In this document: positions 1 through 64,000 of the stretch, piece by piece
How the letters are laid out: each line of letters begins with the position of its first letter
Position numbering within the stretch: the stretch's first letter is position 1
Notes under the pieces: model-generated
Databases searched by the model: none
Seen by the model: the letters and a program-made list of their open reading frames with translations, nothing else
Told to the model about the DNA's origin: nothing
From: Parcubacteria group bacterium GW2011_GWA1_56_13
GTDB taxonomy: Bacteria; Patescibacteriota; Minisyncoccia; Phycocordibacterales; Phycocordibacteraceae
Assembly: GCA_001004905.1 (NCBI GenBank)
Contig: LCRY01000001.1
Span: 10,461 to 74,460 of the forward strand
DNA length: 64,000 nucleotides
Direction of reading: 5' to 3'
Made by a program: the position numbers and the translations under genes

Positions 1-124
1 ATGCCTCCTGTGGGCCGAATGTATGCCGCCAAACAGCAAGCGGAGTAAAGTGAGTATACTACCATATATGCCTATTTGTCAAGCCCCTGCTCCAGAGCGC
101 CTCTGCCGGTGGTATCATGGGCCG

Positions 125-1795
125 ATGGATTCCCCTTTTGATACGAAGAGCGAGGATGCGAAACTCGCCCAGGTGCGGGAGCGCGAAGAGGAGGACGTGG
201 CCCGCATTCTCTCCGAGAAATACGGCATGTCGTACGCGGACCTCTCTTTGAAACAGGTAGACAACGATGCACTGCGCATCGTTCCGGAGGCGCAGGCGCG
301 GGAAGCGGAGGCGGCGGCGTTCGCCAAGACGGCAAAGACGCTTTCGCTCGCCGTGCATAATCCGAACAATCCTGCTTTCACGAAGCTGAAAGAGGACCTT
401 TCCGCGCGCGAGTTCAAGGTAAAGGAATTCCTCGTATCGAAGAAAAGCCTCGACCGACTCCTGGCGCGGTACGCCGACCTCTCGTTTGCCGTGGAGTCGA
501 AAGCGGGTACGTTTTCCATACCTCCCGAAAATCTGGCAAAACTTATGGGCGCGACGACAACGCGTCTCGGCCTTACGCACGCGCTCGACGAAGCGAGCAA
601 GGAGCATTCGCTTGACCGTATCTCGCACATTCTTGAAGCCCTCTTCGCCGGAGCGTTCGGGCTCCGCGCCTCCGATATTCACATCGAACCGGGAGACGAG
701 CGGACGCTGTTGCGACTCCGCATTGACGGCGTGCTCTCCGACACGTACTTCTTCGACCCGAAAACCTACCATCAGCTGAATTCCCGCATCAAACTCCTGT
801 CGGGAGTGAAGTTGAACGTCACGAACCGCGCGCAAGATGGACGCTTCAGCATCGCCAAGGGCGGGAGCCAGATCGAAGTGCGCGCCTCCTTCATCCCCGG
901 CAACTTCGGCGAGTCCGTCGTGCTCCGCCTCCTCGACCCCGAAACGACCAAGGTCTCCTATACCGAGCTTGGCATCCATCCGAAACTCCTCGAGCGGCTC
1001 GAGAAAGAGATACGGCGCCCGAATGGAATGCTGCTGACGACCGGACCGACCGGGAGCGGCAAGACCACGACCTTGTACTCGTTCCTGCGCGAGATGCAGA
1101 CGCCGGAAATAAAGATAATCACGATCGAGGATCCGGTCGAATATCACCTCGAAGGCATCGTGCAGACGCAGGTGGAGGGCAAAAAATATACCTTCGCCGA
1201 GGGACTCCGCTCTATTGTGCGGCAGGACCCGGATATCATCATGGTGGGCGAGATACGCGACGGAGAGACGGCGAATATCGCCATCCAGGCGGCGCTCACA
1301 GGCCACTTCGTCTTCTCGACCCTGCACACGAACAATGCCGCCGGCACCTTCCCCCGGCTCGCGGACCTCGGTGCCGACCCAAAGTCGTTCGGCTCGGCGG
1401 TAAGCGTGTCGATGGCCCAGCGCCTCGTGCGCCGTTTGCACAAAGACACGAAAAAAGAGCGCTCTCTTACCGATGATGAGAAAAAAATGATAGCGAACGT
1501 GCTCGAGCCGCTCGCCGACAAGAGCCTCATCCCGAAAAAAATAGAAACGGTGTGGGAACCGGCGCCGCAGGACGAGGATGAGACCGGCTACAAGGGACGT
1601 GTCGGTTTGTACGAAGCGATATTCATGGATGACGAGCTCGCGAGTTTTCTGCGCGACAATCCGCCAGAGAACGAGATCTCGAAACTGGCCGCAAAGCAGG
1701 GCTACCTCACCATGGCGCAGGACGGCATACTGAAGGCGCTTTCGGGCCTCACCTCGCTCGACGAAGTCATCGCGACCGTCGAAATTCCTCGCTAG
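125..1795 (+). CDS. GspE/PilB-family type II secretion / type IV pilus assembly ATPase, second paralog in the window. The ORF opens at 23, so the true start may lie upstream.
   Basis: Walker A GPTGSGKTTTLYSFL; Walker B/Asp box IITIEDPVEY; His box LHTNNAAGT; N-terminal GSPII_E_N-like region; about 590 aa, typical PilB rather than PilT length. Confidence 0.8.
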   Translation: MDSPFDTKSEDAKLAQVREREEEDVARILSEKYGMSYADLSLKQVDNDALRIVPEAQAREAEAAAFAKTAKTLSLAVHNPNNPAFTKLKEDLSAREFKVKEFLVSKKSLDRLLARYADLSFAVESKAGTFSIPPENLAKLMGATTTRLGLTHALDEASKEHSLDRISHILEALFAGAFGLRASDIHIEPGDERTLLRLRIDGVLSDTYFFDPKTYHQLNSRIKLLSGVKLNVTNRAQDGRFSIAKGGSQIEVRASFIPGNFGESVVLRLLDPETTKVSYTELGIHPKLLERLEKEIRRPNGMLLTTGPTGSGKTTTLYSFLREMQTPEIKIITIEDPVEYHLEGIVQTQVEGKKYTFAEGLRSIVRQDPDIIMVGEIRDGETANIAIQAALTGHFVFSTLHTNNAAGTFPRLADLGADPKSFGSAVSVSMAQRLVRRLHKDTKKERSLTDDEKKMIANVLEPLADKSLIPKKIETVWEPAPQDEDETGYKGRVGLYEAIFMDDELASFLRDNPPENEISKLAAKQGYLTMAQDGILKALSGLTSLDEVIATVEIPR

Positions 1796-1807
1796 CAGTT
1801 TTTATGG

Positions 1808-1838
1808 AAAAACGCGAGCCTGTGCTCGCGTTTTTGCC
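1808..1838 (+). terminator. Rho-independent terminator after the GspE-like gene
   Basis: Hairpin aacgcgagc-ctgt-gctcgcgtt followed by TTTTT. Confidence 0.6.
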
Positions 1839-2117
1839 TCTCTTCCCGTACATAATCCTCAAGGCAAAACCCCGTGAGATAAAGAAGTTTGAAATGGCAC
1901 GGTCTCATGAATTGAGTCGTACATTCAAGATTTATCTCGCAGCAAACGTCCTTATCTCACGGGGGTAGACGAGACACCTGAGGAGATTCCCAGCGCCACG
2001 ACCGAAGTCGCGGACCAGAAAATCCTTGGGGAAACGCCCGAAGCCGTCAAGCCTTGCCTAGAGGAGTATGAACAGGATCAATAAACTGTGATAGAATGCT
2101 AGCATCATATAATTTTT

Positions 2118-3110
2118 ATGTCAAGTCCCCGTTCCGGCCTGCCCTCTCTGCCCGCTTCGCTTGACGCGGCCCTACGCCCCTCACGATGGGACGAATATGT
2201 CGGACAAAAACAAGTGAAAGCGAATATCCGAATCGCCATTGACGCCGCCAAAAAACGCGGGGGAATGCCGGAACATATTCTCTTCTACGGCCCGCCGGGC
2301 GTCGGAAAGACGACGCTTGCCCATCTTGTCGCCGCGGCGCTTGAATCGCCCATGAAAAGCACTTCCGGCGTCGCCATCGAGCGGGCGGGCGATCTGGCCG
2401 CCATTCTCACCAATCTTGAGCCGAATACGGTCTTGTTCATAGACGAAATCCACCGTCTCTCGCGCAAGATAGAGGAATTGCTCTACCCCGCACTCGAATC
2501 GGGACATCTCGATCTTGTGCTCGGCAAAGGGCCCTCGGCGCGCACGGTTGAACTCTCCCTCCCTCCCTTCACGCTCGTTGGCGCGACGACGCGCGTCGCG
2601 GAACTGTCCGGGCCGTTGCGCTCACGCTTCGGCGGGGGCGTTTACCAGCTCGATTTCTATAGCAACGAGGACCTATGGGACATCGTCCGACGCTCGGCTC
2701 GCCTTTTGAACCTCAAGGCACCGAAAGAGGTCATTGAGAGCATCGCGGCGCGGAGTCGCGCGACACCACGAGTCGCGAACGCGCTCCTGAAACGTGTTCG
2801 CGACTTCTCCGAAGTGCACGAGCGCGCCCTTTCCATCGCTCTCTGCGACGAGGCGTGCGAATTGTTTGGCATTGACGCGCTCGGGCTCACCAAAGACGAC
2901 AGACGTTACTTGGACGTCCTCCTTAAAAGTTTCCGGGGCGGCCCGGCCGGCGTCAGCGCTCTTGCGGCCGCGCTCCACGAGGACGTGGATACCGTCGAAT
3001 ATGTGTATGAACCGTATTTGCTGCGCCTTGGCTTTCTGGAACGCTCGAGTCGCGGGCGCATTCTCACCCCGAAAGGCCGCTCATACTTGACCGGCGACGT
3101 TCTTTTATAA
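2118..3110 (+). CDS. ruvB: Holliday junction branch migration helicase RuvB
   Basis: GPPGVGKTTLAHL Walker A; LFIDEIHRL Walker B; RuvB-type order and length (330 aa). Confidence 0.9.
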   Translation: MSSPRSGLPSLPASLDAALRPSRWDEYVGQKQVKANIRIAIDAAKKRGGMPEHILFYGPPGVGKTTLAHLVAAALESPMKSTSGVAIERAGDLAAILTNLEPNTVLFIDEIHRLSRKIEELLYPALESGHLDLVLGKGPSARTVELSLPPFTLVGATTRVAELSGPLRSRFGGGVYQLDFYSNEDLWDIVRRSARLLNLKAPKEVIESIAARSRATPRVANALLKRVRDFSEVHERALSIALCDEACELFGIDALGLTKDDRRYLDVLLKSFRGGPAGVSALAAALHEDVDTVEYVYEPYLLRLGFLERSSRGRILTPKGRSYLTGDVLL

Positions 3111-3219
3111 CGCAACCTGTAAAAGCGGGGTGGGCCGAAAAGTGGGTGGTGGAACTTGGCTCAGCGGTCCGGAGCGCCGCTCATTTTGCCGCTCGCGATC
3201 AAATTGCTATCATTGGAGG

Positions 3220-3774
3220 ATGTCAGGTCACAGTAAATGGTCCCAGATTAAGCGGCAAAAGTCGGTATCTGACGCGGCACGGAGCCGCACTTTCTCTCGG
3301 TTCGCGCGTCTTATCGCTCTTGAATCGAAAAAGTCCAATGGTGTCCTCTCGGCACCCGGCCTTGCGGCCGCCGTCTCGCGTGCGAAGGCCGCGAATATGC
3401 CCAAAGACAACATCGAGCGCGCCATCAAGAAGGGGATGTCCAAAGATTCGGGGGATCTCGAAACCGTCGTATACGAAGCATACGGTCCCGGCGGCGTTGC
3501 CATCATCATTACCGCGTTAACCGATAATAAAAACCGTACGACGCAGGAAATAAAGCATCTGCTTTCCCTCCATGGTGTCGAACTTGCGTCTTTAGGCGCC
3601 GCGAGCTGGGCGTTCACCAAGAACGCCGACGGATATGTGCCGAATGAACCCGGCGTCGAGGTCGCTGGTGCCGATGAAGAGCTCCTTTCCACAATTTTAG
3701 AAGCATTGGACGAGCACGACGACGTGCAACGGGTGTTCACGAACGCGAACGGCTATGCGGATACTGGCAATTGA
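3220..3774 (+). CDS. yebC: YebC/PmpR-family transcriptional regulator
   Basis: N-terminus MSGHSKWSQIKRQK matches the YebC signature MAGHSKW..IK; about 185 aa from that Met. Confidence 0.85.
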   Translation: MSGHSKWSQIKRQKSVSDAARSRTFSRFARLIALESKKSNGVLSAPGLAAAVSRAKAANMPKDNIERAIKKGMSKDSGDLETVVYEAYGPGGVAIIITALTDNKNRTTQEIKHLLSLHGVELASLGAASWAFTKNADGYVPNEPGVEVAGADEELLSTILEALDEHDDVQRVFTNANGYADTGN

Positions 3775-4228
3775 TCCGGGCTATGACCGTCTCGGCATGG
3801 CGGTCCTCGAAGGGACTGCCTCAAAGCCGGAGTTGCTCTGGAGCGATTGTGTGACTCCCGAGAAAGGAGCGCCGGCCAGCCGGCTTGCGCATGTGTCGCG
3901 TGCAGTTACGGACGCGATCATGAAATATTCCCCCGACGCCCTCTCCATCGAGACGCTCTTTTTCAGTGTCAATAAGAAAACAGCCATTGGGGTCGCCGAA
4001 GCGCGCGGAGCAATCCTTGCGGCCGCCGGCGCTTTGTCCATTCCAGTGAAAGAATATTCGCCTCAGCAGGTGAAGAATGCGGTGACCGGCCACGGCGGCG
4101 CCGACAAAACGGCGGTCGCGCGCATGCTTCCGCTACTCCTAAAACTCCCGGGGAAAAAGCGCACTGATGATGAGCTCGATGCAATCGCCATCGGCATTAC
4201 GTCACTAGTGGTATCATACGAATCATGA
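3755..4228 (+). CDS. ruvC: Crossover junction endodeoxyribonuclease RuvC
   Basis: MRILAIDPGYDRLGMAV N-terminus (RuvC catalytic Asp); 157 aa; adjacent to ruvB; TGA stop overlaps the next ATG (ATGA). Confidence 0.85.
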   Translation: MRILAIDPGYDRLGMAVLEGTASKPELLWSDCVTPEKGAPASRLAHVSRAVTDAIMKYSPDALSIETLFFSVNKKTAIGVAEARGAILAAAGALSIPVKEYSPQQVKNAVTGHGGADKTAVARMLPLLLKLPGKKRTDDELDAIAIGITSLVVSYES

Positions 4229-6393
4229 CCGTTCGCCGGCGCGCCTCATGGCGACATGCATTCCATGCGTCCGTTCTCGCTTTTTTCGGGTTCGGATTCC
4301 TTGTACTCGGGATATTGTTTGTGCTGGTCGCCGCCACTCCCGTGCTCGATATCAGCTCGTTTGCAGCCCGACAGTTGGATCAGTCTACGAAAATCTACGA
4401 CCGCACCGGACAGATCCTTTTATATGACTACAATCGGGACGCGAAACGCGAAATCGTTCCTTTGTACAATATATCGCCGAATATCATAAACGCCACGATC
4501 GCGATCGAAGATTCCAGTTTCTATGAACATGGGGGAATCCGATTCACTTCCATTATTCGTGCGATGATAGCCGATGCACTCGGCGGATCACTCTCCCAAG
4601 GAGGATCGACCATCACCCAACAGGTCGTGAAAAACACTCTTCTTACCAGCAGGAAAAGTATCGTCCGCAAACTGCATGAATGGGTGCTTGCCATCAAGCT
4701 AGAGCAGGTTTATTCCAAGGATCAGATCCTCGAAGCGTACCTCAACAACATTCCTTACGGCGGCACGCTCTACGGCGTGGAGGCGGCGGCCGAGGCCTAT
4801 TTTGGGAAAACCGCGAAGGACATCACCTCTGCCGAGGCCTCTTACCTCGCAGCCATGATCCAGGCGCCTACGTATTATTCCCCTTATGGAACGCATCAGA
4901 AAGAGTTGTCCGCCCGCAAGGACCTCGTCCTTAAGAGGATGTACACATTGGGTTTCATACAGGACATCGAATACGAGCAGGCGAGAAACGAGAAGATTTC
5001 CTTTGCTCCCGCAGGGCAGAATTCCATCATCGCCCCCCATTTCGTGTTCTATATCCTGAATCAGTTGGAAGAAAAATATGGCAAGAACATGCTTATTTCT
5101 GGGCTGAAGGTGACGACGACGCTTGACGCCGATCTTGAGACAAAAGCTGAATCGATCGTAAATCAGTACGCCCTCCAGAACGAAAAGAAGTTTAGGGCGT
5201 CGAACGCTTCCCTCGTCGCCCTCGACCCGGCGACCGGCCAGATCCTCGCGATGGTCGGTTCGCGGGATTTTTTCGATACGGCTATAGACGGTCAATATAA
5301 TGCGGCACTCGCCTCGCGTCAGCCGGGCTCCACGATGAAACCATTCATTTATTCATTGGCGCTTATGAATGGCTACACGCGCAACACGGTCGTGTTTGAC
5401 GTGCCGACACAGTTCTCCACTGCATGCCGCCCATCGGACGTGAACAATAGAACTTCTCCCTGTTATGCACCCCTTGATTACGATAATAAGTTCCGGGGCC
5501 CTATGACATTTGAAACCGCCCTCGCCCAATCCATTAATATTCCCGCTATTAAAGTCCTTTACTTGGTCGGCATACAAAACGCCATAAATCTCGCGAAGTC
5601 ATTCGGTCTCACCACACTCGGCAATCCAAACCAATACGGTCTCACGCTCGTGCTCGGCGGCGGCGAAGTCCGCCTCTTGGATCTGACGGGGGCCTTCGGT
5701 GTCTTCGCCAATGACGGCGTACTTGCCTCTCCGACCGGCATTCTTCAAGTCGATGACGCGCAAGGAAATGTGCTTGAAAAATATGATGCACATCTCTCGA
5801 GGGTCGTGCCCGAACATATTGCTCGAGATATGTCTGCGATGCTCTCTGATGCACAGGCGCGTCTACCGGAATATCCACTCGATTCACCATTGTCTTTCCC
5901 GGGCTATGATGTCGCGGTGAAGACGGGTACGACGGACGATACGCGCGATGCGTGGGTCATCGGCTATACACCGTCGGTCGCGCTCGGCGTCTGGGTGGGA
6001 AATAACGACAATACGCCGATGGTGAAATCCGTAGCTGGGTTTATCGCGGCACCAATGTGGCATGAGGCAATGGCGTATGCTCTTTCAAAATATCCGAGAT
6101 CCTATTTCGGCGAAGCGAGCCCCATTCCTGTATCTGTACCGCCTATGCTCCGAGGAAATTGGCAAATCCCTGATGCGAATGGAATTATTTTCCCTCATAG
6201 TTTGCTGTACTGGACGGATAAAAATAATCCCCAAGGACCGCCTCCTTCTAACCCGGCGCGAGATCCCCAGTTTGAGTACTGGGAGTACGGGATTTCAGCA
6301 TGGTATTACCTGCACCCCGAACTTTTCACCAATCCACCCCTTTTCGTCCCTCTTTCTTCCTCCTTCTCCTCGTCGGAGCAATCTTCTCTGTAA
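4225..6393 (+). CDS. Class A penicillin-binding protein with transglycosylase and transpeptidase domains
   Basis: N-terminal TM; GT51 motifs EDSSFYEHGGI and QGGSTITQQ; SxxK-like transpeptidase region STMKP, KTGTT; 722 aa. Confidence 0.85.
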   Translation: MTVRRRASWRHAFHASVLAFFGFGFLVLGILFVLVAATPVLDISSFAARQLDQSTKIYDRTGQILLYDYNRDAKREIVPLYNISPNIINATIAIEDSSFYEHGGIRFTSIIRAMIADALGGSLSQGGSTITQQVVKNTLLTSRKSIVRKLHEWVLAIKLEQVYSKDQILEAYLNNIPYGGTLYGVEAAAEAYFGKTAKDITSAEASYLAAMIQAPTYYSPYGTHQKELSARKDLVLKRMYTLGFIQDIEYEQARNEKISFAPAGQNSIIAPHFVFYILNQLEEKYGKNMLISGLKVTTTLDADLETKAESIVNQYALQNEKKFRASNASLVALDPATGQILAMVGSRDFFDTAIDGQYNAALASRQPGSTMKPFIYSLALMNGYTRNTVVFDVPTQFSTACRPSDVNNRTSPCYAPLDYDNKFRGPMTFETALAQSINIPAIKVLYLVGIQNAINLAKSFGLTTLGNPNQYGLTLVLGGGEVRLLDLTGAFGVFANDGVLASPTGILQVDDAQGNVLEKYDAHLSRVVPEHIARDMSAMLSDAQARLPEYPLDSPLSFPGYDVAVKTGTTDDTRDAWVIGYTPSVALGVWVGNNDNTPMVKSVAGFIAAPMWHEAMAYALSKYPRSYFGEASPIPVSVPPMLRGNWQIPDANGIIFPHSLLYWTDKNNPQGPPPSNPARDPQFEYWEYGISAWYYLHPELFTNPPLFVPLSSSFSSSEQSSL

Positions 6394-6399
6394 TAACGG

Positions 6400-7500
6400 T
6401 TATTGATTCATTGGAGAAACAAGATAAAGGAGTGAGGTATCCCCGACCCCTTTTATGATAAGCGGTCGACCTATTCCTGCGGCAAGTAATGAAATGCTTT
6501 CGGTTGTTGTGAGCGAGAGCGCTGCCAAGAGGTATCGATGATTGAAGGAAAGGTCTAGAGGGCTTCCTGAGATATTCGCGCTCAAGGTTTCCGAGGATTC
6601 GCCGATATCGAAGTTTTTCGCAAAAAAGGAGAAGTTGTTCTTTTTTGGGTTGAAACTGATTTTTACTTTCTGGAACGCATCGGAGAATATTGTCGTTCTT
6701 TTAAGAGCCGTTTCGAAATCCTTTCTAAGCACGACTGCCTCTACGATCGATTCTTTTGGTATGATTTGCCGGTAATCGGGATAGACCGCATTTGTGAGAC
6801 GGGAGACGAACATTCCTTGAGAAGCAACAAAAGCGCATTGATGCTCGTCGAATGACATGATTATATCGTCGTCTGGCAGCGCTTGCGCTATTTCGAGAGC
6901 GTTCTTTGCGGGAATAAGGAATTTACCTTGCGTTCCCTTATTGGAAAGGGGAATTTTTTTCTCTGCAAGGCGGAATGAATCGGTGGCAACGGCTGTTAGC
7001 ACCCCCCCTTCTATAGACATATAAATGCTTGATAATTCGGGGCGAACCATAGAGGAGGACGCACATGGCGCAATGGAGGTAAAAAGGTTTTTTAAGAGAA
7101 CACCAGGAAGCACCACTCTATTTTTTGGATTTTCTGGGAATGGAATGGTTGGAAAATCATCATAAGGGACCGTTTTTATCAAACTTTTGCCCGTACCGCT
7201 CATAAGTGAGACAGTGTCGCCAGTATGCTCGATAGTGATATTTCCTTCCTGGGTGAGCGTTCCTGCTATTTGTTGTAGAACAGCTGCAGGGATCGCAACG
7301 ACCCCATCGCTTATATATTTTCCTTCTAATTTTAGATCGATACCTATTTCGAGATTTGTCGCGCGCATTTTTATACCATCATGTCCGGCAATAATCAGTA
7401 TTGAAGATAAAACAGGAAGTGTCGTATTCTTCCTTTCGGCAAACCTAGACACTTTATACACAGCGTCAGAGAATTCTTTTTTTTCTATTGAAATATTCAT
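6400..7500 (-). CDS. dnaN: DNA polymerase III beta sliding clamp
   Basis: 366 aa; MNISIEKKEFSDAVYKVSRF...LPVLSSILI beta-clamp N-terminus; immediately downstream of dnaA. Confidence 0.9.
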   Translation of the reverse strand: MNISIEKKEFSDAVYKVSRFAERKNTTLPVLSSILIIAGHDGIKMRATNLEIGIDLKLEGKYISDGVVAIPAAVLQQIAGTLTQEGNITIEHTGDTVSLMSGTGKSLIKTVPYDDFPTIPFPENPKNRVVLPGVLLKNLFTSIAPCASSSMVRPELSSIYMSIEGGVLTAVATDSFRLAEKKIPLSNKGTQGKFLIPAKNALEIAQALPDDDIIMSFDEHQCAFVASQGMFVSRLTNAVYPDYRQIIPKESIVEAVVLRKDFETALKRTTIFSDAFQKVKISFNPKKNNFSFFAKNFDIGESSETLSANISGSPLDLSFNHRYLLAALSLTTTESISLLAAGIGRPLIIKGVGDTSLLYLVSPMNQ

Positions 7501-7612
7501 ACAATTCTTATTAAGGGTGTTGGTATTGGGGATATGGTAAAAAAATCAGATTTTATTTGTGCAACATTCCTTTTACTGAGTGCGCAATCTGTTGGTAATG
7601 ATGAAAAATAAC
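7501..7612. promoter_or_regulatory. AT-rich dnaA-dnaN intergenic region, candidate oriC element
   Basis: 112 bp of very AT-rich sequence. Flanked by DnaA-box TTATCCACA at 7659-7667 and GTTATCCAC (reverse) at 7697-7705 just inside the dnaA 3' end. Confidence 0.35.
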
Positions 7613-8962
7613 TCATACAAGTAGGGTACGAATATTTTGTATTTCTTTTGCCAGGTCGTTATCCACAATCACTTCCCGTTTTATCTTCTCACAGGAGTGG
7701 ATAACTGTTGTGTGATCGCGCCCACCAAGTTTTGTTCCTATGGTCGGATACGAAATGCTAAAATCCTCCCGCAAAATATACATAATGACCTGTCTCGGAC
7801 GCACCACTTCTCTTCTGCGTGTTTTTTCATAAATACTTTCTTCGTCAATACCGTAAAATGCCGCCACCTTATCTACAACATTCTTAACCGAGATATTTTT
7901 CTGGGGCCGTGTGAATGAACGAAGGGATTGACGGACTTCGACGATATCTGGAGCGACTCCTTTCACCTGCGCATGGCACACAATACTATTCACCATACCC
8001 TCCAATTCGCGTATAGAGCCGCTCATAGTGGAAGCGACATACTCGACGACCTCATCAGAAAGTATGACGCCATGGGAAGCAGCTTTCTTCCTGGCAATTG
8101 CCATGCGCGATTCAGGATCCGGTTCCCCAATATCAACCGACATACCACTTGCCAAACGGCCTTTTAAACGCTCGGCGATATCGGGGATGGCTACCGGGGC
8201 CCGATCGGAGGAAAAAATGATCTGTTTATTTGTGTCATGAAGAGCATTGAACAGATGGAATAATTCCTCTTCACTCCGCTCCTTCTTCGAAAGAAATTGG
8301 ACGTCATCCATGATGAGAAGGTCATAATGACGGTATTTATCTTTGAACCGATTCGCAGTTCCCGCCTGAACGGCATCGGTGTAATCAATAACGAACTTTT
8401 CGGAGGTGAGGTAATACACCTTACGACCAGGGTATTGTTTTTTGTATTGATTGCCGATCGCCTGGATGAGATGGGTTTTCCCGCGCCCGGTATCTCCGTA
8501 AATAAAAAGAGGATTGTATGTTATACCAGGGCGCTCGAGTGCTGCTTGTGCGGCCGCATACGCGAGATTATTGAAAGAGCCGATAACAAACGTGTCGAAT
8601 GTATATCGTGGGTTCAAATTATCACTTTTATTGATATAGAATTCATCAAGGGGAAGTTCAAGTGCTCCCCGCACGTTCCTTACCTCCTTTAATGCCTTAC
8701 GCCGTTCGTCCTTTACGATGAGATACTCGATATTACGGAACTCATAGGACACATCACGGACTATTTTGAGAAGGAGTGTGTGGAACTTCTTGAGGTACCA
8801 GTCCTTGAAGAACTGACTCGGCACACCGATGAAGATGACACCATCCTCCACCTTCACGATAAAACTGTTGCGGAACCATGTATTGAAATTTGCCGGCGAT
8901 ATCGAGAGTTCCACCTGTGTGAGAATGTATTCCCAGAGCTCTCGAGGATTCCCTTTATCCAT
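7613..8962 (-). CDS. dnaA: Chromosomal replication initiator DnaA
   Basis: 449 aa; Walker A GDTGRGKTHLIQAIGN; AAA+ and C-terminal domain IV; classic dnaA-dnaN with divergent rpmH-rnpA-yidC. Confidence 0.95.
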   Translation of the reverse strand: MDKGNPRELWEYILTQVELSISPANFNTWFRNSFIVKVEDGVIFIGVPSQFFKDWYLKKFHTLLLKIVRDVSYEFRNIEYLIVKDERRKALKEVRNVRGALELPLDEFYINKSDNLNPRYTFDTFVIGSFNNLAYAAAQAALERPGITYNPLFIYGDTGRGKTHLIQAIGNQYKKQYPGRKVYYLTSEKFVIDYTDAVQAGTANRFKDKYRHYDLLIMDDVQFLSKKERSEEELFHLFNALHDTNKQIIFSSDRAPVAIPDIAERLKGRLASGMSVDIGEPDPESRMAIARKKAASHGVILSDEVVEYVASTMSGSIRELEGMVNSIVCHAQVKGVAPDIVEVRQSLRSFTRPQKNISVKNVVDKVAAFYGIDEESIYEKTRRREVVRPRQVIMYILREDFSISYPTIGTKLGGRDHTTVIHSCEKIKREVIVDNDLAKEIQNIRTLLV

Positions 8963-9060
8963 AGTGCCTGGAGTATACTCTTATCGAGAAGGTAAAGCAC
9001 CAATGGTTTTTCCTGGGGAAACTGTTAATATCATGTGCATAACGTAATTTCACAATTTTT
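8963..9060. promoter_or_regulatory. dnaA-rpmH divergent intergenic region (promoters; alternative oriC location)
   Basis: 98 bp between the divergent dnaA and rpmH starts; contains the imperfect box tgtgcataa. Confidence 0.3.
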
Positions 9061-9198
9061 ATGTCAAAACGCACGTATCAGCCGAAAAAAAGGAAGCGGG
9101 CGCGAGCCCATGGCTTCCGTTCGCGCAGATCAACATCTGCCGGACGCAAGATTATGCGGGGTCGGCGACGTATCGGACGCTCTCGATTGTCCGCCTAA
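9061..9198 (+). CDS. rpmH: 50S ribosomal protein L34
   Basis: 45 aa [48 protein letters not shown], not in the ORF track (<60 aa); classic L34 consensus; precedes rnpA. Confidence 0.9.
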
Positions 9199-9203
9199 TC
9201 TTT

Positions 9204-9551
9204 GTGTTTCCACGCCGAAAACGGCTTCCTCGTTCGGCTTTCCCGGCCGCCCTGTCGACCGGCCGGCGTATCTCCTCCGCGCACTTTTCTGCCATCCTCC
9301 CGAAGGAGGCGGAGGGGTATGCCGTCGTCGTTTCGAAAAAAATTGCCCGGCTTTCGGTCGTACGGCATCGTATCAAGCGGCGGGTACTTGAAGCACTTCG
9401 GGGCATTTTGCGCTCAAGGAGGGACATTCCTCCAGCGCTCATACTCTTCCCTAAACAAACGGTAGAAAGGATGGATCATAAAACCATGCAGGAGGAACTG
9501 GAAGTACTTATTTCTAGAACCTCCACTCGGCGGCACGCGGGCGACAAATAG
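9204..9551 (+). CDS. rnpA: RNase P protein component
   Basis: 115 aa basic protein; RLPRSAFPAALSTGRRISSAHFS...VVVSKKIARLSVVRHRIKRRV matches the RnpA RNR-motif region; rpmH-rnpA-yidC synteny. Confidence 0.85.
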   Translation: MFPRRKRLPRSAFPAALSTGRRISSAHFSAILPKEAEGYAVVVSKKIARLSVVRHRIKRRVLEALRGILRSRRDIPPALILFPKQTVERMDHKTMQEELEVLISRTSTRRHAGDK

Positions 9552-9565
9552 CGTACAATACTCCC

Positions 9566-10309
9566 GTGATATCGACTTTTTTTCACGCCGTTTTTTATGA
9601 CCCGATTTATAATGCGCTCGTAGCGCTCGTAGCGCTCGTTCCCGGCTCTGATGTTGGTATCGCGGTCGTTCTCGTTACCATTATCATCCGGCTGATACTG
9701 CTTCCCTTCTCATTATCGGCAGCGCGCACTCAGCGGGCGATGAAAGTTTTGGAGCCGAAACTCAAAGAACTAAAGGAGAAACACAAAGGGAATAAAGAAA
9801 AAGAAGCACTCGAAACCCTTGGGCTCTACCGTGAGGCGCGAGTGAACCCGTTTGCGAGCATCCTTATGGTGTTCATTCAAATCCCCGTTCTGCTCGCCCT
9901 CTACTGGGTTTTCTATTATGAGCCGTTGTCCACCATCAACGTAGCGCAGCTCTACTCATTCACTCCCGTTCCACACGCGGTCTCACTCCAATTCCTCGGC
10001 CTCATATCGGTCGCCGGCAAGAGTTTGGTTCTTGCGGTCCTCGCCGGTCTTACCCAATTCTTTCAGGCGCATATGGCGCTCTCCGGGACGATGAAACCGT
10101 CGGATGCGAAGGGAATTCAGAACGACTTCCAGAGAGTCATGGGGATGCAGCTGAAATATGTATTTCCGTTCATTATCGGTGTTATTTCCTACACGACCTC
10201 CGGTGCCATCGCGCTCTACTTCATCACGACCAATCTTGCTGGTGCCCTCCAGGAGTGGCATGTGCAGCGTGTCATAGCCCGGGAAACCTCAGAGCGAGTA
10301 GCCCCATAA
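9566..10309 (+). CDS. yidC: Membrane protein insertase YidC/Oxa1, short form
   Basis: 247 aa polytopic membrane protein directly after rnpA; conserved YidC core helices. Confidence 0.8.
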   Translation: MISTFFHAVFYDPIYNALVALVALVPGSDVGIAVVLVTIIIRLILLPFSLSAARTQRAMKVLEPKLKELKEKHKGNKEKEALETLGLYREARVNPFASILMVFIQIPVLLALYWVFYYEPLSTINVAQLYSFTPVPHAVSLQFLGLISVAGKSLVLAVLAGLTQFFQAHMALSGTMKPSDAKGIQNDFQRVMGMQLKYVFPFIIGVISYTTSGAIALYFITTNLAGALQEWHVQRVIARETSERVAP

Positions 10310-11512
10310 CGAACCATCATTCTTGTTGGTGAATACAAGCACGGTGTCCAGCGAATCGACCGCAGGCGCCTCGACATCGAGAGATTCCTTGGTTTCTTTA
10401 GAGAAGTCCAGAATAAACTGGGCATAACGCCCAGTGACCTGTATTTTCCATATCCTGTCGGTAAATGACACGGTGCCCCGGTACCAATCATCGGGATACC
10501 GGGAGCCCTGAGGTGGATTCATGGGGACCCCGCAATAAATGGTAGAATCGTCCGCCGTCCACACGCATTTATCCGCGATGGACGCAATGGGAAGAGGGAT
10601 CTTCTCTCCGGTCGCCACGTTCGCTAATTCCATCTGCATTGCGCCGCCGGCGTCGGCGTAACTTACGAGCAACCATTTGCCGGAGTGGCTTGCTTTGGCG
10701 ACAAGACCGTTGCGTGGCCCCGCGACACGGGAAAAATATCCAGCGCCATCGACGAGGAATGCAGCGCCCGGAAGAGTGGCGGAAGGTTTGGTGTACGCGA
10801 GATATTGGTTCTTCCCGGCGAATGCGACGCGCAATGACGACAACGGCGTCGAAAATATCTGTGAAGCATGTGTGCCGTCGGTTCGGGCAAGCGAAGCGAC
10901 CGAGCCGTTCACGCCGGAGGAGAGTGTGAGCACGCCTGTCGAGGAAACGGCGATATCGGAAAGATTCTGTGGCAGGAAAAATCCATCAGAACCGTCTGTC
11001 CGTAAGGCGTAGGTGTTGGTGGTGGAGAAATCAGCGCCTGAAAGATAACGCACGAAAACCCCGGACGCATCCGGGAGCCAGACGGCGGACTGAATGCCCG
11101 GGATGGTCCGGTTGCTTATCCGCGTCAGTGTACCTGTGCGCACGGAATATGAATACACATTGCCACTTTGTCGCTCGATGTAACTCACGATGGTTTCCCC
11201 TGTCCCGAGCGAAGTGGAGGGAGACGCAGAACTCTCGCCATCGCTGTTCACCACCATCTCGCCCGGCACCACCGGCCCGGCGCTTATTTTCACGAGTCGG
11301 GGGGGAGGGGTCGGAGAAGTGTTCGTAGTAACGGTCGTCGTTCCGAACTCTTCGACGGGAGAAGACGCACCTTGCCCTGCGATCGGCAGGTCCACACTTC
11401 CAGCAGGAGCAACGACGACGCTTGCGGTATTGACGAAAAAGTAAAAATAGGCGGCGGTTCCGGTCCCGGCCAGGACTATCACGATGGCGATGATGGTAAG
11501 TGCGCGGCGCAT
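10289..11512 (-). CDS. Hypothetical N-terminally membrane-anchored extracellular protein (possible beta-propeller)
   Basis: N-terminal TM IIAIVIVLAGTGTAAYFYFF; Thr/Pro-rich linker; no recognised motif; last gene of the minus-strand T4SS-like operon. Confidence 0.5.
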   Translation of the reverse strand: MRRALTIIAIVIVLAGTGTAAYFYFFVNTASVVVAPAGSVDLPIAGQGASSPVEEFGTTTVTTNTSPTPPPRLVKISAGPVVPGEMVVNSDGESSASPSTSLGTGETIVSYIERQSGNVYSYSVRTGTLTRISNRTIPGIQSAVWLPDASGVFVRYLSGADFSTTNTYALRTDGSDGFFLPQNLSDIAVSSTGVLTLSSGVNGSVASLARTDGTHASQIFSTPLSSLRVAFAGKNQYLAYTKPSATLPGAAFLVDGAGYFSRVAGPRNGLVAKASHSGKWLLVSYADAGGAMQMELANVATGEKIPLPIASIADKCVWTADDSTIYCGVPMNPPQGSRYPDDWYRGTVSFTDRIWKIQVTGRYAQFILDFSKETKESLDVEAPAVDSLDTVLVFTNKNDGSLWGYSL

Positions 11513-11513
11513 A

Positions 11514-12209
11514 TCAATATCTCACACACGGATTTTGCACCGGCGTGGAACCCTGACCATCAGTGCAAGAAACTTGCGTGAGATTTTCTCTACAAAGGTC
11601 GTTGAAAAATTGTCGACAACCGTTTGAGTCCCTGGCACAAAAGTAACTTTTTCCATCAACAACGGCTTCTGGTTTCAGTTGAATACAGTAAGTACCCGTT
11701 TGAGGCGATGCATAGTAATCCTGCTGAAAACCAATGATCTGGCCGTTATTTATAGCGCGCGTACTTCCTGCTCGGACCGATTCCTGTACGTACTGCGTCT
11801 GTTGGGTTTGCGGTGAGCCGGACCTGGTATCAAGCGGGGGAAGGTTAACGGAGAGATTGAGGATACTCGGGTTGATGATGGAGAAGACGAGTGCGGGAGA
11901 GAGGACAAGCACGAGGCCGAAAATGGCGTTGTATATTTTTCCCTTGCTGTCCGTGAGAATACTGACATTATCTTGGTTCGTCGCTATTCGGAGCCCTTCC
12001 CAAACGATCATGAGGACGGCAAGTACCGCGGCAAGGCCAATGAGATATTTATAAAGATTGTTGAAAAATGCCGCGAGTCCTGCCGAGTCGGCCGTCACTC
12101 CTTGGGTCAGTCCCGGAATGGGGGCGAGCGGAATGAATCCATCCGCGAATGCATGCGGCGCTACGCCGAAGAAAAAGAGCGTCACGGCGATAAATAACAT
12201 TTTTTTCAT
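11514..12209 (-). CDS. Secreted/membrane protein with VirB2/TrbC-like topology and a Cys-rich C-terminal extension
   Basis: Signal peptide MKKMLFIAVTLFFFGVAPHAFA followed by two long hydrophobic segments; six Cys in the C-terminal 80 aa; 4-nt overlap with the upstream gene. Confidence 0.35.
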   Translation of the reverse strand: MKKMLFIAVTLFFFGVAPHAFADGFIPLAPIPGLTQGVTADSAGLAAFFNNLYKYLIGLAAVLAVLMIVWEGLRIATNQDNVSILTDSKGKIYNAIFGLVLVLSPALVFSIINPSILNLSVNLPPLDTRSGSPQTQQTQYVQESVRAGSTRAINNGQIIGFQQDYYASPQTGTYCIQLKPEAVVDGKSYFCARDSNGCRQFFNDLCRENLTQVSCTDGQGSTPVQNPCVRY

Positions 12210-13201
12210 AGGCCGAAGAAATTAGTGCTCGGTTTCGCCCCGAATATAAGCGGAAGATTCGCGGCGGCGGTTGCCGCGTTACCGGAGGAAGCGGTGAGCG
12301 AGAGCGAAGCGGTTCCCCTCCCCTCGCCGGTGGGGCGTAGTGTTATCAAGTTGCCGGTTTGTGCCGCCACGCCGTTTAAAAACCACTGGAGCGTTGGCAC
12401 GCCGCCCGAGAGAGGGAACGAGAAGGGCGCCGCGTAGAACGTGGCCTCCGCACCGCTCATGGTGTAACTGCCGGCGAGAGCACGTCCGAAGCGGATGCCG
12501 AGCAGTGGATCGTTCTCGTATATGTGCACGGAAGGTTCGAGCGCGGAAAACGACAGTGAAGCGCCGCCGACGATGGTCCCGGCGGCGTTCGTTACGGTGA
12601 CGGAGATTTCGCGTGTGCGGTACTGAAGCGGCGCAGCGGCAATGATGCTTGATTTTCCGATACCGGAGGAATCCATGACACGTGCACCGTCAACCGTCCA
12701 TGCGTAGGAGTATGTCGCCGGGATGGATGTTTTCCCACTGGCGTCCCTCAGGTTTGCAATGGCGATTATTCGTACGCTCCCTTCGAGCGGCACGAAAGGC
12801 TTGCCTGGGTAAAGAGGGGGGAAGGAGGATACTGGTTCGGCAATCAGCAGCACGTCCTGAGGTTGGAGAGAGACCGTCTGATTTGAAGAAATGCTGCCCG
12901 AGGATATTGTCACCCTTACGTTCATGATACTCCCCGCTTTCCCGAGTGGAACGGTGACGGGACGCACTGCGCCTTTATATATCTCCTTGCCCGAAGCCGA
13001 GACAGTGAGCGTTGCATTTGCAAGTTCCAGCGAATCGGACAGAACCGAGAGTGTGGCGTTGCTATAAGGAGCGGGATACTGCGGGTTAACCGAGAGCGTG
13101 AAGGCATTGCCGGTTATACTCCCGAGGTTTTCAAGAGATTGCGCCGATGCCAGAAACGGTAACACAAGGGCGACGCCACAGATCGCAAAAGCGAGACGCA
13201 T
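12206..13201 (-). CDS. Hypothetical secreted protein (Ig-like or repetitive beta-rich)
   Basis: Signal peptide MRLAFAICGVALVLPFLASAQS; Ser/Thr-rich; operon with the VirB4-like gene. Confidence 0.5.
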   Translation of the reverse strand: MRLAFAICGVALVLPFLASAQSLENLGSITGNAFTLSVNPQYPAPYSNATLSVLSDSLELANATLTVSASGKEIYKGAVRPVTVPLGKAGSIMNVRVTISSGSISSNQTVSLQPQDVLLIAEPVSSFPPLYPGKPFVPLEGSVRIIAIANLRDASGKTSIPATYSYAWTVDGARVMDSSGIGKSSIIAAAPLQYRTREISVTVTNAAGTIVGGASLSFSALEPSVHIYENDPLLGIRFGRALAGSYTMSGAEATFYAAPFSFPLSGGVPTLQWFLNGVAAQTGNLITLRPTGEGRGTASLSLTASSGNAATAAANLPLIFGAKPSTNFFGL

Positions 13202-13231
13202 ACTCCCTAGTATATATCCTGCGTGAGGCGA

Positions 13232-13900
13232 CTACGCCGCCTCACGCGCTTTTTCGGGGATTCCGTATTCGCCGCCCTCGGCGTGCGCCTGTTCGTACCA
13301 CTCATCATCGGCCGCCTCTGTTTCCGCGCGGTCCTGCAAAAGCCGGGCCATCCGCCGGTTCTGTTGCTGTAGCTGGGAGGCGGCTTGTTCTTTTTCGAAT
13401 GTTTGCAGCGCCGCCTTTTCCACCCGTATCTGCGTACGGTACATTTTCCACACGACGAGAGTAATAACAGGAACGGATCCGACGATAGGGATCTCGCTTA
13501 CCAGCAAACTTCCGGCGAACCACAACGCATTTTCTTTGAATATACGTCCATTCGTGACGAGAAGTATGATCCCAACAGTAAGCCATCCGGCAAATCCTAC
13601 CGCCATCGCCATTATCACGCCGAATGGCGCGATCATTTCTATAGCGACGGCTCCCACGAGCCCCGCGCCGGCCGTGCATACAAGAGCGGCCGTCTTCGTT
13701 CCAAGTAGCCCGAATGTCCACGCCTCCAAGGTGCCGCTCGTCGTTATCGTGCAGTAGAGGGCGGCAAGCGCGGGTCCAAAAAACCAAAACATCTCGAACA
13801 TCAAGCGCAGTGCATCAAAAATGGCGGAGACCGCCAGCACGGGGGTAGCTCTTCCCCACATCATCACCTTTGGCGGAGCACTATTTCTTTTCTGCGGCAT
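13232..13900 (-). CDS. Hypothetical polytopic membrane protein with a C-terminal coiled-coil tail
   Basis: 4-5 predicted TM helices; Gln/charged-rich C-terminal tail; located between the VirB4-like and secreted genes. Confidence 0.5.
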   Translation of the reverse strand: MPQKRNSAPPKVMMWGRATPVLAVSAIFDALRLMFEMFWFFGPALAALYCTITTSGTLEAWTFGLLGTKTAALVCTAGAGLVGAVAIEMIAPFGVIMAMAVGFAGWLTVGIILLVTNGRIFKENALWFAGSLLVSEIPIVGSVPVITLVVWKMYRTQIRVEKAALQTFEKEQAASQLQQQNRRMARLLQDRAETEAADDEWYEQAHAEGGEYGIPEKAREAA

Positions 13901-14012
13901 ACCCAGCGAGGACTAAAAAGAATTGCTCCGCGTGTCTGAAATGCTGGAATCTTATGTCGTTAAGGTAGTTTTGAGACATCATAGTAAGCAAATTATGTCT
14001 GGAGCAAGAACA

Positions 14013-15842
14013 CTATGCTTTTTTGTCCTGCTGGGCATACCGCTCTTTCTCCTGCTTGATGGCGAGGAGCTGGGACGGGTCGGACGTGATTATCTGGTCC
14101 TCGGTATAGCTAGCCACTACCTTGATGGCGACGTGTTTCAGGCCTGCGAAAAAGAGCCCTTCGCCCACGCCGGCCTCGAGCAGGAGATATTTTTCCTCGT
14201 CGGTGAGGTTGAATGTCTCCTGCAGAACGTTGATGGTCGTCGGCGACTGCTTGAGGAGGAGTTGGAGCGACGAGTTCGTGAGAATGGGCCGTCCGTAGGG
14301 GCTCTTGAGGAAGTCCTCCACGTCCTGCGTAATGGTGCAGACGCCCAGGTAGTATTTGCGCCCGCGCTTGGCCACCGAGTAGAGGAAGGAAGCGGTGTCT
14401 TCGCTCTTCATCATCCACCACGCCTCGTCAATGATGAGAAGACGCTTCTTCAGTTCGTGGCGCACGGCGTTCCAGATGTAGTGCGTGATGATGTACATCG
14501 CGACCGGCTTCAATTCGTCCTCCATGTCGCGCACCGAGAAGACGGCGAATTGCTGTTTGATGTCTATATTGGTCGGCTGGTTGAGAAATCCCGCCCAGGT
14601 GCCGCGCGTATATTTCGAGAGCCGTTCGACCAAGGACTCGCTCCCTTCCATGCCGGAGAGTACCTGCTCGAAGTCGGAGAGGAGCGGCGGTTCGGCGCCG
14701 GTAAAGTCGGCGTCGCCGGTGATGTCTTTGAGCGCGTACGTCTCGCTGATGGCGCGGTCGACGATAGCGTCCTCTTCGGGCGAGAGGCCGGAAAGCATGA
14801 TACGGAAGAGCCCGACGAGCGCGATGATGTTTGACCGCAGGATGTCTTTCGGGTCCTCGTCTTCTTTGACCGCCGGAAGATCGAACGGGTTTATGTGGTG
14901 CTCGGAGGAGAGCGAAATGTGGAACGATCGGCCGCCGGTCGCCTCTGCGAGCTGGTCATATTCGCGTTCCGGATCGATGACGATGACGTCGGTGCCGAAC
15001 ATGAGGGAGCGAAGCACTTCAAGCTTCGTCGCGTAGCTCTTCCCGGACCCGGACTTTGCGAAAATGACCGAGTTGTAATTCTCAAGCGAAAAGCGGTCGA
15101 AGAGAATAAGCGAAGAATTGTGCCGGTTGATGCCGTAGAGGATGCCACGGTCGCTCGTGAGGTCGAACGAGACAAAGGGGAAGAGCGAAGAGAGCGGCGA
15201 GGAATTCAGCTTCGAGTTAACAAGGAGCTCGTCGGTTCCGAGCGGAAGGCATGAACGGAACCCCTGCTCCTGCTGGAACAGCGCCGGTTTCGTGTAAACG
15301 AGTTTTGCATCGAGGATACCTCGGATATTTCCTTCGGTTTTGTCGATCTCCTCCTTTGAGTCGCCGTAGAGCGCGAGGTAGAGCCCCACTTCAAAGAGTT
15401 TTTCCTGTGCTTGCTGGAGATTGTTGCGCAGCGTCTCCAGATCCTGATAGGCGGTATCAAGCAGGGGGTCGCGCACGAGTCCCTTCGCCTCACGCTCGTT
15501 GATCTGACTCTCTACTTCCGCAACTTTTTTCTGGAAATCACGAAGTGCCTGCGCCGTCTCGATCGGATGGATGAATACGGAAACGTCGAGCACCTTATCA
15601 AGGTTAATGACCGGCGAGAACCATCCGTCGGTGAGGAACCGCGGGTAGGAAATGGTGTAAAAAGCGCGGACGAACTTCTCCCCGAGCTCGATCTCGCGCG
15701 GGCCGATGGAAAGAGCCGTCGGAGCGATCGTATCGACGAGTTCCAAGGAACCCTGTTTGTAGATATCTTTCGGCAAGACCGGCACGACCATCTGGTCTTG
15801 CGAGTGTTCCTTCTTCCGGTTCAAAAAATCGAGGAGTGACAT
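14013..15842 (-). CDS. VirB4/TrbE/CagE-family type IV secretion ATPase (C-terminal ATPase portion)
   Basis: Walker A FAKSGSGKSY; DEAW-type Walker B LLIIDEAWWMM; 609 aa. Confidence 0.8.
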   Translation of the reverse strand: MSLLDFLNRKKEHSQDQMVVPVLPKDIYKQGSLELVDTIAPTALSIGPREIELGEKFVRAFYTISYPRFLTDGWFSPVINLDKVLDVSVFIHPIETAQALRDFQKKVAEVESQINEREAKGLVRDPLLDTAYQDLETLRNNLQQAQEKLFEVGLYLALYGDSKEEIDKTEGNIRGILDAKLVYTKPALFQQEQGFRSCLPLGTDELLVNSKLNSSPLSSLFPFVSFDLTSDRGILYGINRHNSSLILFDRFSLENYNSVIFAKSGSGKSYATKLEVLRSLMFGTDVIVIDPEREYDQLAEATGGRSFHISLSSEHHINPFDLPAVKEDEDPKDILRSNIIALVGLFRIMLSGLSPEEDAIVDRAISETYALKDITGDADFTGAEPPLLSDFEQVLSGMEGSESLVERLSKYTRGTWAGFLNQPTNIDIKQQFAVFSVRDMEDELKPVAMYIITHYIWNAVRHELKKRLLIIDEAWWMMKSEDTASFLYSVAKRGRKYYLGVCTITQDVEDFLKSPYGRPILTNSSLQLLLKQSPTTINVLQETFNLTDEEKYLLLEAGVGEGLFFAGLKHVAIKVVASYTEDQIITSDPSQLLAIKQEKERYAQQDKKA

Positions 15843-15844
15843 AA

Positions 15845-16480
15845 TCAGTTGTCGAGGCGAATGGGGTTCTCAAGCTCTCCGGGATTGAAGGAACGGTACA
15901 AGAGTTCGATGATCTCCTCGGTTCCGAGCGGAACCGCTCGTACGCCGGTGCCGACGAGCCCTTCCGCGACGAGCGAGAGCCGCTGCTCAAGTTGCGCGCG
16001 GTCCTGCTCGAACGAGGCCTCTTGGGCGGCGCTCTTTACCGATGCGCTTTCGCGCTTCAGAAAGCTGACGGTCGCTGCGGCGGACACGTGCGGCGTGTAC
16101 GGCACGATGATGTAGAACGATTTTGTCATGATATTCGCTTGGTCCGTAAACGAGCGTACGAACTCGACGTACTCGTGCAACTGGATGCGCATAAGCTCGG
16201 TCTTTTGCTCCGGCGCTTTCTCTGCAAGTAGGGCGAGATACGGGCGCAGGTCCATACGGCGCGAATTGATGACGATCTGGATGGAAAAATCGAGCGTATT
16301 GAGAAAATTCTGGAAGCCAAGGACGATGGCATGCTGTTCATCGGCGGATTTAAGGCCGAAGTTGATGGAAGAACAGATAAGTACGCCGCGATAGCCGCCG
16401 TCTTTGAGGACGATAGTTCCGTTCCGTATCTCTTTGACCGGAACGAACTGCTGCGTTGCGCCTGCCGATTTAGTCGCCAT
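15845..16480 (-). CDS. VirB4 N-terminal-domain-like protein (possibly the split N-terminal part of the adjacent VirB4)
   Basis: 211 aa. The stop (15845-15847) lies 2 nt from the ATG (15840-15842) of the VirB4 ATPase ORF in a different frame. Combined 820 aa matches a full-length VirB4. Confidence 0.5.
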   Translation of the reverse strand: MATKSAGATQQFVPVKEIRNGTIVLKDGGYRGVLICSSINFGLKSADEQHAIVLGFQNFLNTLDFSIQIVINSRRMDLRPYLALLAEKAPEQKTELMRIQLHEYVEFVRSFTDQANIMTKSFYIIVPYTPHVSAAATVSFLKRESASVKSAAQEASFEQDRAQLEQRLSLVAEGLVGTGVRAVPLGTEEIIELLYRSFNPGELENPIRLDN

Positions 16481-16481
16481 A

Positions 16482-16928
16482 TCAAGTATCGCGTTCAGCG
16501 GGATTCACATCTCCCTTTTTTACGTCAAGTGACCACGCGAGTTCGGAGAGTTTCCCTCGGGTGAGCTTCGGCGTGCCACGCCTGGGTAGCTGCGCCGCCT
16601 CGGCAGCCGCCGCTGCAGCGGTCGCGGCGGTATATTCCTTGACCCCCGTCTCTTTATGTTTCCAGAGGAAGAATTTCGCGCCGGTGTAATAATTGAAACC
16701 GGCCTCCAGGATCTCGATAAATGCCTTGCCGTTCACCTTATAGAATGCGAGTGCCGCGCCGAATCCTGCCACGAGGGCCGAGAGCACGATCGCGAAGATC
16801 ATCGGCAGATAAACGAAGAACACGACGCAAAGCCCCGCAGCGCCGGCGATATAGATGAATTGTTTGAGGGTCAGAGGCCCGATGATCTTGTCCTCTACCT
16901 CGATGAACTGCGGCACTTGGTACTCCAT
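16482..16928 (-). CDS. PrgI-family (VirB3-like) small membrane protein
   Basis: N-terminus MEYQVPQFIEVEDKIIGPLTLKQFIYIAGAAG matches the PrgI-family start (VP..I..EDKI.GPLT..Q.IY); two TM segments; first gene of the operon. Confidence 0.55.
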   Translation of the reverse strand: MEYQVPQFIEVEDKIIGPLTLKQFIYIAGAAGLCVVFFVYLPMIFAIVLSALVAGFGAALAFYKVNGKAFIEILEAGFNYYTGAKFFLWKHKETGVKEYTAATAAAAAAEAAQLPRRGTPKLTRGKLSELAWSLDVKKGDVNPAERDT

Positions 16929-16941
16929 CCGCTCCAGTATA

Positions 16942-17002
16942 CCCTAGCACTCAACCGGTTTACGAAGTTCCCAGGCCGTTTTGTTCATTATTGAGTGCTG
17001 GG
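16942..17002. promoter_or_regulatory. Imperfect inverted repeat in the promoter region of the T4SS-like operon
   Basis: cctagcactcaa (16943-16954) and ttgagtgctggg (16991-17002) are reverse complements at 11 of 12 positions, about 36 nt apart. Confidence 0.3.
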
Positions 17003-17085
17003 TATAGCGGTAGTGCACAACGGTACACGCGGGATACTGTTGCTCTATACTGTATATGTTCGGAGTTCTTTACGGAGGGGCGAGT

Positions 17086-17268
17086 ATGGATATGACCATG
17101 GGCAAGGAACTCATTCTGGTAACGCGGGCGGAAGAGACCAGATGTTTTCGGTGCCGGAAAGTGGTCGATCTGACCATGGGAGCTTACCAAGAGCAGGTCG
17201 ACAGCATCGGGATCCCGCACTACTACCACATTTCCTGCTGGTTCGGACCCCTGGATTATCTGGATTAA
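17086..17268 (+). CDS. Hypothetical small Cys/His protein (possible zinc ribbon)
   Basis: 60 aa; CFRC...HYYHISCW; intergenic location; weak support. Confidence 0.25.
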   Translation: MDMTMGKELILVTRAEETRCFRCRKVVDLTMGAYQEQVDSIGIPHYYHISCWFGPLDYLD

Positions 17269-17301
17269 CAAGAGGCCGCACGAGGAGGCCTCTTCTTAAT
17301 T

Positions 17302-17562
17302 TTATGCCCCGCTCCCCTTGATGTCTTTGGATTGTAGCGGGCTTTCTATGCCAGGGACCCACTTTGCATTGATGGTGCCGAATTTCTTTTCATATTCCCC
17401 TAGCTGATGCACGAGACTCTGCACTAGCCGCTTCATATGTTGTGGCGTGAGTGCGTACGCATGCGCCGTCTCGCCGACGCTCATGAGCAGAACGAAATTC
17501 TCCTCGGAATGCCCCGCAATAACGTTTTCGCAGAACTGTTTGGGGATTTTATTGAAATCCAT
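17302..17562 (-). CDS. DUF3467-family small protein
   Basis: 86 aa; SEENFVLLMSVGETAHAYALTPQHMKRLVQSLVHQLGEYEKKFGTI resembles the DUF3467 core. Confidence 0.55.
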   Translation of the reverse strand: MDFNKIPKQFCENVIAGHSEENFVLLMSVGETAHAYALTPQHMKRLVQSLVHQLGEYEKKFGTINAKWVPGIESPLQSKDIKGSGA

Positions 17563-17569
17563 GCTTGCA

Positions 17570-18223
17570 TCATATGCTCCCGCCTGTCAGAAGTCCAAAC
17601 AGCCAGAGGACGAAATGAAAGAACGGCGTGGCAAAAATGTACGAGAAGATGATGAGGAACAGGACGAGAGAGAGTGCTCCGGCAGTACGGACCTGCTGCT
17701 CGAAGCGGCTCAAGCCAGGCGCGAGGTGCCACGGCAGCGCGGAACGCAGCGCGGTGAATCCGTCGAGCGGCGGGAATGGGATGAGATTGAAGAGGCCGAG
17801 GAAGAGGTTTATGAACGCGATGGTCGCGGCCAAAGAAAGCGCGGTTGCCGACAGCAGAGTGTCGCCCGTAGCGAGCGGAACAGAGCCAACACGGACGATG
17901 AGGCCGAAAATGACCGCAAGGAGGATATTCGTGCCGCTTCCGGCGACGGCAACGAGCGTTTCTCCCCAGTGCGGATTCCTCAGGTTGAAGGGATTGTATG
18001 GGACGGGCTTTGCCCAGCCGAAGAGGATGGGTGACCCCGTAAAGACGAGCAGCGCCGGAATGACGACGGAGCCCATGAGGTCGATGTGGGGAAGCGGATT
18101 GAGCGTGAGGCGCCCGGCGAGTCGGGCGGTCGGGTCGCCGAGCGAATTGGCGGCGTAGCCGTGCGCCACCTCATGCGCTATGACGGAAAAGACAAGAATG
18201 ACGAGAGAAAGAATACTGTCCAT
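17570..18223 (-). CDS. Site-2 protease family (peptidase M50) membrane metalloprotease
   Basis: HEVAHGYAA HExxH motif within the first TM region; multiple TM helices; 217 aa. Confidence 0.8.
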   Translation of the reverse strand: MDSILSLVILVFSVIAHEVAHGYAANSLGDPTARLAGRLTLNPLPHIDLMGSVVIPALLVFTGSPILFGWAKPVPYNPFNLRNPHWGETLVAVAGSGTNILLAVIFGLIVRVGSVPLATGDTLLSATALSLAATIAFINLFLGLFNLIPFPPLDGFTALRSALPWHLAPGLSRFEQQVRTAGALSLVLFLIIFSYIFATPFFHFVLWLFGLLTGGSI

Positions 18224-18331
18224 ATTGCTCGTTTCGTATCCTATGCTACCATGCGCCCCAGTACCACAGCCTCGCTTCGCTCGGCTGGCTACGGGGTAGG
18301 TCTCCTAAGGCAAGGTATCTATTTAATTTTT

Positions 18332-18574
18332 ATGGCAAGACAATGTGAAATTACCGGGAAAAGCACGCAAATCGGCGGGCGGTACTCTAACCGCACCCGC
18401 GCGACGCAGTTCAACCCGACCGGCAAAGGGCGCCGCAAGGCAAATCTCCAGCGCCGCCGCATCTACGTCGCCGAGCTCGGCAAGACCGTCATCGTCGATG
18501 TTTCCGTAAAAGGGCTTAAAACTATCAAGAAAAACGGTGCATTCGCCGCGCTCAAGAAGGCAGGAGTGATTTAA
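18332..18574 (+). CDS. rpmB: 50S ribosomal protein L28
   Basis: 80 aa MARQCEITGKSTQIGGRYSNRTRATQFNPTGKGRRKANLQRRRIYVAELGKTVIVDVSVKGLKTIKKNGAFAALKKAGVI; classic L28; lies within the longer track ORF 18086-18574. Confidence 0.9.
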   Translation: MARQCEITGKSTQIGGRYSNRTRATQFNPTGKGRRKANLQRRRIYVAELGKTVIVDVSVKGLKTIKKNGAFAALKKAGVI

Positions 18575-18581
18575 TAACGGC

Positions 18582-18615
18582 AAAAAAGAGCGCCGGACCA
18601 TTCGTTCGGCGCTCT
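18582..18615 (-). terminator. Terminator of cassette gene A (minus strand)
   Basis: Hairpin agagcgccg-gaccattcgtt-cggcgctct preceded on the plus strand by AAAAAA (a T-run on the minus strand). Confidence 0.5.
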
Positions 18616-18629
18616 GCTCACGGGCTCTG

Positions 18630-19343
18630 TCATTGCTTGCGTGCATCAATGATCGATGCGATCCGATCAATCATCCGTTCGGTAAGATGGTCTTTGTGGA
18701 AAATCGCGCACCCCTCCTCGAGATTTCGTAACCGGCAGATACTCCAGTATTCGTCCAAGGTGAACGGGATACCGAGGTACCGAGACCATGGGCAGACTGA
18801 ATAGTGAGTCCAGTCGACAGCCGTGCGACTTCCGAACCCTTGCGTATTCCACGCATGAAGCATCGGTCGGACAATCGATCCGTACGCGAGACCCTCGACG
18901 TACAGAATCGGAGGCGGAATAGCTGCCCATACTCGATCGTTTTCCATTGCCAGATGTGCGAGTAGCCATGCGTTTTCGAAGCAATGTCTGGGCCGAGGTT
19001 CGAAGGGAACGGTGGTCCATTCGTACGGCACGTAGTCCACTCCATATTCGAGCAATAGCCTCAGCCCAGCAGGGTGGACGCTGTTCAAGATCTTGAGATA
19101 GCCGGTGAATTGTTCTCCTCGCGCTCTTCTACCCGCTACCTGCTCGATAAAAGCGCGCAAGCTTGTATCGTGCCCGAGCGGGAATTTCCGAGCGAATCTC
19201 CGCGAAAGAAGATTACGGAAGTTCTTCCCTTGCGCGCTCATCAGCCATTTCCAATCGGTACGTTGGTCTATGTTTATTTCTACGGGTCGGCGCATGGCCT
19301 CCTCCCTATCAAGTTGTCCGCTGCGGACTCTACCAGATTGCAT
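18630..19343 (-). CDS. Cassette gene A: hypothetical protein with a transglutaminase-like/papain-like Cys-His-Asp motif arrangement
   Basis: HCFENAWLLAHLAMENDRVWAAIPPPILYVEG (compare TGase core G.C..FA.L...L..GIPAR.V.G), then MLHAWNT (HAW) and AVDWT (D); 237 aa. Confidence 0.45.
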   Translation of the reverse strand: MQSGRVRSGQLDREEAMRRPVEINIDQRTDWKWLMSAQGKNFRNLLSRRFARKFPLGHDTSLRAFIEQVAGRRARGEQFTGYLKILNSVHPAGLRLLLEYGVDYVPYEWTTVPFEPRPRHCFENAWLLAHLAMENDRVWAAIPPPILYVEGLAYGSIVRPMLHAWNTQGFGSRTAVDWTHYSVCPWSRYLGIPFTLDEYWSICRLRNLEEGCAIFHKDHLTERMIDRIASIIDARKQ

Positions 19344-19361
19344 ACAGTAATTCTAGTCGGC

Positions 19362-19409
19362 AAGAAGCACGGCGCCTTCGCCGCCCTCAAAAAAGCCGGT
19401 CGCATTTAA
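19362..19409 (+). repeat. Degenerate direct copy no. 2 of the rpmB 3' end
   Basis: aagaagcacggcgccttcgccgccctcaaaaaagccggtcgcatttaa encodes KKHGAFAALKKAGRI*; compare the native rpmB end at 18527-18574 encoding KKNGAFAALKKAGVI*. Confidence 0.85.
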
Positions 19410-19424
19410 ATTCACAAAACAAAA

Positions 19425-19449
19425 AGGACGGCCCGCCGTCCTTTTTTTG
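19425..19449. terminator. Bidirectional intrinsic terminator after rpmB-3' copy 2
   Basis: aggacggc-ccg-gccgtcct with an A-run upstream and TTTTTTT downstream. Confidence 0.6.
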
Positions 19450-19458
19450 GTCACGCCC

Positions 19459-20028
19459 TCACACCACCCGGCGCTCGGAAAATACTTTACCGAGAAGGCT
19501 CCCGTCCGTCTGGATGAGAGATTCAGTAATCGTCCACCCTGCCGCACGCATTTCAGCGTGGTACATTTGGCGTACCTCGTGTCGAGTCAAGATGATTCGA
19601 CCGTCCGGGCCAATGACGCGCGCCCAATATGGACCCTCACCCCAATCAAGCCACTGGTACGCGAAATTGATTGCGTTCAGTAGCGACTGGGACGTGTAGT
19701 TTTCGATGAAAGTCGGATTGAGCGTTGGACCGCAGACGACGAACGATGCGACTTTTGTCGGGAGGCCATACCCGCCTCTTGCCGCGTCCCAAACGCGCCG
19801 AGTCGTCCATGGCGAGACCACTATCTTCCCTTCGAAACTGTAGATCCCTGCCCACTGGGCTCTGCCGCCCCACATGAGTAAATGGGCGACTAGTTCCATA
19901 AGCAGGCGATTCTGAACCTGAATGATCTTGTCCTTCTGCGGGAGGCAGACTCTTAGGACGAATGACCGTCCGTTAAGCGCCTTCTTGGGGTAGGAACCGT
20001 AGCTTTCAACGTCGTTCGGTCGGTCCAT
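19459..20028 (-). CDS. Cassette gene B: diverged paralog of cassette gene A lacking the Cys/His/Asp positions
   Basis: LVAHLLMWGGRAQWAGIYSFEG aligns with LLAHLAMENDRVWAAI..YVEG of gene A; the catalytic C/H/D equivalents are replaced; 189 aa. Confidence 0.45.
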   Translation of the reverse strand: MDRPNDVESYGSYPKKALNGRSFVLRVCLPQKDKIIQVQNRLLMELVAHLLMWGGRAQWAGIYSFEGKIVVSPWTTRRVWDAARGGYGLPTKVASFVVCGPTLNPTFIENYTSQSLLNAINFAYQWLDWGEGPYWARVIGPDGRIILTRHEVRQMYHAEMRAAGWTITESLIQTDGSLLGKVFSERRVV

Positions 20029-20084
20029 CGGATTCTCCTTTAAGAGCAGTTCAGCTCGGACTATACTATGCGAAAGGTATTTTT

Positions 20085-20131
20085 AAAAGCACGGCGTCTT
20101 CGCCACTCTCAAACGCGCCGGTCGGATTTAA
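20085..20131 (+). repeat. Degenerate direct copy no. 3 of the rpmB 3' end
   Basis: aaaagcacggcgtcttcgccactctcaaacgcgccggtcggatttaa encodes KHGVFATLKRAGRI*. Confidence 0.8.
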
Positions 20132-20180
20132 AGCATAGATTCTTGTAATTTAATGAAGCGCTTGTTATCTTGGGAACGGA

Positions 20181-20441
20181 ATGGAGGATTTGCCCATGGC
20201 AAAACCATTTGCTGCCGGTGATCAAGTCGAGTGGCGTTATTTCGGGGGAAAAGAATGGACTGGAGGAATAATTGGGTCGATTGACCATGAACTTGGGATC
20301 ATGAGTGTTAACCAGGGCCATTTTTATGGCATTGAAGCTTCCCGCGCCACTCACACAGTCCGCAGAATAAATGGCAGATGGTTGGCGTTCCGCGCAGGCC
20401 ATGATGACTATATCGACCGAATACGCCATGTCAAAACCTGA
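20181..20441 (+). CDS. Hypothetical small protein (weak DUF2945/Tudor-like resemblance)
   Basis: 86 aa; FAAGDQVEWRYFGGKEWTGGIIGSID motif; lies after the third rpmB-3' copy. Confidence 0.35.
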   Translation: MEDLPMAKPFAAGDQVEWRYFGGKEWTGGIIGSIDHELGIMSVNQGHFYGIEASRATHTVRRINGRWLAFRAGHDDYIDRIRHVKT

Positions 20442-20481
20442 ACCAACCCCCGCCAAAAAGGTTCCTCTTACATAGAGGGAC

Positions 20482-21180
20482 CTACTTTTTTGTAATCATT
20501 TGACCGTTTGAAGTGTACATACTCGCGGGAGTTGAAGAAGAAGAGATAACGAGGTCCGGCGGAGGAAAACCCGCATTAAGCACAGCAAGCCATGCGGCGG
20601 CGCGCGGCGGCAGGTCGTTTTGGATGAGGATGGAAGTCGAACCATAAGAAATGCGCAGCACGACCGCACCATCGGCCGTGTTCAGGGCGGAGGCGGTGTT
20701 TGGCGGCCAGAGCACATCGGCATATGCGCCGTCGCCAAGCGAAAAGCGCTGGCCGCGCTCGGCCGTGAAATGGCGTAGGCCCCGCTGCGCGCTTGCCGCC
20801 GCGGCAAGCGCGGCTTCCTGGCTTCGAGTTCCTTCCGCGCGCGGGCGCACGAGCGCCGAAACGCGATAGCGTTCCATAATGTGCGGCAATCCGCCGGACG
20901 AATCGGCGGAAACGGTCGTGAGCACGATGCTGTCAATGTTTCTGTGCCACATCGGCAGGGCCGAACCGAGTTCGCGTAATATTCCGGCGTCCTTCCCGGC
21001 GTTTATAAGCAGCGTTGTGCCGCTCGGGCTCCGCACCAACACCGCGTTATCCTTGTCTGTATCGAGCACGCGTACTTCGAGCACCGGCAACGCGAATGCG
21101 GTCCGATACACGAGGACATTTCCGGCGACGAAAGCGACAAGTACCACAACATAGAAACCCACAACTTCTACACGGGGCAT
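20482..21180 (-). CDS. ComEC C-terminal metallo-beta-lactamase-like domain protein, catalytically degenerate and encoded separately
   Basis: LEVRVLDTDKDNAVLVRSPSGTTLLINAG...IDSIVLTTVSADSSGG follows the ComEC MBL-domain pattern; the HxHxDH metal ligands are replaced; N-terminal TM. Confidence 0.55.
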   Translation of the reverse strand: MPRVEVVGFYVVVLVAFVAGNVLVYRTAFALPVLEVRVLDTDKDNAVLVRSPSGTTLLINAGKDAGILRELGSALPMWHRNIDSIVLTTVSADSSGGLPHIMERYRVSALVRPRAEGTRSQEAALAAAASAQRGLRHFTAERGQRFSLGDGAYADVLWPPNTASALNTADGAVVLRISYGSTSILIQNDLPPRAAAWLAVLNAGFPPPDLVISSSSTPASMYTSNGQMITKK

Positions 21181-21209
21181 ACATAAAGTATATGGTACAT
21201 TCTATCTCT

Positions 21210-21800
21210 ATGAACTACTCACCAAAGACATTCAAGCTCCCGAAACTCGAGGGAATTTCCGAGAAGCAGCTCAAAGTGCATCTTGCTTTGTACGAAGGAT
21301 ACGTGAAGCACGTAAATCTCATCATGGATACCATTGCCAAGCAGGGTAAGGCCGATGACGAGGGCGGGAAATATGCGACCGCGGAATTGCGCCGCCGTCT
21401 CGCGTTCGAGTTCGACGGCATGCGCATGCACGAGTACTACTTCGAACAATTCGAAGGCGAAAAAGGAGGGAGTTCGGATTCAGGACTCGGGAAGGCGGCA
21501 AAGGAAAAATACGGCAGCGGCGAGAAGTTTATTGAACACATCAAGGAAGTCGCCGGTACGCGCGGCATCGGCTGGGTCGTCGTCTATAAGGACGCGCGTG
21601 CGGATACTATCCACACCGTTTTCGTCACCGATCACGAGCTCGGCCAGCTCGCCGGGCTCCCTATCATCCTCGCGCTCGACCTGTGGGAGCACGCGTATAT
21701 GGTGGATTATGTTCCGGCCGAAAAGAAAAACTACATTGACGCTTCCCTTGCGAACGTCAATTGGAGCGTCGTCGAAAAGCGTTTCGACGAAGCCAAGTAA
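21210..21800 (+). CDS. Fe/Mn superoxide dismutase family protein
   Basis: C-terminal PIILALDLWEHAYMVDYVPAEKKNYIDASLANVNWSVVEKRF matches the SOD D.WEHAY...NW..V..R motif; N-terminal LPKLEG...YVKHVN region; overlaps the ComEC ORF 3' end convergently by about 70 nt. Confidence 0.7.
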   Translation: MNYSPKTFKLPKLEGISEKQLKVHLALYEGYVKHVNLIMDTIAKQGKADDEGGKYATAELRRRLAFEFDGMRMHEYYFEQFEGEKGGSSDSGLGKAAKEKYGSGEKFIEHIKEVAGTRGIGWVVVYKDARADTIHTVFVTDHELGQLAGLPIILALDLWEHAYMVDYVPAEKKNYIDASLANVNWSVVEKRFDEAK

Positions 21801-23263
21801 ATCAATCCGGCGTACGCAACGAGTGCAAGCCAGAACGGGAACGGCGGGAGTGAGAATGCCGCAAGCGGTAGCGCGGCGGACTCGCGCGCGATAAATAAGA
21901 GGTAAGCATTCGCAAGGTACGCGGGGAATGCGAGCACGATGCCAATGAGCGGGGCCATAGAACCGAACAGCATTCCCGCAAAGCCCGCGAGGGCGGAAGA
22001 CCCCATCGCGAGCGGGACAAACGGCATCACGAGCAGGTTTGCCGGAATGGAAACGAGCGAGAGATTGCCGGTGTCGTAGAGGAGAAGCGGCAGCACGGCG
22101 ATCTGCGCCGAAAGCGTGGTCGCCACCGCATTTTTCCAGAATGAGCTTTTCATAAACGACAAAAACGTCTCGACGATGGGAGCGAGCCAGATGAGTCCGG
22201 TAGTTGCCGCCACCGAAAGGCCGAAGCCGGGGTCAAAGACGAGGTAGAGAGGGTTCCAGAGGAGCATGAGGAACACAACGAGGAGGAGCGCCCGACCGGC
22301 CGCATAGGTGCGGCCGGTCGCGCGGGCGTAGAGCGCGATGAGCGCCATGAGCGCGGCGCGCAGCGCCGTCGCCGAGAACCCAGCGATACCCACGAACATA
22401 AGCAGGGCAAACGCTCCGGCCGCCGCGCCCCAACGCCTCGGGAGCGCAGTGAGCGCGAGCGCGGCTATCACCCACTCGGCAACGACCATGACGTTGTAGC
22501 CGGAGAGCACGATTATCTGCACGAGGCCGCTGCGGACGAAATCTTCCTTTACTTTCTCGCCCAATCCCGATTTGCCGCCGATGACGATGCCGCTGGCCAG
22601 GGATGCATGGGGCTCGGGTAATGTCGCGGCGATACCATCAAGGAACGCATGCTTTACGCGCGCAAGCGCGGCCGGAAGCGAGTACCACGGCGCTGGCGAT
22701 TCGACGCGCAGGTATGCGAAATTGAGCATAAAACGCACGCCGTCGCGCTCCAGATATTTGTCGTAGCGGAATATGCGGCCATTATCGTCGGCGAACGGTT
22801 CCGGGATGGCGAGCGTTCCCGACACGAATACTCGGTCGCCGACGGCGACGCTTGGATAGCGCGGTGCGACTGCCAGCATCGTCGTTGATTCATTCCCTTT
22901 TGAAACTCGTATTTCGACGCGCTGGTTCGCATCACGCACATCGGGGTCGCTCACCACGATGCCTTCATACGAAACTCGCTGCCCCACTTCGGCGACGAAG
23001 ACCGTCGGCAGAGGCGATTCGGAAAGCGCCATGCGCACCGCGCCGAGCGCGGCCACGAGGCAAAAAGCGATGGCGAGCGCATAAAATATATGCCGCTTGA
23101 AGTAGTAGAACGCGCCGAACACACCCGCCGCGAGCACAAAAAATACCGCCGGTTCCCATCCCGACGTGAGCGACCGTACGAACACCCCTCCCGCGAATCC
23201 TATGACAACGGCAATAAGTGCACCCACGTAAAGTATGGTAGCGCAACCTGGGTCTTGACACAT
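21731..23263 (-). CDS. comEC: DNA internalisation-related competence protein ComEC/Rec2 (DUF4131 plus Competence domain, no MBL domain)
   Basis: 510 aa polytopic; Competence-domain motifs LALTALPRRWGAAAGAFALLMFVGIAGFSATALRAALMALIALYA...LLWNPLYLV.DPGF. Confidence 0.8.
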   Translation of the reverse strand: MCQDPGCATILYVGALIAVVIGFAGGVFVRSLTSGWEPAVFFVLAAGVFGAFYYFKRHIFYALAIAFCLVAALGAVRMALSESPLPTVFVAEVGQRVSYEGIVVSDPDVRDANQRVEIRVSKGNESTTMLAVAPRYPSVAVGDRVFVSGTLAIPEPFADDNGRIFRYDKYLERDGVRFMLNFAYLRVESPAPWYSLPAALARVKHAFLDGIAATLPEPHASLASGIVIGGKSGLGEKVKEDFVRSGLVQIIVLSGYNVMVVAEWVIAALALTALPRRWGAAAGAFALLMFVGIAGFSATALRAALMALIALYARATGRTYAAGRALLLVVFLMLLWNPLYLVFDPGFGLSVAATTGLIWLAPIVETFLSFMKSSFWKNAVATTLSAQIAVLPLLLYDTGNLSLVSIPANLLVMPFVPLAMGSSALAGFAGMLFGSMAPLIGIVLAFPAYLANAYLLFIARESAALPLAAFSLPPFPFWLALVAYAGLIYLASSKRFSTTLQLTFAREASM

Positions 23264-23309
23264 TTCCCATATAAAGATAACATATCCGTTATGTTAGCCC
23301 CGGTACATT

Positions 23310-23681
23310 ATGGAATATAGCTTCTGGCAGACCCGACAAGGGGGAACGCCAGTTCTAGATGACTTACAAGCTGTAGCCCAAGCCGATGCTAACTCAGGAA
23401 AATCTTACTGGCTCCAGCTGAGCAAGGTCGAGAAATATACCTATCAGCAATTAATAAGGAAACTTCTCAAGAAGCTCAAAGGGAAGAATCCCTACAAGCT
23501 GTTTGAACTAAGATTTGCCCTGCCCCGGAAGATAGCAAGGACCTTTTGCGTCATCAGTCGTGATTCGAAATTATGGTTGTTACATCTGGTTATTAAGAAG
23601 AAAGATGGAACTAAGCGTTCTGATATAAAGATTGCTGAAGAAAGGGCAAAAATCCTAGAACAGACAATCCATTATCTGTAA
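23310..23681 (+). CDS. HigB/Gp49-family (RelE/ParE superfamily) toxin-like protein
   Basis: LFELRFALPRKIARTFCVISRDSKLWLLHLVIKKKDGTKRSDIKIAEERAKIL matches the Gp49/HigB core (ElR...yRi.yf....ivLLhgf.KK); low-GC islet. Confidence 0.6.
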   Translation: MEYSFWQTRQGGTPVLDDLQAVAQADANSGKSYWLQLSKVEKYTYQQLIRKLLKKLKGKNPYKLFELRFALPRKIARTFCVISRDSKLWLLHLVIKKKDGTKRSDIKIAEERAKILEQTIHYL

Positions 23682-23691
23682 ATGAAACAAT

Positions 23692-24138
23692 ATGAAGATA
23701 CAACACGCAAAATCGATACTGCTTGAAAATGATATGATTCGAAAATCATTTGGGAAAAATGATCTTGATAGCATCAAGATGAATGTCGGTCTGCAGATTC
23801 TTGAGCTGAGGTTAATCAAGAACCTTACTCAAAAGCAGCTTGCCAAAAAAATCGGTACTAAGCAGCCGAGTGTTGCGCGTGTTGAAAGAGGAGCTATGGC
23901 CCCTAGTTTAACGTTCCTATATAAAATAGCGGCTGCGGTTGATACGGAATTAATTCCACCTAAATTCGCAGTTGTTGAAAGGAACGAACAACTATATCAA
24001 ACGAATAATTTTCCTTCCTACCATTTCAGCAATGTGCAGAGTCAAGGAAAGCTGCAAAAAAATGCTGAAATTTCACATGTGCAACTTCCAAGTACTCGGG
24101 AGATATTCTCGTTTGATCATCAATTAGTTACACGGTAA
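23692..24138 (+). CDS. XRE-family HTH protein, putative HigA-like antitoxin
   Basis: HTH LRLIKNLTQKQLAKKIGTKQPSVARVERG; immediately downstream of the toxin-like gene; low GC. Confidence 0.6.
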   Translation: MKIQHAKSILLENDMIRKSFGKNDLDSIKMNVGLQILELRLIKNLTQKQLAKKIGTKQPSVARVERGAMAPSLTFLYKIAAAVDTELIPPKFAVVERNEQLYQTNNFPSYHFSNVQSQGKLQKNAEISHVQLPSTREIFSFDHQLVTR

Positions 24139-24149
24139 TTCTCAAAAAC

Positions 24150-24623
24150 ATGGAAAAAGAAAACATACTTAGATACATGGGCGGCATAGTTTGTGAATCT
24201 TCTGCAGTCGACCAACAGACCCAAAGTCTTTCTGCCTTCAAGATAATTGACCAAATTAATGTGAACATTAAATCAACCGACCCGACGGTAACATCAAAAT
24301 CACTACAAAAAATAACAATCCCTCTTTCGCTACAAGTTATTTCTCTATGGAAAAGAAATAAACAATCGGATCAAGGGAGGGACATCGAAGGAAAAATCGT
24401 TGTGGAGATTATTGATCCCCGAGGTGAAGTCCTCGCAAAACATCCTATTAATGTCCTACTGCCATTAAACAAAATTCGTTCCAGAACAATTCTTAATATA
24501 CAGGGAATGCCTGTATCAACTACTGGTGAGTATTGTGTGCAGATGAAAGAGGTTAACACAAACGGGAAAGAATCATCACCTCTGGCCAAGCTTTGTTTCG
24601 ATTTAATTCTAAACAAGGAGTGA
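24150..24623 (+). CDS. Hypothetical protein in the low-GC islet
   Basis: 157 aa; AT-rich codon usage like its neighbours; no recognisable motif. Confidence 0.4.
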   Translation: MEKENILRYMGGIVCESSAVDQQTQSLSAFKIIDQINVNIKSTDPTVTSKSLQKITIPLSLQVISLWKRNKQSDQGRDIEGKIVVEIIDPRGEVLAKHPINVLLPLNKIRSRTILNIQGMPVSTTGEYCVQMKEVNTNGKESSPLAKLCFDLILNKE

Positions 24624-24663
24624 CTATCACAATAGTAAAAACGCTAGAAATAATGTCAGGAAT

Positions 24664-25089
24664 CTAGAATCCAGAACCTCGGTCCATGGCCCCGTTCGCA
24701 AGAGCATCGGCGTCGGTGTTTTCTTCCCGCGGGACGTGAGTGAAGGAAACGGTACCAAAGGCAGAAGCGAGTTGGCCGAGGCGCGCCTGCTGTTCCTTCA
24801 AGACCGGATGTTTTACTTTATATTCTCCGCGCATCTGCTTTACGATAAGCTCGCTATCGAGCTTCACCTTTACCTCCGTCGTGTCGTGTTCCGAAAGCGG
24901 TACGAGCTTCAGGAGCTCCTCAAAGGCGAGAATGACCGCTTCGTATTCTGCGTAATTGTTCGTGCGCGTGCCGAGGAATTTGGAGACGCTCGCGACCGAA
25001 TTGCCAAGCTCGTCCCGTATCATCGCTCCCGCGCCCGCAGGCCCCGGGTTTCCCCGCGCTCCCCCGTCGGCATGGATGGTGAACTTCAT
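24664..25089 (-). CDS. rnhA: Ribonuclease HI
   Basis: 141 aa; HADGGARGNPGPAG...YAEYEA...THVPREENTDADALA DEDD motif pattern. Confidence 0.85.
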   Translation of the reverse strand: MKFTIHADGGARGNPGPAGAGAMIRDELGNSVASVSKFLGTRTNNYAEYEAVILAFEELLKLVPLSEHDTTEVKVKLDSELIVKQMRGEYKVKHPVLKEQQARLGQLASAFGTVSFTHVPREENTDADALANGAMDRGSGF

Positions 25090-25096
25090 ACCGCTA

Positions 25097-26890
25097 TCAT
25101 ACCAATCGGATGTCTAAGAGTCGCAGGCGGACAGGATTCCCGCGGCTGAAGGTGTCGCGCTCCACGTGCGCGAGCATATTCACGCGGCTTCCTCCTTCTA
25201 ACGCGCCTGCGGTGCGCGCGACGGGTCCTTTTGCGAAAAACGTGACCGCGTCGATGCTCCTCCTCCCTTCTTCCGCCGATATTTTTAATTTTAAATGTTC
25301 TTCGCCTTTTCCGAAGCGAGAAACCTCCCGCACGGCGACCTCGCGTAGCAGAAACACCGGTTTGGGGTTCTCTATGCCGAAAGGGGCGAGCTTCTCGACC
25401 TTTTTCAGGAGCGTACCGTCTATTTCTTCCGGCGTAACGACCGCGTCGGCGTGCATGGAGAGATCATCTTCGAGCGGTTTCCCTTTCGTGAGATGGTCGT
25501 GCGCCTCGACGAGCCGGTCTTCCAGATAAAACACTTCCGTATCGCGCACGGTGAAACCGCCCGCGGCGCGGTGCCCGCCGAATTCCACGAACGTGCCCTC
25601 GGTCGCCTGCATGAGTTCCAAAATGTGCGTGGTACCGCCGTTGCGCACCGAGCCCTTCAAGCTCAAGTTCCCTTCCCGCCCCCACAAAAATACGGGCCGC
25701 TCGTATTCGTCCGCGATGTTCCCGGCGACGAGGCCCAAGAGCGCCGGGCGCCACGCCGGATCTCCGAGCGCGATGACCGACCGCACGGTTCCGCGCTCCT
25801 TGATGCGCGTATGCACCGCGCGCGTAATGGCGCCCGCCTCGGCTTTCCGCGTCCGGTTCGCCTTCTCCAATTTTTTTGCGAGCTCGTCGGCCTCATTCTC
25901 GTCGGTGGTGGTGAACAGGCGGAACGCGTCGCGCGCGTCGCCGATGCGGCTCGCGGCGTTCACTCTCGGCGCGAGCATGAAACCGACGTCGTCTTCGGAG
26001 AGCGTGCGCTGGTCAACGCGCATCCCGCGGCACAGCTTTTGGAGCCCGATGCGCGGCGACTTGCGCATCACCATGAGCCCGAAGGTCGCGAGTACGCGAT
26101 TTTCGTCCACGAGCGGCACCATGTCCGCGATGGTGGCGAGCCCGACCATGTCGAGGAGCCATTTCTCCCACCCTTCCGGCACTTTCTGGCGCAATTGCGG
26201 TTCGCAGGCGAGCGTCGCGCAGACGAGCTTCCACGCGACGCCCGAACCGCACAGCCCGTGGAACGGATACGTTTCATCGGCCCGGGCATTCGGATCGAGC
26301 ACCGCAAACGCTTTTGGCAATATCGGCCCTTCGACTTCGCTTGAGGCAGGCAGGTGGTGGTCGGTAACGATGACGTCCATGCCGAGTTCGCTTGCGCGCG
26401 CGACCGGCGCGCTGTCGGTAATGCCGGAATCCACCGTGACGATAAGTTTCACCCCGCGCTCCGCGAGCTTCTCGACGCCGTCCTCGTTCATCCCGTAGCC
26501 CTCGTTGTGGCGGTGCGGGATGTAATTCTCGAAATCCGCACCGGCTTTTTTGAGGAAATCGTGCATCACGACGGCGCCCGGGATGCCGTCGCAGTCGTAA
26601 TCGCTCCACACGGCGATTTTTTCTCCCGAAAGGATAGCCGTCGCAAGCCGCTTCGCGGCAAGCGGCATGTCGGTCATGAGGAACGGGTCGTGCAGGTGTT
26701 TGGCGTACGAGGGATTGAGGAATGTCTCGGCGGCTTCACGCGTCACGACGCCGCGGCGCGAAAGGAGCGCCGCAGTGAGCTCGTCGTACGCGCCGAGCTC
26801 TTCGCGAAGCAGGGCGGACAAGGGCTCGTGGAGCGGGAACATATAGGCCGTATTGTATACTGACCCGATGAAAGACTGTATCTTCTGCAA
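25097..26890 (-). CDS. recJ: Single-stranded-DNA-specific exonuclease RecJ
   Basis: DHH motifs DYDCDGI, VTDHH; DHHA1 region; 597 aa. Confidence 0.9.
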   Translation of the reverse strand: MQKIQSFIGSVYNTAYMFPLHEPLSALLREELGAYDELTAALLSRRGVVTREAAETFLNPSYAKHLHDPFLMTDMPLAAKRLATAILSGEKIAVWSDYDCDGIPGAVVMHDFLKKAGADFENYIPHRHNEGYGMNEDGVEKLAERGVKLIVTVDSGITDSAPVARASELGMDVIVTDHHLPASSEVEGPILPKAFAVLDPNARADETYPFHGLCGSGVAWKLVCATLACEPQLRQKVPEGWEKWLLDMVGLATIADMVPLVDENRVLATFGLMVMRKSPRIGLQKLCRGMRVDQRTLSEDDVGFMLAPRVNAASRIGDARDAFRLFTTTDENEADELAKKLEKANRTRKAEAGAITRAVHTRIKERGTVRSVIALGDPAWRPALLGLVAGNIADEYERPVFLWGREGNLSLKGSVRNGGTTHILELMQATEGTFVEFGGHRAAGGFTVRDTEVFYLEDRLVEAHDHLTKGKPLEDDLSMHADAVVTPEEIDGTLLKKVEKLAPFGIENPKPVFLLREVAVREVSRFGKGEEHLKLKISAEEGRRSIDAVTFFAKGPVARTAGALEGGSRVNMLAHVERDTFSRGNPVRLRLLDIRLV

Positions 26891-27200
26891 AATAATCGCG
26901 GGCGAAGTGCCGAGCGAGAAGACGCATCACGAAGACGATGCGATAGTGTCATTCCCCGACATCCACCCCGTGCGCCCGGGCCACACCCTTGTGGTCACGG
27001 CTAAGCACTATCAGTGGTTTTGGGAATTGCCGGGTGACGTCGCGAACGACTTCTTTAGGGTCTCCCGGAAGATGGCGCGAGAGCTGAAGGAAAAAACGGG
27101 CGCCGATTACGTCCAGCTCTCCATTGTGGGCAAAGACGTTCCGCACGTGCACGCGCACCTCATTCCGCGGACATTCGGCGATACGAAAGCGTTACTGTAG
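26853..27200 (+). CDS. HIT-family (histidine triad) hydrolase
   Basis: CIFCKII..E N-terminus; HVHAHLIP histidine triad; 115 aa. Confidence 0.8.
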   Translation: MYTDPMKDCIFCKIIAGEVPSEKTHHEDDAIVSFPDIHPVRPGHTLVVTAKHYQWFWELPGDVANDFFRVSRKMARELKEKTGADYVQLSIVGKDVPHVHAHLIPRTFGDTKALL

Positions 27201-28340
27201 GGCCTCGATACCGGGCAAGGTGCCGCGCGCGAGGTATTCGAGCATGGCGCCGCCACCGGTCGAGACGAAGGAAAAGCGCGGCAGAAGACCGAGATTTTCG
27301 ATGGCGGCGATAGTGTCCCCGCCGCCGACGACCGAATGCGCCTTTGAGGCGGCGACTGCGCGGGCGAAATCATTTGTCGCGTCAATGAATCCATTCTCAT
27401 AATTCCCCAAGGGTCCATTCCAGAGGACGGTCTTCGCTTTTGCGGCCAGCCCGGCGAGAAGCGCTGCGGTTCCCGGGCCATGGTCCAAGATATTTTCGTC
27501 GTTTTTGATATCCCCGAAAGGAGCGATGCGAGCTTCGGAGCGCGACGGGAAAGAGCCGTCCGCGCGGGCGGATACGACGACCGAATCTATCGGCAAGACG
27601 AGCTTCGAATTCGCGAGAAGACGCCTGATATCCTTCTCGTCCGCCTGCGACGTGAGCGATTTCCCCACTTCCTGTCCCGACGCTTTGAGAAAATCGTTTC
27701 CAAGGGCTCCGCCAACGAACACGTGATCATATGTACCCAGCAAGGTCGCGAGCACCGCTTCCTTGGTATTGAATTTCGCCCCCGCAATGACGGCAAGTGC
27801 CGGGCGCTTCGGCGCGAGCGCTCGTGTCAGCTCCTGTATTTCCTCTTCGAGCAGAAGTCCGGCGTACGACGGCAGGAATTGGGGAACGCCGACGATAGAC
27901 GCATGCGTCCGATGGCACGTATCGAAACTATCCTGGACGAACACATCGGCGAGCAGAGCGAGCTCCCTTGCGAAGGAATGGTCGTTTGCCCGTTCCCCGC
28001 GATCGCGTCGCAGGTTTTCCAAGACGAGGATGGTGCCGGGAGCAAGGTCGCGAACGGCCGCGCGCGCCCCTTCCCCGACGGTTTCGCCGAAGAACGAAAC
28101 GCTCGGTATGAGCGTGCCAAGCGCGTTCGCGACGGGCCGGAGCGTCTCGGTCCCTTTCTGGCCGAGATGGCTGATGAGCACGACGCGCGCGCCCTGCTGC
28201 GCGAGATGGCGGATGGTCGGCAGCGCACGACGCAGACGGTAGTCATTCACTACCCTCCCGTTCTCGACAGGTACATTCAGTGCCGCACGCACCAATATCG
28301 GAATATGTTGGAAAATTCGTATATCGCGGACGGAACGCAT
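27192..28340 (-). CDS. pgk: Phosphoglycerate kinase
   Basis: 382 aa; N-terminal LNVPVENGRVVNDYRL...VVLISHLG PGK signature. Confidence 0.9.
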   Translation of the reverse strand: MRSVRDIRIFQHIPILVRAALNVPVENGRVVNDYRLRRALPTIRHLAQQGARVVLISHLGQKGTETLRPVANALGTLIPSVSFFGETVGEGARAAVRDLAPGTILVLENLRRDRGERANDHSFARELALLADVFVQDSFDTCHRTHASIVGVPQFLPSYAGLLLEEEIQELTRALAPKRPALAVIAGAKFNTKEAVLATLLGTYDHVFVGGALGNDFLKASGQEVGKSLTSQADEKDIRRLLANSKLVLPIDSVVVSARADGSFPSRSEARIAPFGDIKNDENILDHGPGTAALLAGLAAKAKTVLWNGPLGNYENGFIDATNDFARAVAASKAHSVVGGGDTIAAIENLGLLPRFSFVSTGGGAMLEYLARGTLPGIEALQ

Positions 28341-28479
28341 GCCCGGTTAGGACAACACGGCATTGCTCCCCGTGTCGGGGATTCGGCAATGCCCATGCCG
28401 CAAAAAAACAAACGAGCCCGCCTTGCCCCGCTCGACCGCAGGAGCACTCACACGACGCCATGTTGACGTGCCGAGCATG

Positions 28480-29223
28480 CTACCGTAGCTGCCTTACCAG
28501 CAGTGCGAAATCGCGCGGGTCGACCGACGCGTGTCCCACAAGAAATCCGTCAACGCCCGAACTTGCCGCGAGGTCCCGCACGTTTGTCCGTTCGACCGCG
28601 CCACCATAAAGCACCAGGGAACCGTGGGAACTCTTTCCGGGCAGAAGTTCCGCGAGCACCTTGCGTATATAAAGCACCATTTCGGTCAGATCGTTCGGTC
28701 CGATGGAGTGCTCGGCTGCTTTGCCGATCGCCCACAACGGCTCGTACGCGATAATGACATTCGCGCGTTCCCTCGGAGAAAGCGGCTCGAGGGCGGCGGT
28801 AAGCTGTTCGCGCACGATCGCGAGATACCGTCCCTCACCGTCACGTTCCGTTTCTCCGACGCAGAGAATGGGAGTGAGGCCGTGGGTGAGCGCATGGGAG
28901 AGCTTCACAGCGACGATGGCATCGGTGTCGCCGAGCGCTCTGCGCTCGGAATGTCCGACGATGGCGTACGTCGCGCCGGCGGCGGCATAGGTCTGCGCCG
29001 TCGCTTCGCCGGTTAGGGCGCCGCCGGTCGTGGCCGATATGTCCTGCGCAGCGAAGGCAATGACGGACCTGTTCCGGAGCGCGAGCGCGCCCAACAGAGG
29101 GGCGCTCGGCGCAAGCACGACTCGGATCCGGGTCGCCGAGGCGACCCTCTTGCTCGTCGTTAAAAGCTTCCGCGCCTTCGCGAGTTCCTCAACATATGCC
29201 TTCCAGTTCGCGACAATGAGCAT
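28480..29223 (-). CDS. tpiA: Triosephosphate isomerase. The ORF extends to 29292, but the likely start is MLIVANWK at 29223.
   Basis: IVANWKAY; IAYEPLWAIG TIM motifs. Confidence 0.85.
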   Translation of the reverse strand: MLIVANWKAYVEELAKARKLLTTSKRVASATRIRVVLAPSAPLLGALALRNRSVIAFAAQDISATTGGALTGEATAQTYAAAGATYAIVGHSERRALGDTDAIVAVKLSHALTHGLTPILCVGETERDGEGRYLAIVREQLTAALEPLSPRERANVIIAYEPLWAIGKAAEHSIGPNDLTEMVLYIRKVLAELLPGKSSHGSLVLYGGAVERTNVRDLAASSGVDGFLVGHASVDPRDFALLVRQLR

Positions 29224-29298
29224 GTCTATAATAGTAGCAGGTAGCGGGAGCGGGTGGCAGGCGAATCCGGACCGCCCTGCGTTTCCTACCAACTGCTT

Positions 29299-30618
29299 TC
29301 ACCGGGTGATGGCGTAGGAGCCGGGAATGAAGGCCCAGCTCCCGCCCGGGCCTGCCTGGAACGCGGTATTGGGAAGGCCGGTGTCGTAGGTGACGGTTGC
29401 GGATTGCGAAAGGGAGATTTTATACCCGGTCGCCTCCTTCACGTTCACGCTCTGGCCGAGCGTGAGGCGTCCGTGGCTTGCATAGGCGACGAGCGCGGAC
29501 GCTCCCTGTCCGAGCGAGACGGCGACGTTCGACCCGCCTTGTTCCGCGCTCCTGTTCTGCGAAATGAGGAATACGAACGACCGCGGCGCGCCGGACCCGA
29601 AGAACTCGGTACTTTGGCCGACGGTGATGACGCCGCTACCCGTTGGGTTGGATGGATTATCCGCGATGATGGCCACGTTCTGGTCGCCGAGAGCCGGATC
29701 GATCCGTATCGTCGGCCCGGTTTGCGTGGTGATGTTGCCGGTCACCCAGATCGGTCCCGTGACCGTAAGCACGCCGGAAGAACTCTTCACGATCAGGTTG
29801 CAGGCGATCTTCTTTGGGCCGAGCGCCACGTCCGTACTGATCGTATAGTCGCCGTGGCTATCGCACGAACTGATCGTACCGCCCTCCGCCGCATACGATT
29901 CCCAAAGGGCGATCTGCTCGTCCGAGATCGGCAGCGCGACCTCCGCCTGGTCCGGACTATTCGGGTACAAGGTACCGTTGACGGTCGTGTTGACCTTGGT
30001 GACGTAATAGGCGTCCCCATCGATGGTCGTCGGCTGGCTCCCTAATCCGATGGTGTGCGCATACGCGGAGCTCGTGGCATGAACCCCGTATATGATGCCG
30101 TTCGGACCGGAGGAAATGACATCTCCGTATATATAATTCCCGCCGCTACCGGTGACCGGGCCGCTCGAGAACACGTTGCCGATTATTTTCGAAGTGTTGT
30201 TCATGGAAAAGCCGCCATTTCCCGCCTGGATGCCGTAATGGAACGCGATGTTGGCATTGTCGAGCCCGACATCGGCTTGGACGATTTTCGTTGCCGTTGG
30301 ATTTTGGTTATCCGGCACATATCCCGTTGCGGTGATCCGCTTGATGTTGGGGTCAATGTCCTGGACCGCTATAGTGAACATCCCGTTGCCGAGGGCCGTG
30401 TTGGCTTCTCCGGTGTAGGCAGGGTTCTGATTCAGTTGATACGTCGCTTCGTCAAACGCCCCCTCGGCGATCGCGAGTGCTTGCGCAGCGGCGACCGTCA
30501 CCCGTTCAGCCCGTCCGTATGAAGTTAAATACCCCACGAGCGCGGTGGAAACGGTCATGAATATGCCGGCAAAAACGAGCGCGAGCAGCATGATTTGTCC
30601 TTTTGTGTATGCGGTCAT
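29299..30618 (-). CDS. Large Gly/Ser-rich membrane-anchored protein, last gene of the pilus operon (putative pilus-associated or tip protein)
   Basis: N-terminal hydrophobic anchor KGQIMLLALVFAGIFMTVSTALVGYL without the conserved pilin Glu5; Gly-rich beta-repeat region; 4-nt overlap with the upstream pilin gene. Confidence 0.45.
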   Translation of the reverse strand: MTAYTKGQIMLLALVFAGIFMTVSTALVGYLTSYGRAERVTVAAAQALAIAEGAFDEATYQLNQNPAYTGEANTALGNGMFTIAVQDIDPNIKRITATGYVPDNQNPTATKIVQADVGLDNANIAFHYGIQAGNGGFSMNNTSKIIGNVFSSGPVTGSGGNYIYGDVISSGPNGIIYGVHATSSAYAHTIGLGSQPTTIDGDAYYVTKVNTTVNGTLYPNSPDQAEVALPISDEQIALWESYAAEGGTISSCDSHGDYTISTDVALGPKKIACNLIVKSSSGVLTVTGPIWVTGNITTQTGPTIRIDPALGDQNVAIIADNPSNPTGSGVITVGQSTEFFGSGAPRSFVFLISQNRSAEQGGSNVAVSLGQGASALVAYASHGRLTLGQSVNVKEATGYKISLSQSATVTYDTGLPNTAFQAGPGGSWAFIPGSYAITR

Positions 30619-31169
30619 GGCGAGAAATTACGCAGGTACAACTGCTCGCGCACACGGCTTTGCACCGTCTGCTCTTTGTATTGCGCGCGGGTTTGTATAT
30701 CGGCTATGACATTCGTGACCTGTGAAAAATCAGCATCGTCATACGTGAAAGAAACGGCATCCAGTGTGCCGCTTAGGCGAGTGAGTCCGGACACGCGTAC
30801 GCTCTGTGCATCTGCAAGCACAAGGCGGTAAAACTCGGTGGAAGATGCGTAAAATACGACATAATCTTTCGCGCTTTCCACAATGGCACCGGAACCATTG
30901 AACGCGGGAAGCGAAAGCACGAGAGTAGTCGAGCCGGACGCGTAGGACGTACCGGAGAAGGCGTGGGAAGCGAGCACCCGGTCCGCGGGAAGTACGGCCG
31001 CCTCCAGCGCGTTCAGCGCCGCGCCGGAGGAGCCGGCGGTCGCAATGAACGCCTGCTGGTATCCGTACATCGAATTGAAAACAAAAAACAAGTTTACCAG
31101 CGCCATCAGCACCACGACACTCACGCTCATGACGACGACCGCTTCGATAAGGGTGAATCCCTGTTTCAT
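30615..31169 (-). CDS. Prepilin-type N-terminal cleavage/methylation domain protein (type IV pilin or pseudopilin). The ORF extends to 31241, but the likely start is MKQGFTLIE at 31169.
   Basis: KQG|FTLIEAVVVMSVSVVVL class III signal peptide with Glu5. Confidence 0.7.
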   Translation of the reverse strand: MKQGFTLIEAVVVMSVSVVVLMALVNLFFVFNSMYGYQQAFIATAGSSGAALNALEAAVLPADRVLASHAFSGTSYASGSTTLVLSLPAFNGSGAIVESAKDYVVFYASSTEFYRLVLADAQSVRVSGLTRLSGTLDAVSFTYDDADFSQVTNVIADIQTRAQYKEQTVQSRVREQLYLRNFSP

Positions 31170-31555
31170 TTTAGTCCGGAATCCTCCGTTATGAGAGTCG
31201 TGAGCGACACTGTCCGGGTCACGAGGCCTGCTCCTCTCCACGAGACGCCCACGTCGACACGCTTGGTGTCGTCGTTGAAAGCCGTGCTGGTCAGGGACGA
31301 GGTGCTCGAAGCGAGCGAGGCGAGGAGTGTGTCCTCGAACGGGCCATCCGGCGGCAGCGCCGCATAACCGCCGGCGCGCAGCCGTTCGATCTCGCCGCGG
31401 ACGATCTTCAGTGCCAGGTCCTGATCGCGCACTTCCCTGCCGTTAATGGGAATGCGTTCGAGCAGGACCGAAGTCGCCACTATCATCAGGCCTATGATGG
31501 CGGTAGCGACGGTTACTTCGATGAGAGAGAATCCTCGCGGCCGGGGCGACACCAT
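31166..31555 (-). CDS. Prepilin-type N-terminal cleavage/methylation domain protein (type IV pilin or pseudopilin)
   Basis: RG|FSLIEVTVATAIIGL class III signal peptide; 129 aa. Confidence 0.7.
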   Translation of the reverse strand: MVSPRPRGFSLIEVTVATAIIGLMIVATSVLLERIPINGREVRDQDLALKIVRGEIERLRAGGYAALPPDGPFEDTLLASLASSTSSLTSTAFNDDTKRVDVGVSWRGAGLVTRTVSLTTLITEDSGLK

Positions 31556-31556
31556 A

Positions 31557-32774
31557 CTAGATGGCCGAAGAGAGCGAATAAATCGGCGCGATCATCGATA
31601 CGGCGAACACGCCAACGGCGCCGCCGATGAGGAGCATGAGGACGGGCTCGATAATGGTCGAGAGATCTTTTGTTTTCTCTGCAACATCCCCTTCGTAGAA
31701 CTCCGCGATCTGCTTCAGCATCTCGGCCACCTTGCCGGTTTCCTCACCGACCGCGAGCATGTCGCTCATGAGGATCGGATACAGTCTGGCATGCTCGGCA
31801 AACGCCGCGGAGAGCAGTTCCCCTTTCTTCACATGTGCCTGGGCCTCCTCGACGACGTTGGCGAACGCTTCGGCATGTACGACCTCGCGGGTGATGGCAA
31901 GCGCCTGGAGCACCGGCACGCCCGCCGACAGGAGCGAGGAGAGTGTGCGGGAAGCGCGTGCGGCGTAGGTCTCACGTACGAGTTCGTTGAGGACGGGGAT
32001 TGTGAGCGCTATCGCGAGCACGAGCCGCGCTCCTATCTTTGATCGGACGAATGCGACGGTTCCCAGAACGAGTGCAACAAGCGAAAGGAGCACGAGCGAT
32101 ATATGCGCCACCATGAAGTCCGAAAGGGCGACGATGATGCGCGTGGCAAGCGGTATCTGGACCCCGAGTGCCGTAAAGGTCTTGGTCAGGGTCGGTACGA
32201 CATAAATAAGCATCAGGACGCTCACGACGACGATGGCCGTGATGACGATTGCCGGGTAGATCATCGCGCCTTTTATTTTTCGTACCAGCTCCTCCGATCG
32301 TTCCATCTGGAGGGCAACGACGGTAAGCGACTCGGCAAGAGAACCCGACTCCTCGCCCGCCTGCACCATCGCAATGAACACTTCCGGGAACACTTTCGGA
32401 TATGCCGACAGCGCTTCGTGGAACGACGATCCTTTCTTAACCGATTCGGAGAGCCCGGCGGCGATCCTCTTTAGGTAGGTATTGCTCGACTGCCGTTCGA
32501 TAATGGACAGGGCGCGCGAAACGGAGAGCCCGGCACCCAGCATGGCGGAGAGATTCTTCGCGGTGCGCACCACCTCCATGCGTTTTACCCCCGTTCCGAT
32601 CGAAATGTTGAACCGAGAAAGCGCGCCAGGACTGAATCCCCGCTTCTCCGCGATTGCAACGACGAACCCTCCTTCGTTATGTATCTGGTGGTACACATCG
32701 AAGCGCGACGACGCCTCGACGACGCGTGTTTCATCCGGCGCGCCTTCTTTCCGTACCGTAATGCGGAACTTCAT
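31557..32774 (-). CDS. pilC: Type IV pilus / T2SS platform protein, PilC/GspF family
   Basis: 405 aa; duplicated GspF domains; three TM segments; follows pilB with a 2-nt gap. Confidence 0.85.
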   Translation of the reverse strand: MKFRITVRKEGAPDETRVVEASSRFDVYHQIHNEGGFVVAIAEKRGFSPGALSRFNISIGTGVKRMEVVRTAKNLSAMLGAGLSVSRALSIIERQSSNTYLKRIAAGLSESVKKGSSFHEALSAYPKVFPEVFIAMVQAGEESGSLAESLTVVALQMERSEELVRKIKGAMIYPAIVITAIVVVSVLMLIYVVPTLTKTFTALGVQIPLATRIIVALSDFMVAHISLVLLSLVALVLGTVAFVRSKIGARLVLAIALTIPVLNELVRETYAARASRTLSSLLSAGVPVLQALAITREVVHAEAFANVVEEAQAHVKKGELLSAAFAEHARLYPILMSDMLAVGEETGKVAEMLKQIAEFYEGDVAEKTKDLSTIIEPVLMLLIGGAVGVFAVSMIAPIYSLSSAI

Positions 32775-32776
32775 GG

Positions 32777-34555
32777 TTATTCGGTTATAGTACGGAGTAC
32801 CTCCTCGATGCTCGTGATGCCGCGCGCCGCTTTGTAGAGACCGTCCTCGAGCATCGTGAGCATGCCTTCCTTCTTCGCCTGTGCTTCCAGCGCGTCACTG
32901 GTCCCCGAACGGAGGATGATTTCCCTGATGGCGGGCGAAACATCGAGCACTTCGTGAATGCCGATGCGGCTTTTGTAGCCGTCGGCGCATTCAGGCGAGG
33001 GCATCGGCCGATAAAATGGGAGCTCGTCGAGCGTCGTTCCCGCCTTAAGAAGTTTTTCGTCCTGGAGCGCCTTGAACGCGGCGGCGAATTCCGCGTCGCT
33101 CGCGATCTTCGCGCGTGTCGTTTTGTCCATCGCGTACTGCTCCTTCGTATCGCAGAGCTTACGCACAAGCCGTTGCCCGATGATGACGCGGACGGTAGAG
33201 ACGAGCAGGAAAGGCTCAACGCCCATGTCAATGAGACGCGGAATGGCGCCTGCGGCGCTATTGGTATGGATAGTCGAGAGTACGAGATGGCCGGTCAGCG
33301 CGGCGTTGATCGCCAATGATGCCGTTTCGCCGTCGCGTATCTCGCCGACCATGATGATGTCCGGGTCCTGGCGCACAAGCGAACGGAGCCCGTTGGCGAA
33401 GGTGAATCCTATCTGGGGATTCACCTGGGTCTGATTTACGCGCTTCATCTGGTATTCGATCGGGTCTTCGACGGTCGAGATGTTCACGTCCGGCTGGTTG
33501 AGGATGTCGAGCATGGTGTACAACGTCGTCGTCTTGCCGCTGCCGGTCGGGCCCGAAATGAGGATGATGCCGGTGGTCTGCTTGAGTGCGCGGTGGATAC
33601 GCTCCATATTCTCGCCATGCAGGCCGAGAACCTCGAGAGTGAATCCCTCGCCGGTTTCCCGCAAAAGGCGCATAACCGTTTTCTCGCCGAAGAACGTCGG
33701 CAGGATCGAGACGCGGAAGGAGACCTTGTCGGCTTCGGTCTCCATCTTGAACCGGCCGTCCTGCGGGAGGCGCTTTTCGTCGAGTTTCAGGTTGGAGAGC
33801 ACTTTGATGCGCGCGACGATGCCCGCCGCCGCGTTCTTCGGCAAGGTCATTGCGTCGTGGAGTATGCCGTCGATGCGGTAACGCACCAGCACCTCCTTTT
33901 CCATCGGTTCGATGTGGATGTCCGAAGCCCCCTGCACGATCGCATGCCGCAAAAGAGTGTCGACGATGCGCACGATCGGCAGGTCCTCGGCCATCTTCTT
34001 CAGTTCGTCGCCCGAGAGGTCCTTTCCTCCCTCCGCGACGACGCGTATTTTCTCCGCTTCGGTCGAAATGATGTCGCCGAATTCGTCCTTCAGCGATTTT
34101 TGGTATTGCAGGAGCGCGTGTTTGATGCTGTCGGCGTCAGTGAGCCGCGGCAGTATCTTCAGTCCCGTTTTTTTCCGGACCGAGTCGATGGATACAAGGT
34201 CTCCAACGTCGAGCATCACGACTTCGAGAGCGTCCCCTTCTTTTCTGTAGGCGATGATATTGTGCGTGCGTGCGATGGGTTCTGGAATGAGCGCGAGAAC
34301 GTCGGCCGGGATACGATGCTCTTTCAAGTTCACGAACGGAATGCCGAGGACGTATGCCTGAATGCGCCGAAGGGCGTCGCTGGTCAAGGAGCCACGCGAT
34401 ACGAGAATGTCGCCCAGCGACTGACCGCGTTCTTTCGCCTCCGCCGCCGCAGCCTCGATATCTTTTTTGGCGATAAGGCCAGAATCGGTGATGAACTCCT
34501 TGAGCTCTCCCTCTGAAACGTGCATATATGAAGAAGTATAGCGCCTCCTGCCCAT
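32777..34555 (-). CDS. pilB: Type IV pilus assembly ATPase PilB (GspE family)
   Basis: N-terminal GSPII_E_N domain; Walker A ISGPTGSGKTTTLYTML; TVEDPIEY; IHTNSAAGA; 592 aa. Confidence 0.9.
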   Translation of the reverse strand: MGRRRYTSSYMHVSEGELKEFITDSGLIAKKDIEAAAAEAKERGQSLGDILVSRGSLTSDALRRIQAYVLGIPFVNLKEHRIPADVLALIPEPIARTHNIIAYRKEGDALEVVMLDVGDLVSIDSVRKKTGLKILPRLTDADSIKHALLQYQKSLKDEFGDIISTEAEKIRVVAEGGKDLSGDELKKMAEDLPIVRIVDTLLRHAIVQGASDIHIEPMEKEVLVRYRIDGILHDAMTLPKNAAAGIVARIKVLSNLKLDEKRLPQDGRFKMETEADKVSFRVSILPTFFGEKTVMRLLRETGEGFTLEVLGLHGENMERIHRALKQTTGIILISGPTGSGKTTTLYTMLDILNQPDVNISTVEDPIEYQMKRVNQTQVNPQIGFTFANGLRSLVRQDPDIIMVGEIRDGETASLAINAALTGHLVLSTIHTNSAAGAIPRLIDMGVEPFLLVSTVRVIIGQRLVRKLCDTKEQYAMDKTTRAKIASDAEFAAAFKALQDEKLLKAGTTLDELPFYRPMPSPECADGYKSRIGIHEVLDVSPAIREIILRSGTSDALEAQAKKEGMLTMLEDGLYKAARGITSIEEVLRTITE

Positions 34556-34670
34556 GTCCGGACGCTCTTTTCACACGCTATTGACGCACAAGGCGTATTT
34601 GGTACACTTGTCGGTATCTGAAATGCCCCTACGGGGCTTTCTTTATAAAAGTGCGACATACATATTCCAT

Positions 34671-36023
34671 ATGATCGATCTCAAAACCATCAATGCAGTG
34701 CTCGGAGAATTCGAAGACCGCGGCATCAGCCGCGCGACGATGCTCGACGCAATCGAGAGCGCGATGGCGACCGCGTACAAGCGCGAATACGGCAAGCGCG
34801 GGCAGGTGATACGCGCAAAGCTCGACCTCAACACAGGCACCATCGCCTTTGAACAGGTAAAAACGGTCGTTGACGAAACGAGCGTACGCTTTCCGTCGCC
34901 CGATGAAGCACCGGTGCGCCCACACTCGTTCCATGGCGAAGATGAGCATCTTGCGGAGGGCGAATTGCCGCGGTTTGATCCCGAAAAGCACATCCTCCTT
35001 GAGGACGCGAAGCGCATGAAGCGCGGTGTCTCCGTCGGCGAAGAGATAAGCTTCCCGCTCGAGCCGCAGGACGACTTCGGCCGCATCGCCGCGCAGACGG
35101 CAAAGCAGGTGGTCATCCAGAAGGTGCGCGAAGCCGAAAAACTCTCCATGATGGAGGAGTTCGGCGAGAAAAAAGGCCAGATAGTGAGCGGCATCGTCCA
35201 GCGCATGGAGCGCGGTGCGATATTTGTCGACCTCGGGCGCACCACCGGCATTATTCCCTACGAGGAACAGATACCGGGCGAGCGCTACCGCATGGGCGAG
35301 CGCATACGCGCGTATCTCTACGCGGTGGACGAGGGCTTCCGCGGCGTCTACCTGCGTCTTTCGCGGGCACATCCGAAGTTCGTCGTGAAGCTATTCGAGC
35401 TTGAGGCGCCGGAACTTGCCGCCGGTTCGATCGAGGTGAAGGCGCTCGCGCGCGAGCCGGGGAGCCGCACCAAAATAGCGCTCGCGTCCTTGGACCCGCA
35501 TGTCGACCCGGTTGGCTCCCTCGTCGGTCAGAGGGGCGTCCGTGTCTCGACCGTGATGAGCGAGCTTGGCGGCGAGCGCATCGACATCATCGAGTGGAGC
35601 GACAACATGAAGGAGTTCGTAAAAGAAGCGCTTTCTCCCGCGACTCCGCTTACGGTCGAGCTTGACGAAGCGAACCATCGCGCCACGGTCACCGTTGCCG
35701 AGGACGAACAGTCGCTCGCCATCGGCCGCGGCGGCCAGAACGTTCGGCTCGCGGCCAAACTCACTGGATGGAACATTGACATCGTATCGGCAGGAGGCAC
35801 CGAAGTCGCCGAATCCGACGGCGAGACCGTTGCCGTCGCGGAGGTCGATGCTGACCCCGCCGAGGCGGCCGGCGTGATGCCGACCGAGAGCGTCGAGATC
35901 GTCACCGATGATACGAAGGAGACGACCGTGCTGCCCGCCGAAGAGGAGTTGGCGATACTCCCGGCGAGCGATGAAAGCGCGGCTGACAAAGCGGAAGACA
36001 GAGACATCGCGAAAGACGAATGA
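34671..36023 (+). CDS. nusA: Transcription termination/antitermination factor NusA, with an acidic C-terminal extension
   Basis: MIDLKTINAVL N-terminus; S1 and two KH domains (GRGGQNVRLAAKLTGWNIDI); acidic tail. Confidence 0.9.
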   Translation: MIDLKTINAVLGEFEDRGISRATMLDAIESAMATAYKREYGKRGQVIRAKLDLNTGTIAFEQVKTVVDETSVRFPSPDEAPVRPHSFHGEDEHLAEGELPRFDPEKHILLEDAKRMKRGVSVGEEISFPLEPQDDFGRIAAQTAKQVVIQKVREAEKLSMMEEFGEKKGQIVSGIVQRMERGAIFVDLGRTTGIIPYEEQIPGERYRMGERIRAYLYAVDEGFRGVYLRLSRAHPKFVVKLFELEAPELAAGSIEVKALAREPGSRTKIALASLDPHVDPVGSLVGQRGVRVSTVMSELGGERIDIIEWSDNMKEFVKEALSPATPLTVELDEANHRATVTVAEDEQSLAIGRGGQNVRLAAKLTGWNIDIVSAGGTEVAESDGETVAVAEVDADPAEAAGVMPTESVEIVTDDTKETTVLPAEEELAILPASDESAADKAEDRDIAKDE

Positions 36024-36039
36024 GGTATAATCGACGGAT

Positions 36040-36564
36040 ATGAACTTACTGCACGACATCGATCCGGGAACGAAGGAAGCGATGAACGTCATCATCGAGA
36101 TCCCGAAGGATTCGCACAACAAGTACGAGATAGACAAGAAAACCGGTCTCATCAAGCTCGACCGCGCGAATTATTCTTCGGCGGCGTATCCGTTTGACTA
36201 TGGCTTCGTGCCTCAAACGCTCTGGGACGACGGCGATGCGCTTGACGTGATCGTGCTTACCACCTACCCGCTTGATGTCGGTGTTCTGGTCGTCGCCCGC
36301 CCCGTCGGCATTCTCCATATGGTGGATAACGGCGATGCCGACGAAAAGATAATCGCGGTACCGGTCGAGGACAAGCGCTGGGACGACGTGCAGGATATCA
36401 ACGACGTAAATCAGCACCAGCTCAAAGAATTCGTTCATTTCTTTGAGACGTACAAGCAGCTCAAGGGAAAGCCGGTGTCGGTGAAAATCGACGGATACGA
36501 GGACGGCGCGAAGGCGATGGAGGCCTTCGAGCGCGCATGCAGGCTGTATAGCGACAAAAAATAA
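36040..36564 (+). CDS. ppa: Inorganic pyrophosphatase (family I)
   Basis: DGDALDVIVL signature; 174 aa. Confidence 0.9.
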   Translation: MNLLHDIDPGTKEAMNVIIEIPKDSHNKYEIDKKTGLIKLDRANYSSAAYPFDYGFVPQTLWDDGDALDVIVLTTYPLDVGVLVVARPVGILHMVDNGDADEKIIAVPVEDKRWDDVQDINDVNQHQLKEFVHFFETYKQLKGKPVSVKIDGYEDGAKAMEAFERACRLYSDKK

Positions 36565-36565
36565 C

Positions 36566-36808
36566 ATGGAGAACAAAACATTTATTCCACGTGATGAACC
36601 AGTACGGGAAACCATCCCGACAATGCCGGAATCCTCGGTACCACCGAGCGCCCCGTTCCCCGGGACGCCGTCACCGAAAGCGCAGTCCTGGGGCGTCGTC
36701 ATTTCGATCATCATCATCATGCTTATGATCATCGTCGGCGCCTTCTACGCTTGGGGCAAGCGGATCGCTCAAGAACGCGCGCTCATCGCGCCTACGGCCG
36801 ACCAATAA
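36566..36808 (+). CDS. Hypothetical small single-pass membrane protein
   Basis: Pro-rich N-terminus, then TM VVISIIIIMLMIIVGAFYAW; ATGA overlap with the ppa stop. Confidence 0.4.
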   Translation: MENKTFIPRDEPVRETIPTMPESSVPPSAPFPGTPSPKAQSWGVVISIIIIMLMIIVGAFYAWGKRIAQERALIAPTADQ

Positions 36809-36901
36809 TCTTTGAAACAAAACCTCCCCCTCGTCTGCCGCGAACAAACAATTAAGAATATATTTGTTACTCAGATCACGTGATGGTATAATGTAAGCAT
36901 C

Positions 36902-37504
36902 ATGTATAAAAGCAACCAGCCGCGCGCATCTATGCTCGTTCCGATGGTCATCGAAAAGAGCCAGTTCGGTGAGCGCGCGTACGACATTTACTCGCGTCTT
37001 CTCAAGGAGCGTATCGTTTTTCTTGGCGGTCCGATCGACGACGACGTCGCTAATCTCGTCATTGCCCAACTCCTCTTCCTCGAGGCGGAGGACCCGAAAA
37101 AGGACATTTCGCTCTACATAAACTCTCCGGGCGGCTCGGTCACCGCGACGTTGGCCATGGTCGATACCATGAATCATGTGAAGCCCTCGGTCTCCACTGT
37201 CTGCGTCGGCATGGCGGCATCCGGCGCGGCGATCCTGCTTTCCGCCGGCGCAAAAGGCAAGCGCTTCGCGCTTCCGAACGCGGAAGTGATGATCCATCAA
37301 CCGCACGGCGGCGCCGAGGGCCAGGCGACCGACATCGAGATCACCGCAAAACAGATCATTAAGTTGCGCGAACGGCTGAATCACATTCTCGCGAAAAATA
37401 CCGGCCAATCATTCGAGAAGATCGAGAAGGATGTGGAGCGCGATTTCTTCATGACTGCAGAGGAAGCGAAGAAATACGGTCTTGTTGACCAGGTCTATAA
37501 ATGA
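36902..37504 (+). CDS. clpP: ATP-dependent Clp protease proteolytic subunit
   Basis: 200 aa; [12 protein letters not shown]; catalytic Ser region MAASGAA, His/Asp; ClpP family. Confidence 0.9.
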
Positions 37505-37512
37505 TATCGAGA

Positions 37513-37558
37513 GAAAAACGGACGGAGGTTCCCAGTGGGACCCTCCGTCCGTTTTTTA
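37513..37558 (+). terminator. Rho-independent terminator after clpP
   Basis: aacggacggagg-ttcccagtggga-ccctccgtccgtt followed by TTTTT. Confidence 0.65.
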
Positions 37559-37704
37559 TGACACGTTAGTTCCTGTGCGGCAATAGCATGCGGTGTGGTA
37601 TCTTTACCTGACGCTGACCGACCGTACGCTGTCCCGGGAGACCCTCCGTATTTCCTTTTACTTGAACGAGACCCGCCTTCGGGGCGGATAACTATGACGG
37701 GCGT

Positions 37705-39234
37705 ATGTCACTCAAAATCATACTGATCATGCTCGCGCTTTCCGGCGTGGGCGGCATCGTGCTCGGCTACGTGCTTCGCGTTCTTATCGGGCTCGCTCAG
37801 CGCGGCTCGATCGAGCTCGAAATAAAACAGAAAATGCTCCAGGCGAAGGAGCAGGCAGCGAAGATAATCGCCGATGCGGAATTCCGCGGAGAGGTCGTCG
37901 AGACCGAACGCCTCGCACCCGTTGAAGAACGCGAAGAAAAAGTCGCTGCACGGGAAGAGCGCGTCGCCTCGCGGGAGGAATTTCTCGATTCCCGCCAAAG
38001 GGACCTCGACGAAAAGGAAGTCGAAGTACGCGCGCGCGAACAACAAGCCGTGCATGCGAGAGCCGCGGCAGAAAAACTGACAGCCGAGCGGTCCAAGGAA
38101 CTCGCGAAGGTTGCCAACCTGTCGGAGGACAAAGCGCGTGAAGAGTTATTTTCCCAGATCGAGCGCGCCTACGAAGAGGCGATCCTTTTGCGTCTCCAGA
38201 AGCTCGAGGCGCACGGCCGGGAGCGCCTCGAGGACAAGGCGCGCGCCATTCTGACGTCCACCATTCATCGCCTCGGGAACGCGGTCAATGCTGAAGTGAT
38301 GTCTCTCTCGGTGGCGCTCCCCTCGGAAGAACTCAAGGGGAAGATCATAGGCAAAGAAGGACGCAACATCAAAGCGTTCGAGCGCGCGACCGGGGTGGAC
38401 GTCATCATTGACGATTCGCCGGAGAAGATAACGCTTTCCTCGTTCGATCCGCTCCGTCGCGCGGTCGCAAAGATCGCGCTTGAGAAGCTCATCGCCGATG
38501 GCCGTATCCAACCCGCGAAAATAGAGGAAACCGTGGAAAAAACGCGCGCCGAGGTGGCCGAGATCGTGAAGCAGAAAGGTGAAGCCGCTGCGTACGAGGC
38601 CGGCGTCATCGGGCTCGACCCGAAGCTCACCGCGCTTTTGGGTCGTCTCCATTTCCGCACGAGCTATGGGCAGAACGTACTCACGCACTCCATCGAGATG
38701 GCGCATATCGCCGGCATGCTCGCGGGAGAGCTCGGTGCGGACGCGGCCGTGGCGCGCACGGGCGCCCTCCTCCATGACATCGGGAAAGCTGTTGACCATG
38801 AAGTGCAGGGCACCCACGTAGAGATCGGACGTCGCATCCTGGAAAAATTCGGTATTGACCAGCGCATCATACAGGCAATGCAGTCGCACCACGAAGAGCA
38901 TCCCTACGAGACGCCCGAAGCGGTCATTGTCCAGGTCGCCGACGCGATATCGGGCGGTCGCCCGGGCGCCCGCCGCGACACCGTTGACCGCTATCTGGAA
39001 CGCCTCGGCGATCTGGAGCGCCTCGCCAGCACTTTCCCCGGTGTCGAGAAGGTGTACGCCATCGCGGCAGGGCGCGAAATACGCATCTTCGTGAATCCCG
39101 GCAAGGTTTCCGACCTGGCTATGCACGCCCTGGCCCGGGACATCGCGAAGCGCATACAGGAAGAATTGAAATATCCGGGCGAAATCAAGGTCAATATCAT
39201 CCGGGAGAACCGGGTCGTCGAGTTTGCCCGCTGA
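37705..39234 (+). CDS. rny: Ribonuclease Y
   Basis: N-terminal TM; coiled coil; KH domain; HD domain LLHDIGKAVDHE; 509 aa. Confidence 0.9.
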   Translation: MSLKIILIMLALSGVGGIVLGYVLRVLIGLAQRGSIELEIKQKMLQAKEQAAKIIADAEFRGEVVETERLAPVEEREEKVAAREERVASREEFLDSRQRDLDEKEVEVRAREQQAVHARAAAEKLTAERSKELAKVANLSEDKAREELFSQIERAYEEAILLRLQKLEAHGRERLEDKARAILTSTIHRLGNAVNAEVMSLSVALPSEELKGKIIGKEGRNIKAFERATGVDVIIDDSPEKITLSSFDPLRRAVAKIALEKLIADGRIQPAKIEETVEKTRAEVAEIVKQKGEAAAYEAGVIGLDPKLTALLGRLHFRTSYGQNVLTHSIEMAHIAGMLAGELGADAAVARTGALLHDIGKAVDHEVQGTHVEIGRRILEKFGIDQRIIQAMQSHHEEHPYETPEAVIVQVADAISGGRPGARRDTVDRYLERLGDLERLASTFPGVEKVYAIAAGREIRIFVNPGKVSDLAMHALARDIAKRIQEELKYPGEIKVNIIRENRVVEFAR

Positions 39235-39397
39235 TTTCGCATTATCCACGCCCCTCTGGCAAGGGGATTGCGCAAAATGGCGCATTTCCTATACTTTCCC
39301 CCATACCCTCCTTCGCCTCGCCCGGAGCTCGGCTTCGGCAGGGCACGGCCCACCGACCGGGCATAGGCAGGGTTGTTTACTAGGTAAAACTATATTC

Positions 39398-39670
39398 ATG
39401 AATAAAGCAGACATTGTCGACAAGGTGCACGGCGTCCTGGGCACGACGAAAGCGGACGCCGAACGCGCCGTCGAGTGCATGATCGATTCCATCGTTTCCG
39501 GCCTCAAATCCGGCAATGAAGTATCGATCGCCGGCCTCGGCATCTTCGCGACGAAGGCGCGTCCCGCGCGCCAGGGCCGCAATCCTCGCACCGGCGAGAC
39601 GATTCACATCGCAGCGAGCCGCACCGCGAAATTCCGCACCGCCAAAGCGCTTAAAGACGCCGTCAAATAA
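39398..39670 (+). CDS. hup: DNA-binding protein HU
   Basis: 90 aa; MNKADIVDKV...GLGIFATKARPARQGRNPRTGETIHIAASRTAKF classic HU/IHF fold motifs; lies within the longer track ORF 39224-39670. Confidence 0.9.
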   Translation: MNKADIVDKVHGVLGTTKADAERAVECMIDSIVSGLKSGNEVSIAGLGIFATKARPARQGRNPRTGETIHIAASRTAKFRTAKALKDAVK

Positions 39671-39698
39671 TAGGCAGGAAGCAGAAGACAGTATGCAG

Positions 39699-39736
39699 AA
39701 AAGAACGCGGCGCCTCTGGGCGCCGCGTTCTTTTTG
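39699..39736 (+). terminator. Rho-independent terminator after hup
   Basis: gaacgcggcgcc-tctg-ggcgccgcgttc followed by TTTTT. Confidence 0.7.
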
Positions 39737-39981
39737 ATATTCGAAGATTATGGATTATTTCGGTCTTCGTTCGCGCGCTTTTCTGCGAGTTCCTCCGGCG
39801 TCATCACAACAAGCGATTCCGGATCTACGAGAGGCTTCTTTGTCTCTTGCTCTTTCTCCTCTCCGCTTTTCGAGAAGAGCTTTTCAAATGGATTCATCAG
39901 GGCATCGTTAATGGCTATAACCTAATGGTAGAGCACTAGGCCCGCCTGTCAACCGAGGCCGAGGCGAGGTACTTCTTTTTC

Positions 39982-40704
39982 TCAGTTTTTCTGGGGAAAT
40001 AATTCCCCATACACCTCCTGCGGCCGCGCTTTCGTAGACAGCGCCTTGATGGTTTCATGGAGCGCCAGATAGGCAGTGACAGCGAGCGGGTCGCGCGTAA
40101 CCATCGCCTTCTTTTTTGCTCGATCGGTGATTAAGACCATTGTGCCGTCAGAAATAATTTCTAGATTTTCTAACTCTGGAGTATCGGCGGTGATATGCAG
40201 TATGGTTGGTCGCCGCAGATGAGATAAAAGCTCCTCTTTTGCCACCCGCTTTATCAGTTCAACGCCTCTCGTTGTCAGAATCCCGTCGACAATAATCTGT
40301 CGTAGTCGTTGGCGATGGTGAACAGGTTTGTATGTGGTTCCTCTCGATATCTCTTCCGTAAGCACGCGCACCGCCTCTGCACCCTGAATACCCCAAAGCT
40401 TCTGGGACGGGCTTCTTGTGAGCATTTCATACGCGCGTTCGATCGGGATTTCCATAGAACCGGTCCCCGCTTCTAACGGCTCCAAGATCCAGGTATAAAT
40501 TCTGCCGGTTCGGTCTTGCCGCACCAGTCCTCTCTTTTCTAATCGCCTCAAATTATAAAGCAATGTGAGCCGCTTCTTATCCAATCGCTCTTCAAGTTCC
40601 CGCATCGATGCGGGCTTTCTCGATGCATACAACGCTTTCAGCAGTGACACCTGTGTCTTATTAAACCCTCCCCTTCTAAGCTCTATGTTAAAAATATTTG
40701 ACAT
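39982..40704 (-). CDS. Winged-helix (MarR/ArsR-like) DNA-binding protein with an unknown C-terminal domain
   Basis: N-terminal wHTH LLKALYASRKPASMRELEERLDKKRLTLLYNLRRLEKRGLV; 240 aa; lower GC than the neighbours. Confidence 0.5.
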   Translation of the reverse strand: MSNIFNIELRRGGFNKTQVSLLKALYASRKPASMRELEERLDKKRLTLLYNLRRLEKRGLVRQDRTGRIYTWILEPLEAGTGSMEIPIERAYEMLTRSPSQKLWGIQGAEAVRVLTEEISRGTTYKPVHHRQRLRQIIVDGILTTRGVELIKRVAKEELLSHLRRPTILHITADTPELENLEIISDGTMVLITDRAKKKAMVTRDPLAVTAYLALHETIKALSTKARPQEVYGELFPQKN

Positions 40705-40834
40705 ATAATATCTTACAACTATGGCTTAGTTGCTGGGGAAAAGCAACTGCACAGAAGAGGATAGTAAATCACCCTTGCAGAATTTGATACTGATTGCAGA
40801 TGTTCCTCTGCAGGGCCTTCACAAGGAGAATGCC

Positions 40835-41074
40835 ATGAAAGTAAGACAGATTTCACCAGAGTGCGGCATAGGGATGTGCCCCACGGTGTTTCAGATATCG
40901 CCTGATTGCGGCCTCGGAGCCTGCGCGACAGTTTTCGAAGCCGAGGGCGACCTGATCATCGTCGGTACCGTCCTCACGGCGGAAGAGCTTGGGGCGGTCG
41001 CGCACAAGGTCAAATCAGGGGAAGAAATGGCGGTGCGCGTCCCCAAATCGCTCATCGCTGGCCTCAAGATCTGA
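40835..41074 (+). CDS. Hypothetical small protein with a tandem Cys-x4-Cys repeat
   Basis: ISPECGIGMCPTVFQ / ISPDCGLGACATVFE tandem 15-aa repeat; 79 aa; followed by a terminator. Confidence 0.35.
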   Translation: MKVRQISPECGIGMCPTVFQISPDCGLGACATVFEAEGDLIIVGTVLTAEELGAVAHKVKSGEEMAVRVPKSLIAGLKI

Positions 41075-41088
41075 TTCTCGCTTACCTA

Positions 41089-41116
41089 GGCCGCACGAAT
41101 CATGCGGCCTTTTTTG
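41089..41116 (+). terminator. Rho-independent terminator
   Basis: ggccgcacgaatcatgcggcc followed by TTTTTT. Confidence 0.6.
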
Positions 41117-41127
41117 TGGAGAAGCTA

Positions 41128-41589
41128 ATGTCAGTTGTACATAGGCATTTCTACCAAACGTCCGAGTGGATAGCATTGGGCTGCGTCGGGACTGCCATCA
41201 TGCTTGAGTACATTTTCCCCCTGCCAAAGATGCCACAGTGGTACCTACCGAATGCAGGAATTGGGCTCGTTCTAGGTGCAGTAGCCATTCTCTGTTGGTG
41301 CCAGATTCTCTTTCAAAGGTCAGGACAATCCACCAAGCCAAGACGCCCAACAACGAAACTCATTACTTGGGGACCATATCGATATTCGCGCAATCCCATC
41401 TATGTGGCGCTCGTTACGCTGATATTCGGCGTCGGACTTATGGGCGGATGGCTCTGGGTCGATGGGTCTGCAATAGTGACAGCTTTCTTTGTCCGCGAGC
41501 TACTGATTCTTCCAGAAGAAGAGTATTTAGAAAAGGTATTCAATGGAGAGTATATTGAGTACAAAAAGAAGGTAAGGCGTTGGATATAA
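41128..41589 (+). CDS. Isoprenylcysteine carboxyl methyltransferase (ICMT/PEMT) family membrane methyltransferase
   Basis: TWGPYRYSRNPIYVALV motif; 4-5 TM; 153 aa. Confidence 0.7.
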   Translation: MSVVHRHFYQTSEWIALGCVGTAIMLEYIFPLPKMPQWYLPNAGIGLVLGAVAILCWCQILFQRSGQSTKPRRPTTKLITWGPYRYSRNPIYVALVTLIFGVGLMGGWLWVDGSAIVTAFFVRELLILPEEEYLEKVFNGEYIEYKKKVRRWI

Positions 41590-41631
41590 TCGATTAACCG
41601 ATCGCTTCGCGACCCATGCGAAGCGATTTTC

Positions 41632-42807
41632 TTATGGTCTCAAGTACTTCTTTTTCTGTAATTTGTCGGGGAGATACGACCCTTCGTCGTATTTCTCATA
41701 ACCCTTACCATAATCAAGCCATTTCATCAGCTTCGTAACCGGATTGCGGAGCTTTTTTGGAACGGGCAGATTGCCGTATTCGCGCACGTCCGCCTGCGCC
41801 GCGCGGAGCGCATCATACGCGGAGCGGTTCTTCTTCGCGCCCGCGAGATACGCAACGCCGTGGGCAAGATTGATGGCACACTCCGGGTACCCGATGGTCT
41901 CGCACGCGCGGAATACCGCGTTCGCGACCACCAGCGCCGTCGGCTGGGCAAGCCCTATGTCTTCCGAAGCGAAGACCACCATTCTCCGTGCGATGAAGAG
42001 CGGGTCCTCTCCCGCATCCACCATCCGAGCAAGGTAGTAGAGCGCCGCGTCCGCCTGCGAAGCACGCATGCTCTTAATGAACGCGCTAATAGTGTCGTAA
42101 TGTTCCTCGCCTTTCTTGTCGTAGCGCAGACGGGGCGATTCAAGCGCCCTACCAAGCGTGTCGGCGGTAATTGCGCCATACAAACTCTGCGCACCCTCCA
42201 TCATGCCGAGCGCCTTGCGTGCATCCCCGTTCGCGTAGCCGAGAAGCCAATCAAAGGCGTCCTTCCCCACTTTCAATTTCGTGCTTTTAACGATGGCGCG
42301 AAGCGCCTCTTCGGAGAGCGGTTCCAAAACGAACACACGGCAGCGCGACAGAAGTGGCGCGATGACTTCAAACGAAGGATTCTCGGTCGTCGCGCCGATG
42401 AGCGTCAACTCCCCGCTTTCGACGTAGGGCAGGAGGAAATCCTGCTGGCTCTTGTTGAACCGGTGTATCTCGTCCAAGAATAAAACTTTCGGTTTTTCGC
42501 TCAGCGACGCCGATTGCGCAACGGCTTTCGAAGCCCGCTTCGCTGGCGAGGGAGAGCCGACTATTTTCTTTATGTCCTCTTTCCCCGCCGATACGGCAGA
42601 CAGTTCAAATAATTCCGCATCCAGCGCGCGGGCGTAGATACGCGCTATGGTCGTCTTGCCGGACCCCGGCGGCCCCCAAAGGATGAACGAAAACAGATGC
42701 TTTTTCTCTGCCGCGACCCGGATGGGTTTACCTTTTCCTACGAGGTGCTCCTGTCCAACGACGTCATTGAGCGTCTGCGGCCGTATGCGCGCGGCAAGAG
42801 GTTCCAT
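41632..42807 (-). CDS. rarA: Replication-associated recombination protein A (AAA+ ATPase)
   Basis: LWGPPGSGKTTIARIY Walker A; LFLDEIHRFNKSQQD; MgsA C-terminal domain; 391 aa. Confidence 0.9.
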   Translation of the reverse strand: MEPLAARIRPQTLNDVVGQEHLVGKGKPIRVAAEKKHLFSFILWGPPGSGKTTIARIYARALDAELFELSAVSAGKEDIKKIVGSPSPAKRASKAVAQSASLSEKPKVLFLDEIHRFNKSQQDFLLPYVESGELTLIGATTENPSFEVIAPLLSRCRVFVLEPLSEEALRAIVKSTKLKVGKDAFDWLLGYANGDARKALGMMEGAQSLYGAITADTLGRALESPRLRYDKKGEEHYDTISAFIKSMRASQADAALYYLARMVDAGEDPLFIARRMVVFASEDIGLAQPTALVVANAVFRACETIGYPECAINLAHGVAYLAGAKKNRSAYDALRAAQADVREYGNLPVPKKLRNPVTKLMKWLDYGKGYEKYDEGSYLPDKLQKKKYLRP

Positions 42808-42808
42808 G

Positions 42809-42879
42809 TGCGGGATACCGGAATCGAACCGGTGCTATCAGTTTGGAAAACTGATGTTCTACCATTAAACTAATCCCGC
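42809..42879 (-). tRNA. tRNA-Trp (anticodon CCA), no encoded 3' CCA
   Basis: Cloverleaf read manually: GCGGGAT...anticodon loop TTCCAAA...GGTTCGATTCC...ATCCCGCA; abuts the rarA start. Confidence 0.75.
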
Positions 42880-42911
42880 TTGATGCGAGAATACCATTTT
42901 TGGGATAGCGT

Positions 42912-44048
42912 ATGAATATGCTGCGCTTTTTGCCGTATGTCGGCGCTCTTGCCGTTCTTGCACTTGTCGCTCTTGCCATCTCCTTCTCAAGCGGCGCATC
43001 GGCGCGGTATTCCCCCTCCGCCACCACCCCACATGCCTCCTCGACGCTTTCCGTGTTGCCCTCTTTCGTTTTCCCGGCTCTTACCTTCCCCTCTCTGGAA
43101 CCACGGACATCGGCAGCGACCGTCTCAGCGTCTCGCGCCAGCCCATCCGCGCCTTTGGTGCTCGCTCCCGCTGAAAACCCGGCTGCGGCGGCATCTTCTT
43201 CGCCAGCGCTTCCTGCACATACGCCACTCATTTCCTCCGGGGCGGCGCTGCGTAAGGCGCTGGTAAATATCATCTGTCGCGTTCCAGCAAATGTCGGTCT
43301 GCTCTCGATAACGGGAAGCGGCGTCATGGTACACCCGAAAGGCATCATCCTTACCAATGCCCACATCGGGCAATATTTTCTTTTCGCCGACCGCGGTATT
43401 TCCTGCGTCGTCCGCACCGGCGGTCCGGCCGTCAGTGCCTACAAGGCCTCCCTCCTCTATCTCTCGCCGGCATGGATTCAAGCGAATTCAAGCGTGCTTA
43501 CCGAGGCGAATCCAAAAGGGACCGGACAGTACGACTTCGCCCTCCTCGCCGTCACCGGAAGCGCGACCGCCAAAGCGCTCCCCGCCTCGTATCCGTACGT
43601 GCCGCTCGCGGCGCAGCCGCCAAATACTGGAACTCCAGTCGCCATCGCTTCATATGGCGCGCAATTTCTCGGTCCCGAGCAGATAGAATCCGCCCTCTTC
43701 CCCACCGTTGTCTTCGGCTCGGTGAAGGACATCTACACGTTCGGCGACGATACGATCGACGTGCTCGCGCTCGGCGGTTCGGCAGCGGCACAGGAAGGTT
43801 CTTCCGGCGGCGGCGTGGTGGAGGCAGATGGGGAACTTGTCGGCATCATCACCACGAGCACCCTGCAAGATGATACCGGCGCGCGCTCCCTCCATGCCAT
43901 TACGGCGTCCTATATCAGGACCGAATACGCAAATGAAACGGGAAAAACGTTGAGCGCTCTGCTTGCGAAGTCGCTCGCAAGCGCTGTCGCTGATTTCTCT
44001 CTGACGCTTCCCGCGCTTGAGGCCATTCTCGTCGCTCATTTGCCCTAG
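42912..44048 (+). CDS. Secreted trypsin-like (S1 family) serine protease
   Basis: N-terminal TM/signal; catalytic triad context TNAHIG (His), DFALLAV (Asp), GSSGGGVV (Ser); 378 aa. Confidence 0.75.
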   Translation: MNMLRFLPYVGALAVLALVALAISFSSGASARYSPSATTPHASSTLSVLPSFVFPALTFPSLEPRTSAATVSASRASPSAPLVLAPAENPAAAASSSPALPAHTPLISSGAALRKALVNIICRVPANVGLLSITGSGVMVHPKGIILTNAHIGQYFLFADRGISCVVRTGGPAVSAYKASLLYLSPAWIQANSSVLTEANPKGTGQYDFALLAVTGSATAKALPASYPYVPLAAQPPNTGTPVAIASYGAQFLGPEQIESALFPTVVFGSVKDIYTFGDDTIDVLALGGSAAAQEGSSGGGVVEADGELVGIITTSTLQDDTGARSLHAITASYIRTEYANETGKTLSALLAKSLASAVADFSLTLPALEAILVAHLP

Positions 44049-44068
44049 AGTGCCGGTCAAGTTCTCTG

Positions 44069-44139
44069 TCGGGGCGCCGAGATTTGAACTCGGACTACAA
44101 CCTCCCAAAGGTCGCGTGCTACCGTTACACTACGCCCCG
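44069..44139 (-). tRNA. tRNA-Pro (anticodon TGG), no encoded CCA
   Basis: CGGGGCG acceptor; anticodon stem CGACC/GGTTG with loop TTTGGGA; T-arm CCGAG-TTCAAAT-CTCGG. Confidence 0.75.
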
Positions 44140-44159
44140 TTGCTTCGCACTTTAGCACC

Positions 44160-44555
44160 TCACACGATTTGCGGCAGGTAACTGACTCGTGCCATCCCAT
44201 CCCGGCGCCGGAGCCACACGAGGCAGCCATCCACCTGCCACTCCCCTTCCCAATTCTTTTCAAGGACATACCACTCGCCTGTGCGCGCGACTTTCCGTAC
44301 CTTCGCCTCATGCAGATTGAGCGACGGATCATACTCGTCCTCGGAACTTTTTTCGTCGCGGAATTCGTCAGTGAGTATGGTCTTTACTTCGACAAAATGT
44401 AAGGTATTTTCCCTCTTCGCCACGAGGTCAAGTTCGCCGGTTTTGCGCGTCACATTTCGGTCCTGGATGGAAAACCCGTGCCGCCGTAGATACTCGCACG
44501 CTACGTTTTCGCCAAGCATGCCGACCTCCTTGCGTGTGTAGGACGAGATATCCAT
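44160..44555 (-). CDS. yraN: YraN-family (UPF0102) PD-(D/E)xK endonuclease
   Basis: GENVACEYLRRHGFSIQDRNVTRKTGELDLVA...VEVK pattern; 131 aa. Confidence 0.8.
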   Translation of the reverse strand: MDISSYTRKEVGMLGENVACEYLRRHGFSIQDRNVTRKTGELDLVAKRENTLHFVEVKTILTDEFRDEKSSEDEYDPSLNLHEAKVRKVARTGEWYVLEKNWEGEWQVDGCLVWLRRRDGMARVSYLPQIV

Positions 44556-45010
44556 GCCCTTTATAAATATGGCTTATTCATTAAGTATTTCATGGACGGA
44601 TGGGAAAGTCCCATGTCCTTTATCCACAGTATGCACAGCTTTATCCACTTCAACACAAAACAAAAATATACGCAAAAATGACTATTTATTTGAGCGATTC
44701 TCCCAATCACCGCACAAAACCTCGTACGCTCGCTTGTGTGCGGGCTCGTCCACGATGTTCGAACCCGATACATCAATCGGGACCTCAAATTGCTCGAGTT
44801 AATTGACTCGATACAGAAGATAGAAAAAAATGCATTCGAACCCTCTTAGGGAAGTTGCTTGACGGTTAGCGTTCGTTTGTTACTGTCATCGCAGTTCTTT
44901 GATACGTTCAATTTAGGGTTTGCTGTAGCAGAGAGCGGCTTATTCACTTGGCCATTCCCTGCTATGGCAAACCTTCGATCTGAAGGAGTCCGCTGGCACC
45001 CAGCAAAAGG

Positions 45011-45379
45011 ATGATGACGATGCTTGCACGAAAAACTGCATTGATCACGTCTCGAGATCCAAAGGGCCGACAGGCAGTATCTATCTTCGAAGCCGCATAC
45101 AACCATTTAAACCTGAACGAGGGAGAAGCGCAGGTTCTGAACGAGCGCGGCAACAAGCTCAAACAAGGCATTGAACACCTGATTCACATCATCGTTATGG
45201 AACAGGCGCCAAGGGTGAAGGAAAGATGGCGTGTCCGATACCCTCACTCACCTCACGTGGCAGAAGTCGAGATCAAGGAAATCTCCGCGAAGGTTGTTCG
45301 GGTGAAAGAGTGTGGCTTCGGGCCCTTCTACACCTTCAAGATCACCGAGATTGAATTCCTGGAACTGTGCGCTTGGTAA
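45011..45379 (+). CDS. Hypothetical protein
   Basis: 122 aa; no recognisable motif; divergent from yraN across an AT-rich region. Confidence 0.4.
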   Translation: MMTMLARKTALITSRDPKGRQAVSIFEAAYNHLNLNEGEAQVLNERGNKLKQGIEHLIHIIVMEQAPRVKERWRVRYPHSPHVAEVEIKEISAKVVRVKECGFGPFYTFKITEIEFLELCAW

Positions 45380-45510
45380 CTTGGCCCCACCGCTCAAACA
45401 GACCCGCGTTTGTTCGAGCGGTTTCTGTTTCCCTACAAAATACATTGCCGATACAGAGTATTTTTCGTCTAGGTGTGAAACGTGCCACTCAAGCACGTTT
45501 TCTGTCCGGG

Positions 45511-45581
45511 TGCGGGTAGCGAGAATCGAACTCGCGTCAACTGATTGGCAACCAGTTGTTCTACCACTGAACCATACCCGC
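45511..45581 (-). tRNA. tRNA-Gly (anticodon GCC), no encoded CCA
   Basis: GCGGGTA acceptor; anticodon stem ACTGG/TCAGT with loop TTGCCAA; T-arm GCGAG-TTCGATT-CTCGC. Confidence 0.75.
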
Positions 45582-45619
45582 GCCGCAGCATGATACCACG
45601 CCACTGCTCTGTGTTTCTA

Positions 45620-45691
45620 GTGCCCCGACCAGGAATCGAACCCAGAATTCGACGTCCGAAGCGTCGCGTGATATCCGTTTCACCATCGGGG
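45620..45691 (-). tRNA. tRNA-Arg (anticodon TCG), no encoded CCA
   Basis: GCCCCGA acceptor; anticodon stem CGACG/CGTCG with loop CTTCGGA; TTCGATT T-loop. Confidence 0.7.
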
Positions 45692-45746
45692 CCTGCCTCG
45701 CCGGCAAGGCGGGCGCGCCTGTAATACTACGGTACTATGCTAGGAT

Positions 45747-47216
45747 TTGGAAATGCAGTACCGCATTCCGAAAGAGGTTTCAGAAATTTCCAAACGGCTC
45801 AAAGAGGACGGCTATGAGGCATATCTCGTCGGCGGGTGTGTCCGCGACCTCATCATCGGCCTGGAACCTAAGGATTGGGACATCACCACAAGCGCTACCC
45901 CAGAGCAGATCCAGACCGTATTTCCGGATTCTTTTTACGAAAACGACTACGGGACCGTGGGGATAAAAAGCGGCTCCGAAGACAGCAGACTCGCCATCGT
46001 GGAAGTGACCCCGTATCGCGTCGAATCCGGCTATTCTGACAAACGTCGGCCAGATACCGTTCGATTCGGAACTTCCCTGCTTGAGGATCTTGCTCGCCGG
46101 GACTTTACGGTCAATGCCATTGCCCTCGATGTCTCTCAAGGACAACTCGTTGACCCCTATGGCGGTCAAAAGGACATAAAGGACAAACTTATCCGCGCCG
46201 TCGGCAATGCATCGGACCGCTTCGACGAAGATGCGCTCCGCATGCTCCGTGCGGTTCGCTTGGTCGCGGAACTTGGCTTCGGCATAGACGGCGATACGGC
46301 AGCCGCAATAAGCAAAAATAGCAAGCATTTAGGCCGTATTTCTAAAGAAAGGATACGCGATGAATTCGTGCGGATACTCAATTCGAGGCGGCCTATGGAC
46401 GCGCTCGTGCTCGCCAACCAGCTCGGCATCCTCGCATTCATCGTACCCGACCTCGTGCGAGGGATCGGAGTGGAACAGAATCAGGCACACTCGTACGATG
46501 TTTTTGAACATAACCTCCGCACGATGCAGCACGCGGCCGATAAGGAATGGAGTTTTGACATCCGCCTTGCTGGCCTTTATCACGATATCGCTAAACCGGA
46601 AACACGGCGTTGGTCGGAAGAAAAGAACGATTGGACCTTCCATGGGCACGATGTAGTCGGTTCACGTGTAACGAGAAAAGCGCTCGATAACTTCCATTTT
46701 TCACGCGAAACTGGAGAAAAGGTGGTAAAGCTTGTCCGTTGGCATATGTTTTTCTCCGATCCCGAACAAATTACCCTCTCTGCCGTACGCCGGATGATAA
46801 AGAACGTCGGGGAAGAGAACATCTGGGACCTGCTTAATCTCCGAATATGCGACAGGATAGGGACTGGAAGGCCAAAGGAACAGCCGTTCCGTTTCCGCAA
46901 GTACAAAGCAATGGTAGACCAGGCGTTACGGGATCCTATTTCCGTGGCTATGCTAAAGACAGATGGAGCCAGAATAATGCAGAAGTTCCACGTGAACCCC
47001 GGTCCGGTCATTGGGTATACGCTTCACGCGCTCCTTGAAGAGGTTCTTGATGATTCGGCCAAGAACACCGAGAAGTATTTGGATAAAAGAACCGAAGAAC
47101 TACTCAAACTGCCAGAAAACGAATTAAAAAAGCTCGGGGAAGCAGGGAAGGAACGTCGGGAAGCGGCAGAAGATGAGGAAATACAACGCATAATGGAGAA
47201 ACATCACGTGTGCTAA
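45747..47216 (+). CDS. cca: CCA-adding tRNA nucleotidyltransferase with a C-terminal HD domain
   Basis: GGCVRDLIIG...DWDITT polymerase-beta head motif; RDFTVNA; HD domain; 489 aa. Confidence 0.85.
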   Translation: MEMQYRIPKEVSEISKRLKEDGYEAYLVGGCVRDLIIGLEPKDWDITTSATPEQIQTVFPDSFYENDYGTVGIKSGSEDSRLAIVEVTPYRVESGYSDKRRPDTVRFGTSLLEDLARRDFTVNAIALDVSQGQLVDPYGGQKDIKDKLIRAVGNASDRFDEDALRMLRAVRLVAELGFGIDGDTAAAISKNSKHLGRISKERIRDEFVRILNSRRPMDALVLANQLGILAFIVPDLVRGIGVEQNQAHSYDVFEHNLRTMQHAADKEWSFDIRLAGLYHDIAKPETRRWSEEKNDWTFHGHDVVGSRVTRKALDNFHFSRETGEKVVKLVRWHMFFSDPEQITLSAVRRMIKNVGEENIWDLLNLRICDRIGTGRPKEQPFRFRKYKAMVDQALRDPISVAMLKTDGARIMQKFHVNPGPVIGYTLHALLEEVLDDSAKNTEKYLDKRTEELLKLPENELKKLGEAGKERREAAEDEEIQRIMEKHHVC

Positions 47217-47224
47217 CACATGAG

Positions 47225-47838
47225 CCTTCGATTGGTTAATCCCGAGGTAATCCAAATAGTATGTGAAATCTGATTCACGCGAAACAGATATGGGAACAAA
47301 AAAGCCGCTCAAGGTGGCCGAGGCGTAAAAGGAGCAGGGGCGTAAATGGTGCCTCAAGGCCGGAGAATGTAGAGCGGCTTTTAGTTTGAAGGAGCGCTTT
47401 CACGTGGAATACCATGCCGAAGGGCTTGTGTCGCGGATCGCCGCGGAGCGTTGGCAGGCACCTCATTTAGCGCTTTGATAGAAAGAACTGGGAAGGAACT
47501 CCCCGGTGCGCCAAGCAGAACCCGGCGTACCCTGGAGTAAATGTATTCCTAGTAAAGGACATTGTAAAGGACACATCTGTGGATAGTGTCCTTTAGTATC
47601 AACCCTGCAGGTTCGGTGTTAAAATTAGTGTGGAAGTGCAGGGCAGATAATAGCCGACGAGAGCGACGTTGATGACGGCCTTCGTCGCATTTCTCCAGAC
47701 CGTCTACGGGGCTTCCCATAGGACCAGGTGAACTCGCTGACGACTTCCTGGTTCCCGAAGGGCAGCAACGATTAACGAGATGGTGGCCAGTCGTCAGGGT
47801 TTGCCATCATTGAGGCCCCACGCGGGGCCTTTCTTTTT
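47225..47838 (+). ncRNA. Candidate structured non-coding RNA region, possibly RNase P RNA and/or another stable RNA, ending in an intrinsic terminator
   Basis: No credible ORF across about 600 nt; dense nested stems, e.g. aaaagccgctc (47296-47306) with gagcggctttt (47369-47379), and ctgacgac (47736-47743) with gtcgtcag (47791-47798); gcagaacccggcgta at 47514-47528 resembles RNase P CR-V ACAGAACCCGGCUUA; terminator aggccccacgcggggcct plus T-run at 47813-47838. Confidence 0.3.
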
Positions 47839-47869
47839 AATTTTAATTCGATGAAACGGGGCAGTAGTC

Positions 47870-48667
47870 CTATGTCGCGAGGGTAATCGCGACCGGACAA
47901 TGATCGGAGCCGTAAATATCTGGGTAGATGTCGGCTTTTTTGACGCGCTTTACGAACTCGTTCACGACGAAGAAATAATCAATGCGCCAGCCAACGTTGC
48001 GGTCGCGCGCACGAGTGAATAGATCCCAATAGGTATATGCCTCGCGCCTGGCGGGGAAGAAGTGGCGATATATATCCACGTACCCGGCACTGATAACTTC
48101 GTCTATCCAGGCGCGCTCCTCGGGCAAAAATCCGGTATTCTCCTCGTTTTCTTTCGGCCGCGCGAGGTCTATCTCTTCGTGAGCGGTGTTCAAATCGCCG
48201 CAGAAAATGACCGGTTTCTGCTTGCGTAATGTCTCGGCGAATGTGAGGAATGCGTCGTAAAAACGCAACTTGTAATCAAGCCGTTCAGGACCCTGCCCGG
48301 CATTAGGGAAATAGACGTTTAAAAGCCAGAAGTCCTCATATTCGGCCCCAATAAAGCGCCCTTCCTGGTCGAATTCTTTTATGCCCATGCCGTAGATGAC
48401 CGAGAGCGGCTCAATTTTTGAGTAGAGAGCGACGCCGCTGTAGCCCTTCTTGATCTGACAGGAGGAAAAAAACGCCGAATAGCCGACAGGGGAGAGCAGC
48501 GCTTCAGGAAGCTGCTCCGGTGCGGCTTTTGTCTCCTGTAGGCAGAAAATATCCGGTTTCGTACCCACCAGAAACGATTCCCAGTAACCATTCTTCGCAA
48601 GCGACCGCAGCCCGTTGACATTCCACGAGACGATGCGGATGGAGCTCATTTTGTCCCATTTTATCAT
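47870..48667 (-). CDS. xth: Exodeoxyribonuclease III (AP endonuclease, EEP family)
   Basis: IVSWNVNGLRS N-terminus; C-terminal SDHCPV; 265 aa. Confidence 0.85.
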   Translation of the reverse strand: MIKWDKMSSIRIVSWNVNGLRSLAKNGYWESFLVGTKPDIFCLQETKAAPEQLPEALLSPVGYSAFFSSCQIKKGYSGVALYSKIEPLSVIYGMGIKEFDQEGRFIGAEYEDFWLLNVYFPNAGQGPERLDYKLRFYDAFLTFAETLRKQKPVIFCGDLNTAHEEIDLARPKENEENTGFLPEERAWIDEVISAGYVDIYRHFFPARREAYTYWDLFTRARDRNVGWRIDYFFVVNEFVKRVKKADIYPDIYGSDHCPVAITLAT

Positions 48668-48703
48668 GTATGCTTTCTATGGCCGCTCTTTACGTCGTAC
48701 GTT

Positions 48704-49084
48704 GTGCACCGAACGGATGGAGCCAAGGGAGGGCGCATGAGTGCCGTCATTCATCGAGTGTTGCTCGCTGATCTCAAGGGTTTGGCCGAAATTTGGGAAA
48801 TCCCCAACGGAAACCTCGGACTCGAAATTAACGCCGAAGGGAATCTCGTTCCGAGACTCATTGACGAGGAAGACGGTGTCGCGAGTTTGTCCCAGATGCT
48901 GGAAGTCGCCGAAAGGGATTTCCCAGATAATGATATTTTGGATCTCGTCGTACAGATCTACGAGTCACGCGGCGGGAACCGGATGAAACTTTCGACGGTG
49001 AACTACATCTGTTCCGCGGAAGGCAGAGCCTGCAAGTCCCGTTGGTGGACGTTCACCGATGACTACAAGAACCGTATGCATTGA
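48704..49084 (+). CDS. Hypothetical protein
   Basis: 126 aa; no recognisable motif; followed by the hairpin agaggccc-ttcg-gggcctct. Confidence 0.4.
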   Translation: MHRTDGAKGGRMSAVIHRVLLADLKGLAEIWEIPNGNLGLEINAEGNLVPRLIDEEDGVASLSQMLEVAERDFPDNDILDLVVQIYESRGGNRMKLSTVNYICSAEGRACKSRWWTFTDDYKNRMH

Positions 49085-49206
49085 GCTCAGAGAGGCCCTT
49101 CGGGGCCTCTTCTCGTTATCTGACATGCTGTTTTCTTGGGAGCCCAGTGGACGACCCCTGCCACGGCATCGGAATACTTGGCCACGGGGCAGGTTTCGCT
49201 CCGGCC

Positions 49207-50106
49207 TTAGTTACGGGATTTCCCGTGGTATTTGCGGTGAATTTCTCTCAAATGACTATCGGTGATGTGCGTATAAATTTGGGTCGTATTGATGGAGGCG
49301 TGGCCGAGGAGCTGTTGGACGGAGCGGATGTCGGCACCATTGTTGAGTAAGTCGGTAGCGAAGACGTGACGGAGCACGTGTGGGGTTACTCTTTTTGTAA
49401 TACCGGCTTTGGCAGCGCATTTTTTGATAATTCGCTCGACGGAGCGGGGCGTGAGCCGCGCCGGAATGATCTTTCCGACGGGGACATTCACAAAAAGCGC
49501 CTCCGCCATGTCCTTGCGTGCCCTGAGGTACGCGGAAACGGCATTCTTGGCGACGGGGGAGAGAAAGACGACCCTGACTTTGTCTCCCTTGCCGCGCACC
49601 GAAAGGGAATCCTGAGTGATATCTATGTCCGAATCAAGCGCGCAGAGCTCGGAAACGCGCAGTCCGGTGGAGAAAAGGAGCTCGAGTATGGCGGCATCGC
49701 GCAGACCCTTCTCCCCGGAACCACGGGCGGCCTGCATAAGTCGTCCGAGCTCTGTGGGAGTGATGAGGTCAAGTTCACGTTCGGGAAGCTTGGCGAGTTC
49801 GATGCGTTCGGGAGAGATGCATTCGATGCCCTGCTTACGCAGGAATTTCAAGAATGCGCGGAGAGCAATCATATAGTAATTTTGGGTACGCCGCTTCATT
49901 GAATCGGCATTTGTCCCCTTCTGACGATTGAGCCACAGGCGGAAGTCGCGAATATTTTTTTCGCTGATGTCACCTACCTTTCGTATCTCCATCCGGGAGA
50001 AGTAACGGGTAAGGTAGTGATCATAATTTTCGACCGTTTTCACCGCGCGTCCGCGCTCTATCTCTATGTATTCCAGAAATTGTCGTTTTGCGGCCTCTGC
50101 TTCCAT
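49207..50106 (-). CDS. Tyrosine site-specific recombinase XerC/XerD family
   Basis: RVSELCALD; HVLRHVFATDLL; LGHASINTTQIYTHI catalytic Tyr motif; 299 aa. Confidence 0.85.
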   Translation of the reverse strand: MEAEAAKRQFLEYIEIERGRAVKTVENYDHYLTRYFSRMEIRKVGDISEKNIRDFRLWLNRQKGTNADSMKRRTQNYYMIALRAFLKFLRKQGIECISPERIELAKLPERELDLITPTELGRLMQAARGSGEKGLRDAAILELLFSTGLRVSELCALDSDIDITQDSLSVRGKGDKVRVVFLSPVAKNAVSAYLRARKDMAEALFVNVPVGKIIPARLTPRSVERIIKKCAAKAGITKRVTPHVLRHVFATDLLNNGADIRSVQQLLGHASINTTQIYTHITDSHLREIHRKYHGKSRN

Positions 50107-50209
50107 GTAATTACTTTAACACCCAACGTCGCACATTATTTTTCTAAGCGGTGCCCGGCACCATGTGACTCTTGCAATTTCGTGCTGGGCGTGGTAGGAT
50201 GAGGCGTCT

Positions 50210-50476
50210 ATGCTTACCACTAAGAAAAAGACGGCGGCTATCAAGAATGCCGCCCGGCACGACACGGACACCGGCTCGGCGGACGTGCAAGTCGCGCTCC
50301 TTTCGAAACAGATCGATGACCTGGCGAGACATCTCAAGAAAAATCCGAAAGATTTTCATTCTCGCCGCGGACTTCTGCAGATGGTGGCCGATCGTCGCTC
50401 TCATTTGCGCTACCTTGAGACTTCCAACAAACGCCGCTACAACGCTCTTGTCAAGAAACTCGGGCTCAAGAAGTAG
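50210..50476 (+). CDS. rpsO: 30S ribosomal protein S15
   Basis: 88 aa; GSADVQVALLSKQIDDLARHLKKNPKDFHSRRGLLQMVADRRSHLRYL S15 signature. Confidence 0.9.
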   Translation: MLTTKKKTAAIKNAARHDTDTGSADVQVALLSKQIDDLARHLKKNPKDFHSRRGLLQMVADRRSHLRYLETSNKRRYNALVKKLGLKK

Positions 50477-50568
50477 CCACGAGGGTTTAGTGCTACACTG
50501 GTACGTGTGCGATTTATTTGTATAAGCATTTTTTAGGGCTATACCCTAGCAACTCGTAATTTATTTTT

Positions 50569-51084
50569 ATGGCAGTTATCAAACATCCAGCTCAGCGTGT
50601 CGGCGTATTCATTGACACGCAAAATCTCTATCACAGCGCCAAACACCTCTACAAAGCGCGCGTGAACTTCGGTAATATCCTGGAGGAAGCAGTCGGAGGC
50701 CGCATTCTCGTGCGTGCCATCGCCTACGTCATTAAGACGGAGAGCGGCGAAGAGAAGGGCTTCTTCGAAGCACTCACCAAGATGGGCATCGAAACGAAGG
50801 TGAAAGACCTACAGGTCTTCGCCGACGGTGCAAAGAAGGCCGACTGGGACGTCGGACTCGCAATTGATGCGGTGAAACTCGCCCCGAAGCTCGACACGGT
50901 CGTCTTGGTTACGGGCGACGGTGACTTCGTCCCGCTTATCCAATATCTCGATATAAACGAAGGATGCCAAGTTGAGGTCATCTCCTTCGGCAAGTCGTCC
51001 TCGGGCAAGCTGAAGGAGGCCGCGCACGCATTCACCGACATGTGCGAGGACCCGCATCGGTTTACCATCTCTTCTCGCGGCTAA
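50569..51084 (+). CDS. NYN-domain (LabA/DUF88) protein
   Basis: RVGVFIDTQNLYHSAK...VLVTGDGDFVPLIQYL NYN motifs; 171 aa. Confidence 0.75.
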   Translation: MAVIKHPAQRVGVFIDTQNLYHSAKHLYKARVNFGNILEEAVGGRILVRAIAYVIKTESGEEKGFFEALTKMGIETKVKDLQVFADGAKKADWDVGLAIDAVKLAPKLDTVVLVTGDGDFVPLIQYLDINEGCQVEVISFGKSSSGKLKEAAHAFTDMCEDPHRFTISSRG

Positions 51085-51179
51085 AACATTCCTGAAAAGC
51101 AGGAATCTTCACCACAACAGCACTCCGTTTAGGGATAACGCGCTCGCACCAGCCCCCCATGCGCTACTATACGTAGTGC

Positions 51180-52424
51180 ATGGACACGTCCCCGACCGTA
51201 CCGACGGCCGCTTCCGGCGCCCCGCCGTCTTCAAACACCGGGCAGACGCCGGAGAAATATATCCGTACGTTTGAGGGCGACATAGAGGCCTTCAAGAAGG
51301 GACGGATACCCAACTTCGCCCCCTTGAAGGAGCCGCCGACGCTTGCTCAAAACCCGATCCAGCCGCCGCAGACACCCGTTCCCACGGACACTGCCCCGCC
51401 CGGCAATCCACAAGACAGATTGCCGGAAAAATTTCCCGCGAACCAAACCGCAGAGGCAAAACCAAAGCCGCCGGAATCTCCCCTGGAGACGTACGCAGGA
51501 GATTTTTCACGGAGGATGCAAGAAACGCACGCCTCGAGGGCGACCGTGCTTGCAGCGCAACAGGACGCTCTGTCGGGAGCGCCCCATGCCGTTTTGGAGA
51601 AATCTCCCGACAACAGGAATATGCTCTACGTCATTGCCGCCGCCGTGCTCCTGCTCATGGGAACGGCGGGAACGTACATTGCCTACACGCGCTACCTTGC
51701 CAGCGTGGAGCCGGTCGTTCTTGCGCCGGTGGTATCGGCCCCGATATTCGTCGACGAGAGGGAACAGATACTGAGCGCGGCTCCTTCGGATGTATGGCAG
51801 GTGGTCACTCAATCGGCGGCGCGTCCGCTTGCTTTAAACGCCGTCCGTCTTCTCTATATGGATCCGGTAACAACGACCGAAGATGATGTTTTTTCCGCCC
51901 TGCAGCTACCGGCACCCGACATTTTGCTGCGTAACGTGAATGCCGCGCGCAGCATGGCAGGCGTTATCCGTTCGGGGAGCGGACAAAGCCCATTTTTCAT
52001 ACTATCCGTTGCTTCCTACCGAGACACCTTCGCAGGCATGCTTGCGTGGGAACCGACGATGCCGCGCGATCTTGGCGCGCTCTTTTTTGTGCCGCCGCCA
52101 GCGTTCTCTGCGGAGGCAACAAGTTCGCCGCAAGCGGCCGCATCGATTGCTACCACCTCGACAAGTTCGCCGCAGACAGGTCCGGCGCAGACAATCGCAA
52201 CGACTACACAAAAAACAAGCGCAAAAGCAGCCCCTGGGGCGGCAACCACACCCGAATTTCATGACGAGATCGTCGGCAACCACGATGTTCGCATATATCG
52301 CGACGCCGAAGGCCGTACGCTTCTTTACGGCTATTGGAACCAGGAAACGCTCGTTATCGCGCGCGATCCGGCGGCATTCGTAGACATACTGGGGCGGCTT
52401 GCAACTTCCCGCGCACAGAACTGA
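51180..52424 (+). CDS. Hypothetical Pro/Thr-rich single-pass membrane protein
   Basis: Pro-rich N-terminus; TM MLYVIAAAVLLLMGTAGTYIAY; Ala/Thr/Ser-rich low-complexity segment; 414 aa. Confidence 0.45.
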   Translation: MDTSPTVPTAASGAPPSSNTGQTPEKYIRTFEGDIEAFKKGRIPNFAPLKEPPTLAQNPIQPPQTPVPTDTAPPGNPQDRLPEKFPANQTAEAKPKPPESPLETYAGDFSRRMQETHASRATVLAAQQDALSGAPHAVLEKSPDNRNMLYVIAAAVLLLMGTAGTYIAYTRYLASVEPVVLAPVVSAPIFVDEREQILSAAPSDVWQVVTQSAARPLALNAVRLLYMDPVTTTEDDVFSALQLPAPDILLRNVNAARSMAGVIRSGSGQSPFFILSVASYRDTFAGMLAWEPTMPRDLGALFFVPPPAFSAEATSSPQAAASIATTSTSSPQTGPAQTIATTTQKTSAKAAPGAATTPEFHDEIVGNHDVRIYRDAEGRTLLYGYWNQETLVIARDPAAFVDILGRLATSRAQN

Positions 52425-52446
52425 TTCTTTGCTATCATTACCCCCC

Positions 52447-52794
52447 ATGAAAATGAAACACTTTAAGCGGGAGCTCGAGGCCGAGAAAGCGAAGCTCGAA
52501 GCGCAGATGGGGACTATCGGCCGTAAGAGCCCGAGCGTTCCGGGCGACTGGGAGCCCGTGCCCTCGGAAACCGGCATGGAGTCGGACCTTGCTGACCAAG
52601 CGGACGTCGTTATGAGCCGCGAGAGCAACTCGGCCATCCTCGCCGATCTCGAAGCCCGTTACGACACCATTCTTGCCGCGCTTTCGAGGATCGAAAAAAA
52701 GAAATACGGAAAGTGCGAAGTATGCGGCGAGGAAATAGAGGGGGCGCGTCTCGATGCCGATCCCGCCGCTACGACCTGCATGAAGCATTTATAA
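52447..52794 (+). CDS. DksA/TraR-family C4 zinc-finger protein
   Basis: Coiled-coil N-terminus and C-terminal CEVCGEEI...[10 protein letters not shown] zinc finger. Confidence 0.7.
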
Positions 52795-52805
52795 TCCCGC
52801 CTTCG

Positions 52806-54380
52806 ATGTCGGCGACCCGATCGGAAGTTGCAGAAAGGACGAAACGAACAGCCGTCACGGCGAATAAGCGCGGATATGCGAAAACGCTCGCGGCGCAACC
52901 GATCGGGGCCGGCGCTCAACTGGTCAGTGTCGAAGCCGACCTCACGCGCGGACTCCACGCGTTCTCGGTCGTGGGACTCCCCGATAAGGCGGTCGAAGAA
53001 GCCCGTGACAGAATCAGCGCCGCGATACGCCACTGCGGATACAAGCCGCCGAAGCAGCAGAACAAACGTATCGTTCTCTCGCTCTCGCCTGCGGATTTGA
53101 AAAAGGAGGGTTCGCATTACGATCTTGCACTCGCGCTCGCATACCTTATCGCAGCCGATGACCTACAGCCGCTTTCCGGTAGCGCGCTCCTTGTGGGCGA
53201 GCTCGCGCTCAATGGGGCACTCCGCGCGGTGAAAGGTGTCCTGCCGCAAGTTCTTGCGGCCAAACAGCACGGCGTCAAAACAGTTTTCGTGCCGCCGGGA
53301 AACTCGCGCGAGGCCCTGCTCGCCGAAGGCCTCGCCGTCTATGCGCCCGCCTCGCTCGCCGAGCTCCTTCAGCATCTTGCCGGGGAAAAGCTCCTGCCGC
53401 GCCTGGTTCGCGACAGGGGAACGGTCCCACCGCAGCCCGCGCTCGACCTCGCCGATATAAAAGGGCAGGAGAGTGCTAAGCGCGCTCTCGAAATCGCCGC
53501 TGCCGGCCGACACAATATCGTCCTATATGGTCCGCCCGGCACCGGCAAAACGATGCTTGCCCGTGCGCTCTCCGGAATTCTGCCGCCCCTCTCCGACGAT
53601 GAAGTACTCGAAGTGACCGCCATACATTCGACGGCCGGACTCCTCGGCGACGGCGAAGCGATGTATTGGCCGCCGTTCCGCGCACCGCATCATTCGGTCT
53701 CGCACATCGCCGTCGTTGGCGGCGGCACCTTCCCCAAAGCGGGCGAAGTGACGCTCGCGCACAAAGGGGTTCTCTTTTTGGATGAATTTCCTGAATTTGA
53801 ATCACGAGCGCTCGAGGCGCTCCGGCAACCGCTTGAAGACCGGATTGTGACCGTCTCTCGGGCGCGGGCCACCGTTACATTTCCGGCTGATTGCATGATC
53901 GTCGCTGCAATGAACCCGGCAGACACGATCTCGAACGACGCGCGCGTCGCGCTCCGGGCCGCGGCCAAACAAGCGCGCCGCATTTCGCGACCCATCGTGG
54001 ACCGCCTTGACCTCTGGATCGAAGTGCCGCTCGTGCCGCATGACGCGCTCGCGAAGCTGGGCGGCGGCGAATCATCCGCGGACGTACGCAGGCGCGTTGT
54101 CGCCGCTCGCGCCCGTTCGGCGAAACGGATCGGCAAGCGCGGCGCCACGAACGCCGCGCTTACGGGCCGCGAACTGGATACGAAAGGCGCGTTCAGTGCC
54201 GCCGCGAAAGAGACCTTGATGAGCGCCGCCGCCCGCCTCAACCTTTCCCCGCGCAGTTTTCATCGCACGATGCGGGTAGCGCGCACGATCGCCGATCTTG
54301 CCGGTGCTGATTCGGTCACCCCCGCCTTCGTACACGAAGCGCTACAGTACCGTCCCCGCGGGCTGTTCGGATTCGAGTAA
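52806..54380 (+). CDS. comM: YifB/ComM-family Mg-chelatase-like AAA+ ATPase, competence-associated
   Basis: Lon-like N-terminal domain; [14 protein letters not shown] Walker A; [10 protein letters not shown]; C-terminal ChlI domain; about 525 aa. Confidence 0.85.
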
Positions 54381-54498
54381 ACGACCCAAGGTCTGGATTC
54401 GAATGTACATTCGTCGAAAATAATCCGCGGTTGCCGTCGGCAGGTGGAAGCTACTGCAACGGGTGAGGGTACAAAAAATATAATCGCTGTTTGCGCGC

Positions 54499-55647
54499 TC
54501 ACTGCGGAGAGCACACAGAACCAACACGGCAGGTGCGGAAGGGGTTGGCGGCACCGCGGACTTCGAAGTGGAGGTGCGTGCCGGTCACACGGCCGGTGGC
54601 GCCCACATAGCCGATGACCTGTCCTTGTGTCACCGCCTGACCCATGCCGACGGCATTACTGCTGTTGTGGGAATAGAGCGTCTGCGTTCCGTTCGCATGC
54701 TGAAGCACGATGTAGTTTCCGTAGCCGCCGTTCCAACCACCCGCGCGCGCAATGATGACCGTACCGTCTGCCGCCGCACGAATGGGAGTGCCGCGCGGAG
54801 CGCCAAAATCAATTCCGTTCCAACCATGCAGTCCTTGGGTCACACGGCTTCCCGGCACCGGATGGGCGTAATAGCCGGCGATGAACGTACCACCGGCACC
54901 GCGAAGTGTGGAAACGGCGGTTTGCGGGCGCGCCGCAGGCGGCGCGACGACCTCGCCGCCCGGAATGATAACGGTCGTACCAACGGCAAGCGGCGCACTC
55001 TCGTCAAGTCCGTTGAACTGCGCGATCTCGTCTGCGTCTCCGCTGTATTTCCTTGCAAGCGACCCGAGCGTGTCCCCCTTTACGACCTTGTGCTCGATGC
55101 CGGACACCGGAAGGATAACGAGCGTATCGCCCGGATGCACGTCCCGCGCGCTCTTCAAGTCGTTCGCCCAGATAATCGTATTTATGGAAACGTTGAACAT
55201 GCCCGCAATGTCCGAAAGCGTGTCATCCGGTCGTACGACGTAGACGGAGATACGACCGGGAGTCGCGGACCCCGCGACGTCGGCGATCGTGCCGGAAGGC
55301 CCGGAAAAAGCAAGCAGGGCCCTACCACCGCTTGTCTGAAGCGTGTCGAGGAGGCCTTTATTGGGATTCGGGTCCGAATTAGTGGCGGCGACGAGCGCTG
55401 GCGTTCCCGTATCCGGCATGAATGCATTCACTGCCGCCGCAGCGTTCGTAGAGAATGACCAGAACGCGCTGGCGTAGTTCGGCAGGACCGCGGCGAGCGC
55501 CACAATCGCACATCCCGATATGAAAAGCTGTTGAGTGAATTTTATAGGAAAACGAGGCGGGGCGGGTTGTCTGTCAGGATACAAGAATGGCTTACATACT
55601 CTCGTATATAAGCCATTCCTTGAATGCTTTCGTATCAGCCGATACAA
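54499..55647 (-). CDS. LysM-domain-containing M23-family peptidoglycan endopeptidase
   Basis: Two LysM repeats (DTLSDIAGMFNVSINTIIWAN; KGDTLGSLARKY); M23 motifs HNSSNAVGMG and GTHLHFEV; N-terminal membrane anchor. Confidence 0.8.
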   Translation of the reverse strand: MYRLIRKHSRNGLYTRVCKPFLYPDRQPAPPRFPIKFTQQLFISGCAIVALAAVLPNYASAFWSFSTNAAAAVNAFMPDTGTPALVAATNSDPNPNKGLLDTLQTSGGRALLAFSGPSGTIADVAGSATPGRISVYVVRPDDTLSDIAGMFNVSINTIIWANDLKSARDVHPGDTLVILPVSGIEHKVVKGDTLGSLARKYSGDADEIAQFNGLDESAPLAVGTTVIIPGGEVVAPPAARPQTAVSTLRGAGGTFIAGYYAHPVPGSRVTQGLHGWNGIDFGAPRGTPIRAAADGTVIIARAGGWNGGYGNYIVLQHANGTQTLYSHNSSNAVGMGQAVTQGQVIGYVGATGRVTGTHLHFEVRGAANPFRTCRVGSVCSPQ

Positions 55648-55728
55648 GAAGTGTAGCCGAGGTGAAGCCGCCCGTCAATCATGCTTTCTTCATTCTGTGG
55701 AAAGCGATTTGTACGCTATATTCGGTAG

Positions 55729-57678
55729 GTGAAATACCTCCACGGATTAAATGACGCGCAACAGCGCGCTGTCCTCGCGAAGGACGGGCCCGTTTCCGTG
55801 CTCGCGGGCGCCGGAAGCGGGAAGACACGGGTACTGACCACCCGGATATACCACCTCATCCGCGAAGGCGTACCAGCGAACCGCATTCTCGCCGTCACCT
55901 TCACCAATAAGGCCGCCCGGGAAATGCGCCAGAGAGTCCGCGGCATGCTTCAGGACCGCTCGATAGAGCGGGACCAGGAGGGGCTTGGAGAAATTCCTTT
56001 CATCGCGACTTTCCATGGGCTTGGGCGCGAGCTTCTCGAGAGCTACGGCAAGGTAATTGGCATTCCGCGCTTTTTCAGCGTGTATGACCGCGACGATTCG
56101 GAAAAGGTGGTCGCCGCGGCGCTCAAAGCGCTCGACGTCGAGGCGAAAGAACTGTCGCCGCGGACGGTTCTCGGCAGGATATCGCGTGAAAAAGGGAACG
56201 GCGTACGCGTGCAGGAATTCGCTGAAAAGTACGCGCGCGGCGGATTCGGCAACCGGATCGTCGGCCTCGCATGGGAGCGGTACGAAAAGAAGCTTCGCGA
56301 GGAGAAAGCCCTTGATTTCGACGACCTCATCGCCCTTCCCGTGCGAATGCTTGAAGAGCATGAGAACGTGCGTATGCTTGCGCAAGACCGTTGGCGATAC
56401 ATACATATCGACGAATATCAGGACACGAACGCGCTCCAAGGGCGGCTCGCGAACATCCTCTCGGCCAAGCACCGGAACCTGTTCGTCGTGGGCGACATAG
56501 ACCAGACCATCTATACCTGGCGCGGCGCGACTATCGAGAACCTTCTTGCCTTCGACAAGGATTATCCGGACGCGAAGACCATCGTGCTCGAGCAGAATTA
56601 CCGCTCCACGAAAAACGTCGTCGATGCGGCGAATGCGGTCATCGAAAAGAACAAAAATCGCAAGAAAAAATACGCGACGACCGATAAAGCCGCCGGCGAA
56701 CCCATCCGTGTCCATGTCGCCCGCAGCGCCGAAGATGAAGCGCGCTGGATTGCGCTAAAGATACGGCAGCTGCTGCGGGAGGGGCATAAGCCGGAGGACA
56801 TCGCGGTGCTCTTCCGCACCAATTTCCAGTCCCGCGCGCTTGAGGAGGGATTACTCCGTGCGGGTGTTCCGTACAGGATTCTTGGCACGCGCTTTTTCGC
56901 GCGCAAAGAGGTAAAGGACGCGCTGGCGTGGATGCGGCTTGCGCTTGATCCTTCGCGCGAAACGGACAAATTGCGCGCGGCGGCTTCACCGCCGCGCGGC
57001 ATCGGACGCGTGACACTCGGAAAACTGGTGGCGGGAGAGCGTGTCATGCTTCGCGCGGGAGAAAAAGCGAAGGTGGAGGCATTCGAGAGCATTATTGAGG
57101 AACTCGCGCGGGCTGCGATAGTACTTCTGCCGTCGGAATTCGTGAAGCTCGTCGTCGAGAAAAGCGGCATGCGTCGCGTGCTCTTTGACGAGGGGAGCAC
57201 GGAGGACCGGGAGCGATTCGAGAACGTGGAAGAGCTCGCGTCGGTCGCGGTGCGACACGACCACGTTCCCGGAAAGGAGGGCATTGCGGCATTTCTCGCC
57301 GAGGCCGCGCTTGCGAGCGATCAGGACGAGATGGACCACCCGTCAAAGGACTCGGGACAGGGGAAAGAGAAAAAAGGCGTTACCCTTATGACCGTCCATG
57401 CGGCCAAGGGGCTTGAGTTCGATACCGTATTTGTGAGCGGGATGGAAGAAGGGCTGTTCCCGCATCAGGGGATGGATGAGAAAGAGCGCGATGCCGAGGA
57501 AGAGCGCCGACTTTTCTACGTCGCCATGACGCGCGCAAAAGAGCGTCTTATCCTCACGCTCGCGCTCGTCCGCAAAATTTACGGGAGCGATTATCTGTCC
57601 GAACCCTCTTCTTTTCTTGCCGACATAGACCCGTCGCTCCTCGTCTTTGACGAAGGCGAGGAAATCATCACGGCTTAG
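55729..57678 (+). CDS. pcrA: ATP-dependent DNA helicase PcrA/UvrD
   Basis: LNDAQQRAV; AGAGSGKTRVLTTRI Walker A; UvrD helicase motifs through the C-terminus; 649 aa. Confidence 0.9.
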   Translation: MKYLHGLNDAQQRAVLAKDGPVSVLAGAGSGKTRVLTTRIYHLIREGVPANRILAVTFTNKAAREMRQRVRGMLQDRSIERDQEGLGEIPFIATFHGLGRELLESYGKVIGIPRFFSVYDRDDSEKVVAAALKALDVEAKELSPRTVLGRISREKGNGVRVQEFAEKYARGGFGNRIVGLAWERYEKKLREEKALDFDDLIALPVRMLEEHENVRMLAQDRWRYIHIDEYQDTNALQGRLANILSAKHRNLFVVGDIDQTIYTWRGATIENLLAFDKDYPDAKTIVLEQNYRSTKNVVDAANAVIEKNKNRKKKYATTDKAAGEPIRVHVARSAEDEARWIALKIRQLLREGHKPEDIAVLFRTNFQSRALEEGLLRAGVPYRILGTRFFARKEVKDALAWMRLALDPSRETDKLRAAASPPRGIGRVTLGKLVAGERVMLRAGEKAKVEAFESIIEELARAAIVLLPSEFVKLVVEKSGMRRVLFDEGSTEDRERFENVEELASVAVRHDHVPGKEGIAAFLAEAALASDQDEMDHPSKDSGQGKEKKGVTLMTVHAAKGLEFDTVFVSGMEEGLFPHQGMDEKERDAEEERRLFYVAMTRAKERLILTLALVRKIYGSDYLSEPSSFLADIDPSLLVFDEGEEIITA

Positions 57679-58001
57679 CCGCTCTTCTGTTCTGGTTCTG
57701 CAACGCCGAAATGCTCCTTCAGGGCTGTTTCGATATGCTGTTTCTGGTGTTCGGGCATCTTCTTCCACTCCTCATGCTCTTTATTCAGGAATTTCATGGC
57801 TGTATCGAGGTGGTGGGCTCGCATGCCGGAACTCGTGCCCGTTTTGTGCTCAACATGCGCGATAGCATCGCTCATGATCCCTTTCGCGCGTTCAAGGTCT
57901 GCATGTTCGAAGCCGTGCTTGTAGCGTAAGGTTGCGCGAAATGTCCTATCGAAGTTGTGAGGCGTAAGGCGTAGATCATTCATACGGTGTAAAGTATACA
58001 T
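57675..58001 (-). CDS. Hypothetical small His-rich protein. The upstream extension of the track ORF overlaps ksgA and is rejected.
   Basis: About 108 aa from MYTLHRMNDLRL; His/Glu/Lys-rich; the longer 199 aa ORF would overlap ksgA antisense. Confidence 0.35.
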   Translation of the reverse strand: MYTLHRMNDLRLTPHNFDRTFRATLRYKHGFEHADLERAKGIMSDAIAHVEHKTGTSSGMRAHHLDTAMKFLNKEHEEWKKMPEHQKQHIETALKEHFGVAEPEQKSG

Positions 58002-58008
58002 CTTACGT

Positions 58009-58815
58009 ATGCGCACACGCAAATCCCTTGGACAGCATTTCCTGATGCACCGGCTCATCGCGGAGCGCATCGCGATTGTCGCAGGACTCTCTCCGCATTC
58101 CGTGGTGCTCGAGATCGGCCCCGGCACGGGAATGCTCACGCGGCAGTTGCTGCAGCGCGCGAAGAAAGTTATCGCCGTCGAAGCGGACCGCGGACTTTTT
58201 GAGAGATTGCAAAAAGAGTTTGAAGCGGACATCGCCGAAGGCCGGCTTATGCTCACCCACGCGGACATACGCACGTTCTCCCTTTCCGCGCTTCCGAAAG
58301 GATATGCACTTGTCGCGAATATTCCGTACTACCTGACCGGCGAAATATTCCGGATGTTCCTTGCATCGGACAACCAGCCGAGCGCGATGACCCTTCTCGT
58401 GCAGAAAGAAGTCGCCGCCCGCATCGCCCGCGCAAAAAAAGAGAGCATTCTTTCGCTCTCGGTAAAGGCATACGGCACGCCGAAGTACGAATTCACCGTG
58501 CCGCGCGGCGCCTTCAAGCCGTCTCCGGGCGTCGATTCCGCCGTGCTGACGGTCCGCGATATCTCACGGAAGCACTTCGCCACCAAAGAGCAGGAACGGC
58601 GGTTTTTCGAGCTCCTGCATGCGGGATTCGCGCATAAACGCAAATTCGTGCGGAATAACCTTTCGGATGCCGGCCTTTCCGCCGGGGGAATACCCGCGAA
58701 AAGCCGGGCAGAAGACCTGCCGCTTGCGGTCTGGCTTGCCCTGAGCAAAGTCGAAGGACTTTCGCTCGCGCGCCTCGACTCGCCGTCTTCGGCGAGGCGG
58801 GCCAAAAACGCATAG
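58009..58815 (+). CDS. rsmA: 16S rRNA (adenine1518/1519-N6) dimethyltransferase RsmA/KsgA
   Basis: LGQHFL; EIGPGTGMLT SAM motif; NIPYY; 268 aa. Confidence 0.9.
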   Translation: MRTRKSLGQHFLMHRLIAERIAIVAGLSPHSVVLEIGPGTGMLTRQLLQRAKKVIAVEADRGLFERLQKEFEADIAEGRLMLTHADIRTFSLSALPKGYALVANIPYYLTGEIFRMFLASDNQPSAMTLLVQKEVAARIARAKKESILSLSVKAYGTPKYEFTVPRGAFKPSPGVDSAVLTVRDISRKHFATKEQERRFFELLHAGFAHKRKFVRNNLSDAGLSAGGIPAKSRAEDLPLAVWLALSKVEGLSLARLDSPSSARRAKNA

Positions 58816-58887
58816 CAAACAATGCACAGATGAGACGGCACCCGACCGGCTATCGCGCCGGCGACTGCTATACTTTATGGCGATACT

Positions 58888-59919
58888 ATGGGGCAAATTC
58901 TGCGAAATTGGCGAGTTACCCTAGCGGCGTTTTTTGCAGTAGCAGCCATCATCGGTTCGTACCTGCTTGCTCGCGGTATCGAGTCGCCTCCGGCGGCGCA
59001 GGCGTCGACGGAATCGGCGCTACTGCAGGCGATCGCGGAGAAGGACTCGGACGGCGATGGACTTCCCGACTGGGAAGAAGCACTCTACGGCACATCGGCG
59101 AACATCACCGACACGTTTCGTCTCGGTATGGCCGACGGTGAGGCGGTCGCGAAGGGTCTCATCGTGCCGAGGGCCATCGCCGATATGTCTACCCTGGCTT
59201 CTTCACCGGCAGTACCCGGTCCCAACGGTCTTCCGCCGGCGCCTGCGGAAGGAACGCTCACTGCCGCTTTCGCGCAGAATTTTTTCACGCTCTATCTTGC
59301 GGCAAAGCAACGCAAAGGAGGAGAGAATCTCTCCGAAAGTGATATGGCGAATGTCGCGAACGAAGCGCTAAGCTCACTTTCCTCCGCGATAACCGCCGCA
59401 CCCGATTTCAAGTCGGCGAAGGACCTCACGGTGTCCGGTTCCGGTGCGGAGGCGCTCAGAGCATTTGCCGCGGACGCGGAAGCCGTGCTTCTGAAGAATA
59501 CGAACAATGCGACGACCAGTGAACTTAACTATTTAAAGAATGCAGTGGAGAATAACGACATCACTGCGCTTTCGCATATCGCCTCGATAGCAAAGGGGTA
59601 TCGTGATTCTGCAGCCGGCCTTGCGATGCTTCCTGTACCGCAAGAACTCGCCAGCGTCGATCTCGCTCTTATAAACTCGCTTATGCGCATGAGCGAGATA
59701 GCGACCGATTTCACGCGCGTGAACGATGACCCTCTTGCGGCGATGCTTGCACTCCAGCAATATCCGCAGGCGGTGCTCGCACTCGGGAACGCTTTTGTAC
59801 GCATCGGCACTATCTACAAGGATGCGGACGTTTCTCTTCTTGCGAGCACGCCGGGCGCTTCCTTCGTCAATCTCATCTCGGATGTCGCGGCGAGCAAGCA
59901 GGTAGCCAAGAAACCATGA
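58888..59919 (+). CDS. Hypothetical membrane-anchored extracellular protein with a calcium-binding-like DxDxDG motif
   Basis: N-terminal TM TLAAFFAVAAIIGSYLLA; DSDGDGLPDWEE; first gene of a 4-gene operon joined by 4-nt overlaps. Confidence 0.45.
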   Translation: MGQILRNWRVTLAAFFAVAAIIGSYLLARGIESPPAAQASTESALLQAIAEKDSDGDGLPDWEEALYGTSANITDTFRLGMADGEAVAKGLIVPRAIADMSTLASSPAVPGPNGLPPAPAEGTLTAAFAQNFFTLYLAAKQRKGGENLSESDMANVANEALSSLSSAITAAPDFKSAKDLTVSGSGAEALRAFAADAEAVLLKNTNNATTSELNYLKNAVENNDITALSHIASIAKGYRDSAAGLAMLPVPQELASVDLALINSLMRMSEIATDFTRVNDDPLAAMLALQQYPQAVLALGNAFVRIGTIYKDADVSLLASTPGASFVNLISDVAASKQVAKKP

Positions 59920-61601
59920 AGTCACGTCTATTTTCTTCAACACTAGCATCGTTACTCGTTGTCGCACTAATCGTGCCATCTGTTTTTCTAGTCGCACCGC
60001 AAAAAGTGCAAGCCGTTTCATCGTTCGAAACGAACCCAGTCATAATTACCAATACTGTAATTTCTGCAATAAAAGCCACACTCTCTGCCGCGCTTGATGT
60101 CACCAATACTGCCGCAAACGTTGCGCGGGAAGTTAATACCTACGTTCTTCAGCCGCTCGCTTTCGTCCTCTCGGGCAACCTGATGAAGCTCATCACCGCG
60201 AGTGTCATCGCCTTCGTCATCGGTAAGACGAACGGCACCGGCGTGCCGCAATTCGTGCAGAACCTGCAGGGACACATGCAAATGGTAGGTGATACGCAAG
60301 CATCCGCATTTTTTGCCCAATTCGGCAGGAATTCGAATTCACCGTTCGCCGCTGCGATCAGCTCATCGCTTCGCACGTACTACCTTCAGAATACAAGTTC
60401 TGCGGGATTCTTCGCCGCCAATCAAAACACGCTGAATCGCGTATGCCCGAATTCGGACGCCTTTCTTGCGGGCAACTGGCCGCAATGCGGCGCGGGAGCA
60501 TGGTTAGCGCTTACGGGCCCCAATCCGAACAATCCATACATTTTAAATCAAGCTGCGGAGAGCCATCTGGCGTCCGTCGTGGGTGGCGCACAAGCCGCGC
60601 GCAGTGCGGAACTAGATTGGGCACAGGGATTTCTTTCCTGGTGCGGTCCGGCTGAAATGCCGACTACGGATTCGGGTGATGGGACGGCGATGGAGGGTAC
60701 TGCACCCGGGGATGCTTGCACGCAGAGCGACGGCACACCGGGCACCATCAAAACGCCCGGCTCGGTTATCAAAGCCGTAGCCGATGAGGCGATTACTCTC
60801 CCGTGGAAGAAGCTCGCCGAAATGGGTAGCTTGGCGAAAGAAGTGAATCAAATCCTCGGCAATGTGGGGACAGTTCTCGCCACGGTGAACTTTGCCTCCG
60901 AGCTTCTCGGAGGCCCGGACTCCGGTGGCCTCTTCGGCGTCGGGCAGACGTCCGTCTCACAGCCCACCTCACGGCTCGTGCAGTATCAGACGGCACCGGG
61001 ATACTTTGGCGTCACGCCAGGGCAGGTGTATCAAAATGCGGCCACGCTTCCGTCATCTGGTTCTGACATGTCGAACCGTATAACGCAATACCGATCAACA
61101 TGGAATACGATAGCCGCGTCGGCGAACGCTGCATCGACAACAGTTGCCAGTTTGGTGAATTTCTGCACGACGGCTGCAATCCAAAATCCCGACACTGCAA
61201 GTACCTATGAAGCACAGGCAACGGCGGCACGCACGGCGCTTTCAACTGAGATAGCCCCTGTTCTCGCGAAGGCGGATGCCGCCTTCGCGACGATTGAGGA
61301 GGCGAGCGCTCTCGTACAGAAGGTGCAGACCGAACTGAACTCCGGCATTGACCCGAAAAGCGGTGCATACCTTGCCGATTTGCAGACGCTCCAGACAATG
61401 TCGCCGACCGATTTTGACGTCATAAACGTCCAACAGGACACGCAGGCTTTTGGGCAGTCAGTCGCCACTCCCGCAGGGTCTCTTACGGTAGGGGGCGGTT
61501 CGCTCATTGACCAGATGAGTCTCCTTGCCACGAATGCCCAAGCGATTAAAAACGCGGGGTGCACCACAATTTCGCAAGGAGGAACGGAGGCCGCCATATG
61601 A
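59916..61601 (+). CDS. Hypothetical large secreted protein
   Basis: Signal/anchor SSTLASLLVVALIVPSVFLVAP; Ala/Thr/Ser/Gly-rich; 561 aa; overlaps both neighbours by 4 nt. Confidence 0.45.
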   Translation: MKSRLFSSTLASLLVVALIVPSVFLVAPQKVQAVSSFETNPVIITNTVISAIKATLSAALDVTNTAANVAREVNTYVLQPLAFVLSGNLMKLITASVIAFVIGKTNGTGVPQFVQNLQGHMQMVGDTQASAFFAQFGRNSNSPFAAAISSSLRTYYLQNTSSAGFFAANQNTLNRVCPNSDAFLAGNWPQCGAGAWLALTGPNPNNPYILNQAAESHLASVVGGAQAARSAELDWAQGFLSWCGPAEMPTTDSGDGTAMEGTAPGDACTQSDGTPGTIKTPGSVIKAVADEAITLPWKKLAEMGSLAKEVNQILGNVGTVLATVNFASELLGGPDSGGLFGVGQTSVSQPTSRLVQYQTAPGYFGVTPGQVYQNAATLPSSGSDMSNRITQYRSTWNTIAASANAASTTVASLVNFCTTAAIQNPDTASTYEAQATAARTALSTEIAPVLAKADAAFATIEEASALVQKVQTELNSGIDPKSGAYLADLQTLQTMSPTDFDVINVQQDTQAFGQSVATPAGSLTVGGGSLIDQMSLLATNAQAIKNAGCTTISQGGTEAAI

Positions 61602-63658
61602 CCCGTTTCCCCGCCATCGTCTTCATCGCCCTCGCGCTCTTTGTCGGCGTGGCGGGCGCAGCGCCCGCCACGCATGCGCAAACCACTTGTACGAATGTAG
61701 GCAGTTCTTGCACCACAGCGGATGGTTCTATCGGCACCTGTGCTTCAGACCCTGATACTAATGGTCTTTACTGTCTCTCGAGTGCGTATGGCACAGCGAC
61801 GGCGAACAATCCTGGGGGCTCAGTCGACAAAGCAGCCGCGGCAACACCGAAGGCGCTCCCGCCGGATCCCGACATGAGCAAGGGATTCGGTACCATCATG
61901 ACCTGGATAATGTCCCTTTTTGCGTGGCTCGTTGGGGTTGCGGCGATCACGCTCGATTACGCCGTGTATTACACAGTCGTCACGATGGGGGATTACGTGA
62001 ACAAGCTTTCGGCCGTCGGCGTGACCTGGCGCATCATGCGCGATTTCGGCAACATAGCACTCATTTTCGGTTTCCTTGCCGCCGGAATTATGACGATTCT
62101 CAACGTGGACTGGTATGGATTTGGGAAGAAAATGCTTCCCATGCTTGTCGTCAGTGCCGTACTCCTCAATTTCTCGCTTTTTGCGGCCGAGGCGGTGATA
62201 GATGCCGGGAATCTTTTCGCAACGCAGTTTTATACGCAAATCAAGGGCGGCACTGTGCCCTCACAGGTCTCACTGTCTCAAACAACCATTGAAAATGAAG
62301 GTATTTCGAACAAAATAATGGCTCAGCTGGGGCTCCAGACCATCTATACCGCCGGCAGGGTGAATACTGAAGTGTACAAGGCCGGAAACACGTGGCTCAT
62401 CGGTTTTATGGGCATCATCCTTTTCACTATTACGGCGTTCGTGATGTTCTCGCTCGCCTTCATACTCATCGCGCGATTCGTCATACTCCTCGTTCTTATC
62501 ATTGTCGCGCCTCTCGGCTTCGCGGGGCTTGCCATACCGAAACTCAAAAGTGTTGCGGACAAGTGGTGGGCGGCACTCTTTGAACAGACCATCACGGCAC
62601 CTGTACTCCTCCTCCTGTTGTATGTCGCTCTTGCGGTCATCACGGATGCTCAATTCCTTACCGGCCTCTGCGGTGGCGGGACCTGCTCAAAAAATTGGAT
62701 AGGTTTCGTGAACGGGAATGATCTGGCCGGCTTCGCGAGCATGATACTTTCCTTCCTTGTCGCGATGGGACTTCTGCTCGCGGTCGTCGTCGCTTCAAAG
62801 AAACTGTCCGCCTTCGGCGGTGATTGGGCAATCAAAAGTGCCGGCAAGCTCAGCTTCGGCGCGACTGCGTGGGCGGGACGCAATACGGTCGGGTGGGGAG
62901 CCCAAGGTCTTTCCCAATACATTCGCAGAAGTCGGATTGGAGGCACAAAGGCAGGGCGTCTATTCGCTACAGCGGCCGATTATGGAGCAAAGGGAAGTTT
63001 TGACGTGCGAGGGGCCACTCTTTTTGGCGGTTTGAAAGCAGTTGGAGTCGATGCCGGTAAGGCCCAGGATGGCGGATACAGGGGACGTCGAGAACGGGCA
63101 ATGAAGGGCCATGAGGATTATGTAAAATCCATTGGTAAGGCATATAGTGAACAGGGCGCGACCGCTAAACAACAACGTGCACTCGCTGAAGAGCAAGCGC
63201 GGGCAAAAGACGTTGGTGAGAGAGCGAAGGCCGACAAGGCAGAAGCCGAACGTCTGCAAAAAATTTATGACACCAATCGTCAGAAAGGCATCCTTACCGA
63301 TCAGCAAACTATAAATGAACTCAATGCCGCAAAGGGAAGACGCGATGCAAGCGCGGCGGAGGCTGAGGCGGCACAAATCCGACTCAAAACAGCTAAGGAT
63401 GAAGTGGATAGGGCCAATAAAGGAGTCTCAGACGCGGAGAGAAACGCGAAACTGGGATATGCCGAAAATATCAATCGTTCTGTACTGGGCTGGGCGCTAT
63501 TCGGTCCGGGAGGCAGCGCTTCGGCGCGGAAGATTATCAAGGACGCGACCAAAGATCCGAACAAACAAATTCTTGATACTCTCAGAAAAGTGGTTGAAGA
63601 CCAGGAGCAACCAAAAGAAGAAAAGAAATCTGAAGAACCCAAAGCACCAGGGACCTAA
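61598..63658 (+). CDS. VirB6/TrbL-like polytopic inner-membrane protein (candidate T4SS channel component) with a Cys-rich N-terminal domain and a coiled-coil C-terminal domain
   Basis: Signal peptide; 8 Cys in the first 60 mature residues; at least 6 TM helices; about 250 aa Lys/Glu/Ala-rich cytoplasmic tail. The topology matches TrbL/VirB6 and TcpH-like proteins. Confidence 0.4.
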   Translation: MTRFPAIVFIALALFVGVAGAAPATHAQTTCTNVGSSCTTADGSIGTCASDPDTNGLYCLSSAYGTATANNPGGSVDKAAAATPKALPPDPDMSKGFGTIMTWIMSLFAWLVGVAAITLDYAVYYTVVTMGDYVNKLSAVGVTWRIMRDFGNIALIFGFLAAGIMTILNVDWYGFGKKMLPMLVVSAVLLNFSLFAAEAVIDAGNLFATQFYTQIKGGTVPSQVSLSQTTIENEGISNKIMAQLGLQTIYTAGRVNTEVYKAGNTWLIGFMGIILFTITAFVMFSLAFILIARFVILLVLIIVAPLGFAGLAIPKLKSVADKWWAALFEQTITAPVLLLLLYVALAVITDAQFLTGLCGGGTCSKNWIGFVNGNDLAGFASMILSFLVAMGLLLAVVVASKKLSAFGGDWAIKSAGKLSFGATAWAGRNTVGWGAQGLSQYIRRSRIGGTKAGRLFATAADYGAKGSFDVRGATLFGGLKAVGVDAGKAQDGGYRGRRERAMKGHEDYVKSIGKAYSEQGATAKQQRALAEEQARAKDVGERAKADKAEAERLQKIYDTNRQKGILTDQQTINELNAAKGRRDASAAEAEAAQIRLKTAKDEVDRANKGVSDAERNAKLGYAENINRSVLGWALFGPGGSASARKIIKDATKDPNKQILDTLRKVVEDQEQPKEEKKSEEPKAPGT

Positions 63659-63661
63659 ATT

Positions 63662-64000
63662 ATGGACCAGAATCAAATCGAACCAACATTAGAGGCCAGT
63701 ATTCGGGAGGTGATGCAGACGTTGCCGCCGCCAATTCGCAGCTACCTTGCGCAGGGAAGGTACACGTCGGTCGCGAAAAATTTAATGATGAAGCATCGCC
63801 TGCGCATTGACCAGGCGGGCATTCTCGAGCGGGAAATAATGCTTCTTCTCATGGGCATCGAGAATCCGGATGAGTTTACGCAGTCGCTTGCCGAGGAAGC
63901 GAAGCTCGACGAACAGACCATCAATGGCATCGTGCAGGACGTGAACGAGCAGATTTTTATTCCGCTTCGGGAAGAGATGCGCCGTGGCGAACAGAAACCG
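63662..64000 (+). CDS. Hypothetical protein, 3'-truncated by the window end
   Basis: ORF starting MDQNQIEPTLEASIREVMQTLPPP; continues past 64000; follows the VirB6-like gene after a 3-nt gap. Confidence 0.4.
   Translation, partial: MDQNQIEPTLEASIREVMQTLPPPIRSYLAQGRYTSVAKNLMMKHRLRIDQAGILEREIMLLLMGIENPDEFTQSLAEEAKLDEQTINGIVQDVNEQIFIPLREEMRRGEQKP

What the first reader, a model, noticed from the sequence alone, without database searches (positions are those of the whole stretch)
18630..20028. Cassette genes are paralogs: one has a transglutaminase-like Cys-His-Asp core and the other is a degenerate copy
Seen directly: gene A (18630-19343, minus) contains HCFENAWLLAHLAMENDRVWAAIPPPILYVEG, then MLHAWNT, then AVDWT. 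This mirrors the transglutaminase-like cysteine peptidase core: G.C..FA.L...L..GIPAR.V.G, then HAW, then D. Gene B (19459-20028, minus) aligns over the same stretch: LVAHLLMWGGRAQWAGIYSFEG matches gene A's LLAHLAMENDRVWAAI..YVEG. Gene B lacks the Cys, His and Asp equivalents. Inference: an active transglutaminase-like or papain-like enzyme sits beside a pseudoenzyme paralog, each on its own mobile-looking cassette next to a ribosomal protein gene. Possible roles are a polymorphic effector with an immunity or decoy partner, or a cell-wall-modifying enzyme. The function is unknown. The protein family assignment comes from motif spacing only.
Basis: partly seen in the sequence, partly recalled or inferred. 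Interest (0 to 1): 0.65.

Follow-up and report, generated by a model that had tools for sequence, protein, structure and literature searches.

The report
Cysteine enzyme gene beside unrelated neighbour
Gene A encodes a likely active cysteine enzyme from an unnamed protein family of Parcubacteria. Gene B is not a degenerate copy of it but an unrelated protein, and the two sit in separate small insertions behind the ribosomal protein L28 gene.

Summary

The paralog claim fails. A and B align no better than shuffles, profile-profile probability is 0.1%, and the predicted folds differ. B is an internally duplicated (ββαββα)×2 protein from a rare orphan family. A and B co-occur only in this one population and are separated by a terminator.

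Each gene lies in a 0.7-0.8 kb unit bounded by copies of the last ~46 nt of rpmB. This site carries variable inserts in roughly 30% of related genomes. The substrate and role of A, and the function of B, remain unknown.

The parts
18332..18574 (+). rpmB (ribosomal protein L28, 80 aa). Its 3' end is the repeated sequence.
   Evidence: Pfam Ribosomal_L28 E=1e-12. It is 75-97% identical to L28 in most related loci, falling to about 55% in the most distant.
18530..18575 (+). R1: the functional last ~46 nt of rpmB including the stop codon. First copy of the repeat.
   Evidence: the repeat finder D1. nhmmer with a profile of rpmB 3' ends gives E=7.5e-14.
18587..18615 (.). GC-rich hairpin (AGAGCGCCGGAC-loop-GTTCGGCGCTCT) between the convergent rpmB and gene A. 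Likely a bidirectional terminator.
   Evidence: Read from the sequence. Related CGCCGGAC hairpins follow A homologues in L088, L089 and L104. The simple terminator scan did not call it.
18630..19295 (-). Gene A, 221 aa from M17. The longest ORF runs to 19343 (237 aa). It has an N-terminal helical domain plus a C-terminal Cys-His-Asp domain. Catalytic candidates are C121 (18981-18983), H163 (18855-18857) and D177 (18813-18815) in 237-aa numbering, equal to C105, H147 and D161 of the 221-aa protein.
19365..19410 (+). R2: remnant copy of the rpmB 3' end (encodes ..KHGAFAALKKAGRI*), not attached to an rpmB body.
   Evidence: 72% identical to R1 and 85% to R3. nhmmer E=5.4e-12. Homology starts about 45-50 nt before the stop, as in remnants in L024, L029 and L103.
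19421..19446 (-). Terminator-like hairpin (AAAAAGGACGGC-loop-GCCGTCCTTTTT + T tract) downstream of gene B. It separates B from A.
   Evidence: Terminator scan. The same stem follows B homologues in L102 and L103.
19459..20028 (-). Gene B, 189 aa. A soluble basic protein made of two tandem ββαββα modules plus a C-terminal β-hairpin, from an orphan family.
   Evidence: ORF. Seven homologues in total. AF2 best model pLDDT 85.9. Internal repeat hhalign probability 82%, E=1e-5. No Pfam, PDB, PHROG, NCBIfam or PADLOC hit.
20060..20087 (-). Promoter-like site (TTTAAA-16-TATAGT) upstream of gene B. An AAGGAG RBS lies 6 nt before the B start codon.
   Evidence: Consensus scan, 9 of 12 matches. RBS read from the sequence. 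A consensus match only.
20087..20132 (+). R3: second remnant copy of the rpmB 3' end, and the most degraded.
   Evidence: 85% identical to R2. nhmmer E=0.0012 over 20085-20112.
20181..20441 (+). 86-aa ORF in a lower-GC stretch between R3 and the comEC C-terminal gene. Possibly a third accessory unit. No family assignment.
   Evidence: ORF. GC 0.48-0.50. No hit in Pfam, PHROG, NCBIfam or PADLOC. Found only in loci at least 99% identical to the window.
20482..21180 (-). comEC C-terminal (metallo-beta-lactamase-like) gene. This core gene abuts rpmB directly in most relatives and marks the far edge of the ~1.9 kb insert.
   Evidence: Weak Pfam Lactamase_B_2 hit. Synteny in 44 related loci.

Best explanation
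Gene A encodes a soluble, cytoplasmic thiol enzyme of a previously unnamed Parcubacteria-wide family. An N-terminal helical bundle of about 75 residues precedes a small α+β catalytic domain of the papain or transglutaminase-like type. Cys121 sits at the N-terminus of a helix. His163 lies on the following β-strand and Asp177 just after the next one.

The inferred chemistry is as follows. The Cys thiolate, activated by His and oriented by Asp, attacks an amide, or possibly a thioester, carbonyl of a peptide or protein substrate and forms an acyl-enzyme. Water then resolves it (peptidase, amidase or deamidase) or an amine does (transamidase). The substrate is unknown.

Gene B is not related to A. 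It is a rare orphan protein built from an internal duplication of a ββαββα module, and its function is unknown.

The two genes are independent single-gene cargo units, each with its own ribosome-binding site and hairpin. They were inserted serially behind rpmB. Each unit is bounded by a copy of the last ~46 nt of rpmB, as if added by site-specific or Campbell-type recombination at that sequence. They resemble integrase-less att-flanked elements (CIME-like accretion) more than an operon.

Shown: the ORFs, the conservation, the lack of A-B homology, the repeats, the variable occupancy of the site and the separate occurrence of A and B. Inferred: the fold class, the catalysis, the direction and order of insertion, and the recombination mechanism.
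For: A family:
- 18 close homologues and 307 clusters at E<=1e-3 in 1.84 billion representatives, nearly all 210-240 aa.
- C121, G151, H163, W165 and G191 are invariant. N124, Y148, V149, E150, N166 and D177 are conserved in at least 90% of 116 sequences.
- The AF2 model has pLDDT 88.5 and pTM 0.84, with helix 121-134 and strands 147-155, 161-167, 174-176 and 187-194.
- hhalign of the family against real transglutaminase cores taken from PDB sequences aligns Cys to Cys, YVEG to YVxGY and HAW to HAW, with P=0.029. Only 6 of 200 column shuffles score as high.
- The His-to-Asp spacing of 14 residues equals that read off the 3isr alignment.

A and B are not paralogs. The predicted folds differ. 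B has an internal repeat.

A and B are independent: a terminator lies between them. Outside the near-identical L094-L099 contigs (99.2% identical or more), A homologues occur in 7 contexts without B, and B homologues in 4 contexts without A.

Cassettes:
- Three rpmB-end copies.
- The same kind of remnant follows a B homologue in L103 and flanks other cargo in L024 and L029.
- An rpsI-end duplication flanks a HicA cassette next to an A homologue.
- In about 31 of 44 related loci rpmB directly abuts comEC-C or SOD. About 13 carry inserts of 0.4-2.1 kb.
- Published analogue: integration at 3' ends of rpsI, rpmG, rpmE and rplL, and CIME accretion (PMC5704250).
Against: - No profile HMM library recognises A. 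Pfam, NCBIfam, PHROGs, PADLOC and PDB sequences all give nothing, even when all 116 members are scanned at E<=10.
- Foldseek against the PDB finds nothing (best E=0.48).
- The profile-profile match is only marginal (P≈0.03). A four-sequence transglutaminase HMM enriches A members only modestly among decoys.
- D177 is not strictly invariant.
- Only the best of the five B models reaches high confidence (85.9; the others are 52-77), from just 7 sequences.
- No recombinase, excised circle or empty-site variant of this strain was observed. All 14 contigs carrying B show the same arrangement.
- Some A contexts (L090 beside rplU, L092) show no flanking repeats.
Confidence: 0.6

Rival explanations
1. 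One reading: A and B are paralogs, an active transglutaminase-like enzyme beside a degenerate pseudoenzyme copy that lost its Cys, His and Asp.
For: A 17-residue stretch looks alike by eye (LLAHLAMENDRV-WAAI and LVAHLLMWGGRAQWAGI) and is the top Smith-Waterman alignment. The genes are adjacent, on the same strand, and sit in similar cassettes.
Against: - That alignment scores 34 against 31.6±5.3 for shuffles, and 28% of shuffles score as high.
- BLASTP gives E=2.4.
- hhalign of the family profiles gives probability 0.1%.
- The predicted architectures differ: helical domain plus α+β for A, against (ββαββα)×2+ββ for B.
- The aligned segment of B is homologous to B's own second repeat.
- B scores at null level against the transglutaminase core.
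Confidence: 0.03
2. A and B are a functional pair without being homologous: a cysteine-protease or deamidase toxin (A) with an immunity, antitoxin or decoy protein (B).
For: Papain-like toxins with adjacent immunity genes are common (established knowledge). A PDB entry for a papain-like toxin/immunity pair appears among the Foldseek hits, which are at noise level. The same insertion hot spots elsewhere carry a HicA module and a TA-like pair of small ORFs. Both proteins are small, basic and cytoplasmic.
Against: - A terminator hairpin and an rpmB remnant lie between the genes, and B has its own promoter-like site.
- The order is B then A with a 115-nt gap.
- In 7 other A contexts no B homologue lies within 3-5 kb, and in 4 other B contexts no A homologue does. 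Co-occurrence is limited to contigs that are 99.2% or more identical to the window.
- The A family has at least 307 clusters against 7 proteins for B.
- No conserved small partner gene accompanies A elsewhere.
Confidence: 0.07
3. The conserved Cys, His, Asp and Glu of A are not a papain-type triad. They form a metal-binding or otherwise non-nucleophilic site in a fold only superficially like transglutaminases, so A is not a thiol hydrolase or transferase.
Against: - Only one Cys and one His are invariant, too few for a typical Zn site.
- The Cys at a helix N-terminus followed by His and Asp on or next to successive strands is the hallmark topology.
- The profile alignment to transglutaminase cores is in register at all three motifs.
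Confidence: 0.2
4. The rpmB-end copies are not recombination scars of mobile cassettes. They are leftovers of local tandem duplication or divergence, or of homologous-recombination patchwork, and A and B are ordinary lineage-specific genes.
For: No integrase or excised form was found. Every contig carrying the exact B protein has the same layout. Some A homologues have no flanking repeats.
Against: - The remnants begin at about the same position, 45-50 nt before the stop, in independent genomes and flank unrelated cargo.
- R2 encodes a ...AGRI* ending like that of another lineage's rpmB (L021) rather than the host's own ...AGVI*.
- The site is empty in about 70% of relatives.
- A parallel rpsI-end duplication flanks a HicA cassette.
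- Short metagenome contigs of A and B homologues break exactly in the repeat.
Confidence: 0.1

Closest known systems
Bacterial and archaeal transglutaminase-like cysteine enzymes (Pfam Transglut_core PF01841 and relatives such as BTLCP/LapG and PeiW/PeiP; PDB 3isr, 6g49, 4fgo, 8jx4, 9crn)
Other papain-fold Cys-His-Asp/Asn enzymes (papain/cathepsins, staphopain, SpvD, N-terminal glutamine amidase NTAQ1/C8orf32, papain-like deamidase toxins)
   Different: Scores are lower than for the transglutaminase-like hits. There is no sequence similarity, and no pro-region, secretion signal or partner gene.
CIMEs and tandem accretion at 3' ends of ribosomal protein genes in streptococci (IME/ICE integration into rpsI, rpmG, rpmE, rplL; PMC5704250)
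   Same: Direct repeats made of the 3' end of a ribosomal protein gene bound the elements. The elements lack integrase and transfer genes. They form a tandem array with three att-like copies. Cargo elsewhere includes a toxin-antitoxin module.
   Different: The units here are tiny (0.5-0.8 kb, one gene or a pair of small ORFs). They look like intact promoter-gene-terminator modules rather than decayed 10-100 kb elements. No integrase-bearing element was found at this site in 44 related genomes. The host is a Parcubacteria (CPR) genome. Excision was not shown.
Integron gene cassettes
   Same: An array of single promoter-poor or self-contained ORFs, each with a short recombination-site-like repeat. 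Cargo is diverse and mostly uncharacterised, including TA modules.
   Different: The repeat is the coding 3' end of rpmB, not an imperfect-palindrome attC. No IntI, attI or Pc platform was identified or searched for. Cassette genes are antisense to rpmB here but co-directional in L024 and L029.

Membership tests
Transglutaminase-like / papain-like cysteine enzymes (gene A) | Significant match to a curated family model (Pfam Transglut_core, BTLCP, NLPC_P60, Peptidase_C* and others, or NCBIfam) | tested here: not met
   No relevant hit for A or for any of 116 family members at E<=10. NCBIfam gives none. Profile searches against PDB sequences give none.
Transglutaminase-like / papain-like cysteine enzymes (gene A) | Conserved Cys, His and Asp in that order, within C-x-x-x-A / H-[AS]-W / D-x-T type motifs | tested here: met
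   C121 and H163 are invariant and D177 is conserved in at least 90% of 116 sequences. hhalign places them on the Cys and His of 3isr, 6g49, 2f4m and factor XIII cores, with P=0.029 and 6 of 200 shuffles scoring as high.
Transglutaminase-like / papain-like cysteine enzymes (gene A) | Core fold: the nucleophile Cys at the N-terminus of an α-helix packed against a β-sheet that carries His and Asp on adjacent strands | tested here: inconclusive
Transglutaminase-like / papain-like cysteine enzymes (gene A) | Triad geometry (Cys Sγ to His N about 3-4 Å, Asp hydrogen-bonded to His) and thiol-dependent activity | not testable with these tools
   Model coordinates are not exposed. No biochemistry was possible.
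Enzyme/pseudoenzyme paralog pair (A with B) | Detectable homology between the two proteins | tested here: not met
   BLASTP E=2.4. 28% of shuffles score as high. hhalign probability 0.1%.
Enzyme/pseudoenzyme paralog pair (A with B) | Same fold | tested here: not met
Toxin-immunity or toxin-antitoxin pair (A with B) | Co-transcription as an operon | tested here: not met
   A terminator-like hairpin at 19421-19446 and an rpmB remnant lie between B and A, and B has its own promoter-like site. This rests on consensus scans only.
Toxin-immunity or toxin-antitoxin pair (A with B) | Conserved co-occurrence of the two families | tested here: not met
   They co-occur only in L094-L099, which are 99.2% or more identical to the window. 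Seven other A contexts lack B and four other B contexts lack A.
att-flanked integrase-less elements (CIME-like accretion) | Element bounded by direct repeats that include the 3' end of the target gene | tested here: met
   R1, R2 and R3. Remnants have similar left boundaries in L024, L029 and L103.
att-flanked integrase-less elements (CIME-like accretion) | No integration or transfer genes inside the element | tested here: met
   Units of 835 and 722 bp hold one ORF each.
att-flanked integrase-less elements (CIME-like accretion) | A cognate integrase-bearing element using the same att site in related genomes | tested here: not met
   In 44 related loci the inserts behind rpmB are at most 2.1 kb, and none has room for an integrase plus cargo. 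Recombinases elsewhere in the genome were not searched.
att-flanked integrase-less elements (CIME-like accretion) | Excision or integration demonstrated (circular form, empty site in the same population) | not testable with these tools
   All 14 contigs with the exact B protein show the filled arrangement. Read-level data are not available.
Integron cassette array | attC palindromic sites, an IntI integrase and an attI/Pc platform | not tested
   The repeats are coding rpmB ends, not attC-like palindromes. No IntI search was done.

The most novel reading that the evidence does not exclude
The last ~46-48 nt of rpmB, and in another lineage of rpsI, may serve in Parcubacteria as the attachment site of an undescribed gene-capture system that works on mini-cassettes. 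Self-contained units of 0.5-0.8 kb (promoter, ORF, hairpin and target-gene end) would be added serially behind a ribosomal protein gene by a recombinase acting in trans. This would be functionally like an integron but use a coding gene end as its site. The Cys-His-Asp enzyme family (A) and the duplicated-module protein (B) would be recurrent cargo, with conflict-related or host-interaction roles alongside toxin-antitoxin modules.
Probability: 0.2. Interest if true: 0.7.

Novelty: new variant of a known kind. Interest (0 to 1): 0.35.

Why it matters
Candidate-phyla-radiation bacteria have tiny genomes in which a large share of genes has no assigned function. Gene A defines a sizeable family (at least 307 clusters at 50% identity) that no curated library covers. 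The family now has a testable catalytic hypothesis: Cys121, His163 and Asp177 on a transglutaminase-like core. That gives a direct handle for mutagenesis, activity-based probes and substrate hunting.

Removing the paralog and pseudoenzyme story prevents a wrong annotation of gene B, which is instead an orphan with an internally duplicated fold.

The setting may be more valuable than the proteins themselves. Single-gene units bounded by copies of a ribosomal-protein gene end recur across genomes with different cargo. This could explain how these reduced genomes sample accessory genes.

Tried and rejected
- Pfam, PHROGs, NCBIfam and PADLOC scans of A, B and the 86-aa ORF found nothing, as did Pfam scans of all 18 and then 116 A members and all 7 B members at E<=10.
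- Profile searches of PDB sequences with A1, A4 and A3 gave only noise.
- Foldseek of model A against the PDB had a best E of 0.48. The AFDB50 library was unavailable.
- Model coordinates are not exposed, so the triad distances could not be measured.
- A regex search of 1 Mb of fetched loci for canonical transglutaminase cores, meant to build a local reference, found none.
- A four-sequence transglutaminase-core HMM searched against A members plus 2,177 decoy ORFs gave only modest enrichment, with ranks 1, 2, 10, 15, 20 and 26.
- The 189-aa gene next to the A homologue in L004 has the same length as B but is unrelated.
- Longer A-family members were checked for informative domain fusions. They carry only basic or low-complexity tails.
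- IMG/VR scans for A and B relatives found none. A metagenome scan for B found only the same locus.
- Rfam and tRNA scans of the region found nothing relevant.
- The two small ORFs in the L024 and L029 cassettes look like a RelE/ParE-type pair by eye, but no library confirmed this.
- Literature searches on Patescibacteria integrons, Parcubacteria transglutaminase-like proteins and S. pyogenes TglA returned nothing useful.
Full report
**What is at the coordinates**

The window comes from a Parcubacteria (CPR) genome. The exact proteins are annotated as hypothetical proteins of "Parcubacteria group bacterium GW2011_GWB1_57_6" and of a Kaiserbacteria MAG. ORF A (18630-19343, minus, 237 aa) and ORF B (19459-20028, minus, 189 aa) both exist.

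A's true start is almost certainly Met17, the ATG at 19295 preceded by GGGAGGAGG. All homologues and the NCBI model (221 aa) begin there, and residues 1-23 of the long ORF are disordered in the model. I keep the 237-aa numbering to match the finding. C121, H163 and D177 are codons 18981-18983, 18855-18857 and 18813-18815.

**Gene A: conservation**

A first search found 18 homologues, all without Pfam domains and all from Parcubacteria-type assemblies. A profile search of 1.84 billion cluster representatives found 307 clusters at E<=1e-3 and 124 at E<=1e-30. Nearly all are 210-240 aa and cover the full length.

In an alignment of 116 diverse members (down to about 21% identity to A), C121, G151, H163, W165 and G191 are invariant. 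N124, Y148, V149, E150, N166, D177, Y189 and E198 are conserved in at least 90%.

**Gene A: fold**

AlphaFold2 with the 18-sequence alignment gave pLDDT 88.5 and pTM 0.84. The model has:
- a helical N-terminal domain (residues 27-100);
- strand 102-106;
- helix 121-134, which begins exactly at C121;
- strands 147-155 (YVEG), 161-167 (with H163), 174-176 (with D177 just after) and 187-194;
- two C-terminal helices.

A nucleophile at a helix N-terminus, followed by His and Asp on or next to successive strands, is the papain or transglutaminase-like arrangement (established knowledge).

**Gene A: sequence link to known families**

No curated library recognises A or any of its 116 relatives. Profile searches of PDB sequences give nothing either.

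To get an independent test, I retrieved real transglutaminase-core segments from PDB sequences (3isr, 6g49, 2f4m and factor XIII) with a consensus query. I aligned them as HMMER had and ran hhalign against the A family:
- The single reported alignment pairs C121 with the catalytic Cys, YVEG with [YV]-[VF]-x-G-Y, and HAW with HAW or HAC.
- The score is 16.6 and P=0.029.
- Only 6 of 200 column-shuffled controls reach that score, and the reversed profile scores 13.2.
- The B family scores 12.2, which is null level.
- A crude HMM of the four cores ranks A members 1st, 2nd, 10th, 15th, 20th and 26th among 2,293 sequences, a modest enrichment.
- The His-to-Asp spacing of 14 residues equals that of 3isr.

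Taken together, the transglutaminase-like reading is the best available. It rests on several weak, concordant lines rather than one strong one. I could not measure the triad geometry because coordinates are not exposed.

**Gene B**

Only seven proteins form the B family. The invariant residues are W80, A82, G88, G100-P-T-x-N-P105, A119, W126, Y134-W135, P141, G143, Y156, A158-E159 and G164. No Cys is conserved.

The best AF2 model has pLDDT 85.9, but the other four models reach only 52-77, so confidence is moderate. It shows ββαββα twice, followed by a β-hairpin. hhalign of the two halves against each other gives 82% probability and E=1e-5, which indicates an internal duplication. It is homologous to LLNAINFAYQWLDWGEGPYWARVIGPDG in repeat 2.

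**Are A and B paralogs or partners?**

They are not paralogs:
- BLASTP gives E=2.4 for the proposed segment.
- The Smith-Waterman score is 34 against 31.6±5.3 for 2,000 shuffles, and 28% of shuffles score as high.
- Profile-profile probability is 0.1% with either the 3- or the 7-sequence B alignment.
- The predicted folds differ.

They do not look like an operon either. A terminator-like hairpin (19421-19446) and an rpmB remnant separate them. B has its own promoter-like site and RBS, and A has its own strong RBS.

Co-occurrence is limited to contigs that are 99.2% or more identical to the window (L094-L099). A homologues in seven other contexts have no B nearby, and B homologues in four other contexts have no A. 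Both proteins are soluble and basic, with pI 9.3 and 9.5 and no hydrophobic segment. Neither has relatives in IMG/VR viral contigs.

**The cassette setting**

The last ~46 nt of rpmB, including the stop codon, occur three times in direct orientation: R1 at 18530-18575 (functional), R2 at 19365-19410 and R3 at 20087-20132. This is the strongest local direct repeat in the 64-kb window. A profile of 45 rpmB 3' ends detects R2 at E=5e-12 and R3 at E=1e-3. The layout is:

rpmB-R1, hairpin, gene A (antisense), R2, hairpin, gene B (antisense), R3, 86-aa ORF, comEC-C.

In 44 related loci, fetched through the neighbouring M50 peptidase gene, rpmB is followed directly by comEC-C or SOD in about 31. About 13 carry inserts of 0.4-2.1 kb with unrelated cargo, including an HD_4 hydrolase, a protein kinase-like gene, membrane proteins and unknowns. 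Other observations fit the same pattern:
- Two of the loci (L024 and L029) also have a second rpmB-end copy. There it bounds a pair of small overlapping ORFs.
- A B homologue (57% identical, L103) is followed by the same hairpin and an orphan rpmB-end remnant. Short contigs carrying A or B homologues (L089, L102, L104) stop inside or at that sequence.
- The remnants all begin about 45-50 nt before the stop.
- A homologues also lie next to rpmB in L088 and in the same gap in L034. One lies beside rplU in L090.
- In Adlerbacteria an A homologue follows a HicA cassette that is itself bounded by a duplicated rpsI 3' end.

This is the signature of site-specific or Campbell-type insertion at a gene end. 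The closest described analogue is the accretion of integrase-less CIMEs at the 3' ends of rpsI, rpmG, rpmE and rplL in streptococci (PMC5704250).

There are differences. The units here are single-gene modules, and no integrase-bearing element was seen at this site. I have no evidence of excision, because all 14 contigs with the exact B protein show the same arrangement.

**Mechanism, committed**

A is most likely an active cytoplasmic thiol enzyme. Cys121 is the nucleophile, His163 the general base and Asp177 the orienting residue. It would act on a peptide or protein amide as a peptidase, amidase, deamidase or transamidase. The N-terminal helical domain would provide substrate recognition. 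All of this is inference; only the conservation and the predicted topology are shown. B's role is unknown. The two genes are independent accessory cargo at an insertion hot spot.

**Novelty and score**

The sub-claim that A has a transglutaminase-like core is reasonable and is now backed by family-wide conservation and a model. A is best described as a new, uncurated family within a known superfamily, which is a new variant of a known kind. B is an orphan. The interest of the finding as stated is modest. The surrounding cassette phenomenon is the more intriguing lead.

Noticed in passing
window 18530-20132; L024 ~2318-2948; L029 ~5155-5717: The last ~46-48 nt of rpmB recur as direct repeats that bound small inserts (three copies in the window, two each in L024 and L029). 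About 13 of 44 related genomes have inserts of 0.4-2.1 kb of unrelated cargo at this site, and none has an integrase. It looks like an attachment-site hot spot for mini-cassettes.
   Followed up: partly
L001 4308-4341 and 4885-4918 (also L002, L003): In an Adlerbacteria genome the last 34 nt of rpsI (S9) are duplicated at 88% identity on either side of a 94-aa ORF plus a HicA toxin gene. A homologue of gene A follows immediately. This is the same gene-end duplication signature at a different ribosomal protein gene.
   Followed up: partly
L024 2449-2924 (minus); L029 5215-5696 (minus): The cassettes between rpmB-end copies in these loci carry two small overlapping ORFs (77-79 aa, then 81-112 aa). 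The second ends in ...WQARVTDTVRFYFQI.GDTYRLL.IRKHPK, which looks RelE/ParE-like by eye. Pfam, NCBIfam and PADLOC did not confirm it.
   Followed up: partly
L102 (657 nt), L103 (802 nt), L089 (968 nt), L104 (1892 nt): Metagenome contigs carrying A or B homologues are very short, and several (L089, L102, L104) end inside or right at the rpmB-end sequence. This suggests assembly breaks caused by repeat copies or population heterogeneity at this site.
   Followed up: partly
window 19421-19446; L102 and L103 downstream of the B homologues: The hairpin after gene B (AAAAGGACGGC...GCCGTCCTTTTT) keeps an identical stem in homologous cassettes whose proteins are only 57-66% identical. It may be more than a terminator.
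   Followed up: no
window 20181-20441 (+): An 86-aa ORF sits in a lower-GC stretch (0.48-0.50 against about 0.55) between R3 and comEC-C. It has no family hit and is seen only in near-identical contigs. It may be a third accessory unit.
   Followed up: partly
window 20482-21180 (-), ~21200-21800 (+), 21731-23263 (-): ComEC is encoded as two separate genes: an N-terminal DUF4131/Competence part and a C-terminal lactamase-like part. A superoxide dismutase gene on the opposite strand lies between them and overlaps the N-terminal gene. The arrangement recurs in related loci.
   Followed up: no
window 23200-24600: A sharp GC drop (0.37-0.44 against 0.55-0.65) coincides with a 123-aa ORF (23310-23681) followed by a 148-aa ORF (23692-24138) that looks like an XRE-type HTH protein by eye. 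It may be a foreign toxin-antitoxin-like island next to comEC.
   Followed up: no
window 14013-16928 (-); L088 6021-8684; L094 6101-6570: A PrgI / TraC-like / VirB4-TraG-type ATPase gene set (type IV secretion or conjugation-like) is conserved about 1.5 kb from the M50-rpmB pair in this window and its relatives.
   Followed up: no
proteins P0075, P0093, P0111, P0129, P0146, P0036 (A family): Many A-family members end in strongly basic Lys/Arg-rich tails (for example ...RKRAGKKMPRRAKQKKTKSRK). The family is also often encoded next to ribosomal protein genes (rpmB, rpsI, rplU). This may hint at nucleic-acid or ribosome association, or may simply reflect insertion-site preference.
   Followed up: no
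L004 versus L005/L006, left of ~4700: The same A homologue (P0011) has core genes (priA, def, fmt) upstream in one contig and an HTH_17-containing block of unknown genes in others. Its flank is therefore another polymorphic insertion point.
   Followed up: no

Follow-up and report, generated by a model that had tools for sequence, protein, structure and literature searches.

Genes at the split comEC locus

The DNA analysed is a 64,000-nt window of contig LCRY01000001.1 (GCA_001004905.1) of Parcubacteria group bacterium GW2011_GWA1_56_13. It contains a gene for the channel part of ComEC (comEC-N) and, separately, a gene for a ComEC-type metallo-beta-lactamase (MBL) domain, with a Fe/Mn superoxide dismutase (SOD) gene nested between them on the opposite strand (Table 1). 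The ORF list has all three reading frames at the positions given by the initial annotation, and the convergent overlap of SOD and comEC-N, which had been put at about 70 nt, measures exactly that. On one strand this overlap codes for the comEC-N tail (...TTLQLTFAREASM), and on the other for the SOD C-terminus (YIDASLANVNWSVVEKRFDEAK). (A hairpin with a 9-bp stem in the overlap was considered as a bidirectional terminator and dropped, being only partly conserved in relatives.) The spacer between the divergent start codons of the SOD and MBL-like genes is equally short in relatives, commonly 17-32 bp. A weak promoter-like match (TTCATA-16-TATACT, minus strand, 21214-21187; a consensus match only) lies near it.

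Upstream, recJ and rnhA form an apparent operon with comEC-N in relatives, as judged by synteny; rnhA and comEC-N overlap by 4 nt in L001, L016 and L017. Downstream, an M50 peptidase gene and rpmB delimit the end of the syntenic block. The window also holds type IV pilus genes (two PilB, PilC and one pilin) and a gene for a YifB/ComM-family ATPase. Genes of a type IV secretion system (T4SS), for a TraG/VirB4-like ATPase and a T4SS pilin, are clustered close to comEC-N both in the window and in relatives.

Table 1. Coordinates of the genes and features of the locus, in window positions
Feature	Positions	Strand	Basis
recJ, conserved neighbour upstream (block 24664..26890)	25097-26890	-	Pfam
rnhA, conserved neighbour upstream	24664-25089	-	Pfam
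comEC-N, channel subunit of split ComEC, 510 aa	21731..23263	-	Pfam Competence, DUF4131, TIGR00360
Convergent 3' overlap comEC-N/SOD, 70 nt	21731..21800		ORF coordinates
Fe/Mn superoxide dismutase, 196 aa, nested between comEC halves	21210..21800	+	Sod_Fe_C; 1wb8 alignment
Divergent intergenic spacer, SOD start codon to MBL-like start codon, 29 bp	21181..21209		ORF coordinates
Standalone, putatively membrane-anchored, degenerate and truncated ComEC-type MBL domain, 232 aa	20482..21180	-	Profiles, fold, alignments
Predicted N-terminal TM helix of MBL-like protein, residues 3-28	21097..21174	-	AF2 helix and alignments
LPMWHRNID loop	20932..20958	-	Most conserved motif of degenerate family
Degenerate metal-binding motif LTTVSADSSGG (canonical THPDxDHxGG)	20890..20922	-	Alignments
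Junction ISSSSTPASMYTSNG, site of ~50-70-residue deletion	20503..20547	-	Gapped alignments to intact standalone and full-length ComEC MBLs
rpmB/L28, conserved neighbour downstream	18332-18574	+	
M50 peptidase, conserved neighbour downstream (block 17570..18574)	17570-18223	-	

The comEC-N product consists of two N-terminal TM helices and an OB fold/DUF4131, followed by a complete Competence channel domain. Pfam assigns Competence (PF03772; E=1e-43, 150 bits with the cutoff at 23; the match covers positions 2-265 of the 270 in the profile) and DUF4131/OB fold (PF13567; E=6e-12, 46 bits against 31.6) but finds no Lactamase_B match and no MBL domain on the same polypeptide, which agrees with the domain content first proposed for this ORF. 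TIGR00360 (ComEC_N-term) matches at 8e-20. The ComEC_Rec2 equivalog model TIGR00361, with its cutoff of 190 bits, gives 61.5 bits with comEC-N and 21 bits with the 232-residue ORF. MBL-less homologues of ~500 aa with at least 65% identity to comEC-N make up at least 120 clusters. The tail of comEC-N aligns with a cytoplasmic loop of full-length ComECs, and dN/dS for the gene is 0.17-0.21.

The plus-strand ORF between the comEC halves had been recognized as a Fe/Mn SOD-family gene, and Sod_Fe_C (PF02777) matches it at E=6.4e-19 (68.3 bits, cutoff 20.9; residues 157-161 read DLWEH). The N-terminal alpha-hairpin domain scores below cutoff (Sod_Fe_N, PF00081; 19 bits against 27) but still aligns fully to 1wb8, the S. 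solfataricus FeSOD and best PDB relative (E=2.7e-24); no NCBIfam equivalog cutoff is reached by the SOD. Residues H24, H74, D157 and H161 align with H33, H84 and the D and H of the DEFEH motif of 1wb8 (H33 and H84 as counted from the printed alignment), which we take to be its metal ligands. Thus the N-terminal metal-ligand region, which had been called atypical, is divergent in sequence but retains both of its histidines, and all four ligands are present, as they are in 12 of 12 related loci. Like the archaeal and thermophile Fe/Mn SODs (S. solfataricus 1wb8, A. pyrophilus 1coj), the protein is alignable over its full length and has the four ligands and the gateway Tyr (Y31); it differs from them in its divergent N-terminal hairpin and in the replacement of GHH after the first ligand by AL-Y. 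Its dN/dS is ~0.1. It is an ordinary, functional-looking enzyme.

The separate MBL-like protein

The closest relatives of the 232-residue protein, by sequence as well as by fold, are ComEC nuclease domains, as had been surmised. Single-sequence scores are low: Lactamase_B_2 matches weakly (E=0.0019; 18.3 bits, below the gathering cutoff of 27), and the match to TIGR00361 (ComEC_Rec2) covers model positions 436-584 (E=7.6e-5). A profile of the MBL-like family matches ComEC twice: its MBL domain (9ic4) at E=3.7e-19, and the full-length protein, TM helix included, at E=1.2e-16. In a Foldseek search, the AF2 model of the protein (pLDDT 88.4) matches 9ic4 best (E=2e-14, TMq 0.71), so that similarity to the MBL fold is found by profile and by structure. 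The N-terminal TM helix aligns to residues 511-533 of full-length ComEC 30bt and to the pre-MBL TM helix of P0250, P0279, P0282 and P0284. Judged by these alignments it is homologous to the last TM helix of full-length ComEC, and the ORF is, on that account, ComEC-derived.

Most of what makes the ComEC MBL domain a nuclease is missing (residue numbers are those of M. glycerini ComEC, with roles taken from PMC12455585). In the HxDxDH motif H598 is replaced by T, D600 by S and H603 by S; D602 is retained, although close relatives of the protein do not conserve it. The equivalent of D700, the bridging Asp, is present (IQND), yet is likewise not conserved. The segment deleted at the junction had borne HHGS/H725 and the NxFGHP loop-2 pin, and the HHGS-to-GHP segment is missing throughout the short MBL-like family. 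In mutational tests of ComEC, the H598A, D602A, H603A and D700A mutants had virtually no activity and the loop-2 mutant F689A/F691A abolished transformation, while H725 is put forward as a putative DNA-binding residue; the same work argues that in Legionella both loop 2 and the catalytic residues are indispensable (PMC12455585). Since the metal ligands and the substrate-histidine/loop-2 segment are lost, the window protein presumably cannot be a two-metal nuclease, and it is in all likelihood catalytically dead. The initial annotation had noticed the loss of metal ligands and thought the domain inactive; at the level of sequence both points are borne out (three of the four HxDxDH ligands are gone), and to them is added the deletion of the HHGS/loop-2 segment.

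Conservation in the degenerate family lies elsewhere. Residues P76, W78 and R80 of the LPMWHRNID loop, which may be equivalent to ComEC 'loop 1', are invariant in the closest relatives, and the invariant motif set of the family comprises LRxLGxxLPxWxR, RY and DVLWPP.

The locus in related genomes

A search of genomes with the MBL-like family, based on a 7-sequence alignment, gave 7 genome loci. Among 69 non-redundant metagenome loci, comEC-N, SOD and an MBL-like gene occur together in 35; in 16, comEC-N and SOD are followed directly by rpmB, without an MBL-like gene; and in five, comEC-N adjoins the MBL-like gene without SOD. The order recJ-rnhA-comEC-N-SOD(-)-MBL-rpmB(-)-M50 is found in L001, L002, L005, L007-L009, L012, L014, L016, L017, L019 and L020.

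The MBL-like gene exists in relatives in several states: intact and standalone (~290 aa), with its ligands lost (~265-290 aa), trimmed (132-232 aa), or absent. Among the best 150 representatives of the family, H.D.DH and HHG are both retained in 46 standalone proteins and both missing from 71 short ones. Two relatives with the same layout, L005 and L020, retain an intact standalone MBL (of 291 or 297 aa); the split therefore evidently came before the inactivation, and fission of comEC preceded loss of the nuclease residues in this comparison.

Decay of this kind raises the question of whether the 232-residue ORF is merely a functionless relic heading for deletion, open through slow decay or through overlap with SOD signals. 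All of its catalytic features are gone, the sizes seen in relatives descend in steps (291, 265, ~230, ~165 and 132 aa), the gene is missing from 16 of 56 informative loci, and it evolves faster than every neighbour in the block (38-53% identity among relatives, compared with 55-78%). Such a relic is nevertheless unlikely. At 50% clustering, more than 70 representatives have kept the reading frame intact, the family's motifs are invariant, and dN/dS in two independent pairs (0.24 for the window against L018; 0.27-0.35 for L016 against L017) is far from ~1 and stays below 0.4 in each third of the protein. A promoter for SOD could constrain the first few dozen bases only, and not the entire ORF. 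With 0.04-0.21 for the neighbouring genes, these values show that the remnant is under relaxed but real purifying selection. Its fast evolution, progressive shrinkage and absence from those 16 loci imply that any role is weak or conditional.

Recruitment of the MBL-like protein to a role having nothing to do with DNA uptake (for example, as an envelope or ligand-binding pseudoenzyme), with its position next to comEC-N a historical accident, is considerably less probable still. A standalone ComEC-type MBL does occur apart from comEC (P0277 in L021), the fold is compact and confident (pLDDT 88) despite the loss of the active site, and its start codon lies just 29 bp from the divergent one of SOD, which could mean that the gene is regulated together with SOD instead of with comEC-N. 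On the other hand, the MBL-like gene stays beside comEC-N even where SOD is absent, and in L037, L040 and L057 the two are joined by a 4-nt stop/start overlap, which suggests that the MBL-like protein is translationally coupled to comEC-N. Nothing positive speaks for another function, and the Pfam and TIGR profiles detect no motif or domain gained by the protein.

The gene order comEC-N, SOD (opposite strand), MBL recurs on ~50 independent Parcubacteria contigs, and in 50 of the 51 related loci comEC-N and SOD overlap by between 67 and 103 nt, most often by 70, so that no assembly problem is indicated there. The comEC-N tail is conserved only where SOD overlaps it, and differs in L005 and in SOD-less loci. 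There is next to no chance that the split reflects an assembly error or a frameshift artefact, or that SOD entered a continuous comEC recently and in this strain only: the unusual 70-nt convergent overlap, and nothing else, speaks for such an origin, and the comparative data already refute it, with the arrangement and overlap present in ~50 independent assemblies at 55-77% comEC-N identity, identical proteins on 9 and 4 independent contigs, and an SOD that is full-length, under strong purifying selection and in possession of every ligand. The SOD gene is not a frame artefact of a continuous comEC, and the split layout is ancient and lineage-wide, not a local insertion. The original suggestion that a gene had been inserted into comEC, or comEC rearranged, holds insofar as the gene is interrupted or rearranged; the event itself is now placed at the level of the lineage.

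A probable two-gene ComEC

In natural transformation, to our knowledge, ComEC universally serves to import DNA across the inner membrane. The canonical ComEC/Rec2 (B. subtilis, L. pneumophila, Moorella; 9ic4, 30bt) is made of the same three modules, in the order OB/DUF4131, Competence, and TM helix with extracytoplasmic MBL. In the window, by contrast, these are distributed over two polypeptides and two genes with an SOD gene between them, and the MBL domain is ~60 residues shorter and without H598, D600, H603, H725 and loop 2. The locus probably represents a fissioned, two-gene ComEC in which the nuclease subunit is now a pseudoenzyme that can be dispensed with.

According to this two-gene reading, comEC would have been broken in an ancestor of the Parcubacteria/Paceibacteria lineage, at a point in the cytoplasmic loop that leads from the channel domain to the last TM helix. 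The gap contains a Fe/Mn SOD gene on the opposite strand, its 3' end overprinted by the comEC-N tail; the insertion of SOD may have caused the fission or may have come after it. The channel half (OB fold and Competence), intact and strongly conserved, presumably still serves as the DNA conduit. The MBL half would be made separately, with one TM helix holding the MBL-fold ectodomain outside the membrane, and may associate there with the channel half. The nuclease residues are complete in many relatives; in the clade of the window, the metal ligands and the substrate-histidine/loop-2 segment have been lost. The remnant persists under relaxed purifying selection, most likely as a non-catalytic channel accessory, and is dispensable, since its gene has been deleted in about one in four of the related lineages. 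The non-imported strand, if degraded at all, would have to be handled by another enzyme. A replacement nuclease was not found in the window, which has only Xth, RecJ, RuvC, RNase H and RNase Y-type cytoplasmic enzymes. An AF2 model of window comEC-N and MBL concatenated as one chain, aligned with full-length ComECs and comEC-N homologues, reaches pLDDT 81 and pTM 0.64; it has a beta-barrel segment at residues 96-189 (the OB fold region), and the linker and TM helix (residues 500-540) are of low confidence.

Two known systems offer partial parallels. In S. pneumoniae, the strand that is not transported is broken down by the nuclease EndA; the 64-kb window showed no EndA-like gene. Pneumococcal ComEC likewise has an MBL domain with non-conservative metal-ligand substitutions, presumed inactive (PMC5031224, PMC12455585). 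That dead domain is full-length and fused, whereas the one in the window is separate, truncated, and wholly lost in some relatives. DNA uptake in H. pylori uses the ComB type IV secretion system. The T4SS cluster near comEC-N recalls this, although a role for it in uptake here is pure speculation. The H. pylori ComEC is likewise without an MBL, ending just before that domain, but no ComEC-type MBL exists anywhere in the H. pylori genome (PMC5031224), whereas here the remnant, or in relatives an intact copy, is a neighbouring gene. The nuclease domain of ComEC has been argued to work best in cis with the OB fold (PMC12455585), and Patescibacteria are naturally transformable through ComEC (PMC10633639). 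No published description of a split ComEC was found; there is no word of one in Pimentel & Zhang 2018, Baker 2016, Stedman 2025 or the CPR MBL survey.

No new kind of system is revealed by the split comEC locus. It provides a clean case of two convergent genes whose 70-nt overlap is conserved in a streamlined genome, and a caution: surveys may score such genomes as "ComEC lacking the MBL domain" or overlook the remnant. In a large patescibacterial clade the nuclease domain has come to lie on its own polypeptide and has then been inactivated, trimmed and deleted; the channel half is highly conserved. This amounts to a natural split-protein and deletion series with which to test which ComEC functions need the nuclease domain. 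A more far-reaching proposal, to be regarded as doubtful, is that a large clade of Patescibacteria has a two-subunit ComEC whose nuclease subunit has been repeatedly dispensed with, and that the recJ-rnhA-comEC-N operon points to uptake without a ComEC-linked nuclease, imported ssDNA passing to RecJ in the cytoplasm and serving nucleotide salvage in place of, or in addition to, transformation, with the dead MBL as a non-catalytic DNA-guiding or gating cap. If that were true, the intact, dead and absent MBLs of close relatives would constitute a natural deletion series bearing on the need for the ComEC nuclease domain.

The split comEC locus and its layout in relatives

The three ORFs of the locus lie where the initial annotation had placed them (ORF listing), and the convergent overlap that it put at about 70 nt is exactly 70 nt, shared by the 3' ends of comEC-N, the channel half of ComEC, and SOD (21731-21800). 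The start codons of SOD and of the gene for the MBL (metallo-beta-lactamase)-like half are divergent, with 29 bp between them. comEC-N matches Pfam Competence (1e-43; profile positions 2-265 of 270), DUF4131 (6e-12) and TIGR00360 ComEC_N-term (8e-20); Pfam search of the 510-aa ORF finds no match to Lactamase_B, and the full ComEC/Rec2 model TIGR00361 scores 61.5 bits, below its cutoff of 190. The MBL-like ORF matches Lactamase_B_2 below cutoff (E=0.0019) and TIGR00361 at positions 436-584 (E=7.6e-5). Identical proteins are on record under "Parcubacteria group bacterium GW2011_GWB1_57_6" / Candidatus Kaiserbacteria.

Features of the split comEC locus and of other parts of the window
Feature	Position	Strand	Remarks
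comEC-N, ComEC without nuclease domain	21731-23263	-	510 aa; ORF listing and Pfam
Fe/Mn SOD	21210-21800	+	196 aa; Sod_Fe_C 6.4e-19
MBL-like ORF	20482-21180	-	232 aa; weak library matches
ORF, first rpmB-end cassette	18630-19343	-	237 aa, no family match
ORF, second rpmB-end cassette	19459-20028	-	189 aa, no family match
Gp49/HigB-like toxin	23310-23681	opposite to comEC-N	low-GC island
HTH_3 antitoxin-like gene	23692-24138	opposite to comEC-N	low-GC island
157-aa ORF	within 23264-24663	opposite to comEC-N	low-GC island; no match
dnaA-dnaN region	6400-8962		
T4SS pilin	11514-12209		chromosomal T4SS cluster
TraG/VirB4-like	14013-15842		chromosomal T4SS cluster
PilB-like	23-1795 and 32777-34555		type IV pilus
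PilC	31557-32774		type IV pilus
Pilin	30615-31241		type IV pilus
YifB/ComM-family ATPase	52713-54380		

Contigs encoding MBL-like homologues (loci L001, L002, L007-L009, L012, L014, L016, L017 and L019) share the block HIT - recJ - rnhA - comEC-N - SOD (opposite strand) - MBL gene - rpmB (opposite strand) - M50 peptidase. A metagenome scan with the comEC-N alignment yields 80 further loci at 55-77% identity, 69 of them non-redundant. comEC-N is accompanied by SOD and a degenerate MBL-like ORF (132-232 aa, mode ~165) in 35 of the 69, and by SOD and then directly rpmB in 16, which have therefore lost the MBL gene; seven end just past SOD, five have comEC-N adjoining the MBL-like gene without SOD (with a 4-nt stop/start overlap in three), and six have neither gene, the contig mostly ending soon after comEC-N. 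The overlap of comEC-N with SOD measures 67-103 nt (mode 70) in 50/51 loci, which rules out both an assembly artefact and a recent SOD insertion; the split layout recurs among relatives. The arrangement is ancient and lineage-wide.

Complete deletion of the MBL-like gene (SOD, then rpmB) is seen in L071, L073-L075, L078-L081, L083, L085, L086, L088, L089, L093, L096, L097, L101 and L102, a few of which have a small unrelated insert after SOD instead of rpmB. SOD-less loci in which comEC-N runs into a degenerate MBL-like gene, stop and start codons overlapping by 4 nt, are found among L037, L040, L041 and L057 (also L066, L067). Fission is thus independent of the presence of SOD, which may either have been inserted after the split or have been excised later from the SOD-less loci.

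Origin and decay of the MBL-like protein

A profile built from the ORF together with 18 homologues matches 9ic4, the crystal structure of the Moorella glycerini ComEC beta-lactamase-like domain, at E=3.7e-19 and full-length ComEC (30bt) at 1.2e-16; ordinary beta-lactamases reach only ~1e-3 against the family profile. The AF2 model from the family alignment (pLDDT 88.4, pTM 0.82), in which a single long N-terminal helix leads into a two-sheet sandwich, likewise has 9ic4 as its top Foldseek match in the PDB (E=2e-14, TMq 0.71), ahead of RNase J, Pce and other MBL folds. Profile and model thus bear out the MBL-fold identity proposed earlier, and the 232-aa ORF is a ComEC-derived MBL domain. Its N-terminal hydrophobic helix aligns with residues 511-533 of ComEC (30bt), the last TM helix ahead of the MBL domain, and with the last TM helix of four full-length library ComECs, whose preceding cytoplasmic loop aligns with the comEC-N tail.

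The catalytic residues of the ComEC nuclease are H598-x-D600-x-D602-H603, D700 and H725 (M. glycerini numbering); most alanine substitutions of metal ligands abolish nuclease activity, the equivalent Legionella mutants are untransformable, and a double mutant in the conserved "loop 2" (R688, F689, F691 in Legionella) does not transform (Stedman et al. 2025, PMC12455585). THPDxDHxGG aligns with TTVSADSSGG in the window protein, so that D602 is the sole survivor of the HxDxDH set (and is not kept even among close relatives). The loss of HxHxDH-type ligands claimed in the initial annotation is thereby confirmed, and extends to the HHGS segment: ~50-70 residues, from HHGS through the NxFGHP loop, are deleted throughout the short MBL-like family. 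The first sheet is conserved, as is an LRxLGxxLPxWxR loop, tentatively equivalent to "loop 1" of PMC12455585. From the lost ligands and the HHGS-NxFGHP deletion we strongly infer that the window protein lacks two-metal nuclease activity.

In relatives further removed from the window the layout is shared but the standalone MBL is intact: 291 aa in L005 (THPDKDH and HHGS; three opposite-strand genes including SOD between the comEC halves) and 297 aa in L020. Searched exhaustively with the profile, 1.84 billion representatives yield 394 matches at E<=1e-30; the best 150 of these include four full-length ComECs, the rest being standalone. By motif census, H.D.DH and HHG are both intact in 46 full-size members of the same best 150, one or both are lost in 21 others of full size, and both are gone in 71 of <=260 aa; the window protein is at the long end of this trimmed class. 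The census, together with loci devoid of the gene, gives a stepwise series from intact protein through ligand loss and internal deletions to gene loss, and the comEC split preceded MBL decay. An intact standalone ComEC-type MBL (P0277, 302 aa, HPHDDH and HHG) is also encoded at 5001-5909 of L021, where the gene neighbourhood is different and comEC-N is not found within 5 kb; ComEC-like nucleases that stand alone thus also occur outside the split locus.

Selection on the remnant was gauged by Nei-Gojobori and YN00 in two independent close pairs. Omega is 0.24 between the window and L018 (dN 0.16, dS 0.69, 231 codons) and 0.27-0.35 between L016 and L017, with 0.04-0.21 for eight neighbouring genes of the same genomes; TM helix, first sheet and C-terminal part each give 0.15-0.40. 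The protein diverges faster than every neighbour (38-53% identity vs 55-78%). Since dS exceeds dN by many standard errors (roughly estimated) at these omega values, the gene is not a neutral pseudogene, though its constraint is relaxed. comEC-N itself has dS = 0.13 between L016 (2578-4107) and L017 (3917-5446), against 0.4-1.5 for flanking genes, which suggests recent recombinational exchange or unusual synonymous constraint.

ComECs without an MBL domain or with an inactive one are already known, and some standalone MBL proteins already carry the pipeline label "ComEC/Rec2 family". A literature search found no paper describing comEC fission, SOD nested between comEC halves, the conserved 70-nt comEC/SOD overlap or an intact-to-absent MBL decay series.

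SOD, the overlap and neighbouring DNA

Among PDB entries, SOD comes closest to FeSODs of the archaeal/thermophile type (S. solfataricus 1wb8, 2.7e-24). Aligned with 1wb8, it has H24, H74, D157 and H161 at the positions of the four metal ligands and retains the gateway Tyr (Y31); these ligands are kept in 12/12 related loci, and dN/dS is ~0.1. "Atypical", as the N-terminal metal-ligand region had been called, is a fair description because the N-terminal hairpin is divergent (GHH replaced by AL-Y, Sod_Fe_N below cutoff), but no ligand is missing, and the window SOD is ordinary. SOD genes are common in oxic-groundwater Patescibacteria (PMC8672522).

Conservation of the comEC-N tail (SKRFSTTxQLxFAKKASI) is limited to loci where it runs antisense to the SOD C-terminus, YIDAFxANLNWSVVEKRF, which is universally conserved; in L005 and in SOD-less loci the tail is unrelated. 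We therefore regard the tail as a by-product of overprinting rather than an extension with a function of its own. A hairpin with a 9-bp stem (TCGTCGAAA-AGCG-TTTCGACGA, 21766-21787) lies inside the overlap, its two strands coding for ...VVEKRFD... and ...SSKRFST...; since relatives keep it only partly, coding coincidence may account for it.

The 46-nt 3' end of rpmB is present in three direct copies of 72-85% identity (18530-18575, the genuine gene end; 19365-19410; 20087-20132) that bound two tandem cassettes of ~835 and 722 bp. Relatives differ in what occupies the stretch between the MBL-like gene and rpmB: a DNA methylase and a 345-aa ORF in L017, HD_4 in L020, and nothing in L001, L016 and L019. 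The site resembles a hot spot at which insertions duplicate their target. A low-GC island (23264-24663; 0.37-0.41 vs 0.55-0.65) lies between rnhA and comEC-N; in relatives the rnhA stop and comEC-N start overlap by 4 nt, so that the island interrupts an operon found elsewhere. RuvB and RuvC genes are also within the window; with the dnaA-dnaN, T4SS, pilus and ComM genes, their positions group several DNA-uptake and recombination functions near the origin.

Proposed working of the two-piece ComEC

comEC-N encodes an intact and conserved channel subunit, its C-terminus probably cytoplasmic because K/R residues follow the last helix. The MBL-like gene would add one TM helix and so, by the topology proposed, place an MBL-fold ectodomain on the outer side of the membrane, as fused ComEC does. 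An AF2 model of both halves as a fused chain has pLDDT 81 and pTM 0.64, with linker and TM helix of low confidence. Relatives with intact motifs would have a two-piece yet complete ComEC. Precedents for ComEC operating without its own nuclease are S. pneumoniae, with a fused dead MBL domain and EndA used instead, and H. pylori, with no MBL domain (PMC5031224, PMC12455585). No candidate replacement nuclease is found within the 64-kb window. The window has type IV pilus genes and a YifB/ComM-family ATPase, and recJ and rnhA are upstream of comEC-N (operon-like in relatives), all of which is compatible with a working uptake pathway. In the window clade the ectodomain, predicted to be unable to bind two metals and without the pin loop, could serve at best as a structural or DNA-guiding accessory, one that many relatives lack.

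What the first reader, a model, noticed from the sequence alone, without database searches (positions are those of the whole stretch)
23264..24660. Low-GC islet with a HigB(Gp49)/HigA(XRE)-like toxin-antitoxin pair and an unknown third gene
Seen directly: GC content falls sharply, with AT-rich codons throughout, between the comEC start (23263) and the rnhA stop (24664). Three co-directional ORFs lie there. The first matches the Gp49/HigB family (ELRF...RTFCVISRDSKLWLLHLVIKKKD). The second has an XRE-type HTH. The third is a 157-aa ORF with no recognisable motif. Established knowledge: a Gp49/HigB toxin with an HTH antitoxin is a common type II TA configuration on mobile DNA. Inference: this is a recent horizontal acquisition. 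The third gene could be cargo, for example a defence or abortive-infection factor, linked to the TA module.
Basis: partly seen in the sequence, partly recalled or inferred. Interest (0 to 1): 0.5.

Follow-up and report, generated by a model that had tools for sequence, protein, structure and literature searches.

The report
Three-gene toxin-antitoxin module with unknown partner
A 1.4-kb AT-rich insert in a Kaiserbacteria (CPR) genome carries a HigB/HigA-type toxin-antitoxin pair plus a conserved third gene, an uncharacterised beta-sandwich protein, and the arrangement resembles known toxin-antitoxin-chaperone systems but uses a different kind of third protein.

Summary
GC is 0.39 in 23264-24660, against 0.56 for the whole window. 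This is the lowest value of any 1.4-kb stretch. Three co-directional genes sit exactly where rnhA and comEC abut or overlap in about 40 related genomes. Gene A is a Gp49/HigB-family toxin with its catalytic-type residues conserved. Gene B is an XRE-HTH HigA-like antitoxin. A palindromic operator overlaps the -10 of the promoter and is conserved between cassettes.

The third gene is not loose cargo. It is a divergent DUF6941-like protein with a confident all-beta sandwich model. Relatives only 15-30% identical to it follow the same Gp49-HTH pair in unrelated genomic contexts.

Antitoxins followed by this gene carry a 38-58 aa aromatic-bearing C-terminal tail. Gp49-linked antitoxins without it have short, basic tails. 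This mirrors the toxin-antitoxin-chaperone (TAC) systems HigB1-HigA1-SecB, but the third protein is not SecB-like.

Most likely this is a TAC-like tripartite module in which C acts on the antitoxin tail. That step is inferred, not shown. "Recent" acquisition is not established. The site is a cargo hotspot, and the cassette and its flanking genes have different histories.

The parts
23255..23283 (+). Sigma-70-like promoter: -35 TTGACA (23255-23260), 17-nt spacer, -10 TAACAT (23278-23283).
   Evidence: The consensus scan scores it 10 of 12. TTGAC and TATAACAT are invariant in four cassettes whose flanks are unrelated.
23278..23296 (.). Putative operator: palindrome TAACATA-N5-TATGTTA overlapping the -10.
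   Evidence: Read directly from the sequence. The 22-nt block TATAACATATCCGTTATGTTAG is conserved in the window, L011, L007 and L009; L009 differs at two bases just 3' of the inner palindrome. Binding by B is inferred.
23310..23681 (+). Gene A: Gp49/HigB-family (RelE-fold) toxin, 123 aa.
   Evidence: Pfam PF05973, E 2.4e-10. The family profile matches S. pneumoniae HigB 6af3_A (E 1.3e-22) and M. tuberculosis HigB1 7nbu/7awk (E 1e-7). E66, R77 and K96 are invariant across 16 homologues; R68 and H92 are also present in the window protein.
23692..24138 (+). Gene B: XRE-HTH HigA-like antitoxin, 148 aa. N-terminal segment about residues 1-30, HTH residues 37-86 (23800-23949), C-terminal tail residues 93-148 (23968-24135).
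   Evidence: HTH_3, E 1.3e-12. The best solved relative is the HigA antitoxin 6af3_B (E 9e-6, residues 17-86). Tail length and composition are associated with the presence of gene C.
23968..24135 (+). C-terminal extension of B (56 aa, 6 aromatic residues), a ChAD-like tail.
   Evidence: Tails are 38-58 aa with a mean of 5 aromatic residues when a DUF6941-like gene follows. They are at most 36 aa, basic, and almost free of aromatic residues when none follows. dN/dS of the tail is 0.15, window against L007.
24150..24623 (+). Gene C: DUF6941-like all-beta sandwich protein, 157 aa, the third component.
   Evidence: The profile search finds 787 representatives, and 104 of 149 relatives match PF22091. 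The AF2 model has pLDDT 93.5 and nine strands. Synteny with the HTH gene is conserved. dN/dS is 0.09. The start at 24150 is supported by the conserved R8-Y9 and by strand 1 of the model.
23264..24663 (.). The whole insert, lying between the comEC start and the rnhA stop.
   Evidence: Empty sites in relatives show the rnhA stop and comEC start overlapping or within a few tens of nt. About 20 closer relatives carry other cargo at this site.

Best explanation
This is a horizontally acquired, self-contained three-gene operon: a tripartite type II toxin-antitoxin module built like a toxin-antitoxin-chaperone (TAC) system.

- **A** is a Gp49/HigB-family, RelE-fold toxin. By homology it is a ribosome-dependent mRNA endonuclease.
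- **B** is its HigA-type antitoxin. The N-terminal segment (about 30 aa) neutralises A. The XRE HTH dimer binds the palindrome TAACATA-N5-TATGTTA over the -10 and represses the operon. The 56-aa aromatic-bearing C-terminal tail is the handle for the third protein.
- **C** is a cytoplasmic DUF6941-like beta-sandwich protein with no enzyme-like features. It most likely binds that tail and so controls the stability, solubility or availability of the antitoxin. It would then play the role that the SecB-like chaperone plays for the ChAD tail in TAC systems, possibly also acting as the sensor that releases the toxin.

Shown: the family assignments, the operon anatomy, the conserved synteny, the association between tail and C, and the insertion.

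Inferred: toxicity, neutralisation, operator binding, and above all the contact between C and the tail and its consequence.
For: **Toxin and antitoxin**
- Catalytic-equivalent residues are conserved in A (compared with PMC9098466).
- The gene order toxin-antitoxin-third gene matches higB-higA-Rv1957.
- Gene gaps are tight: 10 and 11 nt here, and from -7 to +31 nt between B and C in other cassettes.
- The promoter and palindrome travel with the cassette.

**C as part of the module**
- C-family genes follow a Gp49-HTH pair at 15-30% identity to C in L094, L095, L101 and L103, and also in L098, where the first gene is only a borderline Gp49 match (23.4 bits, cutoff 23.9). The genomic contexts are unrelated.
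- With C downstream, antitoxin tails are 38-58 aa, have a mean of 5 aromatic residues and are 31% hydrophobic. Without C the median is 15 aa, the tails are basic, and the mean is 0.18 aromatic residues. Mann-Whitney p is 1.7e-5 for length and 6e-5 for aromatic count.
- TAC ChAD tails are about 47 aa and are recognised through aromatic residues.
- A DUF2283 protein with a 44-aa tail precedes a C homologue, overlapping it by 4 nt.
- C is under purifying selection (dN/dS 0.09), and so is the B tail (0.15).
- The C model is a confident beta-sandwich with only generic binding-domain neighbours.
Against: - No direct evidence of contact between C and the tail.
- C is not SecB-like, and no beta-sandwich of this family is known to act as a chaperone.
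- The tail association rests on perhaps 3-4 independent lineages, so the p-values are overstated.
- The B-C pair persists where the toxin is broken (L007) or absent (L010). A pure helper of toxin neutralisation would not obviously be kept in those cases.
- The tails share no sequence motif.
- Two family members sit behind non-HTH genes.
Confidence: 0.5

Rival explanations
1. C is a second toxin or effector, and B is a double antitoxin. The N-terminus of B neutralises A and its C-terminal tail neutralises C, giving a toxin-antitoxin-toxin operon.
For: - B-C pairs persist intact without a working A. In L007 the toxin is truncated by a deletion of about 34 nt. In L010 there is no toxin gene and B lacks its N-terminal 27 aa.
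- The DUF2283-C pair in WWE3 and the HTH-C pair in L010 have the canonical antitoxin-then-toxin order with overlapping or near-overlapping genes.
- The link between tail and C fits this reading equally well.
Against: - The C model is a plain 150-aa beta-sandwich. Its structural neighbours are binding domains, with no nuclease, transferase or pore-like match.
- The nearly invariant residues (D21, S28, W67, P90, R110, R112, G126, Y128) look largely structural.
- No TA or defence model matches C.
- Only two toxin-less cases were seen.
Confidence: 0.2
2. C is a regulatory partner or sensor of the HTH protein rather than a chaperone. It would act as a co-repressor or ligand/phage-protein sensor that tunes B's operator binding or its release of A, and does not control B's folding or stability.
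For: - The HTH-C linkage is conserved and the operator is conserved.
- B-C is kept without A.
- In E. coli HigBAC the third protein doubles as the phage sensor.
- Uncharacterised phage proteins share the fold (TM 0.66/0.76).
Against: - No DNA-binding or ligand-binding signature was found in C.
- It does not explain why the tails are aromatic and hydrophobic, as ChAD elements are.
- It overlaps heavily with the best explanation and is hard to separate from it by sequence alone.
Confidence: 0.15
3. C is unrelated cargo that happens to sit beside a HigBA pair on the same islet.
For: The rnhA-comEC site collects miscellaneous genes in relatives: CYTH, ASCH, NUDIX, methyltransferase and others. C has no annotated function.
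Against: - The same gene order recurs in at least 8 unrelated contexts and at 15-30% identity.
- Genes are separated by 4-31 nt or overlap.
- Antitoxin tail length tracks the presence of C.
Confidence: 0.05

Closest known systems
Toxin-antitoxin-chaperone (TAC) systems: M. tuberculosis HigB1-HigA1-SecB^TA (Rv1955-57) and E. coli HigBAC
   Same: The toxin is Gp49-like HigB, and the A-family profile matches HigB1 in the PDB. The antitoxin is an XRE-HTH protein with a C-terminal extension of about 50 aa containing aromatic residues. The third gene is about 150 aa, comes last in the same operon, and the gene order is identical.
   Different: The third protein is an all-beta sandwich of the DUF6941 kind. 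It has no SecB Pfam match and its model has no helices of four or more residues. Chaperone dependence is untested. The host is a CPR bacterium.
Streptococcus pneumoniae HigBA (PDB 6AF3/6AF4)
   Same: These are the closest solved relatives of both A (profile E 1.3e-22) and B (E 9e-6, covering the N-terminal segment and the HTH).
   Different: That system has two genes. Its HigA is 97 aa and lacks the long tail. There is no third gene.
Pfam DUF6941 (PF22091)
   Same: Of 149 profile-detected relatives of C, 104 match it at E <= 0.01 (best 4.4e-10). The proteins are the same size and have a single domain.
   Different: The window protein scores 16.3 bits, below the 27-bit cutoff. The family has no known function and no paper in the searchable library mentions it.
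Two-gene Gp49-HTH modules (e.g. V. cholerae HigBA2, phage-type gp49 pairs)
   Same: Same toxin family, same toxin-then-antitoxin order, and an HTH antitoxin with an N-terminal neutralising segment. Many such pairs turned up in the metagenome scan.
   Different: Their antitoxins end 0-36 aa after the HTH, with basic tails, and no DUF6941-like gene follows.

Membership tests
HigBA-type (Gp49/PF05973) type II toxin-antitoxin | The toxin matches PF05973 above the curated threshold and resembles solved HigB toxins. | tested here: met
   40.8 bits against a cutoff of 23.9. The profile matches 6af3_A at E 1.3e-22 and HigB1 at E 1e-7.
HigBA-type (Gp49/PF05973) type II toxin-antitoxin | Catalytic-type residues are conserved (E66/R68/R77/K95 of HigB-TAC; E66/R68/R73/K92 of S. 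pneumoniae HigB). | tested here: met
   Window A has E66, R68, R77 and K96. E66, R77 and K96 are invariant across 16 homologues. The residue roles come from PMC9098466. The mapping is by alignment only.
HigBA-type (Gp49/PF05973) type II toxin-antitoxin | The toxin gene lies upstream of an XRE-HTH antitoxin gene in one operon. | tested here: met
   A and B are separated by 10 nt. B has HTH_3 and matches HigA 6af3_B. The toxin-then-antitoxin order for gp49 is given in PMC11980606.
HigBA-type (Gp49/PF05973) type II toxin-antitoxin | Autoregulation through a palindromic operator at the promoter. | tested here: inconclusive
   A conserved palindrome overlaps the -10. Binding was not tested.
HigBA-type (Gp49/PF05973) type II toxin-antitoxin | The toxin arrests growth and the antitoxin neutralises it. 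| not testable with these tools
   Requires expression assays.
TAC (toxin-antitoxin-chaperone) | A third gene sits in the same operon after a HigBA, MqsRA or HicAB pair. | tested here: met
   C starts 11 nt after B, and this arrangement is conserved in at least 8 contexts.
TAC (toxin-antitoxin-chaperone) | The third protein is a SecB homologue. | tested here: not met
TAC (toxin-antitoxin-chaperone) | The antitoxin carries a C-terminal chaperone-addiction extension with aromatic residues. | tested here: inconclusive
   The tail is 56 aa with 6 aromatic residues, and such tails are associated with the presence of C. They share no sequence similarity to known ChAD elements or to each other.
TAC (toxin-antitoxin-chaperone) | The antitoxin needs the third protein in order to fold, survive or neutralise the toxin. 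| not testable with these tools
   Requires co-expression and binding assays or complex modelling.
Pfam DUF6941 (PF22091) | The whole-protein score reaches the gathering threshold. | tested here: not met
   16.3 bits against 27. L103 C scores 20.9 bits.
Pfam DUF6941 (PF22091) | Homology is detectable through intermediate sequences. | tested here: met
   The profile of C and its five close relatives finds 787 representatives. Of the 149 aligned sequences, 104 match PF22091 at E <= 0.01.

The most novel reading that the evidence does not exclude
DUF6941-like beta-sandwich proteins are a second class of dedicated antitoxin partners, unrelated to SecB. On this reading, "chaperone addiction" (an aggregation-prone aromatic tail on the antitoxin plus a cognate binding protein that may also act as the trigger sensor) evolved independently of the SecB-based form. 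These proteins are attached mainly to Gp49/HigBA modules, and occasionally to other antitoxin types, in CPR bacteria and other uncultivated lineages.
Probability: 0.4. Interest if true: 0.75.

Novelty: new variant of a known kind. Interest (0 to 1): 0.6.

Why it matters
Tripartite TA systems with a dedicated chaperone are so far known only with SecB-like proteins. In those systems the chaperone is the phage-sensing element, and it can be swapped between toxin "warheads".

A structurally unrelated third component with the same genetic logic would have three consequences:
- It would show that antitoxin-tail control is a general, convergently evolved design.
- It would assign a first function to a domain family of unknown function with hundreds of sequence clusters.
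- It would provide a compact module, testable in E. coli, from CPR bacteria, whose defence and stress biology is almost unexplored.

The work also identifies the rnhA-comEC junction as a cargo hotspot in Kaiserbacteria.

Tried and rejected
- **C as a SecB-like chaperone (literal TAC).** Rejected. The AF2 model is all-beta and there is no SecB Pfam hit.
- **Phage or plasmid origin of C.** No tblastn hit for C, for P0157 or for 11 concatenated diverse relatives. No viral-contig relatives. No PHROG match.
- **BFVD structural matches.** They are uncharacterised phage proteins. I could not retrieve their genomic context.
- **Defence-system models.** There is no PADLOC hit for A or C. The RmrA, capH and control-protein hits for B are HTH-only.
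- **Mobility signatures.** No flanking direct repeats beyond chance-level 10-15-mers, no tRNA gene, no integrase and no Rfam match.
- **A sequence motif shared by the antitoxin tails.** None was found.
- **The 63-aa ORF upstream of DUF2283 in L091 as a DUF4258 toxin.** There is no Pfam support.
- **Literature.** Nothing was found on DUF6941/PF22091, on non-SecB TAC partners, or on DUF2283 with DUF4258.

Full report
**Observation**

The GC drop is real and extreme. GC is 0.392 over 23264-24660, against 0.557 for the 64-kb window. That gives z = -3.75 against all 1397-nt windows, and it is the single lowest such stretch. Third-position GC is 0.46, 0.36 and 0.35 in the three genes, against 0.68-0.77 in comEC, rnhA and recJ.

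- A: 23310-23681, 123 aa.
- B: 23692-24138, 148 aa.
- C: 24150-24623, 157 aa.

All three are on the + strand. They lie between comEC (21731-23263, - strand) and rnhA (24664-25089, - strand).

**Source and insertion**

Identical cassettes occur in four assemblies, including GCA_003531405.1. The closest recJ relatives are Candidatus Kaiserbacteria and other Patescibacteria MAGs.

The order recJ-rnhA-comEC is conserved in 63 of the fetched loci.
- In about 40 of them rnhA and comEC abut, with a computed gap of -47 to +45 nt.
- In L013, L033 and L028 the rnhA stop and the comEC start overlap as ATGA.

The window's 1.4 kb therefore sits inside a formerly coupled gene junction, so it is an insertion.

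About 20 of the closer relatives carry other lower-GC inserts of 0.4-3.5 kb at the same junction. Pfam confirms a ParE-family toxin (L015), HicA/HicB (L070), and CYTH, ASCH, tRNA-binding, methyltransferase, ResIII-helicase and NUDIX genes. The site is a cargo hotspot. Only L011 and L007 carry the same A-B-C cassette there.

Synonymous divergence disagrees between the cassette and its flanks, in both directions:

| Comparison | Cassette dS | Flank dS |
|---|---|---|
| Window vs L007 | 0.74-0.94 | 1.6 to saturated |
| Window vs L011 | 2.0-2.7 | 0.77-1.5 |

NG86 estimates are unreliable near saturation. Even so, the cassette has its own history. "Horizontal" is supported; "recent" is not demonstrated. 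No repeats, tRNA gene or recombinase mark the ends.

**Genes A and B**

A passes the Pfam Gp49 threshold. A profile of 16 homologues matches the solved S. pneumoniae HigB (E 1.3e-22) and M. tuberculosis HigB1, the TAC toxin (E 1e-7). E66, R77 and K96 are invariant, and R68 and H92 are also present in the window protein. These positions correspond by alignment to residues E66, R68, R77 and K95, which PMC9098466 lists as catalytic or essential for HigB-TAC.

B has an XRE HTH at residues 37-86. Its best solved relative is the S. pneumoniae HigA antitoxin, aligned over residues 17-86.

The promoter is TTGACA-17-TAACAT. A palindrome, TAACATA-N5-TATGTTA (23278-23296), overlaps its -10. The promoter hexamers and the inner palindrome are invariant in four cassettes whose surrounding DNA is unrelated. 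This fits an autoregulated unit that moves with its own control region.

**Gene C**

On its own, C has only a sub-threshold DUF6941 match and six close relatives. A profile search of 1.84 billion representatives finds 787 proteins at E <= 1e-3. The 150 best hits listed are nearly all 135-170 aa. Of the 149 sequences then aligned, 104 match PF22091.

With that alignment the AF2 model is confident (pLDDT 93.5, pTM 0.86). It has nine strands and no helices of four or more residues.
- Foldseek against the PDB gives weak RhoGDI/PDE6-delta resemblance.
- Foldseek against BFVD gives uncharacterised phage proteins of similar size, with TM 0.66/0.76.

No PADLOC, NCBIfam or PHROG model matches C. No paper in the searchable library mentions the family.

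**C belongs to the module**

Context look-ups show Gp49-HTH-C in these places:
- the P0004 contig, between a protease gene and rarA;
- L009;
- L094;
- L095-97;
- L101/102;
- L103;
- L098, where the first gene is a borderline Gp49 match.

These C proteins are only 15-30% identical to the window's.

The exceptions are informative.
- L007 has a toxin gene truncated by a deletion of about 34 nt, yet B and C are intact.
- L010 has B, lacking its N-terminal 27 aa, plus C and no toxin gene. The pair lies between a terminator and tuf.
- WWE3 loci have a DUF2283 protein with a 44-aa tail that overlaps C by 4 nt.
- L100 has an unknown 245-aa protein upstream of C.

C and the B tail are under purifying selection, with dN/dS of 0.09 and 0.15 for window against L007.

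**The antitoxin tail**

A metagenome scan with B relatives gave a comparison set of Gp49-linked antitoxins.

| Property of the tail after the HTH core | DUF6941-like gene follows (9 Gp49-linked cassettes, plus L010) | No such gene (18 loci for length; 11 with tails of 11 aa or more for composition) |
|---|---|---|
| Length | 38-58 aa | -5 to 36 aa, median 15 |
| Aromatic residues | 2-8, mean 5 | mean 0.18 |
| Hydrophobic fraction | 31% | 14.5% |
| Charge | neutral to acidic | basic |

Mann-Whitney p is 1.7e-5 for length and 6e-5 for aromatic count.

There is a caveat. The antitoxin cores with C mostly form one clade. L101 is nested among antitoxins without C (nearest is L139, at 69%) and L098 is an outlier. 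That leaves only about 3-4 independent associations.

**Comparison with what is known**

TAC systems have a HigB (Gp49-like) toxin and a HigA antitoxin. The antitoxin has an XRE HTH and a C-terminal ChAD of about 47 aa, recognised through aromatic residues. A SecB-like chaperone is the third gene. The chaperone stabilises the antitoxin, and in E. coli HigBAC it senses a phage protein.

The window's operon matches that anatomy gene for gene, except that the third protein is not SecB-like. That defining feature was tested and failed. I therefore file the window's operon as working like a TAC, not as a member of the TAC family.

**Mechanism and rivals**

The best-supported reading (confidence about 0.5) is that C binds the tail of B and so controls antitoxin availability.

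The main rival (about 0.2) is that C is a second toxin held by that tail. This would explain why B-C pairs survive loss of A. A purely regulatory or sensor role (about 0.15) and a hitchhiker role (about 0.05) follow.

All of these rest on genomic association.

**Verdict**

- The TA assignment and the horizontal origin are supported.
- The "cargo" reading is replaced by an integral third component from an uncharacterised family.
- Novelty: a new variant of a known kind (tripartite TA).
- Interest: 0.6.

Noticed in passing
window 23227-23263 and 24623-24664; loci L011-L090: The rnhA-comEC junction is an insertion hotspot in Kaiserbacteria-like genomes. It is empty in about 40 genomes, often with an ATGA stop/start overlap. 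About 20 others hold different lower-GC cargo, including ParE-family and HicAB toxin-antitoxin pairs. No recombinase gene or repeats explain how genes get in.
   Followed up: partly
window 23225-23263 (- strand): The comEC ORF as listed starts at 23263. Relatives begin at the position equivalent to the GTG at about 23227 (MNILIAVVSGF... against ...VGALIAVVIGF). The first 12 codons may therefore not be translated, and the cassette's -35 would not overlap comEC coding sequence.
   Followed up: partly
window 6400-8962 (- strand): dnaN (6400-7500) and dnaA (7613-8962) form the second-lowest GC stretch of the window (0.41-0.47, against 0.56). This is unusual for core replication genes. rnpA and yidC follow at 9.2-10.3 kb, so the origin region is probably here.
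   Followed up: no
window 21015-21800 (+ strand): An Fe/Mn superoxide dismutase-like ORF (Sod_Fe_C, E 1.2e-18) lies on the opposite strand. It sits between the comEC Competence-domain ORF (21731-23263) and a separate MBL-like ORF (20482-21180). comEC therefore appears split, with a local GC dip to about 0.49.
   Followed up: partly
L007 1601-1885: In a related cassette the Gp49 toxin gene is truncated to 94 aa by a deletion of about 34 nt that removes the H92/K96 region. The HTH gene and the DUF6941-like gene stay intact.
   Followed up: partly
L010 1-1192: A toxin-less version of the module: an HTH protein missing its N-terminal 27 aa, followed by the DUF6941-like gene. It is bounded by hairpin terminators and lies next to the 3' end of a tuf gene.
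   Followed up: partly
L008 1-58: A public metagenome contig (ERZ27279942 k141_5384812) begins with Illumina adapter sequence (ACACTCTTTCCCTACACGACGCTCTTCCGATCT). That end of the contig is an assembly artefact.
   Followed up: no
BFVD hits to model md4de82127a26: Uncharacterised phage proteins of similar size share the fold of C better than any solved structure does. Examples are Anoxybacillus phage A403 A0A2P1JU14 (134 aa, TM 0.66/0.76) and an uncultured Caudovirales protein. Their gene neighbourhoods could not be examined.
   Followed up: partly
L139 2402-2785: This antitoxin is the closest relative of the C-linked L101 antitoxin (69% core identity). It has the longest tail among the antitoxins without C (36 aa) and is followed directly by a large unrelated ORF. 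It may be a recent loss of the third gene.
   Followed up: no
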